Source: a virus (Duplodnaviria > Heunggongvirae > Uroviricota > Caudoviricetes). From it: a stretch of DNA of 46,204 nucleotides. The translations under genes and the position numbers were made by a program. Where the stretch lies: the IMG/VR virus record IMGVR_UViG_2541047747_000001. One strand, given 5' to 3'. Shown one piece after another: positions 1 to 46,204 of the stretch. How positions within the stretch are numbered: position 1 is the first letter of the stretch; the number at the start of each line of letters is the position of its first letter. The notes under the pieces were generated by a model. That model saw nothing but the letters and a program-made list of their open reading frames with translations, was not told the origin of the DNA and did not search any database.

Positions 1-207
1 TTTGGTTCATCGGTGCCGAATCATGCCGCCATTTACTGTGGTGACGGCGAGCTGCTGCACCATATTCCTGAACAACTGAGTAAACGGGAGAGGTATTCCA
101 AAAAATGGCAACGACGAACGCATTCTGTCTGGCGTCACCGCCACTGGCACGCATCTGCCTTCACGGGGATTTGCAACGATTTGGCCGCCGCCTCAGCCTG
201 TATGTGA
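1..207 (+). CDS. K: tail assembly protein K, 3' portion (continues the ORF that begins at 45582 across the junction)
   Basis: Translation FGSSVPNHAAIYCGDGELLHHIPEQLSKRERY... closely matches the lambda K C-terminus as recalled; same frame as the 45582 ORF. Confidence 0.85.
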   Translation, partial: FGSSVPNHAAIYCGDGELLHHIPEQLSKRERYSKKWQRRTHSVWRHRHWHASAFTGICNDLAAASACM

Positions 208-785
208 ACACGGCAGCGGAAGCCATCCGTGCCCTGTCGTTACAGGTGCCGGGCTTTCGCCGTCAGATGAACGAAGGCTGGTACCAGATACGTATTGCCG
301 GTGATGACACGGCACCGGAGGCGGTGTACGCCCGTCTTCACGAACAGCTGGGTGAGGGAACGGTCATCCACATTGTGCCGCGACTGGCCGGAGCCGGAAA
401 GGGCGGACTGCAGATTGTGCTGGGGGCGGCAGCCATCGTGGGCTCTTTCTTCACGGCCGGTGCCTCGATGGCGTTATGGGGTTCAGCCCTGGCAGCCGGT
501 GGTTTTTCTGCCACCACGATGCTGTTTTCACTGGGGGCCAGCATGATACTGGGCGGTGTGGCCCAGATGCTGGCCCCGAAGGCAAAAACACCGGATTACC
601 GCGTAACGGATAACGGCAGACAGAACACGTACTTTTCCTCGCTGGATAACATGATTGCCCAGGGGAACCCGATGCCGGTGCCTTACGGGGAAATGCTGGT
701 TGGCTCCCGCCGTATATCCCAGGACATCAGCACCCGTGATGAAGGCGGGGGCGGAAAGGTCGTGGTTATCGGGCGGCAGGGGTAA
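105..785 (+). CDS. I: tail assembly protein I
   Basis: 226 aa; N-terminus MATTNAFCLASPPLARICLHGDLQRFGRR and glycine-rich hydrophobic core resemble lambda gpI; overlaps K 3' end as in lambda. Confidence 0.85.
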   Translation: MATTNAFCLASPPLARICLHGDLQRFGRRLSLYVNTAAEAIRALSLQVPGFRRQMNEGWYQIRIAGDDTAPEAVYARLHEQLGEGTVIHIVPRLAGAGKGGLQIVLGAAAIVGSFFTAGASMALWGSALAAGGFSATTMLFSLGASMILGGVAQMLAPKAKTPDYRVTDNGRQNTYFSSLDNMIAQGNPMPVPYGEMLVGSRRISQDISTRDEGGGGKVVVIGRQG

Positions 786-1031
786 AAAGAATAAAAAAAT
801 CCCGCAGTGATCGCGGAGCTGCGGGGACAGACAAAGATTAGAGTTAAGGAGTTGTTTTTGTTACTCGGGCAAAAAACACTAACGCAGCGAAATTATACGC
901 GCCACAGTCAGTTTGTGAAAATGTGAAGATATTCAGAATTTTTATTCAGTCATGATACAGGCATCCTCCGGGGTGCCTGTTGTTTTTTGGGCATAAACAG
1001 ATTCAGACATCAGACAGGAGAGGGGGAGCGA

Positions 1032-4000
1032 GTGGGTAAAGGTGGCGGTAAGGCGCACACACCGCGCGAGGCGAAGGATAATCTCAAATCCACGCAGATG
1101 ATGAGTGTGATTGATGCGATTGGTGAGGGACCGATAGAAGGCCCGGTGAAGGGACTGCAGAGTATCCTGGTGAACAAAACCCCGCTGACGGACACGGACG
1201 GTAATCCCGTGATACACGGTGTGACCGCGGTCTGGCGTGCCGGGGAGCAGGAGCAGACACCACCGGAAGGCTTTGAGTCCTCCGGAGCTGAAACCGGACT
1301 GGGCGTGGAAGTGACGAAGGCAAAACCGGTGACGCGCACCATTACGTCCGCGAACATTGACCGCCTGCGGGTTACCTTCGGGGTGCAGTCACTGGTGCAG
1401 ACCACGTCAAAGGGCGACCGTAATCCTTCCTCTGTCCGGATTCTGATTCAGTTACAGCGTAATGGCCGCTGGGTGACGGAAAAGGATGTCACCATTAACG
1501 GCAAGACCACCTCGCAGTTCCTGGCCTCGGTGATTCTGGATAATCTGCCTCCCCGGCCCTTTAACATCCGGATGGTCAGGGAGACGGCGGACAGCACCAC
1601 GGACCAGCTGCAGAATAAGACGCTGTGGTCGTCATACACCGAAATCATCGATGTGAAACAGTGCTACCCGAACACGGCCATTGTGGGGCTGCAGGTGGAT
1701 GCGGAGCAGTTCGGCGGCCAGCAGATGACGGTGAACTACCATATCCGCGGTCGCATCATCCAGGTGCCGTCAAACTATGACCCGGAAAAACGCACGTACA
1801 GTGGTATCTGGGACGGCAGCCTGAAACCGGCATACAGCAACAACCCGGCCTGGTGTCTGTGGGACATGCTGACTCACCCGCGCTACGGCATGGGAAAACG
1901 TCTGGGGGCGGCGGATGTGGACAAGTGGGCGCTGTATGCCATCGGGCAGTACTGCGACCAGACGGTCCCGGATGGTTTCGGGGGGACCGAGCCGCGGATG
2001 ACCTTTAATGCGTACCTGGCACAACAGCGTAAGGCGTGGGACGTTCTCAGTGATTTCTGCTCTGCGATGCGCTGTATGCCGGTATGGAACGGCCAGACGC
2101 TGACGTTCGTTCAGGACCGTCCGTCGGATGTGGTGTGGCCGTACACCAACAGCGATGTGGTGGTGGATGATAACGGCGTGGGTTTCCGCTACAGCTTCAG
2201 TGCCCTGAAGGACCGGCACACGGCAGTGGAGGTGAATTACACCGACCCGCAGAACGGCTGGCAGACCTCCACGGAACTGGTGGAAGACCCGGAAGCCATA
2301 CTGCGCTACGGACGCAACCTGCTGAAGATGGACGCGTTCGGCTGTACCAGCCGCGGTCAGGCCCACCGTGCCGGGCTGTGGGTGATAAAGACCGAACTGC
2401 TGGAAACGCAGACGGTGGATTTCACGCTCGGGTCACAGGGGCTGCGTCACACACCCGGTGACATCATTGAAATCTGTGATAACGACTATGCCGTGACCAT
2501 GACCGGCGGACGTGTCCTGTCCATCGATGCCGCCAGCCGTACCCTGACGCTGGACCGGGAGGTGACACTGCCGGAGACCGGCACGGCCACTGTTAATCTG
2601 ATTAACGGCAGCGGTAAGCCGGCGAGCGTGGCCATCACCGCACACCCCGCGCCTGACCGGATACAGGTCAGCACCCTGCCGGATGGTGTGGAGACATACG
2701 GGGTGTGGGGACTCTCCCTGCCGTCACTGCGTCGTCGCCTGTTCCGCTGTGTCTCCATCCGGGAAAACACGGACGGCACGTTCGCCATCACGGCGGTGCA
2801 GCACGTACCGGAAAAAGAAGCCATTGTGGATAACGGGGCCAGCTTTGAGCCGCAGTCAGGCAGCCTGAACAGCGTTATCCCACCGGCAGTGCAGCACCTG
2901 ACGGTGGAGGTGAGTGCAGCTGACGGTCAGTATCTGGCACAGGCGAAATGGGACACGCCGCGGGTGGTGAAGGGTGTGCGCTTCAGTCTGCGTCTGACCA
3001 GCGGAAGCGGAGAAGACAGCCGTCTGGTGACCACTGCCATCACCGCAGACACGGAGCACCGTTTCAGCGGCCTGCCGCTCGGGGAATACACCCTGACGGT
3101 GCGGGCGATAAACAGCTACGGCCAGCAGGGTGAACCTGCCACCACCACCTTCCGGATTAACGCACCTGCAAAACCCGCCACCATTGAGCTGACGCCGGGG
3201 TATTTTCAGATAACGGCGGTACCGGTGCTGGCGGTGTATGACCCGACGGTGCAGTTTGAGTTCTGGTTTTCGGAAAAACGCATCACGAACACGGCACAGG
3301 TGGAAAAATCTGCCCGTTATCTGGGGACCGGCAGTCAGTGGACTGTCCAGGGCGATCGGATTAAGCCGGGGATGGATTTCTGGTTTTATGTGCGCAGTGT
3401 CAACCTGGTGGGCAAGTCTGCATTTGTGGAAGCCAGCGGGCAGGCCAGCAATGATGCAAAAGGGTATCTGGAATTTTTCCGTGGTCTGATAGATGAGACG
3501 CTGCTGGGGCAGGCACTGAAAGAGCGCATTGATGCTTCAGCGCTGCGTACGGAGGTCACGCAACTGGAAGAAGATATCCGTCAGCGGATGGACACGGATA
3601 TCGCAGAAGTGACCCGGAAAATCGGGAAGGCGGAAAACAGCCTCACGCAGCTGGTTGCGAAAAAGAATGAGGACCAGACACTGGCCATCGCGCAGGTGAG
3701 CCAGAAAGTGGACCGGGTGAGCAGTGAAATCTCACAGACTGTCAGCCAGGGGCAGTCAGAAAACGCCCGACAGATAGCACAGGTCCGCCAGTACGTGGAT
3801 AAAAAAGGGAGTGAAATTACCTCGACCACGGATAAAAAGCTGGGTGACCAGGCCGTGACCATACAGCAAATCCAGCGGGTTCAGTCAGACACGCGCAATG
3901 AGCTGAATGCCATGTATATGCTGAAGGTGCAGAAAACAAAAAACGGTATTCCCTATGTGGCCGGGATTGGTGCGGGGATTGAGGATGTTGATGGTCAGAC

Positions 4001-4724
4001 GCTGAGCAGTATTCTGCTGCAGGCTGACCGTATCGCGATGATTACCCCGGAGAATGGCAACACCACGCCGCTGTTTGTGGCGCAGGGGAATCAGCTGTTC
4101 ATGAACGACGTGTTCCTGAAGCGACTGTTTGCGGTGAGCATCACGTCATCCGGCAATCCTCCTACGTTTTCCCTGACGCCGGATGGCAGGCTGGCAGCCC
4201 GCAATGCGGATATCAGTGGAGCCATCACGGCGAATACCGGCACGCTCAATAATGTCACCATTAACGAGAACTGTGTCATCAGAGGGAAACTGTCTGCAAA
4301 CCAGATTGAAGGCGATCTCGTTAAAACAGTGGGTAAGGCTTTCCCCCGTGACTCCCGTGCACCGGAGAGGTGGCCATCAGGGACCATTACCGTCAGGGTT
4401 TATGACGATCAGCCGTTTGACCGGCAAATTGTTATTCCGGCGGTGGCATTCAGCGGTGCCAGACATGAGCGGGAGAATAACGATATTTATTCGTCATGCC
4501 GCCTGATAGTACGGAAAAACGGTGCTGAAATTTATAACCGTACCGCGCTGGATAATACGCTGGTTTACAGTGGTGTTATTGATATGCCTGCTGGTCGCGG
4601 CCACATGACGCTGGAGTTTTCTGTATCAGCATGGTGGGTAAATGGCTGGTATCCCACAGCAAGTATCAGCGATTTGCTGGTTGTTGTGATGAAGAAAGCC
4701 ACTGCAGGCATCACGATTAGCTGA
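1032..4724 (+). CDS. J: tail tip host specificity protein J (central tail fibre)
   Basis: Long ORF; [22 protein letters not shown]-terminus and many conserved blocks shared with lambda J; likely GTG start at 1032 after an AGGAG-like RBS; ORF track starts at 987. Confidence 0.9.
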
Positions 4725-4743
4725 ATTTTATAACCCCAATACG

Positions 4744-4770
4744 GGCGCCAGAAATGGCGCCTTTTTTATT
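4744..4770 (+). terminator. rho-independent terminator after J
   Basis: GGCGCC-agaaat-GGCGCC stem-loop followed by TTTTTTATT. Confidence 0.65.
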
Positions 4771-4791
4771 GCAGAAAAGCGAGAGGTAATT

Positions 4792-5391
4792 ATGCGTAAA
4801 TTATGTGCTGTTATTCTGTCCGCAGTAGTCTGGCTGGTTGCCGCTGGTACGCCAGCGAGCGCAGCAGAGCATCAGTCCACACTAAGCGCCGGGTATCTTC
4901 AGACCCACACTGATATGCCAGGCAGCGATAATCTGAACGGGATTAACGTGAAATACCGTTATGAGTTTACGGACGCGCTGGGGCTGATTACGTCCTTCAG
5001 TTATGCCAATGCTGAGGATGAGCAAAAAACGCACTACAGCGATACCCGCTGGCATGAAGATTCCGTGCGTAACCGCTGGTTCAGCGTGATGGCGGGGCCA
5101 TCTGTACGCGTGAATGAATGGTTCAGTGCTTATGCGATGGCAGGTGTGGCTTACAGCCGTGTGTCGACGTTCTCCGGGGATTATCTCCGCGTAACTGACA
5201 ACAAGGGGAAAACGCACGATGTGCTGACCGGAAGTGATGACGATCGCCACAGCAACACGTCTCTGGCGTGGGGGGCTGGCGTGCAGTTTAACCCGACCGA
5301 ATCCGTGGCCATTGACCTTGCTTATGAAGGTTCCGGCAGTGGTGACTGGCGCACTGACGGTTTCATCGTAGGTGTCGGTTATAAATTCTGA
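4792..5391 (+). CDS. lom: Lom-like outer membrane protein (Ail/Lom family)
   Basis: 199 aa with signal peptide; C-terminal YEGSGSGDWRTDGFIVGVGYKF matches lambda Lom as recalled. Confidence 0.85.
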   Translation: MRKLCAVILSAVVWLVAAGTPASAAEHQSTLSAGYLQTHTDMPGSDNLNGINVKYRYEFTDALGLITSFSYANAEDEQKTHYSDTRWHEDSVRNRWFSVMAGPSVRVNEWFSAYAMAGVAYSRVSTFSGDYLRVTDNKGKTHDVLTGSDDDRHSNTSLAWGAGVQFNPTESVAIDLAYEGSGSGDWRTDGFIVGVGYKF

Positions 5392-5417
5392 TTAGCCAGG
5401 TAACACAGTGTTATGAC

Positions 5418-5445
5418 AGCCCGCCGGTTCAGGCGGGCTTTTTTG
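5418..5445 (+). terminator. rho-independent terminator after lom
   Basis: AGCCCGCC-ggttca-GGCGGGCT stem-loop followed by TTTTTT. Confidence 0.65.
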
Positions 5446-5455
5446 TGGAGTGGAT

Positions 5456-8400
5456 ATGGCAGCAGTAAAAATCTCAGGTGTGCTGAAAGATGGTGCGGGA
5501 AAACCAATACAGAACTGCACTATTCAACTGAAGGCAAAGCGTAACAGCACCACGGTACTGGTGAACACGGTGGCTTCTGAAAATCCGGATGAAGCCGGAC
5601 GTTACAGCATGGATGTTGAGTATGGCCAGTACAGCGTCACCCTGCTGGTTGAAGGTTTTCCGCCTTCACATGCCGGGACCATTACCGTCTATGAAGGTTC
5701 CAGACCAGGTACGCTGAATGATTTTCTCGGTGCCATGACGGAAGATGATGTCATGCCGGAGGCACTGCGCCGCTTTGAGCAGATGGTGGAAGAGGTGTCA
5801 CGTAACGCCTCCGCGGTTGCACAGAATACGGCAGCCGCGAAAAAATCAGCCAGCGATGCCAGTGCATCAGCCAGCGAGGCGGCAACTCATGCAACCGATG
5901 CTGCAGCCTCAGCACGTGCCGCCAGCACGTCAGCCGGACAGGCCGCGTCGTCGGCTCAGTCAGCGTCTTCCAGCGCAGGAACGGCATCGACAAAGGCCCG
6001 TGAAGCAGCAAAAAGTGCTGCTGCTGCAGAGTCATCAAAAAGCGCGGCAGCTACCAGCGCCAGTGCCGCGAAAACGTCAGAAACGAATGCCGCAGCATCA
6101 CAAAAATCGGCAGCCACTTCTGCATCCACAGCGACCACGAAAGCGTCAGAAGCTGCCACCTCGGCACGGGGTGCGGCGGCCTCAAAAGAGGCAGCGAAAT
6201 CTTCAGAAACGAATGCATCATCAAGTGCCAGTAGTGCAGCTTCCTCGGCAACGGCGGCAGGAAATTCCGCGAAGGCGGCAAAAACGTCCGAGACGAACGC
6301 CAGGTCTTCTGAAACAGCAGCGGGACAGAGCGCCTCAGCTGCGGCAGGTTCAAAAACAGCGGCTGCATTATCTGCCAGTGCCGCGTCAACAAGTGCCGGG
6401 CAGGCCTCAGCCAGTGCCACCGCCGCCGGAAAATCGGCAGAAAGCGCCGCATCATCCGCTTCAACAGCCACAACGAAGGCTGGCAAAGCCACTGAGCAAG
6501 CCACTGCAGCAGCGAGGTCTGCTTCTGCAGCAAAAACCTCTGAAACAAATGCAAAGACTTCAGCAGACAATGCTGCTTCCTCTAAGGCGGCAGCCGCATC
6601 GTCAGCCAGTTCAGCGGCGTCATCGGCATCATCTGCGTCTGCTTCAAAAGATGAGGCGACCAGACAAGCGTCAGCAGCGAAAGGTAGTGCCACGACAGCA
6701 ACAACGAAAGCATCAGAGGCGGCAGGCAGTGCGACGGCGGCATCTCAGAGCAAAGTTGCTGCTGAATCCGCGGCAACGCGTGCCGAAACAGCGGCAAAAC
6801 GGGCAGAGGATATTGCATCCGCCGTGGGGCTTGAGGATGCGAGCACGACGAAAAAGGGGATAGTACAGCTCAGCAGTGCAACAAACAGCACCAGTGAAAA
6901 GCTGGCGGCAACGCCAAAGGCAGTTAAAACTGTTAAAGATAGTTCAGTTCAAAAAACTGGCGACACAATGGGAGGGCAGTTAAAAATCAGCACGATAAAT
7001 GCTCTTCGAATATTCAACCAAGCCTTTGGCCTTATTTTTAGGCGTTCCGAAGATTATCTTCATCTTATTCCGACTAATGAAGGGGAGGGGGAAAATGGAG
7101 ACATCGGTTCATTAAGACCATTCTCTATAAACTTAAGATCAGGGTTGGTGTCCATCGGTAATGGACTAAAAGTTGGTGGTAGTGTTACTGGTAATTTGAC
7201 CGGAAACGCAGATACTGCGACCAAGATCAAGACAGCACGTAAGATTGGGGGCGTGGCATTTGATGGATCGGCAGATATCAACTTGCCTGGAGTCAACGCT
7301 ACCGGTAATCAAAACACTACAGGTAATGCTGCGACCGCCACGAAACTTCAGGCAGCCAGAACGATTAACGGTGTGTCATTTGATGGTAGTGCAAATATCA
7401 CATTGACCCCTTCAAATATTGGGGCATTGGCATTAACTGGAGGGACTCTTTCAGGTGGTTTAACTGCTGCTGGTGAGGTTATTTCAAGGTCAGCAAATGG
7501 TCTGCGTATTGCCTATGGCAACTATGGATTCTTTATCCGAAATGATGGATCAAACACATATTTTATGTTGACAGATTCGGGTAACAGTCTTGGTACGCAC
7601 AATAGCTTAAGGCCGTTTATAATTAGTAACCATACTGGCAATGTTACAATTGCAACTAAATTAAACGCGAGTGGTGGTATCACTGGATCTTTATCGGGTA
7701 ATGCAAGCACAGCAACCAAATTGCAAACTGCAAGGACAATTAACGGCGTAAAATTTGACGGCTCGGCAAATATTGAAGCGTTTCCGCCAGGTGTTCCGCT
7801 GCCGTGGCCATCAGATACACCACCTGCAGGTTATGCGATCATGCAGGGGCAGACGTTTGATAAGGCAGCATATCCGAAACTGGCTATTGCCTATCCTTCA
7901 GGTGTTATTCCAGATATGCGCGGCTGGACAATCAAGGGCAAACCCGCCAGTGGCCGGGCCGTATTGTCTCAGGAACAGGACGGCATAAAATCGCACACCC
8001 ACAGCGCCAGCGCATCCAGTACGGATTTGGGGACGAAAACCACATCGTCGTTTGATTACGGCACTAAATCCACGAATAACACCGGGGCGCATACGCACAG
8101 TCTGAGTGGCTCTACGGGGTCTGCCGGTGTTCATACTCATGGTAATGGTATTCGTTGGCCAGGAGGCGGCGGTTCTGCGTTAGCATTTTATGATGGCGGT
8201 GGGTTCACTTATGTCCAGAATTCACAGTATCAAGTAAGCCCGGAGACTTCTTCCTATAGATCGTATTATCAACGTATTCAGACACAGTCAGCAGGTGCTC
8301 ATACCCACTCGCTGTCTGGTACTGCAGCAAGTTCTGGCGCACATGCACATACTGTAGGTATTGGTGCGCATACGCACTCCGTTGCGATTGGTTCACATGG

Positions 8401-8485
8401 ACACACCATCACCGTTAACGCTGCGGGTAACGCGGAAAACACCGTCAAAAACATCGCATTTAACTATATTGTGAGGCTTGCATAA
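5456..8485 (+). CDS. stf: side tail fibre protein Stf
   Basis: N-terminus [27 protein letters not shown] and C-terminus [18 protein letters not shown] match lambda Stf as recalled; long Ala/Ser-rich KTSETNA repeats; GGAG RBS before the ATG at 5456. Confidence 0.9.
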
Positions 8486-9069
8486 TGGCATTCAGAATGA
8501 GTGAACAAGCACGGACCATAAAAATTTATAATCTGCTGGCCGGAACTAATGAATTTATTGGTGAAGGTGACGCATATATTCCGCCTCATACAGGTCTGCC
8601 AGCAAACAGTACCGATATTGCACCACCAGATATTCCTGCTGGCTTTGTGGCTGTTTTCAACAGTGATGAGGCATCGTGGCATCTCGTTGAAGACCATCGG
8701 GGTAAAACGGTTTATGACGTAGCGTCAGGGGACGAGTTATTTATTTCTGAACTCGGTCCGTTACCGGAAAATGTTACCTGGTTATCGCCGGAAGGGGAGT
8801 TTCAGAAGTGGAACGGCACAGCCTGGGTGAAGGATACGGAAGCAGAAAAACTGTTCCGGATCCGGGAGGCGGAAGAAACAAAAAACAGCCTGATGCAGGT
8901 AGCCAGCGAGCATATTGCGCCGCTTCAGGATGCTGCAGATCTGGAAATTGCAACAGAGGAAGAAATCTCGTTGCTGGAAGCATGGAAAAAGTATCGGGTA
9001 TTGCTGAACCGTGTTGATACGTCAACTGCACCTGATATTGAGTGGCCTACGAACCCTGTCAGGGAGTAA
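8485..9069 (+). CDS. tfa: tail fibre assembly protein Tfa
   Basis: 194 aa, [42 protein letters not shown] nearly identical to lambda Tfa as recalled; start overlaps stf stop (TAATG). Confidence 0.9.
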
Positions 9070-9083
9070 TCATTGGGATTATG

Positions 9084-9116
9084 CCGCAGCACGTCTTAAG
9101 CAAGAACGTGCTGCGG
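9084..9116. terminator. perfect 11-bp inverted repeat between convergent tfa and dinI-like gene (possible bidirectional or factor-dependent terminator)
   Basis: CCGCAGCACGT-cttaagcaaga-ACGTGCTGCGG; no flanking U-tract on either strand. Confidence 0.4.
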
Positions 9117-9184
9117 TTGGATGGTGAACTTTCGATAGTGCGAGTATTGAATGATTTCCAGCCGTTACCGATTTTACGTGTTAA

Positions 9185-9433
9185 TTAGTGAACAAACCAC
9201 TCGTCAGCAGACTCCCAGGTATCTTTCAGAGTTTCCTGAACAAAAGTTTTAGCTGAATCTTTATCGGCGGTGCGCGTAACAGAAAGGCCATCGTTGCTGG
9301 TAGCTTTTACGATCACCTCTACATCGTCATAACGTTTACTGATGCGTCGGGTTAATTCTTCCTTTAACGCATCCACAGCACCGGTTGGCATTTTAGTCAT
9401 TTTTTCTTTGGCTATGCAGATTTCAATACGCAT
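9185..9433 (-). CDS. dinI: DinI-like DNA damage-inducible protein
   Basis: 82 aa; MRIEI...AVDAL..EL.RRI...[10 protein letters not shown] pattern typical of the DinI family; two LexA boxes directly upstream. Confidence 0.8.
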
Positions 9434-9448
9434 AAAAGTCCCTCTACA

Positions 9449-9492
9449 CTGTGTTTGTATACAGTATCATTTTTAACTGTATGGATAAACAG
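9449..9492 (-). promoter_or_regulatory. two LexA (SOS) boxes overlapping the dinI-like promoter
   Basis: CTGTgtttgtatACAG (9449-9464) and CTGTatggataaACAG (9477-9492) fit CTGT-N8-ACAG; minus-strand -35 TTGACA (rc of 9495-9500) with 17-bp spacer to TAAAAA. Confidence 0.75.
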
Positions 9493-9509
9493 TGTCAAGG
9501 GTGAGGGAA

Positions 9510-9790
9510 AGTGATTTTTTGGGGCATGCATGGGGCAAAAATATTTGTTGTGGGGCATTTTGGGGCATGATTGGGACACTTTGTTACATATGAACTTTGC
9601 CGATTTTTATATGACATGGAAATACAACGCTTTGATTCTTCTAAATAAAAAATATGCTCTTGGGCGTTCTTTAGTGATTTTTAAAAATTCCGTATCACGC
9701 AGTTAACATGACGGGTATTAAGGATTAACTTACTGATTTTAATAAGCCTCTGATGTCACTTTGGTGACTATGGGGCATCATTGGGACATA
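9510..9790. other. putative attP region with integrase arm-type repeats
   Basis: Four TGGGGCA repeats at 9520-9567 and an 18-bp direct repeat TGGGGCAT(G/C)ATTGGGACA at 9561-9578 and 9771-9788, next to the int 3' end; core crossover site not identified. Confidence 0.45.
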
Positions 9791-11038
9791 ATCTGTCAGC
9801 TTCTGATTCAGCATTGCGATCTGTTCTGCATTGCTGTCAGTCATCCATGCTCCGTATACATTGAATACCATCTGGGCACTTGCATGGCCCATCTGGCTGG
9901 CAATGAAGCTTGGGTTTGCTCCGGCAGATAATGACCAGCACGCATAAGTGTGTCGTGACTGGTATGCCTTTCGATGCCTGATCCCTGCACGCTTAATGGC
10001 TGTTTCCCATGAGTCACCTACAGAATCGACTTTGTAGACAAAACCTACCTGTTCGCTTTTTCTAACCACTTGAGGGTTAAACACGAAAGTACATTCATGG
10101 TTCACTGAACGTCCATATTCACGTAGTTGCACCTTGATGTTGTACTGCTTACCCAGTCTTGTCATTTCAGCCTGATTTTTCAGGACACTGATAGCGGGCT
10201 GGATAAGGTGCACAACCCTGTTTGTGCTTGCTTCAGTTTTCGGTAGAGTGAACTCACCAAGTTTCGTATAATTGCGCCTGATGGTAATTGTTCCTGCCTT
10301 CAGATCGATATCTTCCCAGGCCAGGGAGACCAGTTCACCGTGACGCATTCCTGTGTACACAGCCAATGACCACAGGTTTTTCGTCTGCTGATGTCGGCAA
10401 GCATCTATCAGGCGAATAAATTCGTCACGAGTTAGCGGATCTGGCTCTGCCCTGGCTCTTTTAAGAGGCTTAATTCCCTGGAAGGGATTTGCTTCTAAGT
10501 AACCGTGATCTGCAGCAAACTGAAACATTCCAGCGATTGTCGTCATGTAATAATTTACAGTAACGACGCTCCGTCCTTTTGCTGCTGCTTTGTTTTTCGT
10601 TGAATTCTGATACCCGGTCAGCAAATCTTTCCTGATATACAGCAATTCCTCTTTGGTTACCGATGACACCAGTCTACTGCCTCCAATTTTCGGAACCATC
10701 GTTCTTGCAACGGATTCATAGCGATTGAATGCATTTGCAGAGATTTCCATTCGTTTCAGATCCAGCCACTTTTCTTCAAGTTCCTTCACCGTAATTTCTT
10801 TTTTACTTACCCCAAAAGCCTGAAGGTTGGGGGAGTCAGGGAACTGTGCAGCATAATCAAAGCTTCCTGTGCGGATGGCAAAACATACTGATGTCCGCAG
10901 TTCCCCGGCGATCTTCCTGTTCTTGGCAGTGTCAGGGACACCAAGATTTTCCCTGACACGTTTACCTTTAAAATTAAACCAGATGCGTAATGTGCCGCCG
11001 TGGTTTTCGACGCCTGTTGGATATTTGACTTTATCCAT
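9725..11038 (-). CDS. int: tyrosine-type site-specific integrase with N-terminal arm-binding domain
   Basis: 437 aa; C-terminal catalytic region with R..HxxR..Y context (SRHTYACWSL, GHASAQMVFNVY); position next to xis and attP. Confidence 0.85.
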   Translation of the reverse strand: MDKVKYPTGVENHGGTLRIWFNFKGKRVRENLGVPDTAKNRKIAGELRTSVCFAIRTGSFDYAAQFPDSPNLQAFGVSKKEITVKELEEKWLDLKRMEISANAFNRYESVARTMVPKIGGSRLVSSVTKEELLYIRKDLLTGYQNSTKNKAAAKGRSVVTVNYYMTTIAGMFQFAADHGYLEANPFQGIKPLKRARAEPDPLTRDEFIRLIDACRHQQTKNLWSLAVYTGMRHGELVSLAWEDIDLKAGTITIRRNYTKLGEFTLPKTEASTNRVVHLIQPAISVLKNQAEMTRLGKQYNIKVQLREYGRSVNHECTFVFNPQVVRKSEQVGFVYKVDSVGDSWETAIKRAGIRHRKAYQSRHTYACWSLSAGANPSFIASQMGHASAQMVFNVYGAWMTDSNAEQIAMLNQKLTDYVPMMPHSHQSDIRGLLKSVS

Positions 11039-11093
11039 CGATACCTCCAGACGCCCAAGAGCGATACGAGCTTACATATTTCATGATATTAAA

Positions 11094-11330
11094 TCACCTG
11101 GGTTGTTTGTTTTTCATTGAGGCGACCCAGGCATCTATTGCTTTTCTGTTATACATACATTCACTGGAAGGCTTTGGATTACCGTCTGGTGATACGTGAA
11201 TATACTCTCTTCCAACCATCCAGCATTCTTTCCGGGCCCGAAGAATTGTGCCTGGTTTGAGCCCGGTAATTGCGATAAGAACGCTTTCACAAACCCATTC
11301 ATTGGGAGCCAGTTGAATCACATTGCCCAT
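11094..11330 (-). CDS. xis: excisionase-like small DNA-binding protein
   Basis: 78-aa ORF immediately upstream of int on the same strand; call is mainly positional. Confidence 0.55.
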   Translation of the reverse strand: MGNVIQLAPNEWVCESVLIAITGLKPGTILRARKECWMVGREYIHVSPDGNPKPSSECMYNRKAIDAWVASMKNKQPR

Positions 11331-11488
11331 GTATTACCTCACACAACACTCAGCCCACGGCAGTGGCACCACACTTCAAACATTCGCTTCACAACTTCAC
11401 GACAGTAGAAGCCGTCAACATCTCGCGTCAGGTCATAGCGATTGCCGTAACGCTGGTGGACCCATCGTTCAAATGCTTTATTCATTCT

Positions 11489-11767
11489 TTACTTCCTTTT
11501 TATGGCTCGTAATTTTTTCAGGTGCTTTTCCTGCTCAGTGTCCGCGAGAATTTTGCGGTACTCCTGGTGGTCAATATGTTCGAACAGGCAGTTTAACTCA
11601 CCAATGCGTACCCGCCCGGATCGTCCGTCCATCCGTCGAAAGAACACTGAGTGCTCAGTGATGCGAGTAATCACCACGGGGTATCCGGCTCTGTCCGTGT
11701 ATATCTGACCGCGTTGAATCAAAGCGAACATGTGGTTATCCCCATCGACAAATCGAGAACACAACAA
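11489..11767 (-). CDS. hypothetical protein (small early-left gene)
   Basis: 92-aa ORF co-oriented with neighbours; real start may be an internal Met. Confidence 0.4.
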   Translation of the reverse strand: MLCSRFVDGDNHMFALIQRGQIYTDRAGYPVVITRITEHSVFFRRMDGRSGRVRIGELNCLFEHIDHQEYRKILADTEQEKHLKKLRAIKRK

Positions 11768-11815
11768 ACGCTGCTGCGAATACCACCCCCAGAGTTACGA
11801 TTGCATCAGGCCAGC

Positions 11816-12328
11816 TCATTGATTCACCTCCTGCCTGTCGTCCGGCATTCGCTCACTACAGCTTATCCAACCATCCGGAGTTACCGGAGAGCTGGTTGAC
11901 GCTTCCGGGATTTTCCGAAAATTATTGGTTGACGAATCTTTATTTTCCCGAAAGTTTCCGGACTGAAGCATGGCTTCGCGGCAATCGTTCCAGCCTGTAG
12001 CGTATGCAGCCGCTTTGCTGCTGCCTTCAACTGGCGCATCCTGCCAATACATTTCTTCCGGCACTATCGGCGCTGGAGGGGCGGCAAATAGATATCCGCC
12101 AAAGTCAGGAAGCTCTCTAATGGCCTGTACGAATTTTTGTTTGCCTACGTCAACTCCTAATGGGTAATGAGCTATAATCTTTGCCACCGGCTCTGCTGCC
12201 AGTGATGCCAGCGCAATCCGTGCCAGCTCTTCCGCTTCTTCTGCTGGAAGCACAACGTTGCTACCCGGTCCGTATGTTTCGCGCCACTGCTTGATTGTCA
12301 GCAGTCGCTCTTTGGTTATAGTGGTCAT
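11816..12328 (-). CDS. hypothetical protein (possibly DUF551-like C-terminus)
   Basis: 170-aa ORF in the minus-strand early-left operon; C-terminal W.SC.ERMP motif. Confidence 0.5.
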   Translation of the reverse strand: MTTITKERLLTIKQWRETYGPGSNVVLPAEEAEELARIALASLAAEPVAKIIAHYPLGVDVGKQKFVQAIRELPDFGGYLFAAPPAPIVPEEMYWQDAPVEGSSKAAAYATGWNDCREAMLQSGNFRENKDSSTNNFRKIPEASTSSPVTPDGWISCSERMPDDRQEVNQ

Positions 12329-12338
12329 GTGTTACTCC

Positions 12339-12602
12339 TTAACCCGCAGTGCTTTCAACTGATGAGGGGAACAAAATCTTTTCATCAAACCCTGCATTCA
12401 TATCATGAACAGCAACACACCAATCCATCGACGAACGATTATCAAGAGCCTCCATGATTTCATCCATGCGGCGCAGGTCATACAGGTAAATGCTTTTATC
12501 GCCAATGGTGTAAAAACCAATTTTTTTCGGTGATGGACAGCGATCAAGAACGTCCTGTAATTCGCTCAACCATGCTTGTTCTTTTTTTGTCAAAGTTGCC
12601 AT
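12339..12602 (-). CDS. hypothetical protein
   Basis: Start at the internal Met (MATLTKKEQ) is coupled to the upstream gene stop (TGATATG); ORF track extends to 12635. Confidence 0.5.
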   Translation of the reverse strand: MATLTKKEQAWLSELQDVLDRCPSPKKIGFYTIGDKSIYLYDLRRMDEIMEALDNRSSMDWCVAVHDMNAGFDEKILFPSSVESTAG

Positions 12603-12603
12603 A

Positions 12604-13089
12604 TCACTCTCCTTTGATGCGAATGCCTGTTGCAATGCTGTTTATGATGCTGTCAGTGCATGGGGTAGAAAGCTGGGCATCTCCAGCAATTTTCATGACC
12701 TCAACATCTGCATATCGAATACCGAGGTGTATCAGACCGGCTATGCCTGACTTAAGCCGAGCATTTTCCATAAATAGAACTTTTGCCCGCTGTTTTTCTG
12801 CTTCAAGCTCAACGCGCAGCTTCCCTACCGTTAGCGCAATATCCTCGTTCTCCTGATCGCGGCTTTTGATGTATTGCAGGTTTCTTTCCCGTTCATCCAG
12901 CAGTGCCAGCACGGTTTCTGGTCCGGTCAGAAATTTGAAGGCGTTGAGCGCATCAATATCCACACCGTAATCTTTAAGTTCCTGTTCACTTAACAAGTCA
13001 TCATCAGCTGGCAACATTAACAGGCGTTCCATTGCTGGAATTGCACGTTCCGCCACCTCACGCAGTGCCTGGTAATTAATTTCGCTCAC
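12604..13089 (-). CDS. ead/Ea22-like family protein
   Basis: 161 aa, N-terminus MSEINYQALREVAERA typical of Ea22-like proteins of lambdoid phages; coiled-coil middle. Confidence 0.7.
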   Translation of the reverse strand: MSEINYQALREVAERAIPAMERLLMLPADDDLLSEQELKDYGVDIDALNAFKFLTGPETVLALLDERERNLQYIKSRDQENEDIALTVGKLRVELEAEKQRAKVLFMENARLKSGIAGLIHLGIRYADVEVMKIAGDAQLSTPCTDSIINSIATGIRIKGE

Positions 13090-13826
13090 TGGTTGCCTCC
13101 TTTGCGAAGCTGGGCAGCAAAGTCAACTAACCACTCAGTCATTTCAACCTTCCCTACCAGGTCTGAACCAGGGTACATACAGCAATCACTCTGCGCCGCT
13201 TTGAAATCCTTATACTCATATTCTTGGGCCACCAGATTTTTTGCAGCTTCTATAGCAGCATCCACCCCCTGCGCCAGGACTTCAGCCAGGAAAGCATCAG
13301 TGGTTGGCGTTTCAGGTATCTGTCTCCTCATCCGTTCTATTGCATGATTGAACCCGAAGTCTTCCGCGAGAGATACGTCATCCATATTGTCATTGTCATC
13401 TTCAATATCCCGTGATTCTGGAATTGCAGACTTTATTCCCGCATTCTCCGCTGCCAGCGCCGTGAAATTACCCTCCAGCTCTGCAATGCGCTGTTTTGCG
13501 GCATCAAGTTCAATCGATAATTTTTCCAACTGCTCTTTATGCTTCTTGTATTCCTGATATGCGTGCCAGGACTGACCTTTGCGCACACTATCAGTAATAT
13601 CAGTAATCTGTTCTGGTGTTAGAGTGGTCAGTGGCTGTGCTGGGAAAATCAGCACTTTCCCGGAATCCCAATCAAAACCAGCGTGAATTGACTGAACTTC
13701 AACTGAGGGTGTTGAACCAATGCTGCCAGGCGAATGAACAACGATCGTTACATCCATATCGCGACGATGGCTGTGGTTGTTGGACAAAATACGATTCACC
13801 AACTCAGAAAATTTGGAAAATTTCAT
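13086..13826 (-). CDS. hypothetical protein
   Basis: 246-aa ORF, stop coupled to the Ea22-like start. Confidence 0.55.
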   Translation of the reverse strand: MKFSKFSELVNRILSNNHSHRRDMDVTIVVHSPGSIGSTPSVEVQSIHAGFDWDSGKVLIFPAQPLTTLTPEQITDITDSVRKGQSWHAYQEYKKHKEQLEKLSIELDAAKQRIAELEGNFTALAAENAGIKSAIPESRDIEDDNDNMDDVSLAEDFGFNHAIERMRRQIPETPTTDAFLAEVLAQGVDAAIEAAKNLVAQEYEYKDFKAAQSDCCMYPGSDLVGKVEMTEWLVDFAAQLRKGGNQ

Positions 13827-14113
13827 GCTGATTCCCCTTTCTCTGCTCTCTCCTGTCGGAACATCACTATCATCAGGTCGCCTTTTGTCGCTATCCTGGC
13901 TGTTGTACCTGGTTCAATGCGGCTAAGCTCAAATGCGTCATAGAACGCTTCTAATGCCTTCTGGCGTAGTTCCTGTTTGCGCCGTTTTTTCCACTGTTTT
14001 AGGAAAATGGAACCCAGCCATCGCCATGTACGGGACATGATGTAAAGCCAACCGAGAAGTGCCAGGCCGACATTCAGGGCCGTTTCTATGGTTAGTTGTG
14101 AGTCAGTTGCCAT
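13823..14113 (-). CDS. hypothetical small membrane protein
   Basis: 96 aa with a hydrophobic segment LNVGLALLGWLYIM; coupled to the downstream gene. Confidence 0.45.
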   Translation of the reverse strand: MATDSQLTIETALNVGLALLGWLYIMSRTWRWLGSIFLKQWKKRRKQELRQKALEAFYDAFELSRIEPGTTARIATKGDLMIVMFRQERAEKGESA

Positions 14114-14351
14114 TTCTTACCTGTTTAAGTAACTGGTTGAACATAACACTTAGGGGATTGCTGTATCCAAACGGCAGATTGTTTACGCAGTACAGAATCA
14201 TTTTGTTTTTTTCTCCAGTTCGTACTATTAACCCATTCCACAATAACCGTGATAATTCATTACTGATAGAAGTTGCGCTTCTTCCAAGTGCGAGGGATAT
14301 ATCTTCTCTACTGCAATCTGGATTTTCCTGGATATACTCGATAACGGTCAT
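14103..14351 (-). CDS. small winged-helix DNA-binding protein (hypothetical)
   Basis: MTVIEYIQENPDCSREDISLALGRSATSISNELSRLLWNGLIVR has an HTH-like pattern; start chosen at internal Met to avoid overlapping the upstream gene. Confidence 0.45.
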   Translation of the reverse strand: MTVIEYIQENPDCSREDISLALGRSATSISNELSRLLWNGLIVRTGEKNKMILYCVNNLPFGYSNPLSVMFNQLLKQVRNGN

Positions 14352-14361
14352 GTGGTCCCTT

Positions 14362-14943
14362 TTACTTAATATCTGTTTCGGATTGCATGCCATGAGTATT
14401 CATTTCGTTAATAATTTCATCCAGAAGAATTTCAAGCCCTTCTCGACCCATATCTGAAAGAATGAAACCTTTATCAGGGGAAGTAGTGAGCATTTTCTGA
14501 TAAAGAAACAGCGCTCTTCCCATTCCTTCAGCTTCGCCGTATTTTTGAATTAAATTCCATTCAATATACTGTTGTAAGGCAAATCGAATGGGGCCGGGAT
14601 ATATCGTCATAAACCCATACATCCCGTTATATACCACGGCGTGTTCAGTTGTTCCGTGTTCATTCAGGATATCAATTGTGCCGTTCTTGTCTTCTTCTTC
14701 GTTGATGAATGTCGTCACATACAACCATCGCCACTGAGCAACCTTCATCTCAACCGGAAGTTTACCCAGTAATCCTGCTTCGTCGGCTTGCGCCAGACAC
14801 TGAAGGATACGTAAACCTCGCACATTAGGAGTATCGAATTCTCCGGCATCCAGACGACGTATGGCGTCGTGATAATCAATCGTCATACTGCCAGTTCGTA
14901 TACCATTGGCTGTTGCTTCAGCCTGGAATTCATCGTATTGCAT
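14362..14943 (-). CDS. hypothetical protein
   Basis: 193-aa ORF in the early-left operon. Confidence 0.55.
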   Translation of the reverse strand: MQYDEFQAEATANGIRTGSMTIDYHDAIRRLDAGEFDTPNVRGLRILQCLAQADEAGLLGKLPVEMKVAQWRWLYVTTFINEEEDKNGTIDILNEHGTTEHAVVYNGMYGFMTIYPGPIRFALQQYIEWNLIQKYGEAEGMGRALFLYQKMLTTSPDKGFILSDMGREGLEILLDEIINEMNTHGMQSETDIK

Positions 14944-14948
14944 GATAT

Positions 14949-15149
14949 TTATTCCTCATCTTCATCTTCATCTTCATCTTCATCTGCTGGTGCAATAACG
15001 TCATATCCTGCCTTTTCTGCAATAAACAGGAATGTTGAAAGAGTTCCTACAAGTTCATCGTCATGAACATGGCGAATGAATATTACTTTCCCGTTTTTGA
15101 TGGTCAGCAATACTCTGGTTTGTTCGTGTTCTGCTGTTTTCTGATGCAT
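14949..15149 (-). CDS. hypothetical small protein with acidic C-terminal tail
   Basis: 66 aa ending DEDEDEDEE, encoded by a GAA/GAT simple repeat at 14949-14990. Confidence 0.45.
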   Translation of the reverse strand: MHQKTAEHEQTRVLLTIKNGKVIFIRHVHDDELVGTLSTFLFIAEKAGYDVIAPADEDEDEDEDEE

Positions 15150-15343
15150 TATTATCTCCCGTATGCTTTACGCAGAAATAAGCAGGCAATATGCATGTAA
15201 TTTTCACCGTATTGTGCAATAAGGCAGGCGGTCTTGTGTGATGCCATATTCTTTATAAAAGTCACAATAAAGCCTCCTGTGGATTAAGGTTGTAATAATC
15301 CCCGGCGATAAAACCGCAATAAACGTTCAGGGCATATTTGTTG

Positions 15344-15709
15344 TTATTGCGCTAATTCTTTTTCGGCAGCAGCTTTTGTATACTCACATGCAAAACTCAG
15401 AATTTCGCTGCCGAGTGTTTTCGTTTCGTGATTACTGGACATATGTAATACCTGTGTTGCATGCAATAAATGATAAACATTTACCGCAAATGAATCAGGC
15501 TCCAGACAAATGCCTTCGTAATTATCTTGCTGTGAGGTTGTTTCTGTCATTGCTCCTGAAGTGCATGCGAGCCTGTTTTTGACAATTCTCTTTTCTCTAA
15601 TCACTATATCGGCAACATCTATTGCCTTTACAACCTCCGGGAGAAGTTCCGGGTTTGTATAATCAAAGTCATCAACATGGAGAACAGTTATGTTTTCGAA
15701 CTTTTTCAT
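15344..15709 (-). CDS. hypothetical protein
   Basis: 121-aa ORF co-oriented with the early-left genes. Confidence 0.5.
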   Translation of the reverse strand: MKKFENITVLHVDDFDYTNPELLPEVVKAIDVADIVIREKRIVKNRLACTSGAMTETTSQQDNYEGICLEPDSFAVNVYHLLHATQVLHMSSNHETKTLGSEILSFACEYTKAAAEKELAQ

Positions 15710-15837
15710 GGCTTCCTCAGCTGACTTATATGTTCTGCTATATAGCGAGTCTCAGAAGTGTTTTCATATTGAGACTGTTTCCGCAATGATTGATAAAAAT
15801 GTTCGCATGTACCTTGAAGGGCGAAGCGGCGATTATG

Positions 15838-16341
15838 TCACCATTGGTATTGGTTCTTCCGCAGAAGAGCTTCGCGAGATAAGGGGCAAACTTGTTGAGA
15901 TGCGTCATGGTGTTGCTGCTCCTCACTTTTTGGTTGCTCCGGAGGAGTAACCTCACCAGTTAACAGCCACATCGGATCGCAGCCAAGAATATTTGCCAGT
16001 GGGATAAGCATACTGATAGTTGGTTCATACTCTCCGCTCTCCCACTGGATGATAATTTCTTCATCGAGATCGAGCAGCCTGGCGAGTTCGGCGGTTGTTA
16101 AGCCGCAGGCTTCGCGTTGGGTGCGAAGACGGTTGTTGATTGCAGAATTTTTGTTCTGTAAAAGCATTGCTGACGATAGCTTTCTGGATATGCTATTTGT
16201 CATATCCCATGCCAGTCCTGCGCATGACTCTATATCGCTAGAGAGCGTAGCATCAGGTGTTGCTTTTGCTATTAGTGTAATGAGGCTGCCGAGGTTTTTC
16301 AGTTCTTCGAGACAGTCAAGAGTTGTAGCTTTATTGATCAT
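15838..16341 (-). CDS. XRE-family helix-turn-helix protein (first gene leftward of the cI-left operator region)
   Basis: 167 aa; central HTH LRTQREACGLTTAELARLLDLDEEIIIQWESGEY; preceded by operator-like repeats at 16347-16420. Confidence 0.6.
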   Translation of the reverse strand: MINKATTLDCLEELKNLGSLITLIAKATPDATLSSDIESCAGLAWDMTNSISRKLSSAMLLQNKNSAINNRLRTQREACGLTTAELARLLDLDEEIIIQWESGEYEPTISMLIPLANILGCDPMWLLTGEVTPPEQPKSEEQQHHDASQQVCPLSREALLRKNQYQW

Positions 16342-16346
16342 GAGAT

Positions 16347-16420
16347 GATACCTCAGTTACGAACTTTGTTTTATGGTAACTAAGGTATCAAGGTGTGGCA
16401 AGTGATTTTTGATACTTTGG
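16347..16420. promoter_or_regulatory. left operator-like repeat cluster (OL analogue)
   Basis: GATACCTCAGTTAC (16347-16360) and its inverted partner GGTAACTAAGGTATC (16375-16389), plus the 12-mer TTGATACTTTGG (16409-16420) that recurs to the right of cI. Confidence 0.5.
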
Positions 16421-16444
16421 TTTCTTTTTGTGTTTTGTGTCTGG

Positions 16445-17101
16445 TCAGAAAATATCCCACCTGGCATCAACCACAACACCTACTATTTCGCAATCATTGT
16501 CCATTTCTATGATTGGATATTGTGGATTAAGGGGCTTTAGAAACGCCTTTCCCATGTCAGAAATATATTTTTTGAATGTTGCTTCATTGGTAGATTTTTT
16601 TCTGGCGATGACGTAACACCCTGAAAAAACTTCTTTATCTGGGTTGACAAGGATCGACATTCCTTCAGGAAATGTTATTCCTACGGGCGAAGTCATTGAG
16701 TCTCCGTGCACTTCCAGCCAGAACCCCCTCTCACCAGCGTATTTTACAGAATGCCTCCAATTATCCTGATCATACATGTTGTAGTCATCACCAGAAGTTG
16801 CGAATAATCCTGCCTGAACCCAGTTAATTACAGGGTAAGAGTGTGCTGTGTCTCTCTGTGGGCAGCTCTTAACATTATTTTCCCAATGCTTATCTTTTTC
16901 ATCTCCGTTCTGAAGCCACTGCGGTGAACACCGCAGTGCAGCTGCAACTTTAAAAAGGGTGTCACCGTTGAAACTTTTTGTAAGGCCTTGCTCGGCTTTA
17001 CTGATTGCAACTCTGGTGATCCCAGCTTTTTTAGCCAACGCATCTTGTGTTAACCCAGCTTTTTGCCGTGCGTTGATGAGACGTTCACCTAAAGACTTCA
17101 T
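16445..17101 (-). CDS. cI: cI-type prophage repressor (HTH plus LexA-like S24 autopeptidase domain)
   Basis: N-terminal HTH MKSLGERLINARQKAGLTQDALAKKAGIT and C-terminal S24 domain with GDSM serine motif; GGAG RBS before the ATG at 17101; the ORF-track extension to 17176 is rejected. Confidence 0.85.
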   Translation of the reverse strand: MKSLGERLINARQKAGLTQDALAKKAGITRVAISKAEQGLTKSFNGDTLFKVAAALRCSPQWLQNGDEKDKHWENNVKSCPQRDTAHSYPVINWVQAGLFATSGDDYNMYDQDNWRHSVKYAGERGFWLEVHGDSMTSPVGITFPEGMSILVNPDKEVFSGCYVIARKKSTNEATFKKYISDMGKAFLKPLNPQYPIIEMDNDCEIVGVVVDARWDIF

Positions 17102-17123
17102 TTTTCTTCTCCTCTCATGGCTG

Positions 17124-17195
17124 TTGATACTAAAGTAACAGAATTTCTTGATACTTTGGATTCCTGTGGTTAACATCGTTGGATAACAAAGTATC
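17124..17195. promoter_or_regulatory. right operator-like repeat cluster (OR analogue) with candidate rightward promoter
   Basis: TTGATACTAAAGTAAC (17124-17139), TTGATACTTTGG (17148-17159), GGATAACAAAGTATC (17181-17195); -35 TTGATA, 17-bp spacer, -10 TAACAT at 17171-17176. Confidence 0.5.
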
Positions 17196-17492
17196 TGGTG
17201 TGAGACTAAAGAATGACCCTTTATGAAATATTAAAAATTCAATTTAAAACCAATGCCGCTATTGGTCGCAGGTTCCCAAAGAAAGGAAGGCCTCGTGGCA
17301 GTCAAGGTGTTGGAAAGTGGAAAACGCGAGGTGTTCCGGAGGATGTTGCCATTCTTTGTCATTTGGATCCGAGCATTCCATATACACACCCAAGCCTAGC
17401 GCACACGGAAGATGGGAAGTGATGGTGGTGATATGAGCGAAAAAATAACTATTAAATACGATGGGACAACCATTTCGATTGCCCCGATCACA

Positions 17493-17786
17493 TTAGCGTT
17501 CGCTGAGAAGTTGTTGGTAAGCCTTAAAGGATGCGAACTGCATTCTACCTTCGGCATTGATTCCAATGCCTTCGCTTGTACACCAAGCGATGAACTCGGC
17601 TGTATCCGCTTCAACTTTAATAACTCGTTGCCCGCCTCTTTCGACACGCTTAATCAATTTTTCAGCGTCGTGTTTCCACTCGGTGTAACTGTCGGAGAGC
17701 ACATCAGCATCAGTAAAAATATTTTTGAGCTCATGATACTGAATCGCATCGCGAAACCAGAATAAACCAACGGCCTGAACTTTCAT
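17493..17786 (-). CDS. hypothetical protein upstream of and co-oriented with cI
   Basis: 97-aa ORF with a strong RBS (AAAGGAGG, 6-nt spacer); no recognisable motif. Confidence 0.6.
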   Translation of the reverse strand: MKVQAVGLFWFRDAIQYHELKNIFTDADVLSDSYTEWKHDAEKLIKRVERGGQRVIKVEADTAEFIAWCTSEGIGINAEGRMQFASFKAYQQLLSER

Positions 17787-17899
17787 GTCGAACCTCCTTT
17801 GGTTCTTTTGTTTATAGGGATCAAAAGGATAACTGAAGGAAGGTTCGGCACCAATAAGTACGAATGTGCGGAATCTTAAAAGAATTTATCCGTAAGGAG

Positions 17900-18613
17900 A
17901 TGGCAGTGAACACCGTAATTTTTAACGGCAAAGCATCCATGACCAGCCTTGAAATCGCAGAGTTGGTGGGCAGCCAACACAAAGATGTTAAGCGCAGCAT
18001 TGAAAGGCTCATGGATAAGGGGATTATTCGAAGTGCGCCAATGGCGAATTTCGAAATAATCAACAACTTAGGATTAAAACGAAATGTAGGTGCTTACATC
18101 TTCGAAGGCGAACAAGGTAAGCGCGACAGCATCATTGTCGTCGCACAGCTCTGTCCTGAATTCACAGCTCGCCTGGTAGATCGCTGGCGCGAACTGGAAG
18201 AACAGATCCGTAAGCCAATGAGCGAAATCGAAATGGTTGCCGCGATGGCTCTTGAAGCCGTTCGCCAACAGAAACGGATCACTCAGGTGGAAGAAAAAGT
18301 CAGCCACGTTGCTGAAACAGTCGAGCAAATTAAAAAGGGCACTATTCGTGAGGGCTATGCCGGATATCGCCAACTGAAAGCAAAAACCGGTTTGTCAGAT
18401 GATAAATGCCGCAATCTGGTGAACGCCTATCAAATTCCTACAGACACACATGAGTTCATGACGCCGGACGGATTGTTGTCACGTCGCGCAATTGTTGCTG
18501 TGGAACCGTTTATGGCTGCTTTTTATCGGGTTATGGAGGAAGCAGAACCGCGAGGGACTCGCTGGTATCACCCGAAAATGGGGTTATTTCAGGTTATTGG
18601 TTGGCAGCGATGA
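17900..18613 (+). CDS. Rha-family phage regulatory protein (antirepressor-like)
   Basis: Start at MAVNTVIF after an AAGGAG RBS; N-terminal Rha-like domain (FNGKASMTSLEIAELVGSQHKDVKRSIERL). Confidence 0.7.
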   Translation: MAVNTVIFNGKASMTSLEIAELVGSQHKDVKRSIERLMDKGIIRSAPMANFEIINNLGLKRNVGAYIFEGEQGKRDSIIVVAQLCPEFTARLVDRWRELEEQIRKPMSEIEMVAAMALEAVRQQKRITQVEEKVSHVAETVEQIKKGTIREGYAGYRQLKAKTGLSDDKCRNLVNAYQIPTDTHEFMTPDGLLSRRAIVAVEPFMAAFYRVMEEAEPRGTRWYHPKMGLFQVIGWQR

Positions 18614-18635
18614 AAAAAGCCGGGAGTAACCCGGC
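18613..18635 (-). terminator. rho-independent terminator oriented for minus-strand transcription
   Basis: On the minus strand: GCCGGG-ttact-CCCGGC followed by TTTTTT; no U-tract in the plus orientation. Confidence 0.55.
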
Positions 18636-18720
18636 TCACTCAACATCAATAACGGGGAGCTGTTTCGCATAAAACGGCTCCGAAACATCCAAGAACAGTT
18701 CTAAAGATATCAGCAGCTAT

Positions 18721-19383
18721 ATGATCATTTCAAGACCAAATATTGATTCTGCAATTTCGGGACGTTACACTGTCTCCGCACCTTATAAAGCGGGTGCCGG
18801 GGGTCGCAGCCCGGAATTGCATACGGCGATATACGACGCGCCAGCGTCTTTTTTATCGTCCGCGCTCACGCACGCCAGAATTATGGTGGGCTGGGCAGGG
18901 GAGCCGAAAGGCTCGCCGGTTTCCGTATGCGCCGGTACTGCGAACCCTGTTCAGTCTGCCACCAGTGAGTTTCGCAGCTCCGGTGGTGGAAGTTATCCAT
19001 TGCATACGGAGGCTGCCATCATGGCTACAGTCCCAACTTCCCCATTCCTCAAAATTGAAGTTGTCAACGGCAAGGCCGTTATTTTCTCCCTGCATGTTGC
19101 CTGCCACTTTAAGCGCATGCACCAGAACATCGTCGACAAAATCGAGTATCTGAACTGCTCACGCGAGTTTTTTACCCGCAATTTCATACCGGGTACTTAT
19201 CACATCTACGGTGACTCCCTGCGTGGTTATTACATCACCCTTGATGGTCTGATGATGCTTCAGCTTGGGTTAAGTCTGCGCACAATGCGGTACTACGAGA
19301 GCTGTATTGAAGCATTCCATGAGGCTGAAACCGTCCAGGGTCACTCCGCGTTCCGTCGTAATCAACGGGAGGTGCACCTATGA
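18721..19383 (+). CDS. Rha-family protein with about 100-aa N-terminal extension (or structured leader plus Rha gene starting near 19021)
   Basis: Rha-like core FLKIEVVNGKAVIFSLHVACHFKRMHQNIVDKIEYL; N-terminal region contains a conserved 61-nt block and an in-frame terminator-like hairpin (18835-18854). Confidence 0.6.
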   Translation: MIISRPNIDSAISGRYTVSAPYKAGAGGRSPELHTAIYDAPASFLSSALTHARIMVGWAGEPKGSPVSVCAGTANPVQSATSEFRSSGGGSYPLHTEAAIMATVPTSPFLKIEVVNGKAVIFSLHVACHFKRMHQNIVDKIEYLNCSREFFTRNFIPGTYHIYGDSLRGYYITLDGLMMLQLGLSLRTMRYYESCIEAFHEAETVQGHSAFRRNQREVHL

Positions 19384-20231
19384 TCCGCCACCAGCATATT
19401 GATTCTGCAATTTCGGGACGTTACACTGTCTCTGCACCTTATAAAGCGGGTGCCGGGCGTGGAAACCCGAAATTCAATATAGAGCACAACCGCGCTCATG
19501 CGGTTTTTTCGTGTCATGAGCATCGTTACGCCCAAATTATGGTGGGGCGTGCAGGGCCAACTTCGGTTGGGCCGGGTTCTATGTTGACCGGTATTTCCAC
19601 CCCTGTACGTCTCACCACCTATATGGTCGTGGAAAGCCTTGGTGGTGAGTTCATTGAATTCAACATAGGGGCTGTCACCATGACTACTCTCCCAACCCAA
19701 TCTCACCCTGAAATCACGATTATCAATGGTCGCGTTGTCACCACATCTCTTGCAGTAGCTAATTACTTTACTAAACGGCATGAGCGGGTTTTAGATAGAA
19801 TTAGAAACCTCGAATGTTCCGCTGAATTTACTGAACACAATTTTGTGTTAAGTGAATACACCGACGCATCAGGCCGCAAACTACCTTGCTATCAAATCAC
19901 CCGCGATGGCTTCGCGTTCCTTGCCATGGGCTTCACTGGTAAACGTGCTGCCCGGTTCAAAGAGGCATACATCAACGCCTTTAACCTGATGGAGAAGAGT
20001 TTATCAGGTGCCGATACGTCTGATATGTCAGCTGTCGCACGAAACGCCAGAGGCGTATACCTGCATTTGCGTGAAATCCATCAAATCTGGACAAGCCAGC
20101 TTTATCCAATGCTTAAGGCCGTTGAATCTCCGCTGGCTAGCAAACTGTACGACCGTGTTGGTGATGCTGTTTTTGGCGCTGCACTTGTTGATTCCAGGCT
20201 GAATGGTTCTGACAAGGAGGTTCGCCCATGA
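19380..20231 (+). CDS. Rha-family protein, paralogue of 18721..19383, same N-terminal extension architecture
   Basis: Rha-like core ITIINGRVVTTSLAVANYFTKRHERVLDRIRNL...QITRDGFAFLAMGFTGKRAARFKEAYINAFN; ATG overlaps the upstream stop. Confidence 0.65.
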   Translation: MIRHQHIDSAISGRYTVSAPYKAGAGRGNPKFNIEHNRAHAVFSCHEHRYAQIMVGRAGPTSVGPGSMLTGISTPVRLTTYMVVESLGGEFIEFNIGAVTMTTLPTQSHPEITIINGRVVTTSLAVANYFTKRHERVLDRIRNLECSAEFTEHNFVLSEYTDASGRKLPCYQITRDGFAFLAMGFTGKRAARFKEAYINAFNLMEKSLSGADTSDMSAVARNARGVYLHLREIHQIWTSQLYPMLKAVESPLASKLYDRVGDAVFGAALVDSRLNGSDKEVRP

Positions 20232-20422
20232 TTAGTTACGAAATCATCATCTCCACTACGGAATACAGAAACGATGTATCAGTTCGCACGGATGTATCTG
20301 TCTGGCACCGTCGCTATAAATCCAGAAAAACAGCGGAACTGAAAGCGGCAGAGATGTGTGAAACCATCTCAATGAAAGGTAGCCCGGTTAAATACGTAAC
20401 TACGGCGGAGGTGCGTCCATGA
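20228..20422 (+). CDS. hypothetical small protein
   Basis: 64-aa ORF with start overlapping the upstream stop and stop overlapping the next start. Confidence 0.45.
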   Translation: MISYEIIISTTEYRNDVSVRTDVSVWHRRYKSRKTAELKAAEMCETISMKGSPVKYVTTAEVRP

Positions 20423-20643
20423 TCCGCCACATCGTTAATTCCCTGTATCACCGATACAACCGTTGCCCCCGAGTGGGGCAGTGGTTTACCACCAGCAACG
20501 GCCTCGTTCTGCGGGTTTGCCTGGTCAATGCAGAAAGTCAGAAGGTTGTCTGCCAGGTGCAGGGGCGTACTTATACCCTGAGTTACCCGCTGGTGGCGTT
20601 TCAGTCCGGAAAAATGTTTAAGCGTCTGGGAGGTGTCGTATGA
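20419..20643 (+). CDS. hypothetical small protein
   Basis: 74-aa ORF coupled on both sides (ATGA overlaps). Confidence 0.45.
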   Translation: MIRHIVNSLYHRYNRCPRVGQWFTTSNGLVLRVCLVNAESQKVVCQVQGRTYTLSYPLVAFQSGKMFKRLGGVV

Positions 20644-21566
20644 GTAGCAAGATCCTCGGTAATGTCTGGGATGCATGCGCAGCATATGGCGTCAAAGGTG
20701 CAAAACTGATGATTATGGCGCGCCTGGCTGATTATTCGAATGATGACGGGGTGTGCTACCCGGGTGTTGAAACCATATGTCGACAGCTTGGATTGGGAGA
20801 AAGTACAGTCAGAACGGCAATCTCCGAACTGGAGGCTGATGGCTGGCTGACGCGTCAGTCACGCCGCAAAGGTAACCGTAATACGTCCAATCTTTATCAT
20901 CTGAATGCTGATCGGCTTGAGCAGCTTGCCAGAACTGAGCGGGATAAGGTTGCAGAACTGAAACAGCAGCGCAGACTTTCAGTATTACGTGACCCTTCAG
21001 ATTCTGAACTTTCAAAATCTGAACCGTCAGAATCTGTATGTTCAGGCGTGTTTGAGCCTTCAGATTCTGGCAAAAATACGCGTTTGACCCTTCAGAATCT
21101 GACTCCAGATCCACAAGGTTTAAAACATGAACCACCAGTAAATTCAAAACATGAACCGCAAGATATTGGCGCATCCGCTGACGCGTCTGCACCAGCGCGT
21201 TCTGCCAGACAGGAATATTCACCGGAATTTGAACAGGCCTGGCAGGAATATCCCAAACGTGCTGGTGGCAATTCAAAATCTGCAGCCTTCAAAGCCTGGA
21301 AAGCCCGTATCAGGGAGGGAATAAAACCGGAGACCATGCTTGATGGCGTGAAGCGGTATGCCGCCTGGGTACGTGCTACAGGAAATACCGGCACACAGTT
21401 CGTGAAGCAGGCTGCGACGTTCTTTGGACCCGATCGTCACTTCGAAGATTACTGGCAACAGCCAGCCGCTCACGGAGGTGGGCGACAGCGACAGGTCGAT
21501 GTCCTGGCTGGCCTGGGAGCCATGTCTGACAAATTCGGTAAATCCAGTAACAAATTGACATTCTGA
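20640..21566 (+). CDS. replication initiation protein (lambda O-like position, N-terminal winged-helix domain)
   Basis: 308 aa; N-terminal HTH region; internal iteron array at the DNA level; followed by DnaC-like and DnaB-like genes. Confidence 0.7.
   Translation: MSSKILGNVWDACAAYGVKGAKLMIMARLADYSNDDGVCYPGVETICRQLGLGESTVRTAISELEADGWLTRQSRRKGNRNTSNLYHLNADRLEQLARTERDKVAELKQQRRLSVLRDPSDSELSKSEPSESVCSGVFEPSDSGKNTRLTLQNLTPDPQGLKHEPPVNSKHEPQDIGASADASAPARSARQEYSPEFEQAWQEYPKRAGGNSKSAAFKAWKARIREGIKPETMLDGVKRYAAWVRATGNTGTQFVKQAATFFGPDRHFEDYWQQPAAHGGGRQRQVDVLAGLGAMSDKFGKSSNKLTF
20994..21157. repeat. candidate replication origin: four near-palindromic iterons plus two direct repeats inside the initiator gene
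   Basis: TCAGATTCTG / TCAGAATCTG at 20997, 21027, 21060 and 21092 (spacing 30-33 bp) and AAAACATGAACC at 21122 and 21146. Confidence 0.6.
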
Positions 21567-21567
21567 G

Positions 21568-22476
21568 GTGACAGCGATGATGACGATTGACCAACGTGAG
21601 AAACAAACAAGACTACAGGCGCGAATGGATGATTTACGGGCAGAAATGGATGAGTTACGGGCAGAGATTGCATTTGCTCAGAAGGGCGAAAAGCCATGGC
21701 CTTATCGTTCCTGCCTGATGCGTGAAGGTCGCGGATATTGCGAAAAACACGGTAAATATCGTACGCATATACTGGTGTGGATCGATCGTAATGGCGAGGA
21801 CAGAGAAAAAATTTCATGCTGCCCTGACTGCTTGATCGCTGAGGCCAGTGATTTGACCATGGAACTGTCGTCCCTCAAGGCGGAAGAACTGACTGATAAC
21901 GCCGGAATTGCTCTGCGTTTTCGGGACTGCGAGTTTGATAATTATCTGGAGGTTAATCCTGACGCAGCCAGAAATCTTGCGGCCTGTCGCCGCTATGCGG
22001 AGAACTGGCCAGATATGCTGGAGAACGGTACCAGTCTTGTTATGACCGGCAGTTGCGGTACCGGGAAAAATCATCTGGCGGTATCAATGGCAAAACACAT
22101 CATCCGTAACTATCTGGCCAGTGTGGAGATCACCGACGTGATGCGCCTTACCCGGGCTGTGAAAAACTGCTGGCGGAATGACAGTGAAAAAACAGCGGAT
22201 GACGTCATTGAGCATTATGCGTCACTGGATTTGCTGATTGTCGACGAAGTCGGCGTTCAGTTTGGCAGTGCGGCTGAAATGGCCATTTTGCAGGAAATTA
22301 TCAATGCCCGGTATGAGGGTATTTTGCCAACTATCCTGATCAGCAACCTTTCACCGGAAGAATTGTGGGCGTTCATCAGTCCCCGGATTGCCGACAGAAT
22401 CACCGATGGCGGGCGCAACTGGTTGTCGTTTAACTGGCCCAGCTACCGTTCTCGTATCGGAGGTGTTGCCGCATGA
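21568..22476 (+). CDS. DnaC/IstB-like AAA+ helicase loader
   Basis: Walker A GSCGTGKNHLA and Walker B LLIVDEVG; N-terminal Cys-rich region. Confidence 0.75.
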   Translation: MTAMMTIDQREKQTRLQARMDDLRAEMDELRAEIAFAQKGEKPWPYRSCLMREGRGYCEKHGKYRTHILVWIDRNGEDREKISCCPDCLIAEASDLTMELSSLKAEELTDNAGIALRFRDCEFDNYLEVNPDAARNLAACRRYAENWPDMLENGTSLVMTGSCGTGKNHLAVSMAKHIIRNYLASVEITDVMRLTRAVKNCWRNDSEKTADDVIEHYASLDLLIVDEVGVQFGSAAEMAILQEIINARYEGILPTILISNLSPEELWAFISPRIADRITDGGRNWLSFNWPSYRSRIGGVAA

Positions 22477-23873
22477 CCAGCCAGAACACCCCGGCATGGC
22501 GTAACGATGACCTGGAAGGCGCTGTCATCGGTGCGTTCTTTCTGCGTGGGGCAGATCCTGAAGTGATGGATATTCTGGTCACACTACCTGCGGACGTTTT
22601 TTCTGTACGAGCGTATAGGGATATCTACACAGGCATCTGCAGACAGGCCCGTGTTTCAGGCGTGATTGACCCTGTGCTGTTGTGTAATGAGATGCCGGAA
22701 CTTGCCCCGGTGATTACTGATACCGGGCGCAAAACCTGGGTGAAGTCTTCACTGGAGCACTATGTTGCAGCGTTGCGGCGCAATGCCGCATTGCGCGATG
22801 CAGAAAAAACGCTGAATGAGGCGTTGCAGAAATTACGTGATGCGCATACCTGTGAAGCAGCTGAAGATGCCCTGAAGGATGCGCAGAACATGATGGCCTC
22901 ATTGTCGACGGAAAAGGGCATTATTCAGCCGGTACATATTGATGATGTGCTTCCGGAGGTGGTTGAGCGTGTTGAATGCCGGAATCAGGGACAGGAGAAA
23001 TCCAGAACGTTGATGACCGGTATTGATGAACTGGACGCAAAAACAGGCGGCATGGAGCCCGGCGACCTGGTATTTATTGCTGCTCGTCCTTCGATGGGTA
23101 AAACCGAACTGGCGCTGGATATCATCGACAAGGTGACTGAACAGGGGCACGGCGTTCTCCTGTTCACAATGGAAATGGCGAACATCCAGATTGGTGAACG
23201 CATGGTATCTGCGGCTGGAGGAATGCCGGTATCACGCCTGAAATCTGTCACTCACTTTGAAGACGAAGACTGGGCACGTTTCTCACAAGGAGTGGGGCGG
23301 ATGACCGGGCGCAATATCTGGATGGTGGACCAGGCGAACCTGACCATTGATGAGATATGCGCAACAACGAAACATCACCTGATTAAACATCCGGAAACGG
23401 CGCTGGTGGTGGTTGATTATCTCGGGCTGATAAAAACCCGAACCACGGGGCGTCATGACCTTGCCGTGGGTGAAATCTCAAAGGGGCTTAAAGGCCTGGC
23501 AAAATCCGGTGGTTTTCCGTTGATTGCGCTGAGCCAGCTCTCCCGCGGTGTGGAGTCCAGACCCAATAAACGCCCCATGAACTCAGACCTGAAAAATTCC
23601 GGAGAAATAGAGGCGGATGCAGACATCATTCTGATGCTTTACAGGGATGAAGTGTACAACCCGGATACGCAGGCCAGGGGCATCGCAGAAATCAATATCA
23701 CGAAACAACGTAACGGTTCTCTGGGGACGATTTATCGGCGTTTTTATAACGGACATTTTCTGCCTGTGGATCAGGAAAGCGCACAGGTTCTTTCCACCCC
23801 AATGCAACAGCCCCAGCCGCGCAGATACAGCAACAAACGAACTGACAGCAGTAAGATGGAGCGTTTCTTTTGA
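22473..23873 (+). CDS. replicative DNA helicase (DnaB family)
   Basis: 466 aa; Walker A context GDLVFIAARPSMGKTELALDI and DnaB-like C-terminal motifs. Confidence 0.85.
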   Translation: MTSQNTPAWRNDDLEGAVIGAFFLRGADPEVMDILVTLPADVFSVRAYRDIYTGICRQARVSGVIDPVLLCNEMPELAPVITDTGRKTWVKSSLEHYVAALRRNAALRDAEKTLNEALQKLRDAHTCEAAEDALKDAQNMMASLSTEKGIIQPVHIDDVLPEVVERVECRNQGQEKSRTLMTGIDELDAKTGGMEPGDLVFIAARPSMGKTELALDIIDKVTEQGHGVLLFTMEMANIQIGERMVSAAGGMPVSRLKSVTHFEDEDWARFSQGVGRMTGRNIWMVDQANLTIDEICATTKHHLIKHPETALVVVDYLGLIKTRTTGRHDLAVGEISKGLKGLAKSGGFPLIALSQLSRGVESRPNKRPMNSDLKNSGEIEADADIILMLYRDEVYNPDTQARGIAEINITKQRNGSLGTIYRRFYNGHFLPVDQESAQVLSTPMQQPQPRRYSNKRTDSSKMERFF

Positions 23874-24127
23874 ACAACCAGACAATGACTTTTACCCCTG
23901 AGCAATTACGTAAACAGGCACAGGAAATGTTGCGGCAGGCGGAACAACTGGAAAAAACAGGTGTAACAAAAGATGCCATTCGTCGGGATATGGTGCCAGC
24001 GCTCAGGGAACTGATGCAGGCAAAACACCGTGCACAAAAAGCAGTGGATGAGCTGGTGGATTGTGTGGCAGAGCTGGAAACCAGAGTTGGTAAGTTTGAA
24101 AAACTGGTGCAGGAGGTACTGCGCTGA
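23870..24127 (+). CDS. hypothetical coiled-coil protein
   Basis: 85-aa ORF coupled between the helicase and Q genes. Confidence 0.45.
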   Translation: MNNQTMTFTPEQLRKQAQEMLRQAEQLEKTGVTKDAIRRDMVPALRELMQAKHRAQKAVDELVDCVAELETRVGKFEKLVQEVLR

Positions 24128-24495
24128 TGCGTGATATGTACGAAGTTTTAGATCGTTGGGGGGCCTGGGCTGCAGCAGATAACAGTGGTGTGGACTGGCA
24201 GCCGATAGCAGCAGGCTTCAAGGGGCTTTTACCACACGGTAAAAAGTCACGTCTCCAGTGTGATGATGACGAAGGTATCATGATAGACGGTTGTGTGGCT
24301 CGGTTGCGAAAGTATAAACCCGAAGAGTATGAGTTGATCATTGCTCACTTTGTTATTGGTATCTCATTACGCGCTATTGCTAAAAAACGGAAATGTTCAG
24401 ATGGAACAATACGGAAAGAGATGCAAACAGCAATGGGGTTTATTGATGGCTGCTTGTCATTTTTCATTTACTACAATGACTTAAGTTCTATGTAA
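24127..24495 (+). CDS. Q: late-gene antitermination protein Q-like
   Basis: 122 aa; N-terminal VLDRWGAWAA and C-terminal HTH-like ISLRAIAKKRKCSDGTIRKEMQTA; lies upstream of the lysis module. Confidence 0.6.
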   Translation: MRDMYEVLDRWGAWAAADNSGVDWQPIAAGFKGLLPHGKKSRLQCDDDEGIMIDGCVARLRKYKPEEYELIIAHFVIGISLRAIAKKRKCSDGTIRKEMQTAMGFIDGCLSFFIYYNDLSSM

Positions 24496-24558
24496 AATCG
24501 TTCTACTTTCCCAACTTTTATGTGTATATAATACCAGGATAAAGTAACGGAGAATCTT

Positions 24559-25599
24559 GTGAACATTCAGGCAGTAGACATTTTTTGTGGTGCGGGGGGC
24601 TTAACTTTTGGGCTAAAAAAAGCCGGGATTGAGGTTTCTCATGGTATTGATATTGATGAATCCTGCCGTTTTGCTATTGAGAGCAATAATCCTTTAACGC
24701 AGTTCATTAATCAGTCAGTTACAGAACTGCAATCCTGCGATGTGTCTGCTATGTTCAAGGAAGGAAATATTAGATTGCTTGCTGGATGTGCTCCTTGCCA
24801 ACCGTTTTCCAAGTATCGTAATCCAAATAGCCGTAAAGACGATACAAAGTGGCGTTTGTTATATGAGTTTCAAAGGCTTGTAAGTGATGTAATGCCAGAG
24901 CTTGTGACGATGGAGAATGTTCCTCAACTTAGAAACCATAAGGTTTTTGAAGGGTTTGTTAGTGCATTAAAGACTCTTGGATATCATTTGTGGTACGACG
25001 TTGTAAGATGTTCTGAGTATGGCTTACCTCAAAATAGACGTAGATTAATTCTAATTGGTTCCCAATTGGGGCCGATCAGCCTTGATCAAAAAAAAGTTAG
25101 CCGTAAAGTTACTGTTAAGGATGCTATTGGTAGGTTGCCAAAAGTAGGGGCAGGTGAGAAGCTGGAAAGCGATCCCTTGCATCGTTCGCCTAAATTGATG
25201 GATATCAATCTTAAACGAATCATGCATTCTTTACCTGGTGGTACGTGGGATGACTGGCCTGAAGAAATTAGAGCAGACTGTCATAAAAAGAATTCAGGTG
25301 CTACCTATAAAAGCGTTTATGGACGGATGGTTTGGGACGATACTAGCCCTACGATAACTACCCAGTGTTATGGATATGGAAATGGACGATTTGGCCATCC
25401 TGAGCAAAATCGCGCCATAACTTTGCGTGAAGCTGCGATTTTGCAATCCTTTCCAATGGATTATAAATTCCTTGACAAGGAGACGCCTTTTTCATTCCAA
25501 AAATTGGGGACAATGATTGGAAATGCTGTTCCCCCTATAATTGGTCAGATAATAGGGGAAACATTTATCAGACATGTTGAGGGGATAAATACCCGTTAG
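24559..25599 (+). CDS. DNA (cytosine-5)-methyltransferase
   Basis: Motif I FCGAGG, motif IV PCQPFS, ENV and QNRRR motifs; GTG start with GGAG RBS. Confidence 0.85.
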   Translation: MNIQAVDIFCGAGGLTFGLKKAGIEVSHGIDIDESCRFAIESNNPLTQFINQSVTELQSCDVSAMFKEGNIRLLAGCAPCQPFSKYRNPNSRKDDTKWRLLYEFQRLVSDVMPELVTMENVPQLRNHKVFEGFVSALKTLGYHLWYDVVRCSEYGLPQNRRRLILIGSQLGPISLDQKKVSRKVTVKDAIGRLPKVGAGEKLESDPLHRSPKLMDINLKRIMHSLPGGTWDDWPEEIRADCHKKNSGATYKSVYGRMVWDDTSPTITTQCYGYGNGRFGHPEQNRAITLREAAILQSFPMDYKFLDKETPFSFQKLGTMIGNAVPPIIGQIIGETFIRHVEGINTR

Positions 25600-26257
25600 A
25601 GGTAATATAATTTTCTGTTGAGTTGATTAATAAACGCAAATATAGATCAATTCTTTCTGACCTCGATTTGACTTCTTCTAAAGGGTCTATTTGACCTTTT
25701 TTAGAAAAGCTGGTACTTCCATGTGCCAGCTCATTTCTGATATCTTTAAGTAAATCTAAGTCAACACCATTTCTACACTCTGGTGAGTTTGCAACAGTTA
25801 TTCCGTAAGCTTGTGTTATTTTGTGCAATACAGACTTGCAAACATTACCATTGAATTCTTTACGTATGTTTAATGAGGCTGAAATGATCCTTTTAGATAT
25901 ATCGGAACCAATTTTTTGATAAAGAGATTTTCCCGATTCATTATCTGAAATGATACGGTGCAAGATATTTACTTGGAATTTCTCCCTGAGTGATGCGTAA
26001 TTTACTTCATTATCTTGCAAATGGTCATAAATTGACTCAATGCATCCTCTGGCAGTGTTTTCAACCTGATTGTACAGCATCATGTGCACGGATGATTTTA
26101 AAATGTTAACCCTAAGGGTATTTGATTCTATTTCATCTTTATGCGTTTGCTGATCTAACTGCTGAGTCTGAGCCTCTAAAGATGACGCAAGAGAAAGCAA
26201 TTCCATAATATCTCTTGCTCTTTCTTCGTATTCATCTCTTAAATCAATCAAACTCAT
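25568..26257 (-). CDS. HEPN-domain protein (putative RNase effector), second gene of DUF262-HEPN cassette
   Basis: 229 aa; C-terminal R-x4-H motif RNELAHG; start 2 bp after the DUF262 gene stop; 3' end overlaps the convergent C5-methyltransferase by 32 bp. Confidence 0.65.
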   Translation of the reverse strand: MSLIDLRDEYEERARDIMELLSLASSLEAQTQQLDQQTHKDEIESNTLRVNILKSSVHMMLYNQVENTARGCIESIYDHLQDNEVNYASLREKFQVNILHRIISDNESGKSLYQKIGSDISKRIISASLNIRKEFNGNVCKSVLHKITQAYGITVANSPECRNGVDLDLLKDIRNELAHGSTSFSKKGQIDPLEEVKSRSERIDLYLRLLINSTENYITSNGYLSPQHV

Positions 26258-26259
26258 AG

Positions 26260-27417
26260 TTACATTCCTAATAATTTATCTTTGACATAAAATATTCTGT
26301 TTTTGAGTTGGCTGGTGTTGTTGGCACTATCAGCAGTAACTATGGTTTCAAATTCCTCCCCAAACAGCCAGTCTCCTACAGGAATAACCGGAGCCTGTAG
26401 ATGTGGATTGGCTTTTAAGGCAAGAGCAGTTCCCACTGCTATGGCTTCGTATCTAGCACGGGGGGTGGTTTTGCTTGTTGGTGTCTTTTTAAACCCCATA
26501 GGGAAATGAGCATCTACAAAAGCAAGCATGCTTTCAAAATCATGTTTAAATTTGTCTACATCTTGTTGTGTGACCCTTTCGGCCTGAACATTAAGATAAT
26601 TGTCAATAAAAGGAGCGACATAACCCTTATAATTTTCTAAATCATTTAAGTATGCAAAAAATCTCAAAACTAACTCACGATGATCGCCATTCGAACGTTT
26701 CCGATCTGATAATGGAGCTAGACTAGCGAAAAGTGGATTTGTTGAGCAAGGAGTCACAACATCCCTATAGAAAATTGAAGTGGCCGCATCTGAACCATGT
26801 CTAACCTCCATCGCTTCCAGTCTCTTAACACCTGAATTTATTCTTTCGAATAAATCTCTTCTATGCTGCTCCTCAACATCACCTTTCAATTCAATAAATC
26901 TTAGTGATGCCCTTAAAAATCGCCTCTGGCGGCTAGCCAAAAGATCTGAAAATTTGAAGCCCTCTAAACTTTTGAGTTCTTTTAAGTCTTTCAATTCAAA
27001 CTGATTGTTCCAAAAGTAGTAAATTGAGCGAATCCTTTGTGAACCGTCAATAATTTCTACACGACCATCCAACTCAGGATCTTCATTAAATACGTCGGAG
27101 ATGTAGAGGTACGGGATTGGAAAATCTAATAATATACTTTCGATGAATCGAGAGGCTGTTTTGATATCCCATTTGTAATCGCGTTGATAATCAGGAATAA
27201 AAAGTTCGTTTTTGTCAGTTTCAAGATTATTGCCATACTTTTGTACAATTAATTCAACGGTCCATTCACGTACGTTGTATCCAATATTTCTCTGAGCAAG
27301 CCTAATCTCGTTGTCGGCAGAAGTGACCAAGGCTGCAATTTCAGCTTTTTTTCTATTTTTCGCGTTTTCATCTTGAATCTGAGCAAGCTCTTCTTTGAGT
27401 TCTTTGAGTGTGGTCAT
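26260..27417 (-). CDS. DUF262 (ParB-like nuclease/NTPase fold) domain protein
   Basis: 385 aa; signature blocks FIPDYQRDYKWD and IIDGSQR; AAGGAA RBS before the start. Confidence 0.7.
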   Translation of the reverse strand: MTTLKELKEELAQIQDENAKNRKKAEIAALVTSADNEIRLAQRNIGYNVREWTVELIVQKYGNNLETDKNELFIPDYQRDYKWDIKTASRFIESILLDFPIPYLYISDVFNEDPELDGRVEIIDGSQRIRSIYYFWNNQFELKDLKELKSLEGFKFSDLLASRQRRFLRASLRFIELKGDVEEQHRRDLFERINSGVKRLEAMEVRHGSDAATSIFYRDVVTPCSTNPLFASLAPLSDRKRSNGDHRELVLRFFAYLNDLENYKGYVAPFIDNYLNVQAERVTQQDVDKFKHDFESMLAFVDAHFPMGFKKTPTSKTTPRARYEAIAVGTALALKANPHLQAPVIPVGDWLFGEEFETIVTADSANNTSQLKNRIFYVKDKLLGM

Positions 27418-27527
27418 ATCACTGTTCCTTTAATTGGAGTTGGAAATAGATTGTAAGAAAACTATAACGCGTACGCAAAAAATATTATATCGTGTTAAGA
27501 GTGGTTACTACGCCACACAGCTTAAAC

Positions 27528-27547
27528 CCGCCGCCAGGCGGTTTTTT
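27528..27547 (+). terminator. rho-independent terminator in the divergent intergenic region
   Basis: CCGCC-gcca-GGCGG followed by TTTTTT; candidate promoter TTGGAA-17-TATAAC about 70 bp upstream. Confidence 0.5.
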
Positions 27548-27670
27548 GTGTCCGAAAAACGGCGCAGTACGTTAAACGTGCTGGTGGTTGCGAATACCTG
27601 TCTTTCAGCTTGCTGGCTTTTTCGACAAGAGTTATTGGTGTGTCACGTTAACCGGAAAAGGGAAAAAGAC

Positions 27671-27868
27671 ATGCTAAAACAGCAGGATATGACAGAAACC
27701 GCCAGAGTAGTGTTTAATGAATTAAGCGTTACCGAACCGGCGACAGTCGGGGAGATAGCGCAGAATACTTACCTTTCACGCGAACGCTGCCAGTTAATAC
27801 TGACCCAGCTGGTTATGGCGGGTCTGGCAGACTATCAGTTCGGTTGTTACAGACGCCTTCCGCAGTGA
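27671..27868 (+). CDS. small winged-helix DNA-binding protein (hypothetical)
   Basis: 66 aa; stop codon lies inside a terminator hairpin (GCCTTC-cgcagt-GAAGGC + TTTTTT, 27855-27880); the 144-aa ORF-track version would read through the terminator at 27528. Confidence 0.5.
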   Translation: MLKQQDMTETARVVFNELSVTEPATVGEIAQNTYLSRERCQLILTQLVMAGLADYQFGCYRRLPQ

Positions 27869-28018
27869 AGGCTTTTTTATTTGTGGTAAATGGGCGGCTG
27901 GTGGGTGTTAGGGGCACCCACCAGCCATCTGCTCATGCGTTGGGTTCACAAGCAAACCTCAGGCCCACTGCTTTGCGCAAAAGCAGAATGAGCCTATCAG
28001 AGACAGGCTTAATGATCC

Positions 28019-29068
28019 ATGCTTAATACTGTAAAAATATCCAGTTGTGAGTTAATCAACGCCGACTGCCTGGAATTTATCCGGTCGTTACCCGAAAATT
28101 CTGTTGACCTGATAGTCACGGACCCGCCGTACTTTAAAGTGAAGCCTGAGGGCTGGGATAACCAGTGGAAGGGCGACGATGATTACCTGAAGTGGCTGGA
28201 CCAGTGTCTGGCGCAGTTCTGGCGGGTGCTGAAACCTGCCGGAAGTCTTTACCTGTTCTGTGGTCATCGCCTGGCATCTGATATCGAAATCATGATGCGT
28301 GAACGCTTCAGTGTGCTGAACCATATTATCTGGGCGAAGCCGTCCGGACGCTGGAACGGATGCAACAAGGAAAGCCTGCGGGCGTATTTCCCCGCCACAG
28401 AGCGCATTCTGTTCGCGGAACATTATCAGGGGCCGTATCGTCCGAAAGATGCCGGGTATGCGGCGAAGGGCAGTGCACTGAAACAGCATGTGATGGCCCC
28501 GCTGATTTCTTACTTTCGTGATGCGCGCGCGGCCCTGGGGATAACGGCAAAACAGATTGCAGATGTCACAGGAAAGAAAAACATGGTGTCGCACTGGTTC
28601 AGTGCCAGTCAGTGGCAGCTACCGAACGAAAGCGATTATCTGAAATTACAGTCGCTGTTTGCCCGGGTGGCAGAAGAGAAACATCAGCGCGGTGAACTGG
28701 AAAAGCCCCACCACCAGCTGGTGGATACGTATACGTCACTGAACCGGCAGTATGTGGAGCTGCAGAGTGAATATAAGCATCTGCGGCGGTATTTTGGTGT
28801 GACGGCGCAGGTGCCGTACACGGATGTATGGACACATAAACCGGTGCAGTTCTATCCCGGGAAACATCCGTGCGAAAAACCGGCAGAAATGCTGCAGCAG
28901 ATAATCAGCGCAAGCAGTCGTCCGGGTGACCTGGTTGCAGATTTTTTTATGGGCTCAGGTTCAACGGTAAAAGCGGCACTGGCGCTCGGGCGTCGTGCGA
29001 TTGGCGTTGAACTGGAGACCGGACGTTTTGAGCAGACAGTCAGGGAAGTTCAGGATTTAATCGTTTGA
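28019..29068 (+). CDS. DNA N6-adenine methyltransferase (DPPY motif)
   Basis: 349 aa; motif IV LIVTDPPY and SAM-binding region FFMGSGST. Confidence 0.8.
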   Translation: MLNTVKISSCELINADCLEFIRSLPENSVDLIVTDPPYFKVKPEGWDNQWKGDDDYLKWLDQCLAQFWRVLKPAGSLYLFCGHRLASDIEIMMRERFSVLNHIIWAKPSGRWNGCNKESLRAYFPATERILFAEHYQGPYRPKDAGYAAKGSALKQHVMAPLISYFRDARAALGITAKQIADVTGKKNMVSHWFSASQWQLPNESDYLKLQSLFARVAEEKHQRGELEKPHHQLVDTYTSLNRQYVELQSEYKHLRRYFGVTAQVPYTDVWTHKPVQFYPGKHPCEKPAEMLQQIISASSRPGDLVADFFMGSGSTVKAALALGRRAIGVELETGRFEQTVREVQDLIV

Positions 29069-29117
29069 AACGGATGAGATTGCAGAATTAATTACGCACC
29101 ATTATTATTCTGCTCCC

Positions 29118-29193
29118 GGCCCTTTAGCTCAGTGGTGAGAGCGAGCGACTCATAATCGCCAGGTCGCTGGTTCAAATCCAGCAAGGGCCACCA
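29118..29193 (+). tRNA. tRNA with CAT anticodon (Ile2/lysidine type, ileX-like, or Met)
   Basis: Manual fold: 7-bp acceptor stem GGCCCTT/AAGGGCC, D-stem GCTC/GAGC, anticodon loop CTCATAA, T-loop TTCAAAT, encoded CCA. Confidence 0.85.
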
Positions 29194-29200
29194 TCACATA

Positions 29201-29277
29201 CCGCCATTAGCTCATCAGGAAAGAGCGCCAGCCTTCGAAGCTGGTTGCGCGGAGTTCGGGTCCCCGAAGGCGGTCCA
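29201..29277 (+). tRNA. tRNA-Arg (anticodon TCG)
   Basis: Manual fold: anticodon stem CCAGC/GCTGG, loop CTTCGAA, encoded CCA; one mismatch each in acceptor and T stems. Confidence 0.65.
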
Positions 29278-29290
29278 TTATCTGTATCCT

Positions 29291-29367
29291 GCGTTGTTAG
29301 CTCAGCCGGACAGAGCAATTGCCTTCTAAGCAATCGGTCACTGGTTCGAATCCAGTACAACGCGCCA
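29291..29367 (+). tRNA. tRNA-Arg (anticodon TCT)
   Basis: Manual fold: perfect acceptor stem GCGTTGT/ACAACGC, anticodon loop CTTCTAA, T-loop TTCGAAT, encoded CCA. Confidence 0.85.
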
Positions 29368-29382
29368 CACTTATTTTCCCTG

Positions 29383-29407
29383 GCTCGCTTTTGCGGGCTT
29401 TTTTTTA
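29383..29407 (+). terminator. rho-independent terminator after the tRNA cluster
   Basis: GCTCGC-tttt-GCGGGC followed by a T8 run. Confidence 0.6.
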
Positions 29408-29606
29408 AATGTCTCACAATTCAGGCGGTTGACTGTTGTCTGGTTTGCGGGGAGTTTGTTAAAAGAAACTGGCATGGTGAATCCCCCTGTGCGGAGGGGC
29501 AATCAGCGAGTAGGTATATGGGATAATCGCGGATTCAGGTGCTGGTACTGAATTCACCGGGAGGCACCCGGCACCATGCAGTTGACTGAAACCATGTATA
29601 CTCTCA

Positions 29607-29636
29607 GGCCCCACGCACATGTGTTGGGGCCTTTTT
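29607..29636 (+). terminator. rho-independent terminator upstream of the lysis genes
   Basis: GGCCCCA...TGGGGCC stem followed by TTTTT; an oppositely oriented hairpin with A8 follows at about 29641-29670. Confidence 0.55.
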
Positions 29637-29807
29637 ACATGCAAAAAAAAGCCCGCATATGGATACGGGCGGCAAGGAACAAAAAACGTGAAGTGATCTA
29701 TTCAGCCAGTGGATAATACCCTGACGTTACCATATTGCGCAATCGCGCATTCTTTCTTTTTCGCTCCCCTTATAACTACGCCATCCGTTCGCTGCGGAGG
29801 TGAGGCT

Positions 29808-30023
29808 ATGAAATCCATGGATAAAATTTCAACGGGCATTGCCTACGGCACCTCCGCAGGCAGTGCTGGCTACTGGTTTTTACAGTGGCTTGATCAGGTC
29901 AGTCCGTCACAGTGGGCTGCGATTGGTGTACTGGGGAGTCTGGTTCTGGGCTTCCTGACATATCTGACTAACCTGTATTTCAAAATCAGAGAGGACCGTC
30001 GTAAGGCTGCGCGGGGAGAGTAA
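29808..30023 (+). CDS. S: class II holin/antiholin with dual start (phage 21 S-like pinholin)
   Basis: 71 aa [28 protein letters not shown]... matches S21 as recalled; M1-K-S-M4 dual start; GGAGG RBS. Confidence 0.85.
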
Positions 30024-30027
30024 TTCA

Positions 30028-30378
30028 ATGATTCAAAACTATGAACTGATTGTGAAAGGGATCCGCAATTTTGAGAATAAAGTTACGGTAACTTTAGCGT
30101 TACGGGACAAAAAACGCTTTGACGGTGAAATTTTTGACCTGGACATCTCGCTGGACCGTGTTGAAGGTGCCGCGCTGGGGTTTTATGAGGCAGCAGCCAG
30201 AAGGAGCATCAGACAGGTCTTCCTGGATGTTGCTGCCGGGTTATGTGAAGGGGATGAGCAGTCGCCGGAAAAGCGCCCCGTAATTTTAGAGGCGCAGAAT
30301 GTGTGGATAACCTACAAAGGAAAGCTACCAGGAAGAATTACTGGTTCTCTGAAGACTCCTCCGGAATCACAACCTTAA
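30028..30378 (+). CDS. hypothetical protein between holin and endolysin
   Basis: 116-aa ORF starting 5 bp after the holin stop; no recognisable motif. Confidence 0.5.
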   Translation: MIQNYELIVKGIRNFENKVTVTLALRDKKRFDGEIFDLDISLDRVEGAALGFYEAAARRSIRQVFLDVAAGLCEGDEQSPEKRPVILEAQNVWITYKGKLPGRITGSLKTPPESQP

Positions 30379-30441
30379 GTCACTGACCAGAACAGATAAA
30401 CCTGTCCGTGGGCAGAAACCGATAAATCCTGATAAATATCC

Positions 30442-30975
30442 ATGAACGCAAAAATCAGATACGGCCTGTCGGCTGCCGTTCTGGCACTGATTGCCGTCGG
30501 TGCGCCCGCGCCTGATATTCTCGACCAGTTTCTGGATGAAAAAGAAGGTAACCACACAACGGCATACCGCGATGGTTCCGGCATCTGGACCATCTGCCGT
30601 GGTGCCATCATGGTGGATGGCAAACCTGTCGTTCCGGGCATGAAGTTGTCGAAGGAAAAATGCGACCAGGTTAACGCCATTGAGCGTGATAAAGCGCTGG
30701 CGTGGGTGGAGAAAAACATCAGAGTGCCGCTGACCGAACCCCAGAAAGCGGGGATCGCGTCATTCTGTCCGTACAACATTGGCCCCGGTAAGTGTTTCCC
30801 GTCGACGTTTTATAAGCGGCTGAATGCCGGTGATCGTAAGGGGGCATGCGAAGCGATTCGCTGGTGGATTAAGGATGGTGGGCGCGATTGCCGCATACGT
30901 TCAAATAACTGCTATGGGCAAGTTATTCGTCGTGACCAGGAAAGCGCATTAGCCTGTTGGGGGATAGAGCAGTGA
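30442..30975 (+). CDS. R: SAR endolysin (T4-type lysozyme fold with N-terminal signal-anchor-release segment)
   Basis: N-terminal hydrophobic segment [16 protein letters not shown] then E-x8-D-x5-T triad context ([16 protein letters not shown]). Confidence 0.85.
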
Positions 30976-31439
30976 GCAGAGTCGCCGCGATTATTTATGC
31001 TCTGGTTATCTGCACCATCGTCTGCCTGTCGTGGGCGGTCAATCATTACCGTGATAACGCCATTGCCTACAAAGAACAGCGTGATAAAAAAGTCAGTGAG
31101 CTGAAGCAGGCGAACGCCACCATCGCTGACATGCAGCAGCGTCAGCGTGATGTTGCTGCGCTCGATGCAAAATACTCGAGGGAATTAGCCGATGCGAGAG
31201 CTGAAAATGAAACTCTGCGTGCTGATGTTGCCGCTGGTCGTAAGCGCCTGCGGATCAACGCCACCTGCTCCGGTACCGTGCGTGAAGCCACCGGCACCTC
31301 CGGCGTGGATAATGCAACCGGCCCCCGACTGGCAGACACCGCTGAACGGGATTATTTCACTCTCAGAGAGCGGTTGATGCTGATGCAGAAGCAGCTGGAA
31401 GTGGCGCAGGAATATATCCGCACTCAGTGCCTGAAATAA
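30957..31439 (+). CDS. Rz: i-spanin Rz
   Basis: N-terminal [32 protein letters not shown] and coiled coil match lambda Rz; true start may be the GTG at about 30972 overlapping the endolysin stop. Confidence 0.85.
31192..31377 (+). CDS. Rz1: o-spanin Rz1 (lipoprotein) embedded in the +1 frame of Rz
   Basis: Lipobox LPLVVSAC and proline-rich [27 protein letters not shown] match lambda Rz1. Confidence 0.8.
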
Positions 31440-31947
31440 GTTTTGCTGATGCGCGGTATTGTCGCCGTATTCCTGCATTAACAGAGACCGCAGCCCGACA
31501 GGGAGACTCCTCTGCGCGAGTGTGCGGGAATAATCAAAAACGATGCACACCGGGTTTTTACCGCGTTTATGGTTCGCGGGTTTGTCTCTCATGCTCGCCA
31601 GTCCTGTGCGGGGGTGGAAGAAACAGGACACTTACACAGATTCTTGTGGGCACGATGCTATGCCTTTCTGGATTATCCCGATGCCATTCATGCAAGGCGT
31701 TGTATCAGACGTTCGTCAGAGCTGTCAGGCTGACGGGTCCTCCCGGTGGGGTGGCCTGCCACGGGGCGGGAGCGTCGCGGAAAAAGACTAGTTTTTGCAT
31801 TTCCATGGCGGCGGCAGCATGTTTGGTAATTTATTGATAATTAAAAGTTATTTCTCTTTTCACCTGTACAATATTTTTTTCTCCCTGTCATTAGATCAGT
31901 TTGCAATTAATTGAAATATATAAATAAACTTTATTTTCACCTGCCAG

Positions 31948-32487
31948 ATGGAGTTGCTTATGTCAAATGTGAGCGGGATCGGTGATGCTTATTACTGGAG
32001 TGTTTTTAAAATCGCCGAGGCCTTTGGGCTTCACCGGGACACAGTAAAAAAACGGCTCCTCGCGGCCAACACTCCTGTGGCTGCGACTGTCAGGGGGAAC
32101 CCCGTTTACGCCCTGCAGCATGTCGGGCCCGCCCTGTTTAGTGTGAAGCATGAGGCAGCAGACTCTGTTCATGATCCATCCCGTATGGAGCCGAAAGAGA
32201 GAAAGGACTGGTACCAGTCTGAAAATGAAAGGATCAAGCTGGAAAAGGAGCAGCGAAAACTCATCCCAGTTGATGAAGTAGTCATCGTCTATTCGTCCAT
32301 GAGAAAGGCTGTCGTCCAGGTTCTGGAGACAATTCCGGATGTTCTTGAACGCGATTGCGCCCTGACTCCTCAGGCCGTCGGCGTTGTACAGCAGGCCATT
32401 GATGACCTGCGATACACTCTTCAGGAAAAATCCTACGAGGCTTGTGCTGCTGAATTAATTCCTGATGAGGAAGGAGAGAGTCTCTAG
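31948..32487 (+). CDS. terminase small subunit (Nu1-like)
   Basis: N-terminal HTH-like segment AYYWSVFKIAEAFGLHRDTVKKRL; directly upstream of the large terminase; start may be the second Met at 31960. Confidence 0.7.
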   Translation: MELLMSNVSGIGDAYYWSVFKIAEAFGLHRDTVKKRLLAANTPVAATVRGNPVYALQHVGPALFSVKHEAADSVHDPSRMEPKERKDWYQSENERIKLEKEQRKLIPVDEVVIVYSSMRKAVVQVLETIPDVLERDCALTPQAVGVVQQAIDDLRYTLQEKSYEACAAELIPDEEGESL

Positions 32488-32495
32488 GAGGAATA

Positions 32496-34595
32496 ATGGG
32501 TTTTTCATCAGCCCGAAATTTGGGAAGGGACATATCGGCAGGATTTTCCCCACCACGTCGCATGCCGATTTCGGAGGCTGTTAAAAAATTCATGCGTGTT
32601 CCCAAGGGGGCTGGTAACTCGGTGCCATGGGATCCTGAACTGACACCCTACATCATTGAGCCCATGAACTGCCTGGCATCGCGTGAATACGATGCGGTGA
32701 TTTTTGTTGGTCCTGCGCGAACAGGGAAGACCATTGGTCTGATCGATGGATGGATTGTCTATACCATCGTTTGCGATCCTTCGGACATGCTCGTTGTGCA
32801 GATGACCGAAGATAAGGCCCGCGAGCATTCTAAAAAGCGCCTCGACAGAACGTTCAGAAGCAGTGCGGCGGTAAAGAAAAGAATGAGTCCACGTCGTAAC
32901 GACAATAATGTCCATGATAAGACGTTCAGGGATGGCTCGTTCCTTAAAATTGGTTGGCCCTCGGTCAACATTATGTCGTCGTCGGATTACCGGTTTGTCG
33001 CCTTAACCGATTACGACCGTTTTCCGGAGAATATCGACAGCGAGGGTGATGGTTTTTCCCTGGCCTCAAAACGTACCACCACATTTATGTCCGCCGGGAT
33101 GACTCTGGTGGAAAGCTCGCCGGGACGTGACATCTGCGACAGCAAATTGCGACGTAAGTCGCCTCATGAAGCGCCACCGACGACTGGTATTCTTTCCCTT
33201 TACAATCGTGGTGACCGCCGCCGCTGGTACTGGCCATGTCCGCACTGCGGTGAATATTTTCAGCCAGCTATGGATGCCATGACCGGCTACCGTAATGAAC
33301 CGGATCCCTTTAAAGCTAGTGAGGCGGCGTATCTACTTTGCCCGCACTGCAGCGGCATTATCACTGCGGAGAAAAAGCGTGAGCTCAATAGTGCAGGAGT
33401 CTGGTTGCGTGAAGGTCAGGTCATTGATCGTAACGGCAACGTTTCCGGTGAACCGCGCCGCTCCCGTATCGCCAGTTTCTGGATGGAAGGGCCAGCTGCT
33501 GCGTATCAGACCTGGGCGCAACTGGTTTACAAATTACTGACTGCAGAACAGGAGTATGAAGCGACAGGAAGCGAAGAAACACTCAGGGCGGTTATCAACA
33601 CCGACTGGGGATTGCCTTATCTTCCTCGTGCCAGCATGGAGCAACGAAAAAGTGAACTGCTTGAGCAGCGGGCAGAGCCAGTTCCTTCCCGCAGTGTTCC
33701 GGATGGCGTTAATTTCCTTGTGGCGACAGTGGATGTGCAGGCGGGACGTCATCGCCGTTTTGTGGTTCAGGTAACGGGCTATGGCAGCCGTGGCGAACGC
33801 TGGATTATTGATCGTTACAACATCACGCAGTCATTGCGCAGTGACTGCGACGGGGAGAGCCAGCGAATTGATCCGGCCAGCTATCCGGAAGACTGGGATG
33901 TCCTGCTGACGGATGTTTTTCATAAAAGCTGGCCGCTGGCCTCCGATCCTTCTCAACAAATGCGACTGATGGCAATGGCGGTGGACTCCGGCGGTGAAGA
34001 CGGGGTCACTGATAATGCCTATAAATTCTGGCGTCGTTGCCGTCGTGATGGCCTTGGTAAACGTATTTACCTGTTTAAGGGCGACAGCATCCGGCGCGCA
34101 AAACTGATCAGCCGTACATTCCCTGATAACACCGGACGAACGGGCCGCCGGGCGCAGGCCGCAGGTGATGTGCCGCTCTGGCTTCTTCAGACGGATGCCC
34201 TGAAAGACCGGGTGAATAACGCGTTATGGCGTGACTCGCCAGGTCCAGGCTATGTGCATTTCCCTGACTGGCTGGGGAGCTGGTTTTACGACGAACTGAC
34301 GTATGAAGAGCGGAGCAGTGACGGGAAATGGAGTAAGCCGGGTCGCGGTGCCAACGAAGCTTTTGACCTGATGGTGTATGCCGAGGCGCTGGTCATTCTG
34401 CATGGATACGAAAAGATCCGCTGGCCGGATGCACCGGAGTGGGCGAGCCGGGAAACCTGGCTGGAGTGTGTCCCGGACAGTACCGAACCGTCACCCTCAC
34501 CGGAACCGGTATCCACGCCTGTTAAAAAACAAAAACGGAAGAAAACAGTAACTGACGATGTTAACCCCTGGCTGACTTCCGGAGGATGGTTATGA
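32496..34595 (+). CDS. terminase large subunit (lambda gpA family)
   Basis: 699 aa; Walker A-like VGPARTGKT; GGAGG RBS. Confidence 0.85.
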   Translation: MGFSSARNLGRDISAGFSPPRRMPISEAVKKFMRVPKGAGNSVPWDPELTPYIIEPMNCLASREYDAVIFVGPARTGKTIGLIDGWIVYTIVCDPSDMLVVQMTEDKAREHSKKRLDRTFRSSAAVKKRMSPRRNDNNVHDKTFRDGSFLKIGWPSVNIMSSSDYRFVALTDYDRFPENIDSEGDGFSLASKRTTTFMSAGMTLVESSPGRDICDSKLRRKSPHEAPPTTGILSLYNRGDRRRWYWPCPHCGEYFQPAMDAMTGYRNEPDPFKASEAAYLLCPHCSGIITAEKKRELNSAGVWLREGQVIDRNGNVSGEPRRSRIASFWMEGPAAAYQTWAQLVYKLLTAEQEYEATGSEETLRAVINTDWGLPYLPRASMEQRKSELLEQRAEPVPSRSVPDGVNFLVATVDVQAGRHRRFVVQVTGYGSRGERWIIDRYNITQSLRSDCDGESQRIDPASYPEDWDVLLTDVFHKSWPLASDPSQQMRLMAMAVDSGGEDGVTDNAYKFWRRCRRDGLGKRIYLFKGDSIRRAKLISRTFPDNTGRTGRRAQAAGDVPLWLLQTDALKDRVNNALWRDSPGPGYVHFPDWLGSWFYDELTYEERSSDGKWSKPGRGANEAFDLMVYAEALVILHGYEKIRWPDAPEWASRETWLECVPDSTEPSPSPEPVSTPVKKQKRKKTVTDDVNPWLTSGGWL

Positions 34596-34804
34596 ACCAG
34601 AATGATATCGAAGCCATGATTCAGCGTTATACGGAAGCTGAAATGGCGGTGCTGGACGGAAAATCCGTCACCTTTAATGGTCAGCAGATGACCATGGAAA
34701 ACTTATCTGAGATCCGGCAGGGACGGCAGGAGTGGGAGCGCCGCCTTGCGGCTCTGATTACACGACGACGGGGGCATCCCGGGTACCGGCTGGCGAGGTT
34801 CTGA
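34586..34804 (+). CDS. W: head-tail joining protein gpW-like
   Basis: About 70 aa ending RRRGHPGY, similar to the lambda W C-terminus; start probably the second ATG at 34592. Confidence 0.7.
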   Translation: MVMNQNDIEAMIQRYTEAEMAVLDGKSVTFNGQQMTMENLSEIRQGRQEWERRLAALITRRRGHPGYRLARF

Positions 34805-36312
34805 TGGCAATTCTTGATGATGTGATTGGCGTTTTTTCACCAGGATGGAAAGCGGCAAGGCTGCGTTCCCGTGCGGTGATCCAGGCTTATGAGGCCGTAA
34901 AAACGACGCGGACACACAAAGCCCGGCGGGAGAACCGAACTGCCGACCAGTTAAGCCAGTACGGGGCCGTGTCGTTACGTGAGCAGGCCCGTTACCTTGA
35001 TAACAACCACGATCTGGTTATTGGTGTATTTGACAAGCTGGAAGAACGGGTGGTGGGGAAAAACGGGATTATTGTCGAGCCACATCCGGTATTACGCAAT
35101 GGGGCCATTGCCCGTGATCTGGCAGCGGAGATTCGCACCCGATGGAGTGAATGGTCTGTCAGCCCGGAAGTCACCGGGCAGTTTACCCGTCCGATGCTGG
35201 AACGTCTGATGCTGCGTACCTGGCTGCGCGATGGTGAGGTGTTTGCCCAGATGGTTTCCGGGCGCATAAACAGCCTGACGCCTTCTGCCGGTGTTCATTT
35301 CTGGCTGGAGGCGCTCGAGCCAGACTTTATTCCCATGACCAGTGATGAGAGCAACAGGCTGAATCAGGGCGTGTTTGTTGATGACTGGGGGCGTCCCGAA
35401 AAATATCTGGTGTATAAAAGTCGTCCTGTATCCGGACGGCAGATGGAAACCAAAGAAGTGGATGCAGAGCGAATGCTGCATCTTAAATTTGTTCGCCGTC
35501 TGCACCAGATGCGCGGGACGTCTTTATTGTCCGGTGTGCTGATCCGCCTCAGTGCCCTGAAAGAGTATGAAGATTCTGAGCTGACTGCAGCAAGGATCGC
35601 CGCTGCTCTGGGGATGTACATCCGCAAAGGCGACGGGCAGAGCTATGAACCGGATGGTAATGGCAGCAAGGATAAGGAACGCGAGCTTACCATTCAGCCA
35701 GGCATTATTTACGACGATCTGAAACCCGGCGAAGAAATCGGAATGGTGAAGTCGGATCGCCCCAATCCTAACCTTGAAACTTTTCGTAATGGTCAGTTGC
35801 GTGCCGTGGCGGCGGGCAGTCGTCTGAGTTTTTCCAGTACAGCGCGCAACTATAACGGCACTTACAGCGCCCAGCGTCAGGAGCTGGTTGAATCTACTGA
35901 TGGCTACCTGATCCTGCAGGACTGGTTTATTGGTGCCGTCACCCGCCCGATGTATCGTGCCTGGCTGAAACAGGCTGTGGCATCCGGTGTTATCAGGCTA
36001 CCCCGCGATCTTGACCGTTCTTCACTGTATACCGCGGTGTATTCCGGACCAGTGATGCCGTGGATTGACCCTGTTAAGGAGGCTGAGGCCTGGAAAATCC
36101 AGATTCGTGGTGGAGCGGCGACAGAATCAGATTGGGTACGTGCTGGTGGTCGTAATCCGGATGATGTCAAACGTCGGCGCAAGGCCGAAATTGATGAAAA
36201 CCGCAAGCTGGATCTGGTATTTGATACCGATCCGGCCAGTGATAAAGGAGGCAGCAGTGCCGCAACGAAACGACAGGAGCCGCAGCACACCGACGACCAG
36301 TCCGAAGAATAA
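34804..36312 (+). CDS. portal protein (lambda gpB family)
   Basis: About 500 aa following W; start ATG overlaps the W stop (TGATG); ORF track extends upstream to 34732. Confidence 0.8.
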   Translation: MAILDDVIGVFSPGWKAARLRSRAVIQAYEAVKTTRTHKARRENRTADQLSQYGAVSLREQARYLDNNHDLVIGVFDKLEERVVGKNGIIVEPHPVLRNGAIARDLAAEIRTRWSEWSVSPEVTGQFTRPMLERLMLRTWLRDGEVFAQMVSGRINSLTPSAGVHFWLEALEPDFIPMTSDESNRLNQGVFVDDWGRPEKYLVYKSRPVSGRQMETKEVDAERMLHLKFVRRLHQMRGTSLLSGVLIRLSALKEYEDSELTAARIAAALGMYIRKGDGQSYEPDGNGSKDKERELTIQPGIIYDDLKPGEEIGMVKSDRPNPNLETFRNGQLRAVAAGSRLSFSSTARNYNGTYSAQRQELVESTDGYLILQDWFIGAVTRPMYRAWLKQAVASGVIRLPRDLDRSSLYTAVYSGPVMPWIDPVKEAEAWKIQIRGGAATESDWVRAGGRNPDDVKRRRKAEIDENRKLDLVFDTDPASDKGGSSAATKRQEPQHTDDQSEE

Positions 36313-36325
36313 TTCCTGGTTCAGG

Positions 36326-38284
36326 ATGCAGGCTGGTCACCAGAGTGACGCGGATATTTATATTTATGACGAGATTGGTTTCTGGGGTGTTACAGCGAAG
36401 CAGTTTATCAGTGATCTGAATGCACTGGGCGATATCACCCACATTAATCTCCATATCAATTCACCGGGTGGCGATGTCTTTGAAGGCATAGCCATTTTTA
36501 ATGCGCTGAAAACACATGGTGCGTCCATTACCGTTTATGTCGACGGTGTGGCGGCGTCAATGGCGTCGGTCATTGCGATGGTGGGAAACCCGGTCATTAT
36601 GCCGGAAAACACCTTCATGATGATTCATAAACCATTTGGCTTTACGGGCGGTGATGCGGAGGACATGCGCACCTATGCCGACCTGCTCGATAAGGTTGAG
36701 GCGGTTCTGTTACCCGCTTATGCACAGAAAACCGGGAAAACCACCGATGAAATTGCTGCCATGCTGGCGGATGAGACCTGGATGTCCGGTGCCGAATGTC
36801 TGGCACATGGATTTGCTGATCAGGTGACGCCAGCCGTTAAGGCAATGGCATGTATTCAGTCAAAACGTACAGAGGAATTTAAAAAGATGCCGGAATCCAT
36901 TCGAAACATGATTACTCCGCCACGCAACAGTGCTCCACGCGTACAGGATGATGAACCTGCAGCCTCCCGGACGCCAGTGCAGGCAGCAGCACCCGTGGTG
37001 GATGAAAACAGTATCCGTGCGCAGGTACTGGCAGAGCAAAAAGCGCGTGTAAACGGTATTAATGATCTGTTTGCCATGTTTGGCGGGCGTTATCAGACGC
37101 TGCAGGCTCAGTGTCTTGCCGATCCTGAATGTTCGCTGGAGCAGGCCCGCGAAAAGCTGTTGAACGAGATGGGGCGCGAGTCCACGCCATCCAATAAAAA
37201 TACACCGGCTCATATTTATGCCGGTAACGGTAATTTTGTGGGGGACGGGATCCGCCAGGCGCTGATGGCGCGTGCCGGATTTGAAAAAACCGAACGTGAT
37301 AATGTCTACAACGGGATGACCCTGCGTGAATATGCCCGTATGTCACTGACTGAACGGGGTATTGGGGTTTCCAGTTATAACCCGATGCAGATGGTCGGTG
37401 CGGCGTTCACACACAGTACGTCTGACTTCGGTAATATTCTGCTGGATGTTGCGAACAAAGCCATTCTGCAGGGCTGGGAAGATGCTCCTGAAACCTATGA
37501 ACAGTGGACGCGGAAAGGTCAGTTGTCTGATTTTAAAATTGCCCATCGTGTGGGTATGGGGGGCTTCAGTGCTCTGCGTCAGGTGCGTGAAGGGGCGGAA
37601 TATAAATACGTCACCACCGGAGATAAACAGGCCACTATTGCACTGGCGACCTATGGCGAGCTGTTCAGTATCACCCGTCAGGCCATTATCAATGATGATC
37701 TGAATATGCTGACCGATGTCCCGATGAAACTGGGCCGTGCGGCGAAATCCACTATTGCCGATCTGGTTTATGCCATTCTGACGTCTAACCCGAAAATCTC
37801 CACAGATAATGTAAGTCTGTTCGATAAAGCGAAACATGCAAACGTACTGGAGAGCGCTGCAATGGACGTGGCATCGCTGGATAAAGCCCGCCAGTTGATG
37901 CGCGTTCAGAAAGAGGGGGAGCGTCATCTGAATATTCGTCCTGCGTTCGTACTGGTACCGACGGCGATGGAGTCTGTTGCTAACCAGGTCATTCGCTCCT
38001 CAAGTGTCAAGGGGGCTGACATTAACGCCGGTATTATTAACCCGGTGAAAGATTTTGCGACCGTTATTGCAGAGCCTCGTCTTGATGATAACAGCCAGAC
38101 CACCTTCTACCTGGCTGCGTCAAAAGGCTCCGATACGATTGAAGTGGCTTATCTCAACGGTGTGGATACGCCATATATTGATCAGATGGAGGGCTTCAGT
38201 GTGGATGGCGTGACAACGAAAGTGCGTATTGACGCCGGTGTCGCGCCAGTTGATCACCGCGGTCTGGTGAAATGTACGGCGTAA
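36326..38284 (+). CDS. head maturation protease (ClpP-like) fused to major capsid protein domain
   Basis: N-terminal ClpP-like region (HINSPGGDVFEGIAIFNALK...ASMASVIAMVG) then a long C-terminal capsid-like region; start at the first Met after the portal stop, upstream in-frame Mets exist. Confidence 0.7.
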   Translation: MQAGHQSDADIYIYDEIGFWGVTAKQFISDLNALGDITHINLHINSPGGDVFEGIAIFNALKTHGASITVYVDGVAASMASVIAMVGNPVIMPENTFMMIHKPFGFTGGDAEDMRTYADLLDKVEAVLLPAYAQKTGKTTDEIAAMLADETWMSGAECLAHGFADQVTPAVKAMACIQSKRTEEFKKMPESIRNMITPPRNSAPRVQDDEPAASRTPVQAAAPVVDENSIRAQVLAEQKARVNGINDLFAMFGGRYQTLQAQCLADPECSLEQAREKLLNEMGRESTPSNKNTPAHIYAGNGNFVGDGIRQALMARAGFEKTERDNVYNGMTLREYARMSLTERGIGVSSYNPMQMVGAAFTHSTSDFGNILLDVANKAILQGWEDAPETYEQWTRKGQLSDFKIAHRVGMGGFSALRQVREGAEYKYVTTGDKQATIALATYGELFSITRQAIINDDLNMLTDVPMKLGRAAKSTIADLVYAILTSNPKISTDNVSLFDKAKHANVLESAAMDVASLDKARQLMRVQKEGERHLNIRPAFVLVPTAMESVANQVIRSSSVKGADINAGIINPVKDFATVIAEPRLDDNSQTTFYLAASKGSDTIEVAYLNGVDTPYIDQMEGFSVDGVTTKVRIDAGVAPVDHRGLVKCTA

Positions 38285-38370
38285 ACGTCGCAGATAACAA
38301 CTCTGATGGCCCGTAAGGGCTTTTTTTGTACCTGAAATCAGCCCCTGAACGGGGCTGTGCGGAGACAGTT

Positions 38371-38694
38371 ATGGCAAAGAATTTTGTAGAAGAAGGAAAA
38401 ACGGTGGCGATTGTTGCCAGTGCAGCCATCAGCAGCGGAGATCTGGTGCAGGTGGGTGATGTTTTTGCGGTGGCGCTGACCGATATTCCACAGGGTGAAA
38501 CAGGCGACGGCATGACCGAAGGTGTGTTTATGCTGCCTAAGCTGAAAACGGATGATATGAAAACGGGTAAGAAGGTTTATCTGAAGTCCGGAAAAGTTCA
38601 GCTGACTAACAGCGGCTCTGATCCGCTGGTCGGGGTTGTCTGGGCAGATGCCGGAACCAGTGCAGAAGAAGTGCCGGTAAAACTCAATGTCTGA
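38371..38694 (+). CDS. putative head decoration or capsid-associated protein
   Basis: 108 aa from MAKNFVEEGK after a GGAGA RBS; positional call after the capsid gene. Confidence 0.45.
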   Translation: MAKNFVEEGKTVAIVASAAISSGDLVQVGDVFAVALTDIPQGETGDGMTEGVFMLPKLKTDDMKTGKKVYLKSGKVQLTNSGSDPLVGVVWADAGTSAEEVPVKLNV

Positions 38695-38962
38695 TCCCTT
38701 TTCCCGGCTGGCAGCGCGTATGGATGCGATCACGGTCAGAAAGATGGGAAAGACAGCCTCGATTAATGATGTCGATATGACTGTGATCCCGGGAGAAACA
38801 CTGGCAGAGCTGAATGCTCTGTCCGGACCTGCGGTCTCTCTGGTGGTGTTTTCTTCGGGATACCGCCCACGGCGCGGGGATCGCGTTGTTTATGACGGAC
38901 AACAATGGACGGTCACACGGCATGAACGCTTTAACGGTAAACCAATGATCTTTATTGAGTAA
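38687..38962 (+). CDS. putative head completion / head-tail adaptor protein
   Basis: 91-aa ORF between capsid and tail genes; positional call. Confidence 0.45.
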   Translation: MSDPFSRLAARMDAITVRKMGKTASINDVDMTVIPGETLAELNALSGPAVSLVVFSSGYRPRRGDRVVYDGQQWTVTRHERFNGKPMIFIE

Positions 38963-38973
38963 AGAGGTGTGGG

Positions 38974-39564
38974 ATGAAGGGGCTTGAGAATGCCATCCGC
39001 AATCTGAACAGCCTTGATACCCGTATGGTGCCACAGGCCAGCGCATGGGCGATAAACCGTGTGGCACAGAAAGCGGTCTCGGTTGCCACCCGGAAGGTTG
39101 CCGGGAATACCGTTGCGGGAGATAACCAGGTGAAAGGGATCCCCCTGAAACTGGTACGTCAGCGTGTCCGGGTGTTTAAAGCCAGTCCGTCAGGAAAAAT
39201 GACGGCCAGGATCCGCGTTAACCGGGGCAATCTGCCCGCCATCAAACTGAACACAACACGGCGGCGTGCTGGTGAAGGACTGAGAGTGGGAAAATACTTT
39301 TTCCGGGGGGCATTTGTTCAGCAACTGGCGAATGGCCGCTGGCATGTTCTGAGGCGTCTTCCTGAAGCGCGTTTTGCAACAGGGCATGACCATCAGGGCA
39401 GGCCAAGAAAAAATCGTCTTCCTGTGGAGGTAGTGAAAATCCCGCTGTCCGGACCGCTGACACAGGCATTTGAAGATGCCCGCGACCGCATCATTGCTGC
39501 GGAAATGCCGAAACAGCTGGGGTATGCACTGAAACAACAACTGAGATTATGGCTGACCCGATGA
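38974..39564 (+). CDS. Z: minor tail protein Z-like
   Basis: FVQQLANGRWHVLRR...VVKIPLSGPL...LGYALKQQLR matches lambda gpZ blocks as recalled. Confidence 0.75.
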   Translation: MKGLENAIRNLNSLDTRMVPQASAWAINRVAQKAVSVATRKVAGNTVAGDNQVKGIPLKLVRQRVRVFKASPSGKMTARIRVNRGNLPAIKLNTTRRRAGEGLRVGKYFFRGAFVQQLANGRWHVLRRLPEARFATGHDHQGRPRKNRLPVEVVKIPLSGPLTQAFEDARDRIIAAEMPKQLGYALKQQLRLWLTR

Positions 39565-39962
39565 ACCGACATACACAAATCCGCCAGGTCGTACTGGCAC
39601 GCCTTCGGGAACAGTGTGGAGACAGCGCCACGTTTTTTGACGGGCTTCCGGCATTTATTGATGCGCAGGAACTGCCTGCCGTGGCGGTGTGGCTGAGTGA
39701 TGCTCAGTACACCGGAAAAATGACGGATGAAGATGACTGGCAGGCTGTTCTGCATATTGCTGTCTTCATCCGGGCACAGGCACCGGATTCAGAGCTGGAT
39801 ATGTGGATGGAGAGCACCATTTTCCCGGCCCTGAATGATGTACCGGCACTTTCCGGACTCATCGACACCCTGATCCCACTCGGTTTTAACTATCAACGTG
39901 ATAATGAGATGGCCACCTGGGCGATGGCGGAAATCACGTACCAGATCACGTACACGAATTAA
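39549..39962 (+). CDS. U: tail terminator protein U-like
   Basis: ATFFDGLPAFIDAQELPAVAVWLSDAQYTG...PDSELDMWMES matches lambda gpU blocks as recalled. Confidence 0.8.
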   Translation: MADPMNRHTQIRQVVLARLREQCGDSATFFDGLPAFIDAQELPAVAVWLSDAQYTGKMTDEDDWQAVLHIAVFIRAQAPDSELDMWMESTIFPALNDVPALSGLIDTLIPLGFNYQRDNEMATWAMAEITYQITYTN

Positions 39963-39972
39963 GGAGGTGGCA

Positions 39973-40716
39973 ATGACCACACCAAATCCACTGGCAAAGA
40001 CGAAAGGTGCGGGGACGACGTTCTGGATGTATACCGGCAACGGCGACGCATTTGCGAACCCTTTGTCGGACACTGACTGGCTGCGTCTTGCGATGGTGAA
40101 GGATCTGCAACCTGGCGAAATGACCGCTGATGCAGAAGATGATACTTATCTCGATGATGAAGATGCAGACTGGAAAACGACAACCCAGGGGCAGAAATCA
40201 GTCGGTGATACTTCGGCGACGCTGGCCTGGCGTCCGGGTGACAGCGGGCAGAAAAAACTGGTTCAGTTGTTCGACTCCGGTGAAGTCTGCGCGTTTCGTA
40301 TCAAATATCCCAACGGTACTGTTGATGTTTTCCGTGGCTGGCTGAGTTCACTGGGTAAAACCATTGCCTCAAAAGACGTGATGACCCGCACTGTGAAAAT
40401 CAGCGGTGTGGGGCGTCCGTATCTGGCAGAGGAAGGCACTGAAACAGTGAGCGTTACCGGGCTGACGGTGGCACCGGCATCTGCCAGTGTAAAAGTGGGA
40501 GCAACCACCACGCTGACCTTTACAGTAAAACCTGACGGAGCCAGTGACAAAGCGATCAGTGTGCATTCGTCAGATCCACAGACTGCCACGGTGACCCTGA
40601 ACGGGCTTGTAGCCACGGTGAAAGGCGTGAAGCAGGGCAGTGTCAGCATTGTGGGCATGACCGCTGACGGGAATTTTGTGGCTGTGGCTGCGGTGACTGT
40701 CAGCGCCGCAGGTTAA
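39973..40716 (+). CDS. V: major tail protein V (with C-terminal Ig-like domain)
   Basis: AAGGAGG RBS; KGAGTTFWMYTGNGDAFANPLSDTDW and YLDDEDADW blocks match lambda gpV. Confidence 0.9.
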   Translation: MTTPNPLAKTKGAGTTFWMYTGNGDAFANPLSDTDWLRLAMVKDLQPGEMTADAEDDTYLDDEDADWKTTTQGQKSVGDTSATLAWRPGDSGQKKLVQLFDSGEVCAFRIKYPNGTVDVFRGWLSSLGKTIASKDVMTRTVKISGVGRPYLAEEGTETVSVTGLTVAPASASVKVGATTTLTFTVKPDGASDKAISVHSSDPQTATVTLNGLVATVKGVKQGSVSIVGMTADGNFVAVAAVTVSAAG

Positions 40717-40736
40717 CAGGACGATACTTATCATTT

Positions 40737-40760
40737 GCCCCGGTTATCCGGGGCTTTTTT
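40737..40760 (+). terminator. rho-independent terminator after V
   Basis: GCCCCGG-ttat-CCGGGGC followed by TTTTTT. Confidence 0.65.
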
Positions 40761-40773
40761 GCAGGTGGAGAAC

Positions 40774-41163
40774 ATGATGTTTCTGAAACAGGGCACGTTT
40801 AATTATGAAAAACAGTCCGTGGTGCTCAGTGAGCTGTCCGGGCTGCAGAGAATTGAATATCTGGCGTTTGTTCAGCAGCGAACGGCAAAGTTTGATGCCG
40901 GTGAGGGAGAACTGCCGGAGGCTGAACGACAGATTGCTTTTCTGCGGATGGGGATGGATATCAATGCCTGGCTGGTTTCCCGCTCACTGTGGAATGCGGA
41001 TCAGTCTAAGGATGTAGAGACGCTTTGCGCATCCGTTATTACAACATGGTCGTATGATGCCCTGGGTGCGGGGGCGGAGATGGTTCTGTCGCTGAGCGGT
41101 ATGGGGGCCATTGATAATGCCGGGGATGATGAGCATGAGGCGCTGACGCCGGAAAAGTCCTGA
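40774..41163 (+). CDS. G: tail assembly chaperone G
   Basis: MMFLKQGTFNYEKQSVVLSELSGLQRIEYLA resembles lambda gpG; followed by the T frame in -1. Confidence 0.8.
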   Translation: MMFLKQGTFNYEKQSVVLSELSGLQRIEYLAFVQQRTAKFDAGEGELPEAERQIAFLRMGMDINAWLVSRSLWNADQSKDVETLCASVITTWSYDALGAGAEMVLSLSGMGAIDNAGDDEHEALTPEKS

Positions 41164-41171
41164 CGCGGGAA

Positions 41172-41501
41172 ATGCAGTTTGTCATGCGGCTTGCCCGGGA
41201 GTTCCGGCGGGCAGACTGGCGGCGGATGCTGTCGGAAATGTCGGCCACTGAGCTTGGTGAGTGGGGCGATTATTTCCGGATGCAGAGCTTCAGTGATGTG
41301 TGGATGGATGCGCAGTTTGCCTCGCTGAAGGCATTGATCGTGAGAATGGTGTCCGGCAGCAGTGATGCTGCGGTGGCTGATTTCAGCCTTTTACCGGAAG
41401 AGAACGGGATACCGGAGCGAACGGACGAAGAACTGATGCATCTTGGGGAAGGTATTTCCGGAGGTGTGCGTTATGGACCAGATAGCCAACCTGGTCATTG
41501 A
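41172..41501 (+). CDS. T: tail assembly protein T segment (expressed as a G-T fusion by -1 programmed frameshift)
   Basis: ORF in the -1 frame relative to G, open from the end of G; candidate slippery site GGAAAAG at 41151-41157. Confidence 0.65.
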   Translation: MQFVMRLAREFRRADWRRMLSEMSATELGEWGDYFRMQSFSDVWMDAQFASLKALIVRMVSGSSDAAVADFSLLPEENGIPERTDEELMHLGEGISGGVRYGPDSQPGH

Positions 41502-44500
41502 TTTGGGGATTGATGCGGCAGAGTTTAAAAATGAAATTCCCCGTATCAAAAACCTTCTGAATGGTGCAGCCAGCGATGCAGAACGGTCTTCTGCCCGTAT
41601 GCAGCGTTTTATGGAGCGTCAGACTCAGGCCGCCCGGCAGACAACGCAGGCGGCTTCTTCGGCTGCAACAGCCGCATCCGTTCATGCGCAGACGGTGGAG
41701 AAGAACGCACAGGCTCATGAACGCATGGCCCGTGAGGTGGAGAAAACCCGCCAGCGCATGGAGGCACTGAGCCAGAAAATGCGCGAGGAACAGGCGCAGG
41801 CCATGGCTCTGGCGGAGGCTCAGGATAAAGCGGCTGCTGCGTTTTATCGTCAGATTGACAGTGTGAAACAGGCCAGTGCGGGGCTGCAGGAATTACAGCG
41901 TATTCAGCAGCAGATCCGACAGGCCAGAAACAGTGGCGGGATTGGTCAGCAGGATTATCTGGCGCTGATTTCTGAGGTTACTGCGAAAACCCGTGTTCTT
42001 ACACAGGCTGAGGAAGAGGCTACCCGACAGAAAGTGGCGTTTATCCGTCAGCTTAAAGAGCAGGCAACCCGCCAGAATCTTTCTTCTTCTGAGTTGCTTC
42101 GTGCTAAGGCTGCCCAGCTGGGGGTAAGCAGTGCTGCAGAAGTGTATATCCGCAAAATGGAGCAGGCAGGAAAAGCCACGCATTCGCTGGGGCTGAAAAG
42201 TGCAGCGGCCCGTCAGGAGATAGGCGTTCTGATAGGTGAACTGGCCCGCGGAAATTTAGGTGCGCTGAGGGGATCCGGAATAACGCTGGCTAACCGTGCC
42301 GGGTGGATAGACACATTGATGTCACCGAAAGGCATGATGCTTGGCGGGGTTATTGGCGGTATTGCCGCGGCTGTCTATGGCCTGGGTAAAGCCTGGTATG
42401 ACGGTCAGAAGGAGGGGGAAGAATTTAACCGCCAGCTGTCGCTGACGGGGCATTATGCCGGAGTCACTGCCGGGCAGCTGTGGACGCTCAGTCGTGCTAT
42501 TTCCGGGAATGGTATCACGCAACATGCTGCAGCCGGTGCGCTGGCTCAGGTGGTGGGGAGTGGTGCATTTCGTGGAAACGATATCGGTATGGTGGCGAGA
42601 GCTGCCGCACAGATGGAGCGATCGGTTGGCCAGTCGGTCAGCGATACCATAAATCAGTTTAAGCGGCTGAAGGATGATCCTGTAAATGCCGCGAAGTCTC
42701 TGGACAATGAGCTGCATTTTCTTACTGCCACTCAGCTTGAGCAGATACGCGTCCTTGGAGAGCAGGGGCGGTCCAGTGATGCGGCACGGATAGCCATGTC
42801 TGCACTGGCAGAGGAAACCGGTCGGCGTACTGCGGATATTGATAATAACCTCAATGCGCTGGGCAGTACGCTGCAAACTTTGTCTGACTGGTGGAAGCAG
42901 TTCTGGGATGCGGCCATGAATATTGGTCGTGAAGATTCGCTGGATGCGCAGATTGCCACTTTGCAGGAGAAAGTGTCGCGGGCGAAAAGACTCCCCTGGA
43001 CGGCATCATCTTCTCAGGTTGAATACGATCAGCAGCGTCTTAACGATCTTCAGGAGAAAAAACGCCAGAAGGATTTGCAGGATGCAAAAGAGCAGGCAGA
43101 GCGGAATTATCAGGAGCAACAGAAACGCCGTAATGCTGAAAATGCTGCACTGAACCGGATGAATGAAACGGAAGCTGCACGACATCAGCGTGAAATTGCG
43201 CGTATTAATGCCATGCAGTACGCCGATCAGGCTGTCAGGGATGCTGCGATACAACGTGAAAATGAACGTTACGAGAAAGCCCTGGCATCCGGTAAGAAAA
43301 AAACACGCGAAACCCGTAATGATGAGGCCACCCGGTTATTGCTGCAGTACAGCCAGCAACAGGCACAGGTGGAAGGACAGATTGCTGCTGCAAGACAGTC
43401 AGCAGGCATTGCCACTGACAGGATGACAGAAGCGCATAAACAGCTTCTGGCTCTGCAGCAGCGCATCAGCGATCTGGACGGGAAAAAACTGACGGCAGAT
43501 GAAAAGAGTGTGCTGGCCCGTAAAGATGAACTGATTCAGGCACTGACGCTGCTGGATGTAAAACAGCAGGAGCTTCAGAAACAGACGGCACTCAACGATC
43601 TGAAGAAAAAAACAATTCAGCTGACCAGTCAACTGGCTGAAGAAGAGCGCGCTCAGCGTCAGCAACATGACCTGGATATCGCCACGGTGGGTATGGGTGA
43701 TCAGCAGCGGCAGCGATATCAGGTACAACTGAGTCTTCGCCAGAAATACCAGCAACAGCTGGAGCAGTTGAGGCGGGATAGTGAGCAGAAAGGGACATAT
43801 AACACGGATGACTACAGAAAGGCCGAGCAGGCGCTGACGGAGAGCCTGAACCGACAACTGAATGAGAATCACCGTTACTGGCAACAGCTTGAAATTGCTC
43901 AGGGTAACTGGAAAAACGGTGCTATGCGGGCGTTTCAGAATTTCACGGCAGATGCGGATAATGCGGCAGGCACTGCTGAGCAGATGCTTACAGCGGCATT
44001 TAACAGTGCAGGTAATGCACTGGCAACGTTCTGTACTACCGGAAAACTGAACTTCAAATCTTTTACCGCCTCGCTCCTTTCTGATCTGGCAAAAATCATG
44101 GCTCAGATGTCCATGATGCAGGCAGTTAAGGGGATTGGTTCGGCGTTTGGCTGGGGGAGTGCAGCAACTGCCAGTGTGACGCCCAATGCTGATGGTGGTG
44201 TTTATCAGTCTGCTGATTTGAGTCGCTACAGTGGCACGGTGGTTAATCGTCCGACGTTTTTTGCTTTTGCAAAAGGTGCAGGTGTGATGGGGGAAGCTGG
44301 GCCTGAAGCCATTCTGCCTCTGCGTCGTGGTGCTGACGGTAAGCTGGGGGTTGTGGCGGATATTGGTGGTTCAGGTATGGCGATGTTTGCCCCGCAGTAC
44401 AACATCGAGATCAATAACGATGGCACGAACGGGCAGATAGGTCCGGCTGCCCTGAAGGTGGTTTATGATCTCGGGAAAAAAGCAGCAGCGGACTTTATGC

Positions 44501-44547
44501 AACAGCAGTCCCGTGATGGTGGTCTGTTCTCCGGAGGTGGACGATGA
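41473..44547 (+). CDS. H: tail tape measure protein H
   Basis: About 1020 aa, coiled-coil rich with C-terminal Gly-rich region; GGAGG RBS before the ATG at 41473. Confidence 0.85.
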   Translation: MDQIANLVIDLGIDAAEFKNEIPRIKNLLNGAASDAERSSARMQRFMERQTQAARQTTQAASSAATAASVHAQTVEKNAQAHERMAREVEKTRQRMEALSQKMREEQAQAMALAEAQDKAAAAFYRQIDSVKQASAGLQELQRIQQQIRQARNSGGIGQQDYLALISEVTAKTRVLTQAEEEATRQKVAFIRQLKEQATRQNLSSSELLRAKAAQLGVSSAAEVYIRKMEQAGKATHSLGLKSAAARQEIGVLIGELARGNLGALRGSGITLANRAGWIDTLMSPKGMMLGGVIGGIAAAVYGLGKAWYDGQKEGEEFNRQLSLTGHYAGVTAGQLWTLSRAISGNGITQHAAAGALAQVVGSGAFRGNDIGMVARAAAQMERSVGQSVSDTINQFKRLKDDPVNAAKSLDNELHFLTATQLEQIRVLGEQGRSSDAARIAMSALAEETGRRTADIDNNLNALGSTLQTLSDWWKQFWDAAMNIGREDSLDAQIATLQEKVSRAKRLPWTASSSQVEYDQQRLNDLQEKKRQKDLQDAKEQAERNYQEQQKRRNAENAALNRMNETEAARHQREIARINAMQYADQAVRDAAIQRENERYEKALASGKKKTRETRNDEATRLLLQYSQQQAQVEGQIAAARQSAGIATDRMTEAHKQLLALQQRISDLDGKKLTADEKSVLARKDELIQALTLLDVKQQELQKQTALNDLKKKTIQLTSQLAEEERAQRQQHDLDIATVGMGDQQRQRYQVQLSLRQKYQQQLEQLRRDSEQKGTYNTDDYRKAEQALTESLNRQLNENHRYWQQLEIAQGNWKNGAMRAFQNFTADADNAAGTAEQMLTAAFNSAGNALATFCTTGKLNFKSFTASLLSDLAKIMAQMSMMQAVKGIGSAFGWGSAATASVTPNADGGVYQSADLSRYSGTVVNRPTFFAFAKGAGVMGEAGPEAILPLRRGADGKLGVVADIGGSGMAMFAPQYNIEINNDGTNGQIGPAALKVVYDLGKKAAADFMQQQSRDGGLFSGGGR

Positions 44548-44873
44548 AAACCTTCCGCTGGAAAGTGAAACCCGGGATGGATGTGACATCGGCTCCTTCC
44601 GTCAGGGAGGTGCGCTTTGGTGATGGCTATTCCCAGCGTGCGCCTGCCGGGCTGAACGCTGACCTGAAAACGTACAGCGTGACGCTGTCTGTCTCCCGTG
44701 AGGAGGCCACGGCGCTGGAGTCGTTTCTGGCTGAGCACGGGGGCTGGAAGGCCTTTCTGTGGACGCCGCCTTATGGCTACCGGCAGATAAAGGTGACCTG
44801 CGCAAAATGGTCGTCGCGGGTCAGTATGTTGCGTGTTGAGTTCAGCGCAGAGTTTGAACAGGTGGTGAACTGA
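44544..44873 (+). CDS. M: minor tail protein M
   Basis: 109 aa MKTFRWKVKPGMDVTSAPSVREVRFGDGYSQRAPAGLNA, near-identical to lambda gpM as recalled. Confidence 0.9.
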   Translation: MKTFRWKVKPGMDVTSAPSVREVRFGDGYSQRAPAGLNADLKTYSVTLSVSREEATALESFLAEHGGWKAFLWTPPYGYRQIKVTCAKWSSRVSMLRVEFSAEFEQVVN

Positions 44874-45571
44874 TGCAGGATATCCGACAGGAAACACTGA
44901 ATGAATGCACCCGTGCGGAGCAGTCTGCCAGCGTGGTACTCTGGGAAATCGACCTGACGGTACAGGGCGGTGAGCGGTATTTTTTCTGTAATGAGCTGAA
45001 TGAAAAAGGGGAGCCGGTCACCTGGCAGGGGCGTAAGTATGAGGCATACCCGATTGACGGCAGCGGCTTTGAGATGAACGGCCGGGGCAGCAGTGCCCGC
45101 CCGTCGCTGACGGTGTCCAATCTGTTTGGCCTTGTCACCGGGATGGCGGAGGACCTGCAGAGTCTGGTGGGGGCCACGGTGGTCCGCCGCCGGGTGTATG
45201 CCCGTTTTCTGGATGCGGTGAATTTCGTTGCGGGCAATCCGGAGGCGGACCCGGAGCAGGAGCTGAGTGACCGCTGGGTGGTGGAGCAGATGTCGCAGCT
45301 GACAGCCATGACGGCCTCGTTTGTGCTGGCCACACCGACCGAGACGGACGGGGCGCTGTTTCCCGGTCGCATCATGCTGGCGAACACCTGTATGTGGACC
45401 TACCGCTCTGATGAGTGTGGTTACACGGGCGGGGCAGTGGCGGATGAGTTCGATAAACCCACCACGGATATCCGTAAGGACAGATGCAGCAAGTGCATGC
45501 GCGGGTGTGAACTGCGCAGGAATGTCGGCAATTTTGGCGGTTTCCTTTCCATTAATAAACTTTCGCAGTAA
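44873..45571 (+). CDS. L: tail tip protein L
   Basis: 232 aa MQDIRQETLNECTRAEQSASVVLWEIDL...NVGNFGGFLSINKLSQ, matches lambda gpL. Confidence 0.9.
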   Translation: MQDIRQETLNECTRAEQSASVVLWEIDLTVQGGERYFFCNELNEKGEPVTWQGRKYEAYPIDGSGFEMNGRGSSARPSLTVSNLFGLVTGMAEDLQSLVGATVVRRRVYARFLDAVNFVAGNPEADPEQELSDRWVVEQMSQLTAMTASFVLATPTETDGALFPGRIMLANTCMWTYRSDECGYTGGAVADEFDKPTTDIRKDRCSKCMRGCELRRNVGNFGGFLSINKLSQ

Positions 45572-45581
45572 ATCCCGGTTT

Positions 45582-46204
45582 ATGACACAGACTGAATCAG
45601 CGATTCTGGCGCATGCCCGGCGGTGTGCGCCTGCGGAGTCGTGCGGCTTCGTGATAAGCACGCCGGAGGGGGAGCGGTATATCCCTTGTGTGAATATTTC
45701 CGCAGAGCCGGAGGCGTATTTTCGTATCGCACCGGAAGACTGGCTGCGGGCAGAGATGCAGGGGGAGATTGTGGCACTGGTCCACAGTCATCCCGGTGGG
45801 CTGCCCTGGCTGAGCGAGGCTGACCGGCGGCTGCAGATAAAAAGCGCACTGCCCTGGTGGCTGGTCTGCCGGGGTGACATTCACAAATTCCGCTGTGTGC
45901 CACATCTGACGGGACGGCGCTTTGAGCACGGGGTGACGGACTGTTACACGCTGTTCCGGGATGCTTATCATCTGGCGGGGACTGAGATGCCGGATTTTCA
46001 TCGCGAGGATGACTGGTGGCGTCACGGTCAGAATCTCTATCTGGATAATCTGGAGGCCACAGGGCTGTATCAGGTGCCGTTGTCAGCGGCGCAGCCGGGC
46101 GATGTGCTGCTGTGCTGTTTTGGTTCATCGGTGCCGAATCATGCCGCCATTTACTGTGGTGACGGCGAGCTGCTGCACCATATTCCTGAACAACTGAGTA
46201 AACG
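45582..46204 (+). CDS. K: tail assembly protein K (JAB/MPN plus NlpC/P60-type), 5' portion running to the window end
   Basis: ATG at 45582; ESAILAHARRCAPAESCGF...HSHPGG...CYTLFRDAYH matches lambda gpK; frame continues through the terminal repeat. Confidence 0.85.
   Translation, partial: MTQTESAILAHARRCAPAESCGFVISTPEGERYIPCVNISAEPEAYFRIAPEDWLRAEMQGEIVALVHSHPGGLPWLSEADRRLQIKSALPWWLVCRGDIHKFRCVPHLTGRRFEHGVTDCYTLFRDAYHLAGTEMPDFHREDDWWRHGQNLYLDNLEATGLYQVPLSAAQPGDVLLCCFGSSVPNHAAIYCGDGELLHHIPEQLSK
46119..46204. repeat. terminal direct repeat identical to window positions 1-86 (circular junction or assembly overlap)
   Basis: Direct comparison of first and last lines: tttggttcatcggtgccgaatcatgccgcc... 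is present at both ends, in frame with gene K. Confidence 0.9.

Follow-up and report, generated by a model that had tools for sequence, protein, structure and literature searches.

Where does a prophage of this kind begin to replicate, and by what sequence would its initiator recognise the place? The question arises in a stretch of 46,204 nucleotides, analysed here at its full length and referred to as the window, for which an original prediction had read a repeat array inside the replication initiator gene as the likely origin. The genes concerned lie in the order initiator, DnaC-like, DnaB-like:

20640..21566, + strand: replication initiator gene, 308 aa, an ORF homologous to phiP27 L17 / P27p17
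20640..20987, + strand: coding region of the N-terminal winged-helix DNA-binding domain, aa 1-116 (AF2 model, Foldseek)
21165..21566, + strand: coding region of the C-terminal helical domain, aa 176-308 (PHROG, AF2, identity with PhiR49_2)
21568..22476, + strand: DnaC-like helicase loader gene (Pfam IstB_IS21, E 4e-14; phrog_50, E 1.5e-87)
22473..23873, + strand: DnaB-like replicative helicase gene (Pfam DnaB_C, E 8.5e-73; phrog_19, E 1.5e-118)

The initiator ORF matches phrog_270, "replication initiation protein" (E 8e-81), its residues 23-70 match Pfam HTH_36 (PF13730; E 9e-12, 45 bits against a gathering cut-off of 25), and the gene shows 94% nucleotide identity to phiP27 gene P27p17. All of the predicted repeats lie within 20640-21566, and their placement inside an initiator gene is thus borne out. 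In the AF2 model, pLDDT over aa 1-120 is mostly 81-95 and falls to 72 at aa 71-80; the N-domain is built from helices, a beta wing and then a long helix (aa 90-116). Its top Foldseek matches are MarR/ArsR/TFE winged helices, and the search against the PDB returned generic winged-helix regulators only and no specific initiator. The C-domain is modelled as a helical bundle (aa 190-277, pLDDT 85-95); it has no match in the Pfam search, in PHROG it is matched by families named "DnaD-like helicase loader / primosomal protein", and it is presumed to be the helicase/loader-recruiting module. Rha-type regulators are encoded upstream, and several DNA-binding proteins are encoded near the initiator. A promoter and terminator scan of 20200-21800 gave nothing above shuffled expectation.

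The core of the array is an 11-bp palindrome, TCAGA-W-TCTGA, which is present in five copies within 106 bp (20997-21102):

20997..21007, no strand: iteron 1, TCAGATTCTGA, a perfect 11-bp palindrome (sequence, motif search)
21012..21022, no strand: iteron 2, TCAAAATCTGA (10-mer TCAAAATCTG), a G-to-A variant and the commonest form in the family
21027..21037, no strand: iteron 3, TCAGAATCTGT (sequence, motif search)
21060..21070, no strand: iteron 4, TCAGATTCTGG (sequence, motif search)
21071..21091, no strand: spacer CAAAAATACGCGTTTGACCCT, an A-tract and a T-tract between iterons 4 and 5, conserved in the family
21092..21102, no strand: iteron 5 (distal), TCAGAATCTGA, read L-Q-N-L, in frame 2 as against frame 0 for iterons 1-4

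Four 10-mers spaced 30-33 bp apart had been predicted, and the exact copies of TCAGATTCTG / TCAGAATCTG at 20997, 21027, 21060 and 21092 do follow one another in steps of 30, 33 and 32 bp. However, the copy at 21012 (TCAAAATCTG) had been missed, and because this iteron belongs to the array, the true spacing is 15, 15, 33 and 32 bp. With up to one mismatch, the motif occurs 21 times in the 46-kb window against 6.5 +/- 2.7 expected, a count not reached in any of 100 shuffles; the exact matches are all confined to the 106-bp stretch, and no second cluster of the motif was found anywhere in the 46-kb window. A sixth one-mismatch match at 21273 (TCAAAATCTG) was treated as chance because it lies inside the C-domain common to phages with other iterons. 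Upstream of the distal iteron, the family has the consensus gcaaaaanggcggTTTTgACCCg, and the alignment of close relatives agrees.

At the protein level, the array together with the A+T repeats that follow it encodes ...DPSDSELSKSEPSESVCSGVFEPSDSGKNTRLTLQNLTPDPQGLKHEPPVNSKHEPQD... within the ORF. The five palindromes correspond to aa ~120-155 of 308, and the array-encoded residues 130-188 are predicted by the AF2 model to be disordered between two confident domains. The linker peptides named in the original prediction (PSDSE, EPSES, EPSDSG) are correct by translation, and the different frame of iteron 5 (LQNL) went unremarked there. An antisense ORF (20809-21276) overlaps the array; antisense frames are left open mechanically because the palindromic repeats are spaced in multiples of three.

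The repeats were followed through 73 full-length homologues of the initiator gene, which come from over 30 genera of Enterobacterales and in which the N-domain is mostly 55-68% and up to 88% identical. The motif YCARAWTCTG occurs in these relatives in 1-8 copies at gene nt ~300-430, with at least three copies in all except four Proteus/Providencia loci. In the linker tripeptides S-[DEKN]-S, the first serine is encoded by TCA in 283 of 316 cases (90%, against a background of 16%) and the second by TCT in 248 (78%, against 9%), while A or T occupies the third position of the middle codon in 314 (99%, against 53%); AAA, the form seen in iteron 2, is the middle codon in 163 of the 316 copies. At conserved degenerate residues of the N-domain, the mean major-codon frequency is 0.50 and the pairwise third-position identity 0.44. 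Synonymous sites of the adjoining N-domain are thus randomised while the array codons are fixed, which argues for selection on the DNA and not on the peptide. One reading frame is shared by 297 of 300 family copies; in the relatives L006 and L007, the iteron 5 site stands in frame 0, and compensating -1/+1 indels separate them from the window. Across the family, the 15-bp unit has an invariant core and variable spacer bases, and close relatives, which have 4, 5 or 8 copies, differ in the number of complete 15-bp units. As judged from these comparisons, the repeats are constrained as DNA rather than as peptide.

Exchange between phages bears on the partner of the repeats. When the window is compared with PhiR49_2 by blastn, homology covers 19396-20644 and 21164-24079 (87% nt) and is absent from the interval between them. 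The flanking proteins of the two phages are close (upstream ORFs 96-100%, C-domain 100%, loader 80% and helicase 93% identical), and their N-domains are only 23% identical. The intervening block is one feature:

20645..21163, + strand: replication-specificity cassette (N-domain, iterons and A+T repeats), swapped as one block relative to PhiR49_2

Among the 73 genes, the same N-domain and array are joined to C-domains of the Phg_2220_C type in 56, the lambda-O type in 14, the window type in 2 and another type in 1, the types being assigned against three reference C-domains (single-linkage clustering merged everything). The lambda-O-type C-domain begins right after the array in its 14 carriers. 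The window-type C-domain also occurs elsewhere with other N-domains, each of which has its own repeat array at the same place, and about 55 other phages match the initiator gene only from query nt 512-525 onward, in the C-domain part. Across the sequences compared, the array is inherited only together with the HTH_36 N-domain, whichever C-domain follows.

Downstream of the iterons, two further features were recorded:

21108..21111, no strand: sole GATC (Dam site) remaining in this copy of the putative origin, where relatives have about two to three
21119..21163, no strand: A+T-rich segment with the repeats TTTAAAACATGAACC (21119-21133) and TTCAAAACATGAACC (21143-21157) (repeats, duplex stability)

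The two direct repeats expected after the 10-mers are indeed present, as AAAACATGAACC at 21122-21133 and 21146-21157, inside TTYAAAACATGAACC units that start at 21119 and 21143, 24 bp apart. Duplex stability is lowest, both within the gene and within 20000-22500, in the 40-mer that begins at 21115 (z 1.9), and the segment 21119..21163 is a candidate DNA-unwinding element. With ~60% A+T (z 1.9, 97th percentile of the window), the segment is far milder than the A+T-rich region of lambda, which counts against the origin reading. In the family, the post-iteron block (GATCCGTCAGTAAATTCAAAACA-GATCCATCAG) has conserved third codon positions and 61-68% A+T, and it carries a mean of 1.9 GATC per 62 nt, equal to 31/kb against 4.8/kb gene-wide. 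Two of the three GATC sites kept by relatives have been lost from the copy in the window, and this also counts against the origin reading.

Sites that are non-random, selected as DNA, linked to the N-domain, placed in the slot of the lambda ori within the coding sequence of a disordered linker, and located beside the least stable duplex together support an origin. The interval 20997-21163, in the linker-coding part of the initiator gene, is therefore quite probably the origin from which a phiP27-like lambdoid E. coli prophage replicates vegetatively. The sequence-level expectations examined came out as foreseen, if only weakly for the A+T-rich segment, and comparison thus favours the likely-origin reading of the original prediction. 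The GC-skew check suggested along with it gave no support: cumulative skew tracks the direction of transcription without an inflection near 21 kb, and it is uninformative in such genomes.

Other explanations of the repeats have been weighed against an origin. They could be a by-product of a low-complexity linker, generated by slippage of a PS[DEK]S pentapeptide and devoid of function as DNA, as the 15-bp spacing (five codons), the single frame of nearly all copies (297/300) and the gain or loss of whole 15-bp units would suggest. However, the codons are fixed far beyond background across lineages with otherwise randomised synonymous sites, the third base of the middle codon remains A or T in 314 of 316 although the residue itself varies (D/E/K/N), the DNA of iteron 5 is kept in a different frame, and spacer bases vary around the invariant core; concerted evolution, moreover, homogenises repeats within an array, not between genera. 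Contradicted already by the codon and frame tests, this explanation is hardly tenable. Constraint might instead act at the RNA level, with the palindromes folding the initiator mRNA into a structure that adjusts its translation or stability. As RNA, the segment 20980-21170 does fold better than its shuffles (z = -4.4), but any palindromic repeat set yields such a score because the palindromes are mutually complementary. Copy number (3-8) and spacing vary among relatives, so that no fixed RNA fold is conserved; a lone 5-1-5 palindrome is unable to form a hairpin, and an Rfam search of the region gave no match. We give the RNA account almost no credence.

The two remaining explanations accept a protein-binding site. 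If the protein were some other HTH protein of the phage, for example of the Rha type, or a factor of the host, the array would mark a site of regulation or recombination; a palindrome of 11 bp is a generic target for dimers, and the genes for DNA-binding proteins nearby count in favour of this idea. Yet PhiR49_2 combines near-identical neighbours with a different array, only the initiator N-domain changing along with it, and a site for a host factor would not vary with the type of the phage N-domain, which makes another protein very unlikely. Alternatively, the initiator itself may bind the repeats for autoregulation or copy control (operator, roadblock, handcuffing), with replication starting elsewhere. 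What the comparisons establish is a DNA element coupled to the N-domain, which is compatible with such a non-origin role, and plasmid iterons also have control roles. Against it stand the 46-kb window without another cluster of the motif, the exact ori-lambda slot that the array occupies in hybrids with a lambda-O C-domain, the conserved A+T-rich, GATC-bearing block belonging to the same cassette, and the scan of 20200-21800, in which no promoter-like site for the array to regulate was found; a purely regulatory role is improbable.

With the array read as an origin, a possible course of initiation can be proposed. Derepression would allow rightward early transcription, from which the initiator, the DnaC-like loader and the DnaB-like helicase would be made. 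Dimers of the N-terminal winged-helix domain may then bind the five TCAGA-W-TCTGA sites, of which sites 1-3 are spaced 15 bp and sites 3-5 are separated by roughly three turns of the helix. The nucleoprotein complex so formed could stress the adjacent A+T-rich segment (21110-21165, with the AAAACATGAACC repeats) and lead to its opening, after which the C-terminal domain may recruit the helicase-loader complex, followed by host primase and polymerase. Initiator binding, unwinding, helicase recruitment and origin firing are events that we infer for this locus. In the literature that could be searched, the motif strings were met only in unrelated primer sequences, and no description of the iteron sequence as a binding site, no experimental report of binding or origin activity for this N-domain family, and no description of a phiP27, SfII or Eru origin was found.

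A wider reading, possible but rather doubtful, is that the HTH_36 phage initiators make up a large class of "origin-in-linker" replicons with two layers, the second block being a distinct functional signal and more than just A+T-rich DNA. The first layer would consist of fast-evolving palindromic iterons that set specificity, and the second would be the more conserved post-iteron block, represented here by GATCC-TCAGTAAATTCAAAACAT units with Dam sites and, in a sister class, by AGAACCAGTCA units common to phages of E. coli, Salmonella and Vibrio irrespective of the iterons they carry. This second layer could serve for helicase loading or single-strand binding, or as an unwinding site controlled by Dam/SeqA.

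The analysis offers a testable candidate origin and a putative recognition sequence (TCAGA-W-TCTGA) for phiP27-like replication modules. Both extend to a widespread family of Enterobacterales prophages, among them the Shigella serotype-converting phages SfII and SfIV; the module of the window resembles the non-lambda "Eru" replication types of Stx phages. It also suggests an annotation rule, by which the disordered linker of HTH_36 initiators would be the place of the origin, with N-domain and iterons together as an exchangeable specificity cassette. The general understanding of phage origins is unchanged, the design being that of textbook lambda.

Comparable arrangements are known outside the lambdoid phages. 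In the Bacillus phage SPP1, oriL lies within gene 38, and the initiator, loader and helicase are G38P, G39P and G40P; SPP1 resembles the window in the order initiator, loader, DnaB-type helicase and in having binding repeats inside the initiator gene, and its host belongs to a different phylum. Iteron plasmid origins (RepA, pi, TrfA) likewise consist of repeated sites for winged-helix initiators beside an A+T-rich unwinding element. Plasmid iterons are usually 17-22-bp direct repeats located outside the rep gene, bound by monomers and usually accompanied by DnaA boxes; unlike those of the RepA/pi type, the sites of the window are short palindromes inside the gene.

Other HTH_36 initiators, including Stx-phage "Eru" types, are found in PhiR49_2, cdtI, Stx2a_F451, Salmonella SI5 and Vibrio D75, which share with the window the HTH_36 N-domain, palindromic repeats, a short second repeat set and an exchangeable C-domain. 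The repeats of these phages lie at gene nt ~260-350, and their iterons are 15-bp 5-N5-5 palindromes with 21-24-bp spacing, such as GTGCA-N5-TTCAC, GGGCAGGAGCTGCCC and GTGACAAAATGTCAC; the post-iteron block is of the AGAACCAGTCA type in them, whereas it is of the GATCC..TCAGTAAATTCAAAACAT type in the family of the window. According to PMC8951638, none of these initiators, the non-lambda "Eru" types among them, has been characterised by experiment. Stx phage 933W and the Wegrzyn-laboratory phage "P27" have lambda-type origins, with six iterons in the O gene, and their O proteins are near-lambda, with two or three substitutions plus 13 residues (PMC7466680). Like the window, they represent E. coli temperate phages with an origin within the initiator gene and a variable iteron number (PMC7466680); their extra iterons lengthen the protein linker, and the relatives of the window likewise vary in copy number. 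This "P27" was ruled out as a carrier of the replication module of phiP27 NC_003356 and is a lambda-O-type phage, because its O protein is near-lambda and the homologue of the window initiator is L17.

The origin plan proposed here is the known ori-in-initiator design of lambda and P22, with a DNA-binding domain unrelated to that of lambda. The parallel with the lambda ori drawn in the original prediction therefore holds for the slot in the gene and fails for the N-domain, which is no homologue of that of lambda O: the window initiator matches HTH_36 and other HTH families in Pfam and not PF04492 (Phage_rep_O), the family of lambda O and P22 gp18 (E 6e-36 and 7e-38), and BLASTP gave no significant match to either protein. 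In all three phages, dyad-symmetric repeats, bound by the initiator in lambda and P22 and presumably so in the window, lie inside the initiator gene between the parts coding for the N- and C-domains, at nt 358-463 of 927 in the window and nt 349-433 of 900 in lambda O. An A+T-rich segment comes next in lambda, and the window shows the same tendency with a weaker signal. In the window, as in lambda and P22 (gene 18), a flexible linker is encoded, a mosaic exchange junction lies just past the known or putative origin, and the N-domain is matched in specificity to its iterons, with the C-domain as a module of its own. The sites of the window are 11 bp long and some are 15 bp apart, whereas the iterons of lambda are 18-19 bp long with ~20-24-bp spacing, and the A+T-rich part is much milder in the window. 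Where lambda employs a P-type protein, the initiator of the window is partnered by a DnaC-like loader and the phage's own DnaB-like helicase.

The window, a lambdoid prophage, is a close relative of phage phiP27, and the genes around the initiator are arranged as follows.

16445-17176, minus strand: cI-type repressor
Between the cI-type repressor and the initiator: Rha/Ash-type regulators, then two small ORFs
20640-21566, plus strand: initiator ORF of 308 aa (Pfam HTH_36 at aa 23-70, E 9e-12; PHROG "replication initiation protein", E 8e-81)
21568-22476, plus strand: DnaC-like loader
22473-23873, plus strand: DnaB-like helicase
After the DnaB-like helicase gene: Q-like antiterminator

The initiator ORF shares 94% DNA identity with phiP27 gene P27p17 (L17), the record annotation of which is "helix-turn-helix domain-containing protein" and nothing further. 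Of 5426 complete E. coli genomes, 57 carry the identical N-terminal part together with the repeat array, each in a single copy and in every case on the chromosome. Three tRNA genes (Met-type CAT, Arg TCG, and Arg TCT) are located at 29118-29642, followed by an STnc100 sRNA match; this site is downstream of the Q-like gene, where phiP27 is said to carry stx2e. Since no stx-sized ORF follows the tRNA genes, the prophage looks like a toxin-negative relative. Large tail-type ORFs at 987-4724 and 5450-8485 precede an integrase-sized ORF (9725-11038, minus strand), and the late genes start again towards the right end of the window. Relative to an integrated prophage, the window therefore seems to be circularly permuted; alternatively, it spans a junction. 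An IS009 RNA match was obtained at 8828-9026. Two tandem modules of isrK and C4 antisense RNA (18778-18966 and 19434-19622, plus strand; Rfam matches above the gathering score) are situated in an "ash family" ORF (18721-19383) and in the N-terminal part of an Ash+Rha ORF (19380-20231). The pair looks like a duplicated antirepressor control unit of the P1/P7 immI (c4-ant) type, and the "Ash" N-termini, which are almost the same in sequence, may merely reflect translation of the conserved RNA instead of a real protein. Directly past the Q-like gene, a 346-aa ORF (24559-25599, plus strand) is a candidate cytosine-5 DNA methyltransferase, judged by typical motifs (GAGG..., ENV, and QxRxR) in its translation.

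The original prediction placed the likely origin at four near-palindromic 10-mers followed by two direct repeats within the initiator gene. A motif search recovered the four exact 10-mers at 20997, 21027, 21060, and 21092, but the total of four did not hold because a fifth copy, TCAAAATCTG, is present at 21012, which makes the true spacing 15, 15, 33, and 32 bp. The core of the array is an 11-bp palindrome, TCAGA-W-TCTGA, for which the window contains 21 matches with at most one mismatch, compared with 6.5 +/- 2.7 in shuffled sequences (0 of 100 shuffles reached 21), and every exact match falls inside the same 106-bp stretch. The direct repeats were also located, as TTYAAAACATGAACC units at 21119 and 21143, 24 bp apart and after the palindromes, and translation of the ORF returned the predicted linker peptides.

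One genome per bacterial species was scanned for homologues, which yielded 80 loci with N-domain homologues from more than 30 Enterobacterales genera, mostly at 55-68% protein identity (closest 88%), including 73 full-length genes. With the exception of four Proteus/Providencia loci, each full-length gene has YCARAWTCTG three to eight times around gene nt ~300-430, and the usual layout is a run of 15-bp tandem units with one further copy distal to it. In the linker's S-[DEKN]-S tripeptides, the first serine is encoded by TCA in 283 of 316 cases and the second by TCT in 248 of 316, compared with 16% and 9% elsewhere in the same genes, while the variable middle residue (K, E, D, or N) has A or T at its third codon position in 314 of 316 (53% elsewhere in the same genes). 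In the adjoining N-domain, the mean major-codon frequency at conserved degenerate residues is 0.50, and the third-position identity of 0.44 between gene pairs indicates that synonymous sites are randomized across the sample. The core of the 15-bp unit is nearly invariant and its spacer bases are variable. In the window, phiP27, and Citrobacter locus L005, the fifth iteron is read as L-Q-N-L, not P-S-E-S: compared with homologous loci L006/L007, one nucleotide is missing ahead of the iteron and one is added behind it, which shifts the frame but leaves the DNA motif intact. Slippage with concerted evolution could homogenize the copies of a single array but cannot account for a core that is shared across genera down to its synonymous bases. 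These comparisons show that the repeats are selected as DNA and not as peptide, and the interpretations of the array as a purely peptide repeat or as an mRNA structure both fail on specific results.

The array belongs with the N-terminal DNA-binding domain. In approximately 55 phages, homology is limited to the 3' part of the initiator gene, from query nt 512-525 (window 21151-21164), and these phages possess other N-domains with other repeat arrays at the same place, such as GTGCA-N5-TTCAC repeats in PhiR49_2 and cdtI and CAGAGAATAC repeats in Stx1_14040. Further palindromes occupy this position in more distant HTH_36 initiators, GGGCAGGAGCTGCCC in Stx2a_F451 and Salmonella SI5 and GTGACAAAATGTCAC in Vibrio phage D75. 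Conversely, in 73 genes the window-type N-domain and YCARAWTCTG array are joined to four C-domain types (Phg_2220_C in 56, lambda-O in 14, the window type in 2, and another type in 1). The clearest example is PhiR49_2, which shows 87% DNA identity to the window over 19396-20644 and 21164-24079 and is unrelated in between; protein identities are 100% and 96% for the upstream ORFs, 100% for the C-domain, 80% for the loader, and 93% for the helicase, but only 23% for the N-domain. The N-domain, the five palindromes, and the AAAACATGAACC repeats, which together make up 20645-21163, thus behave as one exchangeable cassette. No nearby protein other than the N-domain changes with the array between these two phages; a site for another protein, like a control-only site, fails as an explanation on specific results.

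In the AlphaFold model, a winged-helix N-domain that ends in a long helix (aa 3-116) and a helical C-domain (aa 190-277) are confidently predicted, and aa 130-188, for which the array and the A+T-rich block code, are of low confidence (pLDDT <50 except aa 137-140). The structural neighbours of the N-domain are dimeric MarR/ArsR-type winged helices, a fit with the possible binding of one dimer per palindrome. Past the distal iteron, the family possesses a block with conserved third codon positions, GCAAAAA..GTTTTGACCCG-CAGAATCTG-G.GGGGATCCGTCAGTAAATTCAAAACA.GATCCATCAG, which is 61-68% A+T and contains about two GATC sites per locus (31/kb vs 4.8/kb gene-wide). Within the gene, and also within 20000-22500, duplex stability is lowest in the 40-mer that begins at 21115, a modest signal (z 1.9). 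The AAAACATGAACC repeats of the window contain GAACC (21129-21133 and 21153-21157), in contrast to GATCC in phiP27 and other E. coli relatives (L001, L087, and L088); an identical T-to-A change in each repeat has thus removed two of the putative origin's three Dam sites.

The sister class of HTH_36 initiators has a post-iteron block of its own, AGAACC..TCACTCTTT.GAACCAGTCA, for which a scan of viral contigs returned at least 120 stretches. In the 117 usable stretches among the matches listed, the block is preceded by many 5-N5-5 palindromic iteron types with 21-24-bp spacing. Loci L002, L004, L089, L090, L091, and L093-L2xx (E. coli, Salmonella, and Vibrio; L093-L2xx are viral contigs) combine differing iterons with a near-identical block, CCCAGAACCAGTCACTCTTTTGAACCAGTCAAnGAACC, which encodes the peptide PRTSHSFEPV. 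Origins in HTH_36 initiators may thus consist of two layers, with variable iterons and a second element conserved at either the DNA or the peptide level.

Lambda-like initiation is the best explanation of the array. Initiator dimers would bind the five palindromes to form a nucleoprotein complex, the adjacent A+T-rich repeats may then open, and the C-domain could recruit the phage DnaB-like helicase together with the DnaC-like loader. The anatomy, DNA-level selection, N-domain linkage, and positional equivalence to ori-lambda are shown by the sequence comparisons. No description of iterons or an origin for the window-type HTH_36 family was found in the literature searched, and record annotations contain none. 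According to a survey of replication regions in Stx phages published in 2022 (PMC8951638), nothing was known of how replication proteins work in the non-lambdoid "Eru" types, several of which have HTH_36 proteins. The O protein of the "P27" studied by the Wegrzyn laboratory is near-lambda (PMC7466680), whereas the sequenced Stx2e phage phiP27 (NC_003356) has the HTH_36 initiator L17, a different replication module, and origin or O-protein biochemistry of "P27" should therefore not be transferred to phiP27. For work on phiP27-like phages the array is of practical use, both in annotation and in experiments, and it would not surprise a specialist.

In lambda and P22, the origin lies inside the initiator gene, N-domains and iterons form specificity pairs, and a mosaic joint follows the origin, a textbook arrangement. 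In the 900-nt O gene, the lambda iterons are annotated at nt 349-433; the window array occupies nt 358-463 of 927. Lambda O and P22 gp18 belong to Phage_rep_O, and each has an annotated origin within its gene; the window initiator is unlike either, with no detectable similarity to them. The array therefore follows the lambda and P22 plan, but with a DNA-binding module that is not homologous to theirs. Providencia locus L031 joins the family N-domain and array to a C-domain that shares 38% identity with lambda O (146 residues, E 1e-28); the alignment begins at O residue 140, directly past iteron 4, and 13 further loci are built in the same way. Among close E. coli relatives, the iterons number four in ETEC1732 (L087), five in the window and phiP27, and eight in L3_E36 (L088), differing by whole 15-bp units with initiator length changing in step, which parallels the four iterons of lambda and six of lambda-type Stx phages (PMC7466680).

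Follow-up and report, generated by a model that had tools for sequence, protein, structure and literature searches.

What is carried by the low-GC segment between Q and the lysis genes of this E. coli lambdoid prophage, and how many genes make up its functional unit? A sequence-only reading had described a two-gene cassette, coding for a DUF262 and a HEPN protein and flanked by two methyltransferase (MTase) genes. The DNA examined, hereafter called the window, is the whole viral stretch IMGVR_UViG_2541047747_000001 (46,204 nt). Its relevant features are as follows:

24127-24495, plus strand: Q (Pfam Phage_antitermQ, 3.3e-47)
24496-27490: low-GC cargo island of three genes, between Q and a backbone small ORF plus the N6-MTase gene
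24559-25599, plus strand: C5-MTase, 346 aa, GTG start (PF00145, 9.5e-54), proposed self-marking component
25568-25599: convergent 3'-3' overlap of the C5-MTase and HEPN genes, 32 bp, from the coordinates
25568-26257, minus strand: 229-aa MAE_28990-family HEPN protein, proposed to act as RNase effector
26260-27417, minus strand: 385-aa ParB/DUF262 NTPase-like protein, C-terminal domain helical (ParBDB-like), proposed to sense DNA or its modification state
27418-27490, minus strand: sequence 5' of the DUF262-HEPN operon, with a ribosome-binding site (AAGGAA) and a -10-like element (GATATAAT), both read from the sequence
28019-29068, plus strand: N6-MTase (PF01555, 2.2e-44)

The ORF list reproduced the gene coordinates, the 2-bp spacing between the DUF262 and HEPN genes (same strand) and the 32-bp overlap that had been given earlier. 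The C5-MTase gene was located directly 3' of Q and was co-directional with it. GC content amounted to 38.1% in the island (24496-27490) vs 50.4% and 51.0% in the 3-kb flanks, which made it the lowest among 865 sliding 3-kb windows. The AT-richness already suspected for this segment was confirmed in this way, and the GC dip supports the accompanying proposal that the segment was acquired, since it has the appearance of cargo. At about 27465-27493, homology to Stx phages and to phiP27 picked up again. A consensus promoter scan upstream of the DUF262-HEPN operon gave no match above shuffle expectation.

A clear relationship was observed between the pair and the C5-MTase. Among 5,426 E. coli genomes, each was found in 107 genomes and at 108 places, with the same identity split of the matches (73/34), and the three proteins diverged in step (94%, 90% and 90% identity). 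The same gene set was present at 80 loci from other species. Recurrence in 107 complete E. coli genomes together with these 80 loci is far beyond chance. In 71 of 74 loci, the DUF262 and HEPN genes were neighbours on one strand, the gap ranging from -50 to +9. An adjacent C5-MTase gene (product about 345 aa long), almost always an orthologue, was encountered in 33 of the 60 evaluable loci, i.e. those with enough flanking sequence, and this in several phyla; abutting orthologues from other phyla displayed E values of 1e-100 to 1e-139. Relative to the pair, the C5-MTase gene took only two arrangements. At 32 loci (Gammaproteobacteria and Cyanobacteria) it was convergent and abutted or overlapped the 3' end of the HEPN gene, a tight junction with an overlap in 23 of the 32 and a distance of at most 26 bp in 31. 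At 10 loci (Bacteroidia, Verrucomicrobia, Planctomycetes, Lentisphaerae and Deltaproteobacteria) it was directly upstream in the same operon, including cases of overlapping stop and start codons. Distance matrices were correlated for DUF262-HEPN (r=0.89), DUF262-MTase (0.79) and HEPN-MTase (0.80; Mantel p=0.001), values that are uncorrected for shared phylogeny. The MTase and the DUF262 protein were both unusually conserved (61% and 60% mean identity), the HEPN protein reaching 45%.

These observations bear on a first alternative, according to which the pair would be a self-sufficient abortive-infection system of the PD-T4-2 type and the C5-MTase independent cargo, for instance an anti-restriction methylase. 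Cloned PD-T4-2 works as two genes without any methylase and is non-toxic in K-12 (Vassallo 2022), so that DUF262-HEPN pairs in general need no cognate MTase. Moreover, 27 of the 60 evaluable loci, all of them cyanobacterial and amid housekeeping genes, were devoid of an adjacent MTase gene, which counts against a three-gene unit; 20 of these pairs appeared intact, and orphan methylases are frequent in phages, as exemplified here by the backbone N6-MTase. Yet, this alternative fits poorly with identical genome and place counts for MTase and pair in E. coli, with the co-divergence of the three proteins, and with the retention, in five or more phyla, of an orthologous MTase that takes only two arrangements, among them the in-operon one in which stop and start codons overlap. 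Likewise, the MTase-less loci formed one derived clade. We consider an independent MTase to be unlikely. The proposed pair itself held, whereas the size of the unit had to be revised: with its matching E. coli counts and its presence at 33 of 60 loci, the C5-MTase is a conserved third partner, and the functional unit, as judged from gene content and synteny, appears to be three genes rather than two.

The cassette, which forms the cargo of the slot separating Q from the lysis genes, is probably a three-gene, restriction-modification (R-M)-like defence module composed of an m5C self-mark, a DUF262 reader and a HEPN effector. The C5-MTase would mark the lysogen DNA, as well as the phage's own progeny DNA, at its target sequence. 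The ParB/DUF262 protein would be an NTP-dependent DNA sensor reading the modification state of that sequence, either through direct detection of unmarked foreign DNA or, as with SspE, because the self-mark is needed for its licensing. It would in turn control the HEPN protein, to which it is translationally coupled. Cleavage of RNA (tRNA, rRNA or mRNA) at the Rx4H site of the latter may then stop the infecting phage, probably by abortive infection. As the MTase gene is co-directional with Q and the pair is antisense with overlapping 3' ends, methylation could come before effector expression on entry into a new host. In this scheme, we infer that the module acts in defence, that DUF262 is the sensor and HEPN the effector, that the target is RNA, and which methylation state triggers the response. 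An attempt to deduce the target sequence of the C5-MTase yielded no target.

At the protein level, both domain calls of the sequence-only reading were borne out by Pfam: the DUF262 protein matched GmrSD_N/DUF262 (1.1e-25) and its partner matched HEPN_MAE_28990 (PF18737, 3.8e-16) and HEPN_RiboL-PSP (6.7e-8). The DGSQR-type and RNELAH motifs quoted there are real and conserved. Motifs QRxxxW, DGxQR and FxxxN each occurred in about 100% of 79 DUF262 family members, and RNxxxH in 95-97% of 74 HEPN family members, R174, N175 and H179 being invariant. In the C5-MTase, FCGAGG, PCQ, ENV, QNRRR and GNAVP (motifs I, IV, VI, VIII and X) were all legible in the translation, and the catalytic motifs were retained in 38-39 of 39 orthologues. 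The R-x4-H site, the DUF262 motifs and the C5-MTase motifs are intact. The best structural matches of the DUF262 protein were BrxU and SspE, and it resembled GmrS as well; its C-terminal half was helical and gave no nuclease-fold match in structural comparison.

A true DNA-cleaving R-M system, in which the DUF262 protein would be the endonuclease acting on unmethylated DNA and the HEPN protein an accessory second-line RNase or a regulator, appears distinctly unlikely on these grounds. In GmrSD, SspE and BrxU, the DUF262 domain is the NTPase or sensor (NTPase and modification sensor in GmrSD and SspE) and cleavage is carried out by a separate DUF1524 HNH domain, for which neither the DUF262 nor the HEPN protein gave a Pfam match. 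The DUF262 protein of the window did not match the REase_II model either, weak matches being restricted to relatives, and no recognisable restriction endonuclease fold was found in the cassette by Pfam or structural comparison. Furthermore, the strict conservation of the HEPN catalytic dyad is what an effector would be expected to show.

The genomic context separates the cassette from the second methyltransferase. The N6-MTase gene, previously presented as a flank of the cassette, belongs to the lambdoid/Stx-phage backbone: it is present in phages that do not contain the cassette and is missing beside the cassette at one locus (L002). By contrast, the trio is mobile on several kinds of elements. 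In addition to Yersinia and Klebsiella lambdoid prophages, where it occupied the same Q-to-lysis slot, it was encountered in a P2-like coliphage, in Moraxella Mcat phages and in a Tn7-like transposon. In phiP27, the same slot holds a different cargo gene, a PD-Lambda-1 homologue. The region just downstream of Q in lambdoid and Stx phages thus appears to swap defence cargo, which makes the suggested phage-borne defence or superinfection-exclusion role plausible.

Mobility is also what could be expected from a selfish addiction module stabilising the prophage or transposon through post-segregational killing, with no real anti-phage role. Such behaviour is known for R-M-like and toxin-like gene sets, the trio was always on mobile elements in Enterobacterales and Pseudoalteromonas, and the pair decayed more often where the MTase was missing (degraded at 7 of 27 MTase-less vs 1 of 33 MTase-linked loci, uncorrected for shared phylogeny). 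However, in a related phage this slot is occupied by a gene homologous to a validated defence gene, the closest tested relative, PD-T4-2, is a bona fide defence system, and addiction and defence can coexist; pure addiction therefore seems quite improbable. Least probable of all is a modification-dependent, GmrSD-like Type IV system attacking phages with modified cytosines (T-even hmC, glc-hmC) next to an unrelated MTase: the DUF262 fold is nearest to BrxU and SspE and PD-T4-2 was selected on T4 and relatives with modified DNA, but an attacker of modified cytosines is ill-suited to a cytosine methylase with which its linkage is obligatory, neither the matching counts nor the conserved synteny of the MTase is accounted for, and the DUF1524 domain is missing.

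The three-gene defence module can be extended, more tentatively, to a general scheme that we regard as somewhat less than an even bet. The m5C self-mark would gate an RNase, not a DNase: unmarked DNA read by the ParB/DUF262 NTPase would unleash the HEPN protein, coupling R-M logic to an abortive-infection output. The arrangement would be ancient and occur in five or more bacterial phyla, temperate phages and transposons having picked it up repeatedly as cargo for superinfection exclusion. The cyanobacterial clade devoid of the MTase would be a derived form, as would PD-T4-2; such forms may have lost the methylase or may depend on one encoded elsewhere in the genome. If the methylase is a self/non-self switch, this would join modification-based DNA discrimination with HEPN RNase-based abortive infection, which are usually treated apart, and would suggest a concrete mechanism that can be hypothesised for PD-T4-2 as well as for the many nuclease-less DUF262 proteins. 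About 2% of the complete E. coli genomes contain the cassette, ST131 clinical lineages included. Its carriers could differ in their susceptibility to phages and have an additional m5C motif in their methylomes; an altered susceptibility of clinical strains would be relevant to phage therapy.

Part of this was already known, namely the trio, from a computational study of 2013, and a two-gene relative that blocks phage T4. The former is the MAE_28990-ParB-methylase operon type, listed as one table line in a comparative genomics study (Anantharaman 2013). Its three components, an active HEPN of the MAE_28990 family, a ParB/DUF262 protein and a DNA methylase, are also those of the cassette, which displayed the HEPN family with its Rx4-6H motif, the adjacent ParB/DUF262 gene in the same operon and the adjacent methylase gene. 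Two Microcystis aeruginosa loci (L020 and L022) belong to the same family. That description comprised no arrangement rules, phage context, mechanism or experiment, and our literature search found no report of the trio being experimentally tested. The relative is PD-T4-2 from ECOR65, a DUF262 and HEPN pair that confers protection from T4 natively as well as in K-12 (Vassallo 2022) and is a listed system in PADLOC and DefenseFinder. The pairing, which the sequence-only reading could not connect to any characterised system, is now tied to this operon type and to this validated system.

PD-T4-2 and the cassette both consist of a DUF1524-less DUF262 protein followed by a RiboL-PSP/MAE_28990-clade HEPN in one operon, and the A proteins are homologous over their full length (PADLOC; PD-T4-2_A, 4.3e-27, residues 72-336). 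Yet, PD-T4-2 is methylase-free and consists of two genes that fit within 1,540 bp, its B protein being shorter, and the HEPN protein of the window did not match the PADLOC PD-T4-2_B model even at E<=10, nor did family members from other phages. Formal membership was rejected because of this missing match and of the methylase linkage, the Pfam clade alone being in common. The best PADLOC match of the DUF262 protein was in fact the NsnA model (5.6e-46, residues 16-313), which outscored PD-T4-2_A. NsnA of Menshen (NsnABC; Millman 2022; Li et al. 2025) has the same architecture, ParB-DUF262 plus a helical ParBDB-like domain, but is accompanied by the NsnB ATPase and the NsnC inPIN effector. Membership was rejected here since the downstream gene codes for a 229-aa HEPN, with neither an ATPase nor a third co-directional gene. 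Methylase-linked DUF262 loci were noted by Li et al. (2025), who speculated that they sense non-modified DNA.

GmrSD and BrxU (Type IV) and SspE share with the window protein the DUF262 NTPase/sensor fold with QRxxxW, DGxQR and FxxxN. The Ssp system (SspABCD-SspE) further couples self DNA modification to a DUF262 sensor, by phosphorothioation instead of the m5C methyltransferase found here. In contrast to all three, the putative effector of the cassette is a separate HEPN protein and not a DUF1524 HNH nuclease. GmrSD membership was rejected on this basis, the DUF262 N-terminal domain being present and DUF1524 absent from either protein. The idea of a split GmrSD analogue accordingly stands for the DUF262 half, which is like GmrS, BrxU and SspE, and fails for the partner. 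More generally, profile searches with Pfam and PADLOC recovered the domains as claimed without detecting the cassette as PD-T4-2, Menshen or GmrSD. DARNA/PD-T7-3 (bioRxiv 2026) provides a precedent for a HEPN RNase that is activated by DNA sensing and cleaves tRNAs, leading to aborted infection, but it consists of one polypeptide, whose C-terminal ssDNA sensor is unrelated, and is devoid of DUF262 and methylase. Finally, classical Type II R-M systems resemble the cassette by an MTase tightly linked to restriction-like genes, often convergent, mobile and co-inherited; the MTase is likewise intact, linked and co-inherited here (same E. coli counts, Mantel r 0.79-0.80), whereas the cassette has no recognisable restriction endonuclease fold and its likely effector is an RNase. 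By its domains and synteny, the cassette appears to be a variant that, while formally a member of none of them, lies near PD-T4-2, Menshen and GmrSD.

Three genes, coding for a C5-methyltransferase (MTase), a HEPN protein and a DUF262 protein, occupied an island of unusual composition just downstream of the antiterminator gene Q. The region is organised as follows:

24127-24495, + strand: antiterminator Q (ORF list; PF06530)
24559-25599, + strand: C5-methyltransferase, 346 aa (ORF list; PF00145)
25568-26257, - strand: HEPN protein, 229 aa (ORF list; Pfam HEPN_MAE_28990 at 3.8e-16 and HEPN_RiboL-PSP at 6.7e-8)
26260-27417, - strand: DUF262 protein, 385 aa, 2 bp upstream of the HEPN gene (Pfam GmrSD_N/DUF262 at 1.1e-25)
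27671-27868, + strand: small ORF of the phage backbone, 65 aa (phrog_331; TrmB-family regulator in the phiP27 annotation)
28019-29068, + strand: N6-methyltransferase (ORF list; PF01555)
from about 29.8 kb, after the N6-methyltransferase: lysis genes

The ORF list reproduced exactly the genes and coordinates of the sequence-only reading, together with the 2-bp gap and the 32 bp over which the C5-MTase and HEPN genes overlap at their convergent 3' ends, and Pfam upheld both its DUF262 and HEPN domain calls. The AT-rich segment it described was likewise borne out, since GC content was 38.1% in the island (24496-27490) versus 50-51% in both flanks, making this the lowest-GC 3-kb stretch of the window. 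A consensus scan for promoters in the cassette gave fewer sites than shuffled sequence, and by eye a ribosome-binding site and a -10-like element were the only signals discernible in the upstream regions. At the right island edge, in the stretch where the DUF262 gene and the small backbone ORF diverge, a GC-rich hairpin (CCGCCGCCAGGCGG) with a T-run behind it (27528-27551, + strand) looks, from its sequence, like a terminator. The same upstream region displayed an inverted repeat, GTGGCGTAGTAACCAC, beside the -10-like element GATATAAT.

The window is an E. coli prophage of lambdoid, phiP27/Stx-like type. It has in common with sequenced Stx phages and phiP27 both Q and all DNA rightwards from about 27465-27493 (small TrmB-like ORF, N6-MTase and tRNAs), while the three low-GC genes are missing from these phages. 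Moreover, in another E. coli prophage (L002) the cassette was bordered directly by Q on one side and a lambda-type holin on the other, without the N6-MTase. Since this enzyme is present in cassette-less phages and missing beside the L002 cassette, it was rejected as a cassette member and assigned to the backbone, contrary to its initial inclusion in the accessory island; the cargo consists of the C5-MTase, HEPN and DUF262 genes. In phiP27, the slot equivalent to 24496-27490 is occupied by gene L22 (L084:2003-3232, in the phiP27 locus), coding for a GIY-YIG protein that matched the validated defence protein PD-Lambda-1 (PADLOC, 2e-89), in the order Q, cargo, TrmB-like ORF, N6-MTase. The site just downstream of Q looks like a hotspot for the exchange of defence cargo in lambdoid/Stx phages. 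The small ORF (phrog_331), a conserved backbone element that separates the cargo slot from the N6-MTase, could be a regulator of the neighbouring methylase. Three tRNA genes (Met/Ile2-type CAT, Arg-TCG and Arg-TCT; 29118-29367) directly follow the N6-MTase, at the position where Stx phages carry tRNAs and stx genes; here they are followed by holin and lysozyme genes, with no toxin gene.

Linkage of the C5-MTase to the DUF262-HEPN pair was examined in E. coli. Of 5,426 complete genomes, 107 carried DNA of the pair, at 108 places in all, 73 matches displaying at least 99% identity and 34 about 85%. The C5-MTase gene searched alone likewise gave 107 genomes, 108 places and the same 73/34 split. 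All three proteins diverged in step between these lineages (94%, 90% and 90% identity).

When one genome per species was scanned with a DUF262 profile, 80 loci were retrieved, belonging to Gammaproteobacteria, Cyanobacteria (among them Microcystis aeruginosa, after which MAE_28990 is named), Bacteroidia, Verrucomicrobia, Planctomycetes, Lentisphaerae and Deltaproteobacteria. According to our own ORF calling and phmmer, in 71 of 74 loci the DUF262 gene was directly followed by a co-directional HEPN gene (gaps of -50 to +9). An adjacent C5-MTase of about 345 aa, a clear orthologue in nearly all loci (E 1e-100 to 1e-139), was recorded in 33 of the 60 loci whose flanking sequence was long enough for an assessment. 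Only two arrangements were encountered: convergent on the HEPN 3' end (32 loci, 23 overlapping and 31 within 26 bp) or, within the operon, as the gene directly before the pair (10 loci). The three proteins had correlated pairwise-distance matrices (r 0.79-0.89, Mantel p=0.001, kinship ignored), and mean identities were unusually high for MTase and DUF262 (about 60% each) versus 45% for HEPN. The C5-MTase is therefore a partner of the pair and not a mere neighbour. The pair proposed by the sequence-only reading is real and coupled, but the E. coli counts and the synteny across phyla make the unit one of three genes.

The remaining 27 evaluable loci were checked for a different methylase in place of the C5-MTase, and their neighbours were housekeeping genes. 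On the DUF262 tree, the MTase-less loci grouped in a single derived clade of Cyanobacteria, apart from a few that lost the gene recently. Truncated or motif-less pairs were found in 7 of these 27 loci versus 1 of the 33 MTase-linked ones (Fisher p=0.018, kinship ignored). HEPN was truncated, motif-less or absent in the MTase-less cyanobacterial loci L031, L056, L061, L071, L076, L079 and L083; another locus, L044, is without MTase while its close sister L045 retains it.

The trio was found on mobile elements of several unrelated kinds. Lambdoid prophages of Klebsiella and Yersinia carried it in the same Q-to-lysis slot, with the MTase co-directional with Q, and it also occurred in the P2-like coliphage Peduovirus P24B2 and in nine Moraxella Mcat phages. 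In Pseudoalteromonas (L087:6733-10675) it lay directly beside the Tn7-like genes TnsE_C, TniQ/TnsD and TnsC/TniB, which suggests transposon cargo and thus another vehicle than phages. In P24B2 (L085:1994-3041), annotation beside the intact pair gives only an N-terminal half of the C5-MTase (234 aa), with a 37-aa ORF after it; a frameshift or split in the methylase gene may account for this, or else an error in sequencing, and, if real, the locus would constitute a natural phage pair without functional MTase. The Yersinia mollaretii prophage bearing the trio also encodes a Mom-like DNA modification protein, by sequence a second DNA-modification function, and a separate ParB_N protein near the terminase (L088:1511-2631).

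At the protein level, the C5-MTase retained every catalytic motif. For its target sequence, a PDB sequence search matched generic C5-MTases only, and the enzyme is missing from the ST131 methylome paper (EC958). The DUF262 protein (AlphaFold mean pLDDT 80) displayed three invariant motifs, QRxxxW (78-83), DGSQR (124-128) and FERIN (190-194). HEPN was predicted as an all-helical bundle (pLDDT 71.5), and its R174-N175-x3-H179 is conserved across phyla. DUF262-HEPN fusions were looked for because they would be evidence of physical coupling; none occurred in the best 120 of the 472 clusters in the HEPN family, where every protein stood alone and measured 224-242 aa. PHROGs files both proteins as families without an assigned function (phrog_2598 and phrog_3846).

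We consider it fairly probable that the cassette is a three-component, restriction-modification-like module. The MTase would mark self DNA, and the DUF262 NTPase would read the modification state, as DUF262 domains read glc-hmC in GmrSD and phosphorothioate in SspE. The HEPN RNase would act as effector; a DNA-activated HEPN tRNase has a precedent in DARNA. Gene order may matter for timing: with the MTase co-directional with Q, the pair antisense and the 3' ends overlapping, methylation could come before the effector is expressed when the phage reaches a new host. The main counter-evidence is that PD-T4-2 functions without methylase and that one cyanobacterial clade dispensed with the adjacent MTase. 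Both favour a two-gene DUF262-HEPN system independent of the MTase, which the linkage described here nevertheless renders rather unlikely. Less weight still was given to a DNA-cleaving DUF262 protein, a Type IV-like specificity or pure addiction.

The trio is a real finding whose putative three-component mechanism is potentially interesting. It is more structured than initially thought because it has three components, and less novel because the operon type was predicted by Anantharaman et al. (2013), whose operon the RefSeq names of the cassette proteins already follow, and because a two-gene relative was validated by Vassallo et al. (2022); the view that the pairing could not be tied to a characterised system hence no longer holds. 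That relative, PD-T4-2 from ECOR65 (labelled "DUF262, HEPN"), protects K-12 against T4, and its deletion from ECOR65 restores T4 plaquing. In Li et al. (2025), each of PD-T4-2, Dazbog, Menshen, GmrSD and SspE is a DUF262 system of its own, and the authors speculated that non-modified genomes may be the target of DUF262 proteins linked to methylases. No experimental test of the three-gene form was found in the literature, and the Payne 2024 preprint contains no DUF262-HEPN system. DARNA was rejected as a renamed PD-T4-2, being PD-T7-3. Comparison with PD-T4-2 was made through PADLOC models and the HHpred table of Vassallo et al. (2022), where its B protein matches the same two HEPN Pfam families as the window HEPN. 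In PADLOC, the DUF262 protein matched best NsnA of Menshen (5.6e-46), then PD-T4-2_A (4.3e-27); the cassette would count as neither Menshen, because NsnB and NsnC are absent, nor PD-T4-2, because its HEPN had no match to the B model. PD-T4-2 is a two-gene relative that works without methylase, whereas the cassette has a linked C5-MTase.

Follow-up and report, generated by a model that had tools for sequence, protein, structure and literature searches.

A probable late promoter and first terminator, a small winged-helix gene and a conserved methylase leader RNA in an Escherichia coli lambda-like prophage

Results

The 46,204 nucleotides of viral DNA analyzed here, referred to as the window, come from a lambda-like prophage of E. 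coli and probably include its promoter for the late genes together with the first terminator. E. coli strain FDAARGOS_1252 carries this prophage at 100% identity. We put the probability at about 0.6 that the region is the start of a Q-dependent late operon organized in three layers: the promoter PR′ with its terminator T1, the small gene orf65, and a leader that would gate translation of a methylase (Table 1). An earlier note on this DNA had suggested a late promoter and terminator region, a view borne out in substance by the alignment of positions 27465–27547 with PR′, the start region and the first hairpin of phages H-19B and Sakai Sp5, and by a sequence block found only with this type of Q.

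Table 1 Positions in the window of the features discussed in the text
Feature	Position	Strand	Basis
Antiterminator Q gene, 122 aa, Q21/PF06530 family	24127..24495	+	Pfam PF06530, E = 3.3e-47
3-kb cargo cassette between Q and proposed late promoter	24450..27464		Homology breakpoints
C5 DNA methylase (cassette)	24559–25599	+	Pfam
HEPN nuclease (cassette)	25568–26257	−	Pfam
DUF262/GmrSD_N protein (cassette)	26260–27417	−	Pfam and PADLOC
TTGGAA-17-TATAAC of the earlier note, probably not the late promoter	27440..27468	+	Read directly
Late promoter PR′ (proposed)	27465–27500	+	Homology with H-19B/Sp5 PR′
−35 candidate ATAACG	27464–69	+	18-nt spacer to TATCGT
Q-type-specific promoter block TAACGCGTACGCAAAA, candidate Q-binding element/−35 region	27465..27480	+	Q-type association, conservation breakpoint
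Probable PR′ −10 TATCGT	27488..27493	+	Aligned with TATCAT of H-19B/Sp5
Conserved initial transcribed region TAAGAGTGGTTAC...GCCAC	27496..27527	+	Alignments; common to H-19B/933W-type late promoters
Intrinsic terminator T1, probable first late terminator tR′	27528..27547	+	Scan, fold, positional conservation
Chi site GCTGGTGG in orf65 leader	27580..27587	+	Partly conserved in relatives
Conserved block CTTGCTGG...AGAGTTATYKGTRTGTCAC in orf65 5′ UTR	27603..27650	+	Alignment across genera
orf65, 65-aa winged-helix protein, invariant third helix RCQLILTQLVMAGL	27671..27868	+	dN/dS, AlphaFold2, alignment
Terminator-like hairpin T2 over orf65 stop	27855..27880	+	Scan, fold
Conserved structured methylase leader RNA	27890..28018	+	Covariation, folds, covariance model
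Leader fold A helices	H1 27890–95/27931–36; H2 27896–907/27915–26; H3 27943–53/28007–18; H4 27962–67/27989–94; H5 27968–74/27980–86	+	
Leader fold B helices	P1 27891–95/27963–67; H2; P3 27928–37/27947–56	+	
Chi site GCTGGTGG, the invariant 5′ arm of H2	27897..27904	+	Sequence, alignment
N6/N4 DNA methyltransferase, 349 aa	28019..29068	+	Pfam PF01555, E = 2.2e-44; PADLOC MTase_II, E = 5e-167

A candidate late promoter behind a cargo cassette

The Q protein of the window shares 46% identity with that of H-19B, a member of the same family, and distantly matches the solved Q21 structures 6p18/6jnx (E = 0.0012). Because the gene resembles its Q relatives only as far as ~24449, we assign the sequence past this point, including the last ~15 codons of Q, to an inserted cassette encoding a C5 methylase, a HEPN nuclease and a DUF262 protein with PADLOC matches to NsnA (E = 5.6e-46) and PD-T4-2_A (E = 4.3e-27). 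Several hallmarks of a Q late cassette are present, namely the Q gene, a Q-type-specific promoter element, a terminator before the late genes and, downstream of the methylase gene, lysis genes (holin, DUF1327 and endolysin). The candidate promoter, which in such cassettes would adjoin Q, lies 2,970 nt past the Q stop codon.

We located this promoter by homology. Starting at the −10 element and continuing through the first hairpin, its alignment with H-19B and Sp5 is base for base, and the start of the Sp5 late promoter has been mapped by dRNA-seq, 258 nt from a Term-seq 3′ end (PMC7547250). Sakai coordinates vary between record versions; the start was set by the 258-nt distance, which is good to ~2 nt and places it on the A of GATAAGAG, corresponding to ~27500 in the window. 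At the −10 position, every relative examined carries a hexamer with A2 and T6 at a fixed place. The proposed hexamers themselves are weak, with 3/6 matches to consensus for the −35 ATAACG and 4/6 for the −10 TATCGT (the H-19B counterpart is TTTACG-16-TATCAT), and were absent from the list returned by our promoter scan, which found fewer promoter-like sites in the region (5) than in shuffled sequences (10.4).

The upstream half of the promoter is tied to the type of Q. The sequence TAACGCGTACGC was present in 8/8 loci with this Q type and 0/174 loci with other Q types (an association only), in each case behind 1.4–3.2 kb of varied cargo. Across related loci, conservation begins exactly at 27465, behind at least six unrelated cargo ends, and within the window both the TAACGCGTACGCAAAA block and the initial transcribed region occur once, at 27465 and 27496, respectively. 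Where other Q types adjoin the block directly, they have their own promoter-like sequence followed by a terminator at the same position. TAACGCGTACGC is a candidate Q-binding element combined with a weak −35; the block contains the palindrome GCGTACGC and no evident direct repeat. The initial transcribed region is probably where sigma-dependent pausing and the loading of Q take place. Here the window reads TACTAC where H-19B has TACATT, leaving no hexamer with both A2 and T6 as a pause element.

These alignments bear on an alternative promoter 25 nt upstream, TTGGAA-17-TATAAC, from which the earlier note had started a short RNA. Its hexamers (27440–27445 and 27463–27468) and 17-nt spacer are indeed present, T1 stands at a suitable distance, and the element is kept in loci with the same DUF262 cassette (L046, L087, L211); were it the working promoter, a ~72-nt RNA would reach T1, possibly a small RNA in its own right. 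However, the near-invariant final T is missing from its −10, and our scan passed over it for this reason. In related loci, unrelated sequence takes over to the left of 27465, which leaves both TTGGAA and the 'TA' of TATAAC without conservation: the element lies in cargo that is replaced in other phages of the same Q type, whereas everything from 27465 on is kept. Moreover, homology with the mapped Sp5 promoter puts the −10 at 27488–93. We thus regard this promoter as improbable. A terminated short RNA is still predicted, with the difference that the −10 is likely to lie 25 nt further downstream and the RNA to measure ~48 nt rather than ~70. As a side observation, prophages with a 273-aa Q have a predicted promoter leader of ~65 nt, and a 66-nt small RNA, HnrS, conceivably the equivalent of this leader, has been described from a prophage late region of Sakai (PMC13502914).

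A late start directly after Q, near 24500, was the outcome that the earlier note had set against its own proposal. In this reading the promoter lies within 24496–24558, late transcripts traverse the cassette, T1 is an internal terminator and 27465–27500 is a relic. Late promoters normally adjoin Q, and a perfect TATAAT (24527–32) stands 32 nt past the Q stop codon. Yet this sequence falls past the 24449 breakpoint and belongs to the cassette, the TATAAT has no good −35 and more likely drives the C5 methylase gene, and both the Q-type block and the conserved initial transcribed region are found elsewhere, at their single positions given above. The retention of TAACGCGTACGC in all eight loci of this Q type despite differing cargo is likewise unlike a relic, and we consider a Q-adjacent late promoter quite improbable.

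Predicted terminators T1 and T2

Both T1 and T2 have the form of an intrinsic terminator, a GC-rich hairpin followed directly by a T-run, and were among 12 sites found by a terminator scan of the region, compared to 5.4 expected. T1, already proposed in the earlier note, was confirmed: five G-C pairs (27528–32/27537–41) enclose a 4-nt loop and precede six T (27542–47). Of 213 related loci, 183 have a hairpin with a T-run at this place, at a median of 126 nt before the ORF; the stems come in 51 variants, and the position is kept downstream of five different Q families. In Sp5, transcription passes the homologous hairpin at least in part, given that the mapped 3′ end lies at +258. The window lacks both the 258-nt StxS segment and the terminator of that segment, which makes T1 the only terminator before the first late gene.

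T2 consists of a stem (27855–60/27867–72) followed by a T-run (27873–78), with a fold energy of −8.9 kcal/mol (z = −2.15). As the earlier note had observed, the ORF stops inside this hairpin, the TGA (27866–68) falling in the loop and 3′ arm. The stem is kept through compensatory changes in other genera, where the T-run is weaker.

A small winged-helix gene linked to the methylase

Downstream of T1, and running into T2, lies orf65, a real gene under purifying selection (median dN/dS 0.107) whose length is 63–67 aa in 30/31 loci from ~10 genera. The earlier note's winged-helix ORF is in this respect upheld, its length being 65 rather than 66 aa. An AlphaFold2 model (mean pLDDT 88) gave a winged helix composed of a helix, a strand, two helices and two strands, and the best fold matches were winged-helix domains of IclR regulators (TM 0.82), O-methyltransferases and SelB. 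The SelB-like matches, of ordinary strength, are the sole link of orf65 to RNA; winged-helix proteins usually bind DNA. NCBI annotation labels the protein as TrmB family (PF01978), with which it shares the winged-helix fold; however, it is only 65 aa long, has no sugar-binding domain, and its residues 13–55 match the profile at 18 bits, where Pfam requires 25.6. Taken as a whole, the 5′ UTR of orf65 had no significant fold (z = −0.55).

The gene precedes the N6 methylase in 23/24 species-level loci at a constant spacing of ~150 nt, and of the suggestion that it encodes a controller for the methyltransferase it is this strong genetic linkage that stands. In restriction-modification systems, controller (C) proteins have an Xre-type fold, recognize C-boxes upstream of the gene that encodes them and set the timing of a restriction enzyme gene. 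The window resembles such systems in having a gene for a small helix-turn-helix-type protein directly upstream of a methylase. It differs in that the protein is a winged helix, with no Xre-type Pfam match, in that the methylase, a late phage gene, is an orphan with no restriction gene adjacent, and in that a terminator and a structured RNA separate the two genes; orf65 is not a classical controller protein.

A conserved leader RNA with two predicted exclusive folds

Upstream of the methylase we identified a structured leader of ~130 nt, recovered as 92 distinct sequences ranging from Escherichia to Providencia with 82% column identity and more conserved than the flanking coding sequence. Among complete E. 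coli genomes, ~40% have it in prophages, and it is present in many further Enterobacterales; both here and in relatives, it is followed by the methylase and then by tRNA and lysis genes. A covariance model scored 152.6 bits in the window, in a single copy. Two scans of 27400–28040 against Rfam 15, the second permissive, gave no + strand match at E ≤ 10, and the leader is apparently an undescribed RNA with no Rfam entry. A metagenome scan for divergent copies yielded one new variant (L251), the remainder being chance matches or duplicates.

The window leader has a minimum free energy of −63.4 kcal/mol (z = −4.4), and the 12-bp perfect hairpin reported in the earlier note (27896–27907/27915–27926, 7-nt loop) is one helix, H2, of a larger conserved structure, in which it stacks with H1 into ~18 bp. 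The leader supports two mutually exclusive folds, each with compensatory changes. Fold A has the minimum energy in diverse members, is the lower of the two in 89/92 sequences and is ~9 kcal/mol more stable than fold B; its pairs contain 12 double-sided changes, compared to 4.2 in shuffled alignments (0/500 shuffles reach 12). In helix H3, AAGC/GCUU is replaced by GGAC/GUUC in three sequences, and in helix P3 of fold B the column pair 48/72 occurs as U-A (48), C-G (24) and A-U (14). In both the minimum-energy and consensus folds, H3 pairs the 12 nt before the methylase AUG (−12 to −1), which follows directly after the helix. Since fold A is so much the more stable, the apparent switch may simply be a constitutive inhibitory or stabilizing structure.

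The 5′ arm of H2 is an invariant Chi site, and its perfect complement in the window forms a second Chi on the − strand (27918–25); the 3′ arm varies via wobble pairs. The Chi site implies that some of the conservation acts at the DNA level, and it enters into a broader alternative: that orf65 is a DNA-binding transcription regulator, analogous to a controller, and the spacer is mainly DNA (operators plus Chi) with RNA folds secondary. This would suit the IclR-type fold matches, which are DNA-binding, the invariant third helix, and a perfect 16-bp palindrome, GCTTTAGCGCTAAAGC, present in many genera. Against it, the spacing of the palindrome half-sites varies (5, 6 or 7 nt), as would be expected for a hairpin loop but not for a dimer operator, and we found by scan no promoter-like site between T2 and the methylase. 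In addition, the wobble pairs are strand-specific, and the long-range compensation in H3 and P3 is not explained by DNA binding. We judge this alternative unlikely.

The strand of the wobble pairs also speaks to whether part of the structure (P1–P3, H4) belongs to an antisense RNA transcribed from the − strand opposite the methylase leader. The fixed mismatches in P3 and H4 are all A-C, equivalent to G-U on the − strand (246 vs 4 in P3; 93 vs 4 in H4), the − strand also folds (−62.2 kcal/mol, z = −5.0), and the only Rfam match in 27400–28040 is a sub-threshold hit to P26 on that strand (24 bits vs 36). The non-Watson-Crick cells of H1, H2, H3 and H5, however, are G-U wobbles on the + strand (~357 G-U vs 19 A-C), the A-C positions are also fixed by their fold A partners, and no − strand promoter or terminator brackets the element, which makes an antisense RNA highly improbable. 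Least probable of all is a metabolite riboswitch (for example, for SAM/SAH) with the three-way junction P1-H2-P3 of fold B as the ligand-bound form with an open start: although the leader has mutually exclusive covarying helices, a compact junction with invariant unpaired bases and a downstream gene whose product uses SAM, it matches neither SAM/SAH riboswitches nor any other Rfam family, fold B is much the less stable, and the strict co-inheritance with orf65 would be left unexplained.

Two further candidates within the leader were rejected. A leader peptide starting from an invariant AUG at 27890 (MGGWWV, with tandem Trp codons) ranged from 3 to >45 codons across the 92 sequences and had no Shine-Dalgarno sequence, and a terminator-like hairpin on the − strand (28009–27991) was specific to this sequence type and clashed with the conserved H3 and H4.

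Discussion

The scheme we propose builds on observed sequence features, homology, conservation, covariation and fold energies; the start site, the dependence on Q, the efficiency of termination and the leader switch with its trigger are what we infer. Without Q, polymerase starting from PR′ would stop at T1 and release an RNA of ~48 nt; with Q, neither T1 nor T2 would stop it, and transcription would continue into the genes for the methylase, tRNAs and lysis proteins. Insertion of a defence-type cassette would have parted the Q gene from the promoter, such that Q acts from 3 kb away. The orf65 gene, which travels with the methylase gene, would be a late gene. In the leader, H3 would hide the methylase start, and its upstream segment could instead pair in P3, freeing the start, with translation of the methylase gated by this H3/P3 switch. 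The most economical trigger would be the co-inherited orf65 protein binding the leader RNA, as Com activates mom in phage Mu. We advance only tentatively, as a possibility well short of even odds, that the leader is an undescribed bistable regulatory RNA and that orf65 is an RNA-binding translational activator that flips it from the hidden to the open form, a winged-helix analog of Mu Com.

The first layer of this scheme closely parallels the Shiga-toxin phages H-19B, 933W and Sakai Sp5/Sp15 (the source of StxS), whose Q proteins belong to the same family, PF06530. The −10 position, the start region (TAAGAGTGGTTAC) and the first GC-rich hairpin with its T-run are homologous, and the logic is shared: the promoter is constitutive, and without Q its transcripts are cut short. 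In these phages, however, the promoter overlaps the end of Q, whereas here it lies 3 kb away behind a cassette; the upstream promoter half is of the TTTACG... type in place of TAACGCGTACGC; and the promoter is followed by StxS and stx rather than by orf65 and the methylase. A more distant comparison is phage 21, in which Q21 uses a sigma-dependent pause element and acts by 'nozzle' antitermination. The window's Q shares its Pfam family with Q21, is weakly similar to its structure and has a Q-specific DNA block beside the promoter. The Q21 binding element consists of two directly repeated 8-bp subsites (10.1101/651190), in contrast to the palindrome in the block found here.

In Mu, Com is a 62-aa zinc-finger protein, com and mom overlap, and the mom start is sequestered in RNA structure. 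The window resembles Mu in that a late operon has a gene for a small protein immediately ahead of one for DNA modification, and the start of the modification gene falls in a predicted RNA structure with an alternative fold nearby, which here is computational. The orf65 protein differs from Com in being a winged helix and not a zinc finger, and just two of its cysteines are conserved; a terminator and 150 nt lie between the genes. As a widespread conserved RNA structure, the leader lends itself to studies of how a phage DNA methylase is controlled post-transcriptionally.

The block described here precedes Shiga toxin genes in many toxin phages, including phiP27 and several Stx2a and Stx2d phages. 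Placing the late promoter at this block, possibly kilobases from Q and behind cargo, bears directly on the control of toxin output; according to one published survey, several Stx prophages 'lacked the pR′ site' described for reference strains (PMC6266700). Under the tentative reading advanced above, the gap between Q and promoter would be a dedicated slot for defence cassettes in lambda-like phages. It looks like a recurrent place for defence genes: it holds a PD-Lambda-1 homolog in phiP27, the DUF262/HEPN/methylase cassette here, and, in other phages, uncharacterized reverse-strand genes that are candidates for new defence systems. The cargo genes of Stx2a_1447 and Stx1_14040 had no Pfam or PADLOC matches, and the cassette of the window is present in 107 E. 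coli genomes.

A cassette lies between Q and the probable late promoter

The lambda-like prophage in the window is 100% identical to several E. coli chromosomes over the region under study (27418-28018), and this region matches 2,311 of 5,426 complete E. coli genomes plus many Shiga-toxin phages. The left boundary of the matches moves stepwise among related loci (27465, 27487, 27493, 27527, 27580), and the window aligns with phages H-19B and Sakai Sp5 from 27488 on. The promoter stretch reads TTTACG-16-TATCAT-GA-TAAGAGTGGTTACATTGCCAC...CCCGCCGATGCGCGGGTTTTTTT in H-19B and ATAACG-18-TATCGT-GT-TAAGAGTGGTTACTACGCCAC...CCGCCGCCAGGCGGTTTTTT in the window, whose Q belongs to the same family as that of H-19B (46% identity). 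The mapped late promoter start (dRNA-seq) and terminator 3' end (Term-seq) of Sp5 are 258 nt apart (PMC7547250); counted back from the T-run, that start is the A of GATAAGAG, equivalent to about 27500 in the window. At the TATCGT position, every relative examined has a hexamer whose second base is A and whose sixth is T (TATCGT, TAATGT, TATCCT, CAGTAT, TAACCT, TAATCT, TATTGT, TACAAT). Just upstream of it stands a block, TAACGCGTACGC(AAAA), whose first base marks the exact onset of conservation; the cargo ends that precede it are of six or more unrelated kinds. Among 219 loci searched, this Q-type block was found in 8 of 8 with the window's Q type and 0 of 174 with other Q types, as well as in six more whose fetched flank has no Q gene; cargo of 1.4-3.2 kb separates it from Q in all eight. 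Neither the block nor the initial transcribed motif has a second copy in the window.

By these sequence comparisons, the late promoter is probably 27465-27500 and distinct from the TTGGAA-17-TATAAC proposed in an earlier note. Those hexamers exist, but only TAAC falls within the conserved block, and the consensus scan missed TATAAC because it lacks the final T, which is almost always present in σ70 −10 elements. Promoter-like sites overall are fewer in the region than in its shuffles. The same note's reading of a late promoter and terminator region is supported by homology to the mapped Sp5 promoter and by the positionally kept hairpin T1, though not by its hexamers. A late promoter directly adjoining Q could draw on a perfect TATAAT at 24527-24532; however, this site sits within cassette sequence without a good −35, has neither the Q-type block nor the conserved start region beside it, and is more likely a promoter element of the C5 methylase gene. 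On the minus strand, a perfect TATAAT (27484-27489) overlaps the late promoter −10 region, and TACAAT stands at its position in related loci with reverse-strand cargo. It could drive the leftward cargo genes divergently, but lacks an acceptable −35.

The 3-kb cassette separating Q from the late promoter comprises the C5 methylase, HEPN and DUF262/GmrSD_N genes, the first two overlapping by 32 nt at their ends, and is present in 107 complete E. coli genomes. Likeness of the window's Q to related Q genes ends at about 24449; judged from this homology breakpoint, the cassette runs up to 27464 and supplies the last ~15 codons of Q, whose original end it replaced. In phiP27 the same gap carries a PD-Lambda-1 homologue (phiP27 L22; E = 2e-89; locus L001), and in Stx2a_1447, Stx1_14040, mEp460 and vB_EcoS-569R4 it holds two or three reverse-strand genes without Pfam or PADLOC match, which are candidates for new defence systems. 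This gap appears to be a preferred site for defence genes. Further downstream, the small RNA STnc100 is flanked by three tRNA genes and the holin gene, a position occupied by the Shiga toxin genes in related Stx phages.

Features of the window and of related loci
Feature	Coordinates	Strand	Remarks
DnaB-type helicase gene	22473-23873
85-aa ORF			between DnaB-type helicase gene and Q
Antiterminator Q	24127-24495		Pfam PF06530, E = 3e-47
Cassette	24450-27464
C5 cytosine methylase	24559-25599	+
HEPN nuclease	25568-26257	−	HEPN_MAE_28990
DUF262/GmrSD_N protein	26260-27417	−	PADLOC NsnA 5.6e-46, also PD-T4-2_A
TTGGAA, TATAAC	27440-45, 27463-68
Q-type block	27465-27480
T1	27528-32/27537-41		stem, then six T
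Chi GCTGGTGG	27580-27587	+
5' UTR block	27603-27650
orf65	27671-27868		from ATG
T2	27855-60/27867-72		stem, six T
H1			AUGGGC with GCUCAU
H2	27896-907/27915-26		12-bp perfect hairpin
Chi GCTGGTGG	27897-27904	+	invariant 5' arm of H2
Chi GCTGGTGG	27918-27925	−
H3	27943-53/28007-18		long-range; 3' arm = 12 nt preceding methylase AUG
H4 + H5			stacked hairpin within H3
P1			UGGGC with GCCCA
P3	27928-37/27947-56
N6/N4 methylase	28019-29068
Three tRNAs	29118-29364
Small RNA STnc100	29443-29642		RF02076, full-length match, 139 bits
Holin, DUF1327, endolysin genes			downstream of STnc100
Differing cargo in Q-to-late-promoter gap, other phages	L001 2740-3969; L002 2389-3952; L009 3879-5986; L013; L014

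T1 is retained behind different Q families

The terminator hairpin T1 was confirmed. Other Q families (a 273-aa antiterminator, a DUF1133 type, a lambda-like 229-aa type and a phiP27/EH2201 type) directly adjoin the shared block that leads to orf65, and the layout is constant: past the Q stop come 60-110 nt that resemble a promoter and are specific to the Q, next a GC hairpin that has a T-run and occupies the place of T1, and then the shared block. Because this layout is constant behind different Q families, we regard T1 as a modular first late terminator. Of 213 loci, 183 have a T1-like hairpin; its stem comes in 51 variants, and its median distance to the orf65 ATG downstream is 126 nt. If the predicted terminator terminates, a start near 27500 gives a leader RNA of ~48 nt instead of the ~70 nt previously suggested; the homologous Sp5 hairpin is read through at least partly.

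Prophages with the 273-aa Q (loci L003/L005, 2925-3015) carry TTGATT-16-TAAATT and then T1, and their predicted leader of ~65 nt is close in length to HnrS, a 66-nt prophage small RNA reported in late regions of the Sakai prophages Sp9, Sp10 and Sp12 (PMC13502914). The CUUCU seed expected of HnrS was not evident in it.

A small winged-helix gene is inherited with the methylase

The ORF described earlier as a 66-aa winged-helix protein has that fold, although its length is 65 aa, and its TGA stop (27866-27868) lies within the loop and 3' arm of T2, likewise confirmed. This gene, orf65, is intact as a 63-67-aa ORF in 30 of 31 loci and occurs in Escherichia, Salmonella, Klebsiella, Citrobacter, Kluyvera, Buttiauxella, Mixta, Scandinavium, Mangrovibacter and Providencia, with a median dN/dS of 0.107 (4,783 pairs, 122 distinct coding sequences). 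Its homologues form 334 clusters limited to Enterobacterales prophages, under labels varying between "TrmB family" and "DprA-like winged helix"; the score against Pfam TrmB was under threshold. The AlphaFold2 model is a confident winged helix (pLDDT 88), with Foldseek matches, every one at an E-value near 1e-3 to 1e-2, to IclR-regulator winged-helix domains (TM 0.82), a SAM-dependent O-methyltransferase N-terminal domain and SelB RNA-binding winged helices. Where the rest of the protein falls to 53% identity, the third helix, RCQLILTQLVMAGL, still hardly varies.

The N6 methylase gene follows orf65 by ~150 nt, at constant spacing, in 23 of 24 species-level loci, and loci without the pairing are deletion or decay products. 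The earlier proposal of a controller protein does not hold in the classical sense: orf65 has another fold, lacks a restriction gene in its vicinity, and is separated from the methylase by a terminator and a structured RNA.

A Mangrovibacter prophage (L035 2501-2569) has an orf65 copy with a premature stop (22 aa), and locus L032 (2480-2810) has an altered orf65 N-terminus, a degraded leader (87.5 bits) and no methylase. The orf65 5' UTR block is conserved across genera as CTTGCTGG, a gap of 8-10 nt, and ACMAGAGTTATYKGTRTGTCAC; short CTGG/CCAG or CTTG/CAAG pairings are possible there, and it yielded no promoter match and no significant fold.

The methylase leader has a conserved fold and an alternative one

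The spacer between orf65 and the methylase (27869-28018) is more conserved than the orf65 end, with a mean column identity of 82% across 92 distinct leaders collected by a viral-contig pattern scan and from genome loci. RNAalifold and single-sequence folding gave the same structure (fold A, helices H1-H5), which includes the 12-bp perfect hairpin reported earlier (H2, confirmed) and in which 91% of cells are paired. Pairs changed on both sides number 12, against 4.2 in shuffles (0 of 500 as high) and 3-7 in slid controls. Covariation in H3 includes AAGC/GCUU to GGAC/GUUC in Providencia-like sequences, and its outermost pair is A-U in 32, G-U in 24 and G-C in 22 of the 92. The window's leader has a minimum free energy of −63.4 kcal/mol (z = −4.4). 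An Rfam search returned no family match. A covariance model built on fold A finds one copy in the window (152.6 bits) and picks up an independent metagenomic variant (111.7 bits). H3 covers positions −12 to −1 relative to the methylase AUG, and no Shine-Dalgarno was found near that AUG. All 92 leaders carry an invariant GATC (Dam site, 28013-28017) within TGATCYATG directly 5' of the methylase start codon, also part of the H3 3' arm.

An alternative fold B (P1 and P3) is mutually exclusive with H1, H3 and H4. Column pair 48/72 of P3 covaries (U-A 48, C-G 24, A-U 14), and P1 shows one G-C to A-U change. In the three Providencia-like sequences, both alternative partners of the shared segment have changed along with its A-to-G substitution, the pattern expected of a segment with two pairing modes. 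Fold A is the more stable of the two folds for 89 of the 92 sequences, and the mean difference is 9 kcal/mol.

Non-Watson-Crick cells of H1, H2, H3 and H5 on the plus strand are G-U in 357 cases versus 19 of A-C type; therefore, the folded molecule is the plus-strand late mRNA. The fixed mismatches of P3 and H4 (27965/27991) are all C-A or A-C, that is, G-U on the opposite strand. They may reflect dual-pairing constraints or protonated A-C wobbles, and leave some room for an antisense RNA.

Proposed mechanism and known systems

In the model we propose, late transcription would start near 27500 and stop at T1 without Q, whereas Q-modified polymerase would pass T1 and T2. H3 would then repress methylase translation, and capture of the shared segment (27947-27956) in P3 would release it. 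Since orf65, leader and methylase are strictly co-inherited, we suggest orf65 as the trigger, by analogy with Com, the trigger for mom in phage Mu. Possible alternatives are a metabolite, RNase III cutting within the H1/H2 stack, or a constitutive structure without any trigger.

The late promoter, terminator and StxS RNA are well described in 933W, Sp5 and H-19B (PMC7547250), and structural work has shown in detail how Q21 operates (10.1101/651190). When the promoter regions of Stx prophages were surveyed, several "lacked the pR' site" of reference strains (PMC6266700). In the window, promoter and terminator belong to a well-known kind, here with an unusually split layout. The literature searched held no description of the Q-type block, of cargo displacing the late promoter from Q, of orf65 or of the leader RNA; as far as our tools show, the leader with its small partner gene is undescribed, and it is this part that merits follow-up. 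In 933W/Sp5-type phages, a remnant of the N6 methylase (last 33 aa) directly follows the StxS terminator (L010 1174-1272, Stx2 phage II = Sakai Sp5), and therefore the orf65-methylase block seems ancestral there and later deleted.

Chi sites in the leader

Chi sites are clustered within the region under study. The window as a whole contains 14 (10 on the plus strand), where shuffles lead one to expect 1.8; this density is close to the E. coli genome average. In H2, the 3' arm varies through wobble pairs while the Chi arm is unvaried, an asymmetry that fits a double constraint. In several deletion derivatives (e.g. loci H22, H51 and H52) similarity is lost at 27908, directly past this Chi, which suggests Chi-associated deletion or recombination endpoints.

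Follow-up and report, generated by a model that had tools for sequence, protein, structure and literature searches.

Upstream of the lysis cassette in this Caudoviricetes genome (the window, i.e. the whole stretch of 46,204 nucleotides that was analysed), a DNA methyltransferase gene is followed by three tRNA genes and by an interval of ~440 bp that leads up to the holin gene. The Q antiterminator gene (24127–24495, plus strand; Pfam PF06530, E 3.3e-47) lies 4.6 kb upstream of the tRNA cluster, and the prophage of strain FAH, which is identical to the window, is annotated as ‘antiterminator Q family protein’ at this position. [quoted passage not shown] A class II holin of the P21 S type (29808–30023, plus strand; PF04971, E 8.6e-36), with the Shine-Dalgarno sequence GGAGGTGAGG at 29796–29805 on the same strand, heads the lysis cassette, in which YdfR-family, lysozyme, and Rz genes come next. 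These boundaries confirm the placement of the tRNAs between methyltransferase and holin in the original prediction, and the position is that seen in Stx phages, after Q and the methyltransferase and ahead of both stx slot and lysis genes. The interval beyond the tRNAs had been described as holding only terminator-like hairpins. Both named hairpins are indeed terminator-like (29382–29399 followed by a T-run, and 29607–29631 followed by U5), but the interval is not empty: it contains a full-length match to the STnc100 small RNA (sRNA) family and a second, convergent sRNA unit on the minus strand, so that the suggestion of a short RNA is borne out by two units.

ARAGORN finds exactly three tRNA genes, all on the plus strand and with the anticodons CAT, TCG, and TCT that had been predicted. 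The first (29118–29193; Rfam 72.5 bits) has a CAU anticodon and is ileZ-like, of the tRNA-Ile2 type; it is identical at 76/76 positions to ileZ of Stx2a_1447 and 100% identical also to ileZ of Nil3, and PGAP predicts a tRNA-Ile in genomes with an identical copy. The C4-G69 and C5-G68 pairs, which we take to be TilS determinants, are present in its sequence. The third gene, an argO-like tRNA-Arg (UCU; 29291–29367; Rfam 70.1 bits), is likewise identical to argO of Stx2a_1447 (77/77) and to that of Nil3. The middle gene, an argN-like tRNA-Arg (UCG; 29201–29277), reaches only 43.4 bits in Rfam, versus 56 bits for the copies in PhiR49_2 and the Stx2 phage, and its fold has a z-score of −0.45. It carries an A6.A67 mismatch in the acceptor stem and an A58-to-G change in the T-loop, both unique to the window among four aligned phages. 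These private changes, at conserved positions (A58 and the acceptor stem), are probably damaging, and the gene looks impaired. The cluster ends in an intrinsic terminator (29382–29406, plus strand; terminator scan) that is conserved in all phages compared. A candidate promoter for the operon (TTGCAG, 17 nt, TATTAT; 29080–29108, plus strand) has a TATTAT that is invariant in 4/4 aligned phages, and we infer rather than detect it, since its -35 falls below the threshold of the scan tool.

With its own promoter-like site and terminator, the tRNA operon would supply decoders for AUA, CGA/CGG, and AGA. Compared with 43 host core genes, the phage uses these and related codons more often (odds ratios: AUA 2.0, AGA 5.8, AGG 6.5, CGA 2.3, CGG 3.0; all p<1e-4). 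A benefit of the tRNAs to the phage may follow from this 2- to 6-fold higher codon use, which itself is observed directly. The expected link of rare codons to late genes holds in part: AUA, AGA, and CGA are over-represented across the phage relative to host core genes, but the late genes are the class least enriched in rare codons. Cargo genes (HEPN/DUF262/C5-MTase) are rich in AGA and AUA.

The tRNA terminator runs into a cargo junction (29402–29410, placed by alignment) that holds stx2AB in Stx2 phages and other cassettes elsewhere. The stx2AB indel point lies exactly between 29405 and 29410: window positions 28000–29405 correspond to positions 3999–5406 of an Stx2 phage locus (L002), the window from 29410 onward corresponds to that locus from 6742 onward, and a 1335-bp stx2AB cassette lies in between in the latter. 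The same breakpoint carries a 640-bp AT-rich ORF cassette in two other loci (L009 and L054) and inserts of ~750 bp in two more (L072 and L047), and it recurs in a locus from which the tRNA cluster is absent (L080). In 4/4 Stx2 loci, stx2A is found at a constant offset from the STnc100 sRNA. Searches of the window for stx DNA and protein remnants (blastn and tblastn, E up to 10) returned none, with chance-level matches only and none of these in the interval, which upholds the earlier statement that the tRNAs are not followed by toxin cargo. As no stx remnant occurs at a junction that is used in other phages, sequence comparison identifies the junction in the window as a recurrent cargo site in its unoccupied state, and the proposal of an empty cargo site likewise stands. 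Alignment shows a recurrent recombination junction directly after the tRNA terminator, which holds stx2AB in Stx2 phages, other morons elsewhere, and nothing here. To its right, a conserved box (CTCACAATTCAGG..TTGACT; 29413–29434, plus strand) is shared by the window, PhiR49_2, the Stx2 phage, and most E. coli-type copies, and is a possible upstream promoter element of STnc100.

The STnc100-family gene (29443–29642, plus strand) matches Rfam RF02076 with 139 bits (gathering 47) over model positions 1–206 of 206; beyond it, a permissive Rfam scan of 29350–29900 gave only chance-level matches, including Esr41 at 14 bits. Among 137 copies of the family, Q genes are found upstream and holins or NanS-p downstream, and in Stx2 phages the family sits 75 nt after stx2B (see also PMC12370729). 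In EDL933, 11 copies are expressed, one of which has been validated by Northern blot (PMC5331693), and EcOnc27/sRNA103 of EHEC, which is STnc100, is Hfq-bound (PMC12711010). In divergent copies, a canonical promoter (TTGACA-18-TAAATT) ends 8 nt before the structure. The window has degenerate hexamers (CTGGTT/AAGAAA) at this position, and transcription of its STnc100 may therefore be weak or depend entirely on read-through. The number of GGA motifs, considered as CsrA binding sites, does not exceed chance expectation. PasD, a related RNA that we compared by its seed only, uses UGUGAG, which lies in the 5′ leader before the structured domain (PMC8550237 supplement); by inspection, 29410–29642 contains no TGTGAG. 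Relatives are expressed in lysogens and Hfq-bound (PMC5331693, PMC12711010). The STnc100 RNA, ending at its own terminator, would most likely act in trans on host and phage mRNAs.

The convergent unit (29643–29742, minus strand) was delineated by a terminator, conserved hexamers, and homology. Its -35 (TTGCGC, 29742–29737) and -10 (TATTAT, 29718–29713) are separated by 18 nt, and across 21 sources both hexamers and the distance between them are kept, whereas the spacer sequence varies. A seed-like CCUUGCC (29677–29671) precedes a terminator found by the terminator scan (29670–29651, with U8 to 29643), and the fold of the RNA is stable (z = -4.3). The unit is homologous to the EPEC sRNA E2348C_1409.E2348C_1408.IGR, known from Hfq RIL-seq, and to EcOnc08/21/42 of EHEC. 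According to the literature, the seed of the EPEC homologue base-pairs with a GGCAAGG motif that occurs in several mRNAs, among them cfa, dppA, and tir. This motif is complementary to the CCUUGCC seed in the window, and the window sRNA, as a member of the EcOnc08/21/42 family, would pair with GGCAAGG-containing mRNAs in the same way.

Taken together, 29080–29807 very probably represents the lysis- or late-region leader of a lambdoid E. coli prophage, built from three stacked self-contained RNA units and an unoccupied cargo junction. The terminators of these units would keep constitutive transcripts out of the holin gene in the lysogen, and upon induction Q-modified RNA polymerase arriving from upstream would read through all of them, a step that we adopt from established lambdoid biology.

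What kind of RNA is STnc100? The predicted fold comprises, all on the plus strand, helix P1 (29472–79/29572–79), hairpin P2 (29484–88/29495–99), pseudoknot strands at 29502–08 and 29540–46, hairpin Y (29531–38/29548–55), hairpin P5 (29557–61/29567–71), and the terminator (29607–31 with U5 at 29632–36). In the alignment, 83% of helix cells are paired versus 71% in shuffles (0/500 shuffles), and helix covariation is 0.349 versus 0.137 in shuffled and at most 0.109 in slid helices. Tested at fixed columns of a MAFFT alignment, the pseudoknot receives only moderate support, with 51.6% paired versus 42.6% in shuffles and a nearly equal value for a +1 slide; because the register of the duplex shifts between subgroups, a register-free permutation test is the stronger evidence. 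The core of STnc100 is thus predicted to contain a pseudoknot that has covariation support and is missing in the Rfam consensus, and the same fold is found across Enterobacterales. The conserved part of STnc100 is almost wholly structured, pseudoknot included, which is atypical of a seed-type Hfq sRNA. We raise tentatively, and hold to be possible rather than likely, that the core is a compact pseudoknotted domain instead of a simple seed-type sRNA, that it may bind a protein or ligand or act in cis on late or lysis transcription, and that the conserved upstream box may be an exchange boundary for stx and other morons. As modelled, such a domain would have five elements, with P1 as the closing helix, the two hairpins P2 and Y, a pseudoknot between loop and junction, and the invariant hairpin CCGGG-AGGCA-CCCGG, and from sequence it appears to be kept at the head of the lysis cassette in prophages of many Enterobacterales genera.

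Did the junction ever hold cargo? A former stx or other moron could have been lost from this lineage by precise replacement through flanking homologous modules. The tRNAs and methyltransferase are 92–94% identical to those of Stx2 phages, with two tRNAs identical, and lambdoid mosaics swap modules at such boundaries. We nevertheless consider a loss unlikely, as a stx remnant is found at no level and the same clean junction is present in PhiR49_2, Nil3, and hundreds of non-STEC genomes; the junction itself does not reveal gain versus loss.

It is also doubtful, to a slightly greater degree, that the STnc100 domain is mainly a cis-acting leader, either riboswitch-like or a protein-dependent attenuator, that controls the holin or nanS-p instead of acting in trans. 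Terminated riboswitch leaders have often been catalogued first as sRNAs, and the order of elements would suit one, with a promoter, a compact domain that is pseudoknotted and nearly invariant at its junction nucleotides, a terminator, and a gene ~200–300 nt further on. However, additional terminators usually come before the holin, copies occur in tandem and beside different genes (including a repressor-linked subgroup), homologues are Hfq-bound, the related PasD has trans targets, and an alternative anti-terminator pairing was not identified.

A further reading, in which the STnc100 unit is the Q-dependent PR'-qut-tR' region and its RNA a prematurely terminated late transcript, like lambda 6S RNA or StxS of 933W, is very improbable. 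The unit does lie between Q and holin, and in divergent copies the structure is preceded directly by a strong promoter, whose -35/-10 spacer has a recurring GAATG motif, and is followed by a terminator. When this hypothesis was tested on 14 compact Q-to-holin loci, however, a separate promoter (TTGAAA-16-GATAAT at 10/12, or TTGACT-18-TATGCT) was found 45–50 nt after the Q stop, with a terminator 70–100 nt later, as expected of a PR'-tR' pair, and STnc100 formed a second cassette further downstream. As this separate promoter-terminator pair adjoins Q, we reject STnc100 as the PR'-tR' late leader. Its copies moreover follow all three unrelated Q families, occur in tandem arrays, and are located beyond stx2 in Stx2 phages, where the late promoter of stx2 adjoins Q. 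In the window, the STnc100 unit is 4.9 kb from Q and is not the first promoter-terminator unit downstream of it. A perfect TATAAT is present just downstream of Q (24527–24532, plus strand), with no terminator near it, and PR' of this phage could not be placed confidently.

The original prediction also stated that ORFs in the interval do not exceed about 25 codons; in mechanical terms this is incorrect, as frames of 40, 46, 43, 61, and 45 codons overlap it, although none of the small ORFs looks coding. That the interval encodes a small protein, from the 46-codon plus-strand ORF (29576–29716) or the 61-codon minus-strand ORF (29459–29644), is barely credible and was rejected on the grounds that the Stx2-phage copy does not conserve the frame and that substitutions are of the RNA type: both ORFs exist, the former is annotated in PhiR49_2, a partial pseudo-CDS is called on the minus strand by PGAP, and one EDL933 STnc100 copy carries ribosome footprints (PMC5331693), but the plus-strand frame runs across the sRNA terminator and gives way to an unrelated frame of 18 codons in the Stx2-type copy, substitutions preserve RNA helices instead, and PGAP itself marks its minus-strand call as an incomplete fragment.

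The leader of stacked RNA units is not confined to this phage. Of 5,426 complete E. coli genomes, 648 carry the interval at a coverage of at least 80%, and several copies are 100% identical. The earlier interpretation as an empty cargo site with short RNAs stands, but the interval is also an ordinary conserved intergenic region. Both sRNAs represent families known from EHEC, EPEC, and Salmonella, and the arrangement of three tRNAs, an empty junction, and two sRNAs is common, ordinary, and already known. For annotation, this means that the region ahead of the holin that looks ‘blank’ in many E. coli prophages contains two sRNA genes, which standard pipelines either miss or mistake for protein fragments. 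With regard to Stx-phage biology, the window provides a clean unoccupied junction, and the stx2AB cassette can be seen to sit between the tRNA terminator and STnc100. Variants in the leader of the STnc100 sRNA have recently been linked to how O157:H7 infection turns out clinically (PMC12711010). If confirmed, the pseudoknotted fold would change the way to study an RNA that ranks among the most abundant prophage ‘sRNAs’ in enterobacteria.

Several known systems resemble parts of this locus. The ileZ-argN-argO cluster of Stx2 phages (933W type; Stx2a_1447, AP012536) has the same anticodons, order, methyltransferase flank, and terminator, but in the window no stx2AB follows and the argN-like copy differs at several conserved positions. 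STnc100 corresponds to EcOnc27/sRNA103 of EHEC and is related to PasD of EPEC, with which it shares the prophage site between Q and the lysis genes and the possession of its own terminator; compared with the Stx2-phage copy, the window gene has ~80% identity in the 5′ part, whereas the variable insert and the terminator differ. Like the lambda 6S RNA and StxS leaders, STnc100 is a short terminated RNA between Q and the lysis genes that would be read through by Q-modified polymerase, yet those leaders are the Q-proximal unit and STnc100 is not, another pair filling that role in compact relatives. The minus-strand unit has in common with the EPEC IGR sRNA and EcOnc08/EcOnc21/EcOnc42 its position, its orientation convergent with STnc100, the -35, -10, body, seed CCUUGC, and terminator. 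Overall identity to the EPEC sRNA is 73%, and the latter is adjoined by a NanS-p-like gene where the window unit is adjoined by the holin. The EPEC annotation spans 182 nt, while the conserved promoter predicts ~65 nt, and the 5′ end of the window RNA is uncertain. Finally, lambdoid morons such as stx, bor, lom, and nanS-p likewise come with their own terminator and, for the window units at least in relatives, a promoter, and show the same presence/absence polymorphism at fixed junctions between conserved phage genes. Lambdoid morons carry protein genes, whereas the cargo of the window is RNA, in the form of tRNAs and sRNAs.

The tRNA genes of the window stand in a setting shared with Stx2-converting phages. 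ARAGORN finds exactly three in the whole 46-kb sequence, all on the + strand, with anticodons CAT (29118-29193), TCG (29201-29277) and TCT (29291-29367) and Rfam tRNA-model scores of 72.5, 43.4 and 70.1 bits, respectively; in genomes carrying the identical sequence, PGAP annotates the CAU gene as tRNA-Ile. The cluster is preceded by a candidate operon promoter (TTGCAG, 17 nt, TATTAT; 29080-29108, + strand), whose -10 element is invariant in four phages, and closed by a strong + strand terminator at 29382-29406. Upstream lie an N6-adenine methyltransferase gene (28019-29068, 349 aa) and, 4.6 kb from the tRNAs, a Q antiterminator gene (24127-24495; PF06530, E 3e-47), with a C5 cytosine methyltransferase gene, a minus-strand HEPN-nuclease/DUF262 pair and a small ORF in between. 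Downstream, a class II holin gene of the P21 S type (29808-30023, 71 aa, PF04971) is followed by YdfR-family, lysozyme and Rz genes, so the original prediction was correct in placing the tRNAs between Q and the lysis genes. By megablast against 50,697 phage records, the tRNA block is matched in 321, in the main Stx2-converting phages with annotated ileZ, argN and argO. The order in one of these, Stx2a_1447 (AP012536), is Q, two minus-strand genes, a small ORF, the methyltransferase, ileZ-argN-argO, stx2A and stx2B. In a four-way alignment the CAU and UCU tRNAs are base for base those of the Stx2 phage and of the comparison phage Nil3. The UCG tRNA has an A6.A67 acceptor mismatch and a T-loop A58-to-G substitution, both at conserved positions, and a D-loop change, all found in the window only, which explain its low Rfam score (43 bits versus 56 bits in relatives); judged by these substitutions, this argN-like tRNA-Arg(UCG) may be a decaying gene.

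What distinguishes the window from the Stx2 phage at this position? Using 28000-30500 as blastn query, window 28000-29405 matches 3999-5406 of the Stx2a_1447 locus (L002) at 94% identity and window 29410-29500 matches 6742-6832 at 80%, and the extra 1,335 bp present in the phage are made up of stx2A, stx2B and the stx2 promoter region. It follows that the toxin cassette is an indel, placed precisely at the boundary between the tRNA terminator's T-run and a conserved box (CTCACAATTCAGG..TTGAC) that precedes the small RNA gene STnc100. The offset of stx2A from this sRNA is equal in all four Stx2 loci sampled. Homology to the window breaks at the same junction in other phages also: two loci (L009, L054) have an AT-rich cassette of 640 bp that contains a 118-aa ORF, two (L072, L047) carry inserts of ~750 bp, and four (L022, L040, L055, L076) have a first STnc100 copy and a small terminated unit before a second STnc100 copy, while L080 is without the tRNA cluster itself (junction 29091 / 29403). 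Searches of the window at both DNA and protein level revealed no stx-like segment. Because the same breakpoint recurs with various inserts and the window lacks stx similarity, the proposal of an empty cargo site is borne out, and the view that the window carries an unoccupied allele of a recurrent cargo junction is well supported; the junction is compatible both with an ancestor that once held cargo there and with one that never did. The conserved box to its right holds CUCACA (29413-29418), the motif of RIL-seq targets of the PasD seed (UGUGAG), which may be coincidence.

The interval between the tRNAs and the holin gene is not devoid of genes. An Rfam gathering-threshold scan identifies a full-length STnc100 (RF02076) at 29443-29642 (139 bits versus a cut-off of 47, E 1e-30). 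Both hairpins that the original prediction had named terminator-like are so, one closing the tRNA operon and the other, at 29607-29636, being the terminator of STnc100, and its guess of a short RNA is right twice over, as a convergent sRNA is present as well. Its statement that the interval holds no ORF above about 25 codons does not stand, since there are ORFs of 40-61 codons, none of which looks coding. The family is also present in the comparison phage PhiR49_2 (140 bits) and, in the Stx2 phage, 75 nt downstream of stx2B (154 bits). STnc100 has been described as a multi-copy prophage sRNA with 11 expressed copies in EDL933, one confirmed by Northern blot (PMC5331693). The copy following stx2B is the Hfq-bound EcOnc27/sRNA103, whose 5'-part variants are among the features predicting HUS in O157:H7 (PMC12711010). 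STnc100 has been detected in STEC outer-membrane vesicles (PMC12370729), and common ancestry with EPEC PasD has been argued in a 2026 preprint (10.64898/2026.05.13.724894). In strain FAH, PGAP annotates the tRNAs and the holin gene and neither sRNA. A partial PGAP pseudo-CDS ("incomplete hypothetical protein") lies opposite STnc100 (window 29459-29644, minus strand; 20363-20521 in the FAH prophage locus L004), and a 46-aa ORF in the PhiR49_2 annotation crosses the STnc100 terminator; both appear to be annotation errors at the sRNA locus.

The anatomy of STnc100 resembles that of a late promoter, leader and tR', as in lambda 6S RNA or StxS, which raises the question whether it is such a late-leader unit. 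Among 120 viral loci bearing the invariant core CACCGGGAGGCACCCGGCACC, a textbook promoter (TTGAC-N, 18 nt, TAAATT) is found in many of the divergent copies, such as those of Klebsiella phages and Fels-1, where it ends exactly 8 nt ahead of the invariant GGTGAAT at the start of the structure. Genes for Q antiterminators, with all three Pfam families represented, lie upstream of these copies, and holin genes lie downstream. However, STnc100 is not that unit. The 14 compact Q-to-holin loci examined have a separate promoter (e.g. TTGAAA-16-GATAAT, 10/12) 45-50 nt past the Q stop, with a terminator 70-100 nt further on; the STnc100 unit forms a second cassette downstream, and a further terminator often stands between it and the holin gene. 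On this evidence STnc100 behaves like an autonomous RNA moron within the late leader. In some phages other sRNA genes (isrI) adjoin it.

Within the window a perfect TATAAT follows the Q stop at 24527-24532 and the C5 methyltransferase gene starts at 24559; no terminator was found near this TATAAT (24496-24560), and neither the late promoter nor the tR' belonging to this phage could be located. At the STnc100 promoter site the hexamers are degenerate in the window (CTGGTT/AAGAAA) and in other E. coli Stx-type copies, including the Stx2 phage (CTGTCA/AAAAAT), so the window's copy may be only weakly transcribed. Canonical STnc100 promoters (L010, L026, L070, L073, L107 and others) have in common GGAATG/TGAATG in the -35/-10 spacer, unusual for a plain sigma-70 promoter, and this motif might be a protein-binding site. 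Copy number and context also vary: one locus (L064, 4349-8555) has a tandem array with six Rfam hits, and several E. coli phages carry pairs 484 bp apart (L055, 6983-7660; L022, L040, L076) in which the first STnc100 matches that of the window without any difference as far as the closing helix. A divergent subgroup (L005, L007, L008, L016, L017 and others) combines the same invariant core with another first hairpin (GCGGC type); its members are found close to S24 (LexA/CI-like) repressor genes, not to Q, and the subgroup goes undetected by the Rfam STnc100 model at gathering threshold.

Comparison of non-redundant copies, drawn from viral contigs and from GTDB genomes spanning many genera of Enterobacterales, indicates that the STnc100 core (29472-29579) forms a covariation-supported pseudoknot. 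The core comprises a closing helix P1 (29472-79 with 29572-79), hairpins P2 (29484-88 with 29495-99) and Y (29531-38 with 29548-55), a conserved GCGG and an invariant hairpin P5, and the loop of hairpin Y complements the segment directly after P2. The complementary strands differ between phages (AUCAGCG/UGCUGGU in the window, CUGGUGU/ACACCGG in the Stx2 phage, CCAGUC/GACUGG in Klebsiella phages), with 76 distinct duplexes among 99 non-redundant cores. In a register-free test on these cores the longest complementary run averages 5.61 nt, versus 3.98 ± 0.10 nt for loops paired with the segments of other copies (maximum 4.30 in 500 permutations) and 3.56 nt for a control segment of the same RNA. 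In a 52-sequence MAFFT alignment the whole fold has 83.0% of cells paired versus 71.3% when shuffled (0/500) and a covariation of 0.349 versus 0.137 shuffled and at most 0.109 slid; helix Y reaches 91.6% pairing, and 7 of its 8 pairs show compensatory changes. The pseudoknot helix alone is 51.6% paired versus 42.6 ± 1.8% shuffled (0/500), and a +1 slide scores almost as well, owing to register differences among the subgroups. The Rfam STnc100 consensus contains no pseudoknot, and the 2026 preprint (10.64898/2026.05.13.724894) used RNAalifold, which cannot predict pseudoknots. Of the whole locus, only this fold might be worth pursuing further.

Back to back with the STnc100 terminator, a terminator scan finds a strong minus-strand terminator (29670-29651, then U8), upstream of which are minus-strand promoter hexamers TTGCGC (29742-29737) and TATTAT (29718-29713), 18 nt apart. 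Hexamers and spacing are kept in 21 collected loci, in which the spacer sequence varies and the transcript body is conserved, and the predicted RNA folds well (z = -4.3). It aligns with the sRNA "E2348C_1409.E2348C_1408.IGR" of the EPEC Hfq RIL-seq supplement (NC_011601, minus strand, 1444797-1444978, prophage PP6), promoter hexamers, CCUUGCC and terminator included. That supplement gives EcOnc08/EcOnc21/EcOnc42 as the EHEC homologues of the EPEC sRNA and lists among its targets the cfa 5'UTR (767 chimeras), dppA and tir; the motif common to the targets is GGCAAGG/GGCAGGG, to which CCUUGCC (29677-29671, minus strand) is the complement. The 5' end is uncertain, giving a length of about 64-65 nt by the conserved promoter versus 182 nt by the EPEC annotation. 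The EPEC locus is built like the window's: Q, tRNA-Ile, tRNA-Arg, an IS element, STnc100 (75.5 bits), the convergent sRNA and a NanS-p-like gene, then class II holin, YdfR and lysozyme.

Codon supply, the usual explanation for these tRNAs, fits the codon excess of the phage. Between 39 window genes (12,558 codons) and 43 annotated core genes (14,652 codons) of strain FAH, which bears the identical prophage, frequencies per 1000 are 8.0 versus 4.0 for AUA (odds ratio 2.0), 7.8 versus 1.4 for AGA (5.8), 5.7 versus 0.9 for AGG (6.5), 5.4 versus 2.3 for CGA (2.3) and 10.5 versus 3.5 for CGG (3.0), with p<1e-4 for all five. The excess is largest in early genes and in the cargo genes (C5 methyltransferase, HEPN, DUF262: AUA 16, AGA 19 per 1000) and smallest in late genes (AUA 5.7, AGA 5.2 per 1000); the suggested link of rare codons to late genes, the class least enriched for AUA and AGA, is therefore unsupported.

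The cargo block between Q and the N6 methyltransferase (24559-27417), with the C5 cytosine methyltransferase on the + strand and the HEPN-like nuclease/DUF262 pair on the minus strand, is probably a defence system, and no other genes of the phage are as rich in AUA and AGA. Elsewhere, Rfam identifies two tandem isrK + C4-antisense RNA modules (18778-18966 and 19434-19622) before ash/Rha-family genes, so that this lambdoid prophage has an antisense immunity module of the P1/P7 type in duplicate. Rfam also gives a full-length match to IS009 (220 bits, 8828-9026) at the end of the tail-fibre region.

Finally, window 29100-29830 has a partial match in 3,989 of 5,426 complete E. coli genomes and a match over at least 80% of its length in 648, and several human isolates carry it at 100% identity. 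Strain FAH has the entire prophage integrated beside yecE, and the window is a circular permutation of that prophage, with tail genes at both ends and the integrase at 9725-11038. All components belong to already described families in an arrangement common in E. coli, and the locus is a good example of a toxin-free Stx-locus allele rather than a new system.

What the first reader, a model, noticed from the sequence alone, without database searches (positions are those of the whole stretch)
41145..41175. Candidate G-T programmed -1 frameshift site
The T reading frame is open in the -1 frame from the end of G, and the heptamer GGAAAAG (41151-41157) lies eight nucleotides before the G stop, analogous to the lambda GGGAAAG slippery site. 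The exact slip position is an inference.
Basis: partly seen in the sequence, partly recalled or inferred. Interest (0 to 1): 0.35.

Follow-up and report, generated by a model that had tools for sequence, protein, structure and literature searches.

The report
Phage tail chaperone G-T frameshift site
This is the ordinary, well-known ribosomal slip site that lambda-like phages use to make a small amount of a fused G-T tail-assembly chaperone; the same seven bases sit at the same place in phage N15 and many relatives, so the call is very probably right but not new.

Summary
GGAAAAG lies at 41151-41157 in register G_GAA_AAG within gene G (gpG family, 40777-41163). The -1 frame is open from 41139 to 41501 and encodes a gpT-family domain. 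G and T sit between the major tail gene V and the tape-measure gene H. One detail is wrong: the heptamer ends 3 nt before the TGA, not 8.

Predicted G-T fusions from 12 lineages (about 35-55% identity) align without gaps across the junction. Every lineage has a slip-prone heptamer in the same column: GGAAAAG in the cdtI/mEp460 group, Gifsy-2, N15, HK225, phi80, mEp213 and a Providencia phage; GGGAAAG in lambda; AAAAAAG in Stx phages. The N15 GenBank record already labels GGAAAAG as the slippery sequence. GAA-AAG never changes synonymously, while the Thr codon two codons upstream uses all four synonyms. The ATG at 41172, which every record uses as the T start, is not conserved.

Two caveats apply. 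G_GAA_AAG is non-canonical (tRNA-Glu re-pairs on GGA with a second-position mismatch) and served as a "less slippery" control in vitro. No conserved downstream RNA structure was found.

Verdict: already known, low interest.

The parts
39973..40716 (+). Major tail protein gene (lambda V homologue), directly upstream of G
   Evidence: Pfam Phage_TTP_12 1.2e-66 plus Big_2; annotated as major tail protein in Tritos, mEp460 and PhiR40_1
40737..40760 (+). Terminator-like GC hairpin plus T-run between V and G
   Evidence: Scan hit with 7 GC pairs then TTTTTT; annotated as a rho-independent terminator in mEp460 and Ayreon, and at the same place in N15
40777..41163 (+). Gene G, tail assembly chaperone: 128 aa, 14.1 kDa (an alternative ATG at 40774 adds one Met); zero-frame product
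   Evidence: Pfam Phage_TAC_2 (lambda gpG) 1.8e-39; ORF list and translation
41136..41138 (+). Last stop codon (TGA) in the T (-1) frame; upstream limit of the window in which a -1 shift yields G-T
   Evidence: Direct reading and translation
41137..41140 (+). SD-like GAGG, 10 nt upstream of the heptamer; candidate weak stimulator, unproven
   Evidence: An xAG|G element is kept 10 nt (13 nt in L108) upstream in the cdtI/Gifsy clade across different amino acids. About 17-18% of random in-frame positions have such an element 6-17 nt upstream.
41151..41157 (+). Shift site G_GAA_AAG (P-site GAA/tRNA-Glu, A-site AAG/tRNA-Lys)
   Evidence: Invariant in 91 close relatives and 80 further IMG/VR loci. 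Same heptamer annotated as slippery in N15. Same alignment column as lambda GGGAAAG.
41161..41163 (+). G stop codon TGA
41157..41501 (+). T segment read in the -1 frame after the shift (114 codons plus stop). The predicted G-T fusion is 241 aa and 27.0 kDa, with junction ...ALTPEK|VLTREMQF...
   Evidence: Pfam Phage_tail_T 5.1e-15; fusion translation; ungapped junction alignment
41172..41174 (+). ATG used as the T start in every public annotation; probably an internal Met of G-T
   Evidence: Annotated start in Tritos, mEp460 and PGAP. Leu at this position in Gifsy-2, N15, phi80 and lambda, and in the L108-type loci. The first T-frame start is at codon 24 in four lineages.
41473..44547 (+). Tape measure gene (lambda H homologue), overlapping the end of T by 29 nt
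   Evidence: Pfam TMP_2 3e-49 and Tape_meas_lam_C 1e-23

Best explanation
A small fraction of ribosomes translating G slip back one base on G_GAA_AAG (41151-41157). tRNA-Lys moves from AAG to AAA, a cognate re-pairing. tRNA-Glu moves from GAA to GGA, with G:C, a second-position G.U, and A:U. Those ribosomes miss the TGA at 41161 and read GTC CTG ACG... in the T frame to 41501. The product is a 241-aa G-T fusion (...ALTPEK-VLTREMQF...). Most ribosomes stop and make the 128-aa G. By homology with lambda, the G part binds the tape-measure protein and the T part recruits the major tail protein. The fixed low G-T:G ratio is what tail assembly needs.

Shown here: the gene family assignments, the frames, the heptamer, and its conservation at the homologous position. 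Inferred: that slippage actually occurs, how often, and the order of tRNA movements. Every slip order gives the same protein.
For: (1) Family and synteny are V-G-T-H-M-L, with gpG and gpT Pfam hits.
(2) Only 22 nt allow a productive -1 shift, and GGAAAAG is the only slip-prone motif there.
(3) In 12 lineages at about 35-55% identity the fusion alignment is ungapped across the junction. The Lys codon of a slip-prone heptamer sits in one column. The heptamers are GGAAAAG x8, GGGAAAG x3 counting PhiR12_4, AAAAAAG x2 and CCCAAAA in a Vibrio phage.
(4) Wherever this was measured, the heptamer starts 18 nt before the conserved T-frame E[LM]xF..LAREF motif (all 80 loci; the same K+5 spacing). Its distance to the G stop varies from 0 to 15 nt. 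It is therefore positioned relative to T, as a joining point should be.
(5) GAA-AAG never changes synonymously, although AAG is only 33% of Lys codons and GAA 50% of Glu codons here. The Thr codon two positions upstream appears as ACG, ACA, ACT and ACC.
(6) The N15 record annotates this exact heptamer as the slippery sequence. The Gifsy-2 record, with the identical CCGGAAAAGTCCTGA junction, calls the T ORF 'part of G+G' frameshift hybrid protein'.
(7) The ATG at 41172 is not conserved. In Gifsy-2, phi80, mEp213 and PSTCR8lys the first T-frame start codon lies 24 codons past the junction, inside the conserved domain.
(8) A_AAG is the most shift-prone tetramer in E. coli (PMC4066793). The natural sites G_CGA_AAG (IS1222) and A_CGA_AAG (B. 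subtilis cdd) work with poor P-site re-pairing (PMC5009743).
Against: No experiment exists for this phage or, as far as I could find, for any GGAAAAG G-T site. The heptamer is not X_XXY_YYZ. In a reconstituted E. coli system AUG_GAA_AAG gave 'mainly the 0-frame product' and was used as the less slippery control (PMC6924986). A_AAG alone gave about 0.15% without a stimulator in reporter assays (PMC4066793). No significant or conserved downstream structure was found (z = -0.75 and +0.93; consensus fold -6.3 kcal/mol with no covariation). An in-frame ATG 8 nt after the G stop leaves some independent T synthesis possible in this particular phage.
Confidence: 0.9

Rival explanations
1. T is made as a free-standing 109-aa protein from the ATG at 41172, by reinitiation or coupling after the G stop 8 nt upstream. 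This is how all database records annotate it. No frameshift is needed.
For: An in-frame ATG lies at 41172, close to the G stop. Tritos, mEp460, cdtI and PGAP annotate it this way in prophages found in 1846 E. coli genomes.
Against: The ATG is Leu in Gifsy-2, N15, phi80 and lambda, and in the L108-type IMG/VR loci. Four lineages have no start codon before codon 24 of the conserved T domain. The only purine-rich stretch upstream (GGGAA) abuts the ATG, closer than a typical SD spacing (direct reading). T-frame homology (K-V-[LF]-x-x-E) runs upstream of the ATG to the heptamer without gaps. This model does not explain the synonymous invariance of GAA-AAG. In lambda the T domain works only when fused to G (review PMC5009743).
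Confidence: 0.05
2. The frameshift happens, but as a single-tRNA slip of tRNA-Lys on A_AAG. This could be an A-site slip, or a P-site slip with an empty A site. tRNA-Glu re-pairing on GGA would contribute little, so the functional motif is the tetramer and the upstream GG is incidental. The protein product is the same.
For: A_AAG is the best tetramer in E. coli (PMC4066793). The natural sites N_CGA_AAG lack P-site re-pairing (PMC5009743). The P-site codon differs between lineages (GAA, GGA, AAA) while A_AAG is constant in enterobacterial relatives.
Against: In every lineage the three bases before A_AAG still allow Watson-Crick or G.U re-pairing of the P-site tRNA (GGA, GGG, AAA, CCC). The base before GAA is G in all GGAAAAG lineages despite different codons (CCG, GCG, CTG). 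That points to selection on the full heptamer.
Confidence: 0.25
3. The G-T join is made at the RNA level. RNA polymerase slips on the A-run and adds or drops an A, so a fraction of mRNAs is shifted in frame.
For: There is a run of four A's at 41153-41156.
Against: By general knowledge, productive transcriptional slippage needs longer homopolymer runs, about 7-9 or more. Four A's is far too short. Lambda and PhiR5_1 have only three A's at the homologous site.
Confidence: 0.01
4. The heptamer is a chance occurrence, or is conserved only because G needs ...PEK at its C-terminus. The overlap has no recoding function.
For: GGAAAAG is not rare in the window (12 copies against 7.2 expected). Four other in-frame copies exist in long ORFs.
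Against: P is about 0.0025 for an in-frame copy in the 22-nt window. At the other copies the -1 frame stops after 4-21 codons. Codon choice is invariant in all lineages. The G C-terminus is otherwise hypervariable in length and sequence right up to the heptamer.
Confidence: 0.02

Closest known systems
Bacteriophage lambda G / G-T programmed -1 frameshift (Levin, Hendrix & Casjens 1993; Xu, Hendrix & Duda 2004, 2013, 2014, as cited in PMC5009743)
   Same: Homologous genes (about 35% identity over the fusion). Same V-G-T-H order. The shift site falls in the same alignment column, with the same A-site codon AAG, the same Val as first T-frame residue, and the same 5-residue spacing to the E[LM]xF motif. 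No downstream structure is apparent.
   Different: The heptamer is G_GAA_AAG, not the canonical G_GGA_AAG. The P-site tRNA is Glu and re-pairs with a second-position mismatch. The G frame ends 1 codon after the site instead of 5. T is shorter (114 against 144 codons after the junction). Lambda's site is proven by experiment and this one is not.
Phage N15 gene 14 / gene 15 (NC_001901, misc_feature 'slippery sequence for -1 translational frameshift')
   Same: Identical heptamer GGAAAAG in the identical register at the homologous position.
   Different: About 36% protein identity. The preceding codon is GCG, not CCG. The G frame continues 5 codons after the site. No SD-like element lies within 17 nt upstream.
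Salmonella prophage Gifsy-2 STM1039 / STM1041.1n ('part of G+G' frameshift hybrid protein; lambda gpT homolog')
   Same: Closest relative outside the cdtI/mEp460 group (55% identity). The junction ACGCCGGAAAAGTCCTGA is identical. An SD-like GAGG lies at the same spacing.
   Different: There is no in-frame ATG near the G stop, which makes the fusion obligatory there.
Tetramer-type A_AAG -1 sites: IS1222 G_CGA_AAG and Bacillus subtilis cdd A_CGA_AAG (PMC5009743; Sharma et al. 2014, PMC4066793)
   Same: The shift depends mainly on tRNA-Lys sliding AAG to AAA, and P-site re-pairing is imperfect.
   Different: Here the P-site tRNA can still form two Watson-Crick pairs plus a G.U. No pseudoknot or hairpin stimulator was detected, whereas the high values for A_AAG in reporter assays needed the IS3 pseudoknot.
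E. coli dnaX A_AAA_AAG with upstream SD-like element and downstream hairpin
   Same: Same A-site codon. A possible SD-like GAGG lies 10 nt upstream, which I recall is also the dnaX spacing (not checked here).
   Different: No downstream hairpin. The SD-like element is only 4 nt and is not significant on its own. dnaX shifts at about 50% to make a shorter product. Here a low-level shift is expected and it makes a longer one.

Membership tests
Lambda-type gpG/gpGT tail assembly chaperone pair expressed by programmed -1 frameshift | Two overlapping ORFs located between the major tail protein gene and the tape-measure gene | tested here: met
   V 39973-40716, G 40777-41163, T frame 41139-41501, H 41473-44547, then M and L
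Lambda-type gpG/gpGT tail assembly chaperone pair expressed by programmed -1 frameshift | The upstream ORF belongs to the gpG family | tested here: met
   PF06894 Phage_TAC_2, E 1.8e-39, 134.9 bits against a cut-off of 27
Lambda-type gpG/gpGT tail assembly chaperone pair expressed by programmed -1 frameshift | The downstream ORF is in the -1 frame relative to G and belongs to the gpT family | tested here: met
   PF06223 Phage_tail_T, E 5.1e-15, 56.1 bits against a cut-off of 25.9; frame arithmetic and translation
Lambda-type gpG/gpGT tail assembly chaperone pair expressed by programmed -1 frameshift | A slip-prone site in the zero frame inside the G/T overlap, at the position homologous to lambda's proven site | tested here: met
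   G_GAA_AAG is the only candidate in the 22-nt overlap. It sits in the same ungapped alignment column as lambda G_GGA_AAG. The same heptamer is annotated as slippery in N15.
Lambda-type gpG/gpGT tail assembly chaperone pair expressed by programmed -1 frameshift | The T segment has no conserved initiation site of its own | tested here: met
   The ATG at 41172 is not conserved. The first T-frame start is at codon 24 in Gifsy-2, phi80, mEp213 and PSTCR8lys. L108-type loci have Leu at that position.
Lambda-type gpG/gpGT tail assembly chaperone pair expressed by programmed -1 frameshift | The G-T fusion protein is actually produced at a low fixed ratio to G (about 1:30 in lambda) | not testable with these tools
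   Needs a western blot, mass spectrometry or a reporter assay. No published data were found for this phage group.
Lambda-type gpG/gpGT tail assembly chaperone pair expressed by programmed -1 frameshift | The G part binds the tape-measure protein and the T part binds the major tail protein | not testable with these tools
   Inferred from homology only (review PMC5009743)
Canonical X_XXY_YYZ tandem-slippage heptamers | Positions 1-3 are identical and positions 4-6 are identical, so both tRNAs keep two Watson-Crick pairs after the shift | tested here: not met
   The heptamer is G-G-A-A-A-A-G. Position 3 is A, not G. tRNA-Glu would face GGA with a second-position mismatch (PMC6924986). It matches PRFect's empirical 'twofour' class (PMC10885494).
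Z_ZZN tetramer -1 sites (A_AAG type) | [quoted passage not shown] | tested here: met
   gaA_AAG in the zero frame; A_AA.G is the top tetramer in E. coli (PMC4066793)
Stimulated bacterial -1 sites (dnaX / IS3 / IS911 type) | A downstream hairpin or pseudoknot 5-8 nt after the heptamer | tested here: not met
   Single-sequence folds do not differ from shuffles (z = -0.75 and +0.93). The consensus fold of 11 lineages is -6.3 kcal/mol, starts 34 nt downstream, and has a covariation term of +0.16.
Stimulated bacterial -1 sites (dnaX / IS3 / IS911 type) | An SD-like element 6-17 nt upstream of the heptamer | tested here: inconclusive
   GAGG lies 10 nt upstream. xAG|G is kept in the cdtI/Gifsy clade across different residues. 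The background rate is 17-18%. It is absent from the N15, phi80 and lambda lineages.

The most novel reading that the evidence does not exclude
G_GAA_AAG, which biochemists use as a poorly slippery control because tRNA-Glu must re-pair on GGA with a second-position mismatch, is the commonest natural G-T shift site among the enterobacterial lambdoid lineages sampled here. If so, two readings remain open. Either these phages run tail assembly at a clearly lower G-T:G ratio than lambda, or efficiency in vivo is restored by context, for instance the SD-like xAG|G element 10 nt upstream that is kept in the cdtI/mEp460/Gifsy-2 clade across different amino acids. Either outcome would be a natural test of how much P-site re-pairing matters for -1 frameshifting in cells.
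Probability: 0.25. Interest if true: 0.35.

Novelty: already known. Interest (0 to 1): 0.12.

Why it matters
The main value is for annotation. This G/T module is carried by prophages in 1846 of 5426 complete E. coli genomes. Every record I inspected (Tritos, mEp460, Ayreon, PhiR40_1, PGAP) lists T as a stand-alone gene starting at a non-conserved ATG, or further downstream, instead of as the -1 extension of G. The real 27-kDa G-T chaperone is therefore missing from protein databases. A minor mechanistic point follows. Many natural G-T sites use a heptamer with an imperfect P-site re-pairing that is only weakly slippery in vitro. This fits the low G-T:G ratio that tail assembly needs and gives a convenient natural substrate for measuring the contribution of P-site pairing in vivo.

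Tried and rejected
- **Downstream stimulatory RNA structure.** Folds of 41151-41270 and 41158-41225 do not differ from shuffled controls. An RNAalifold consensus of 11 lineages shows only a weak helix 34 nt downstream with no covariation. Rejected.
- **Upstream SD-like stimulator.** It is present and clade-conserved, but the background frequency is 17-18% and it is absent from the N15, phi80 and lambda lineages. Kept only as a lead.
- **Other slip sites in the overlap.** None found.
- **Transcriptional slippage.** Rejected, because a run of four A's is too short.
- **Independent initiation of T.** Rejected as the main route, because the start is not conserved.
- **Literature search for GGAAAAG with frameshift and tail terms.** No phage paper turned up. 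Xu et al. 2004 is not in the held library, so I could not check whether N15-type sites were tested by experiment there.
- **The genome-contig scan with G alone.** It returned only close relatives at 91-98% identity. Diversity came from tblastn against phage records and a T-domain profile scan of IMG/VR.
- **Window-wide screen for other gene-end heptamers with long -1 extensions.** It gave only shadow ORFs inside real genes, apart from G/T.

Full report
**What the window is.** The region 40700-41600 is 99.9% identical to Escherichia phage Tritos and 99.1-99.8% identical to mEp460, cdtI and several ECOR-derived phages. The first 25 kb carries tail-tip and fibre genes, an integrase and early genes of related lambdoid prophages. 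The window is therefore most likely a permuted, roughly 46-kb lambdoid phage or prophage genome. Around the finding the gene order is that of the lambda tail module:

| Gene | Coordinates | Pfam evidence |
|---|---|---|
| V | 39973-40716 | Phage_TTP_12 plus Big_2 |
| G | 40777-41163 | Phage_TAC_2 / lambda gpG, E 1.8e-39 |
| T (-1 frame ORF) | open 41139-41501 | Phage_tail_T, E 5.1e-15 |
| H | 41473-44547 | TMP_2, Tape_meas_lam_C |
| M | 44544-44873 | Phage_min_tail |
| L | 44873-45571 | Phage_tail_L |

**Checking the observation.**
- Read directly, the G frame ends ...GCG CTG ACG CCG GAA AAG TCC TGA, with the stop at 41161-41163.
- GGAAAAG occupies 41151-41157 in register G_GAA_AAG.
- The frame one base back has a TGA at 41136-41138 and is then open to 41499-41501.
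- Only 22 nt (41139-41160) allow a -1 shift to join G to T, and GGAAAAG is the only slip-prone motif there.
One codon (TCC) separates the heptamer from the TGA.
- The heptamer is not rare as a word: 12 copies on both strands against 7.2 expected.
- Its placement is unlikely. In-frame G_GAA_AAG occurs at 4 of 9604 codon positions in the long ORFs of the window that were surveyed, a set that excludes G. That gives P of about 0.0025 for the six available positions. The figure is about 0.027 for any in-frame N_NNA_AAG.
- At those four in-frame copies the -1 frame terminates after 4-21 codons. Here it continues for 114 codons.

**Comparative evidence.** A tblastn search with the predicted fusion found 186 phage records: 17 near-identical and 169 below 60% identity. 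I pulled representatives and built the predicted fusions.

- In all 12 lineages the overlap holds an in-frame slip-prone heptamer:

| Heptamer | Lineages |
|---|---|
| GGAAAAG | this window, Gifsy-2, Providencia phage PSTCR8lys, N15, HK225, mEp237, phi80, mEp213 |
| GGGAAAG | lambda, PhiR5_1, PhiR12_4 |
| AAAAAAG | Stx1_9793, CP-1639 |
| CCCAAAA | Vibrio phage HY01 |

- The MAFFT alignment of the fusions is ungapped across the junction. The heptamer's Lys codon falls in a single column. The pattern is ...[TS][PA][EGK]K | [VA][LF]xxE[LM]xF..LAREF.
- Wherever measured, the heptamer starts 18 nt before the conserved T-frame Glu (all 80 loci; the same K+5 spacing). Its distance to the G stop varies from 0 nt (PSTCR8lys) through 3 nt (this phage, Gifsy-2) to 15 nt (lambda, N15). 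A site fixed relative to T and not to the end of G is what a joining point should look like.
- Among 91 close relatives from GTDB genomes and IMG/VR, and 80 further IMG/VR loci recovered with a T-domain profile, the heptamer is invariant although flanking bases vary.
- GAA-AAG never appears as GAG or AAA in any of the roughly 20 distinct haplotypes. Yet AAG is only 33% of Lys codons and GAA 50% of Glu codons in this phage's structural genes. The Thr codon two positions upstream appears as ACG, ACA, ACT and ACC.
- The G C-terminal tail just upstream is hypervariable in length and sequence. Protein-level constraint on G therefore cannot explain the conservation.

**Prior knowledge in the records.**
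- The N15 RefSeq record carries a misc_feature "slippery sequence for -1 translational frameshift". Its sequence is GGAAAAG, in the same register.
- The Gifsy-2 record has the identical junction CCGGAAAAGTCCTGA. It describes the T ORF as "part of G+G' frameshift hybrid protein; Lambda gpT homolog" and cites cdtI as a relative.
- HK225's note reads "downstream half of translational frameshift product".
- None of the records for this phage group (Tritos, mEp460, Ayreon, PhiR40_1), nor PGAP in E. coli chromosomes, annotates a join. Most start T at the ATG at 41172; Ayreon starts further downstream and PhiR40_1 slightly upstream.
- The module is present in 1846 of 5426 complete E. coli genomes.

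**The rival: independent T.** The ATG at 41172 lies 8 nt after the G stop, so reinitiation is conceivable. The evidence against it as the main route:
- That Met is Leu in Gifsy-2, N15, phi80 and lambda, and in the L108-type loci.
- Four lineages have no T-frame start codon until codon 24, inside the conserved domain.
- The homology in the T frame runs through and upstream of the ATG to the heptamer.
- The purine-rich stretch before the ATG directly abuts it.
- In lambda the T domain acts only as part of G-T, linking the tape measure (bound by the G part) to the major tail protein (bound by the T part), at a ratio of about 1:30 (review PMC5009743).

I rate independent initiation as the main route at about 5%.

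**Mechanism.**
- The A-site codon AAG, preceded by A, lets the single E. coli tRNA-Lys re-pair cognately on AAA. A_AA.G is the most shift-prone tetramer in E. coli (PMC4066793).
- The P-site tRNA-Glu would re-pair on GGA with G:C, G.U and A:U. So this is not a canonical X_XXY_YYZ site. It matches PRFect's empirical "twofour" class. The PRFect authors also invoke G:U pairing for a GAA-reading tRNA rebinding on GGA (PMC10885494).
- Natural precedents with even poorer P-site re-pairing exist: G_CGA_AAG in IS1222 and A_CGA_AAG in B. subtilis cdd (PMC5009743).
- Against high efficiency, Peng et al. 2019 used AUG_GAA_AAG as the less slippery comparison to G_GGA_AAG and saw mainly zero-frame product (PMC6924986). 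A_AAG alone gave about 0.15% in reporters without a stimulator.
- I found no downstream stimulator.
- An SD-like xAG|G lies 10 nt upstream (GAGG, 41137-41140). It is retained in the cdtI/mEp460/Gifsy-2 clade across different residues (E-A, E-V, E-D, K-D, Q-V, Q-E, Q-D). It is absent from the N15, phi80 and lambda lineages. Such elements occur upstream of 17-18% of random in-frame positions. It stays a lead, not a finding.
- A low efficiency is what the system needs, so a weak site is not a problem for the model. All plausible slip orders (tandem, A-site only, P-site with empty A site) give the same product...ALTPEK-VLTREMQF..., 241 aa, 27.0 kDa, against 128 aa and 14.1 kDa for G.

**Verdict.** It has not been demonstrated by experiment for this phage. 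It is a known feature of a known family, so interest is low. The useful by-products are an annotation correction (T should be the -1 extension of G) and the note that a heptamer regarded as poorly slippery is the commonest natural G-T site among the enterobacterial lambdoid lineages sampled here.

Noticed in passing
window 40737-40760: A strong GC hairpin followed by TTTTTT lies between the major tail gene V and G. It is annotated as a rho-independent terminator in mEp460 and Ayreon, and a terminator-like stem-loop sits at the same place in N15 (an unlabelled stem_loop in HK225). It could lower G/T/H expression relative to V.
   Followed up: partly
window 41137-41140; homologous positions in L106, L108, L110, L112, L128, L131: An SD-like xAG|G element lies 10 nt (13 nt in L108) upstream of the heptamer. 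It is kept in the cdtI/mEp460/Gifsy-2 clade although the encoded residues differ. It is absent from the N15, phi80 and lambda lineages. The background rate for such elements is 17-18%, so it is not significant alone.
   Followed up: partly
window 41172-41501; L105 738-1067: Every public annotation inspected, including PGAP, lists T as a stand-alone CDS; most start it at a non-conserved ATG (41172). The G-T module occurs in prophages of 1846 of 5426 complete E. coli genomes, so the G-T fusion protein is systematically missing from databases.
   Followed up: yes
window 41473-41501: The tape-measure gene H starts (ATG 41473) 29 nt inside the end of T, within the conserved GGVRYGP motif of T. So G, T and H form a chain of overlapping frames.
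   Followed up: no
window 36161-38284: A single 707-aa ORF combines a ClpP-type protease domain (residues 63-223) with a phage major capsid domain (409-704). This is a fused prohead protease and capsid gene. A Phage_cement_2 decoration protein gene follows at 38368-38694.
   Followed up: no
window 41375-41392: The mEp460 record annotates a 'rho-independent terminator' here, inside T (GGCTGatttCAGCC followed by TTTT). It has only a 5-bp stem, and my terminator scan did not report it.
   Followed up: no
L104 (Vibrio phage HY01) about 930-943: A distant G/T homologue in a Vibrio phage has C_CCA_AAA at the homologous junction, with both ORFs annotated as hypothetical. It looks like another unannotated G-T frameshift.
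   Followed up: partly
window 1478, 22910, 28699, 32241: Four other in-frame G_GAA_AAG heptamers lie in long ORFs. At each, the -1 frame stops within 4-21 codons. They serve as internal negative controls and would at most give rare truncated products.
   Followed up: yes
window 1-9700 and 44544-46204: The window starts with host-specificity and tail-fibre genes and ends in M, L and the following tail-tip genes, with an integrase near 9.7 kb. It looks like a permuted whole lambdoid phage or prophage genome, not a chromosomal segment.
   Followed up: partly
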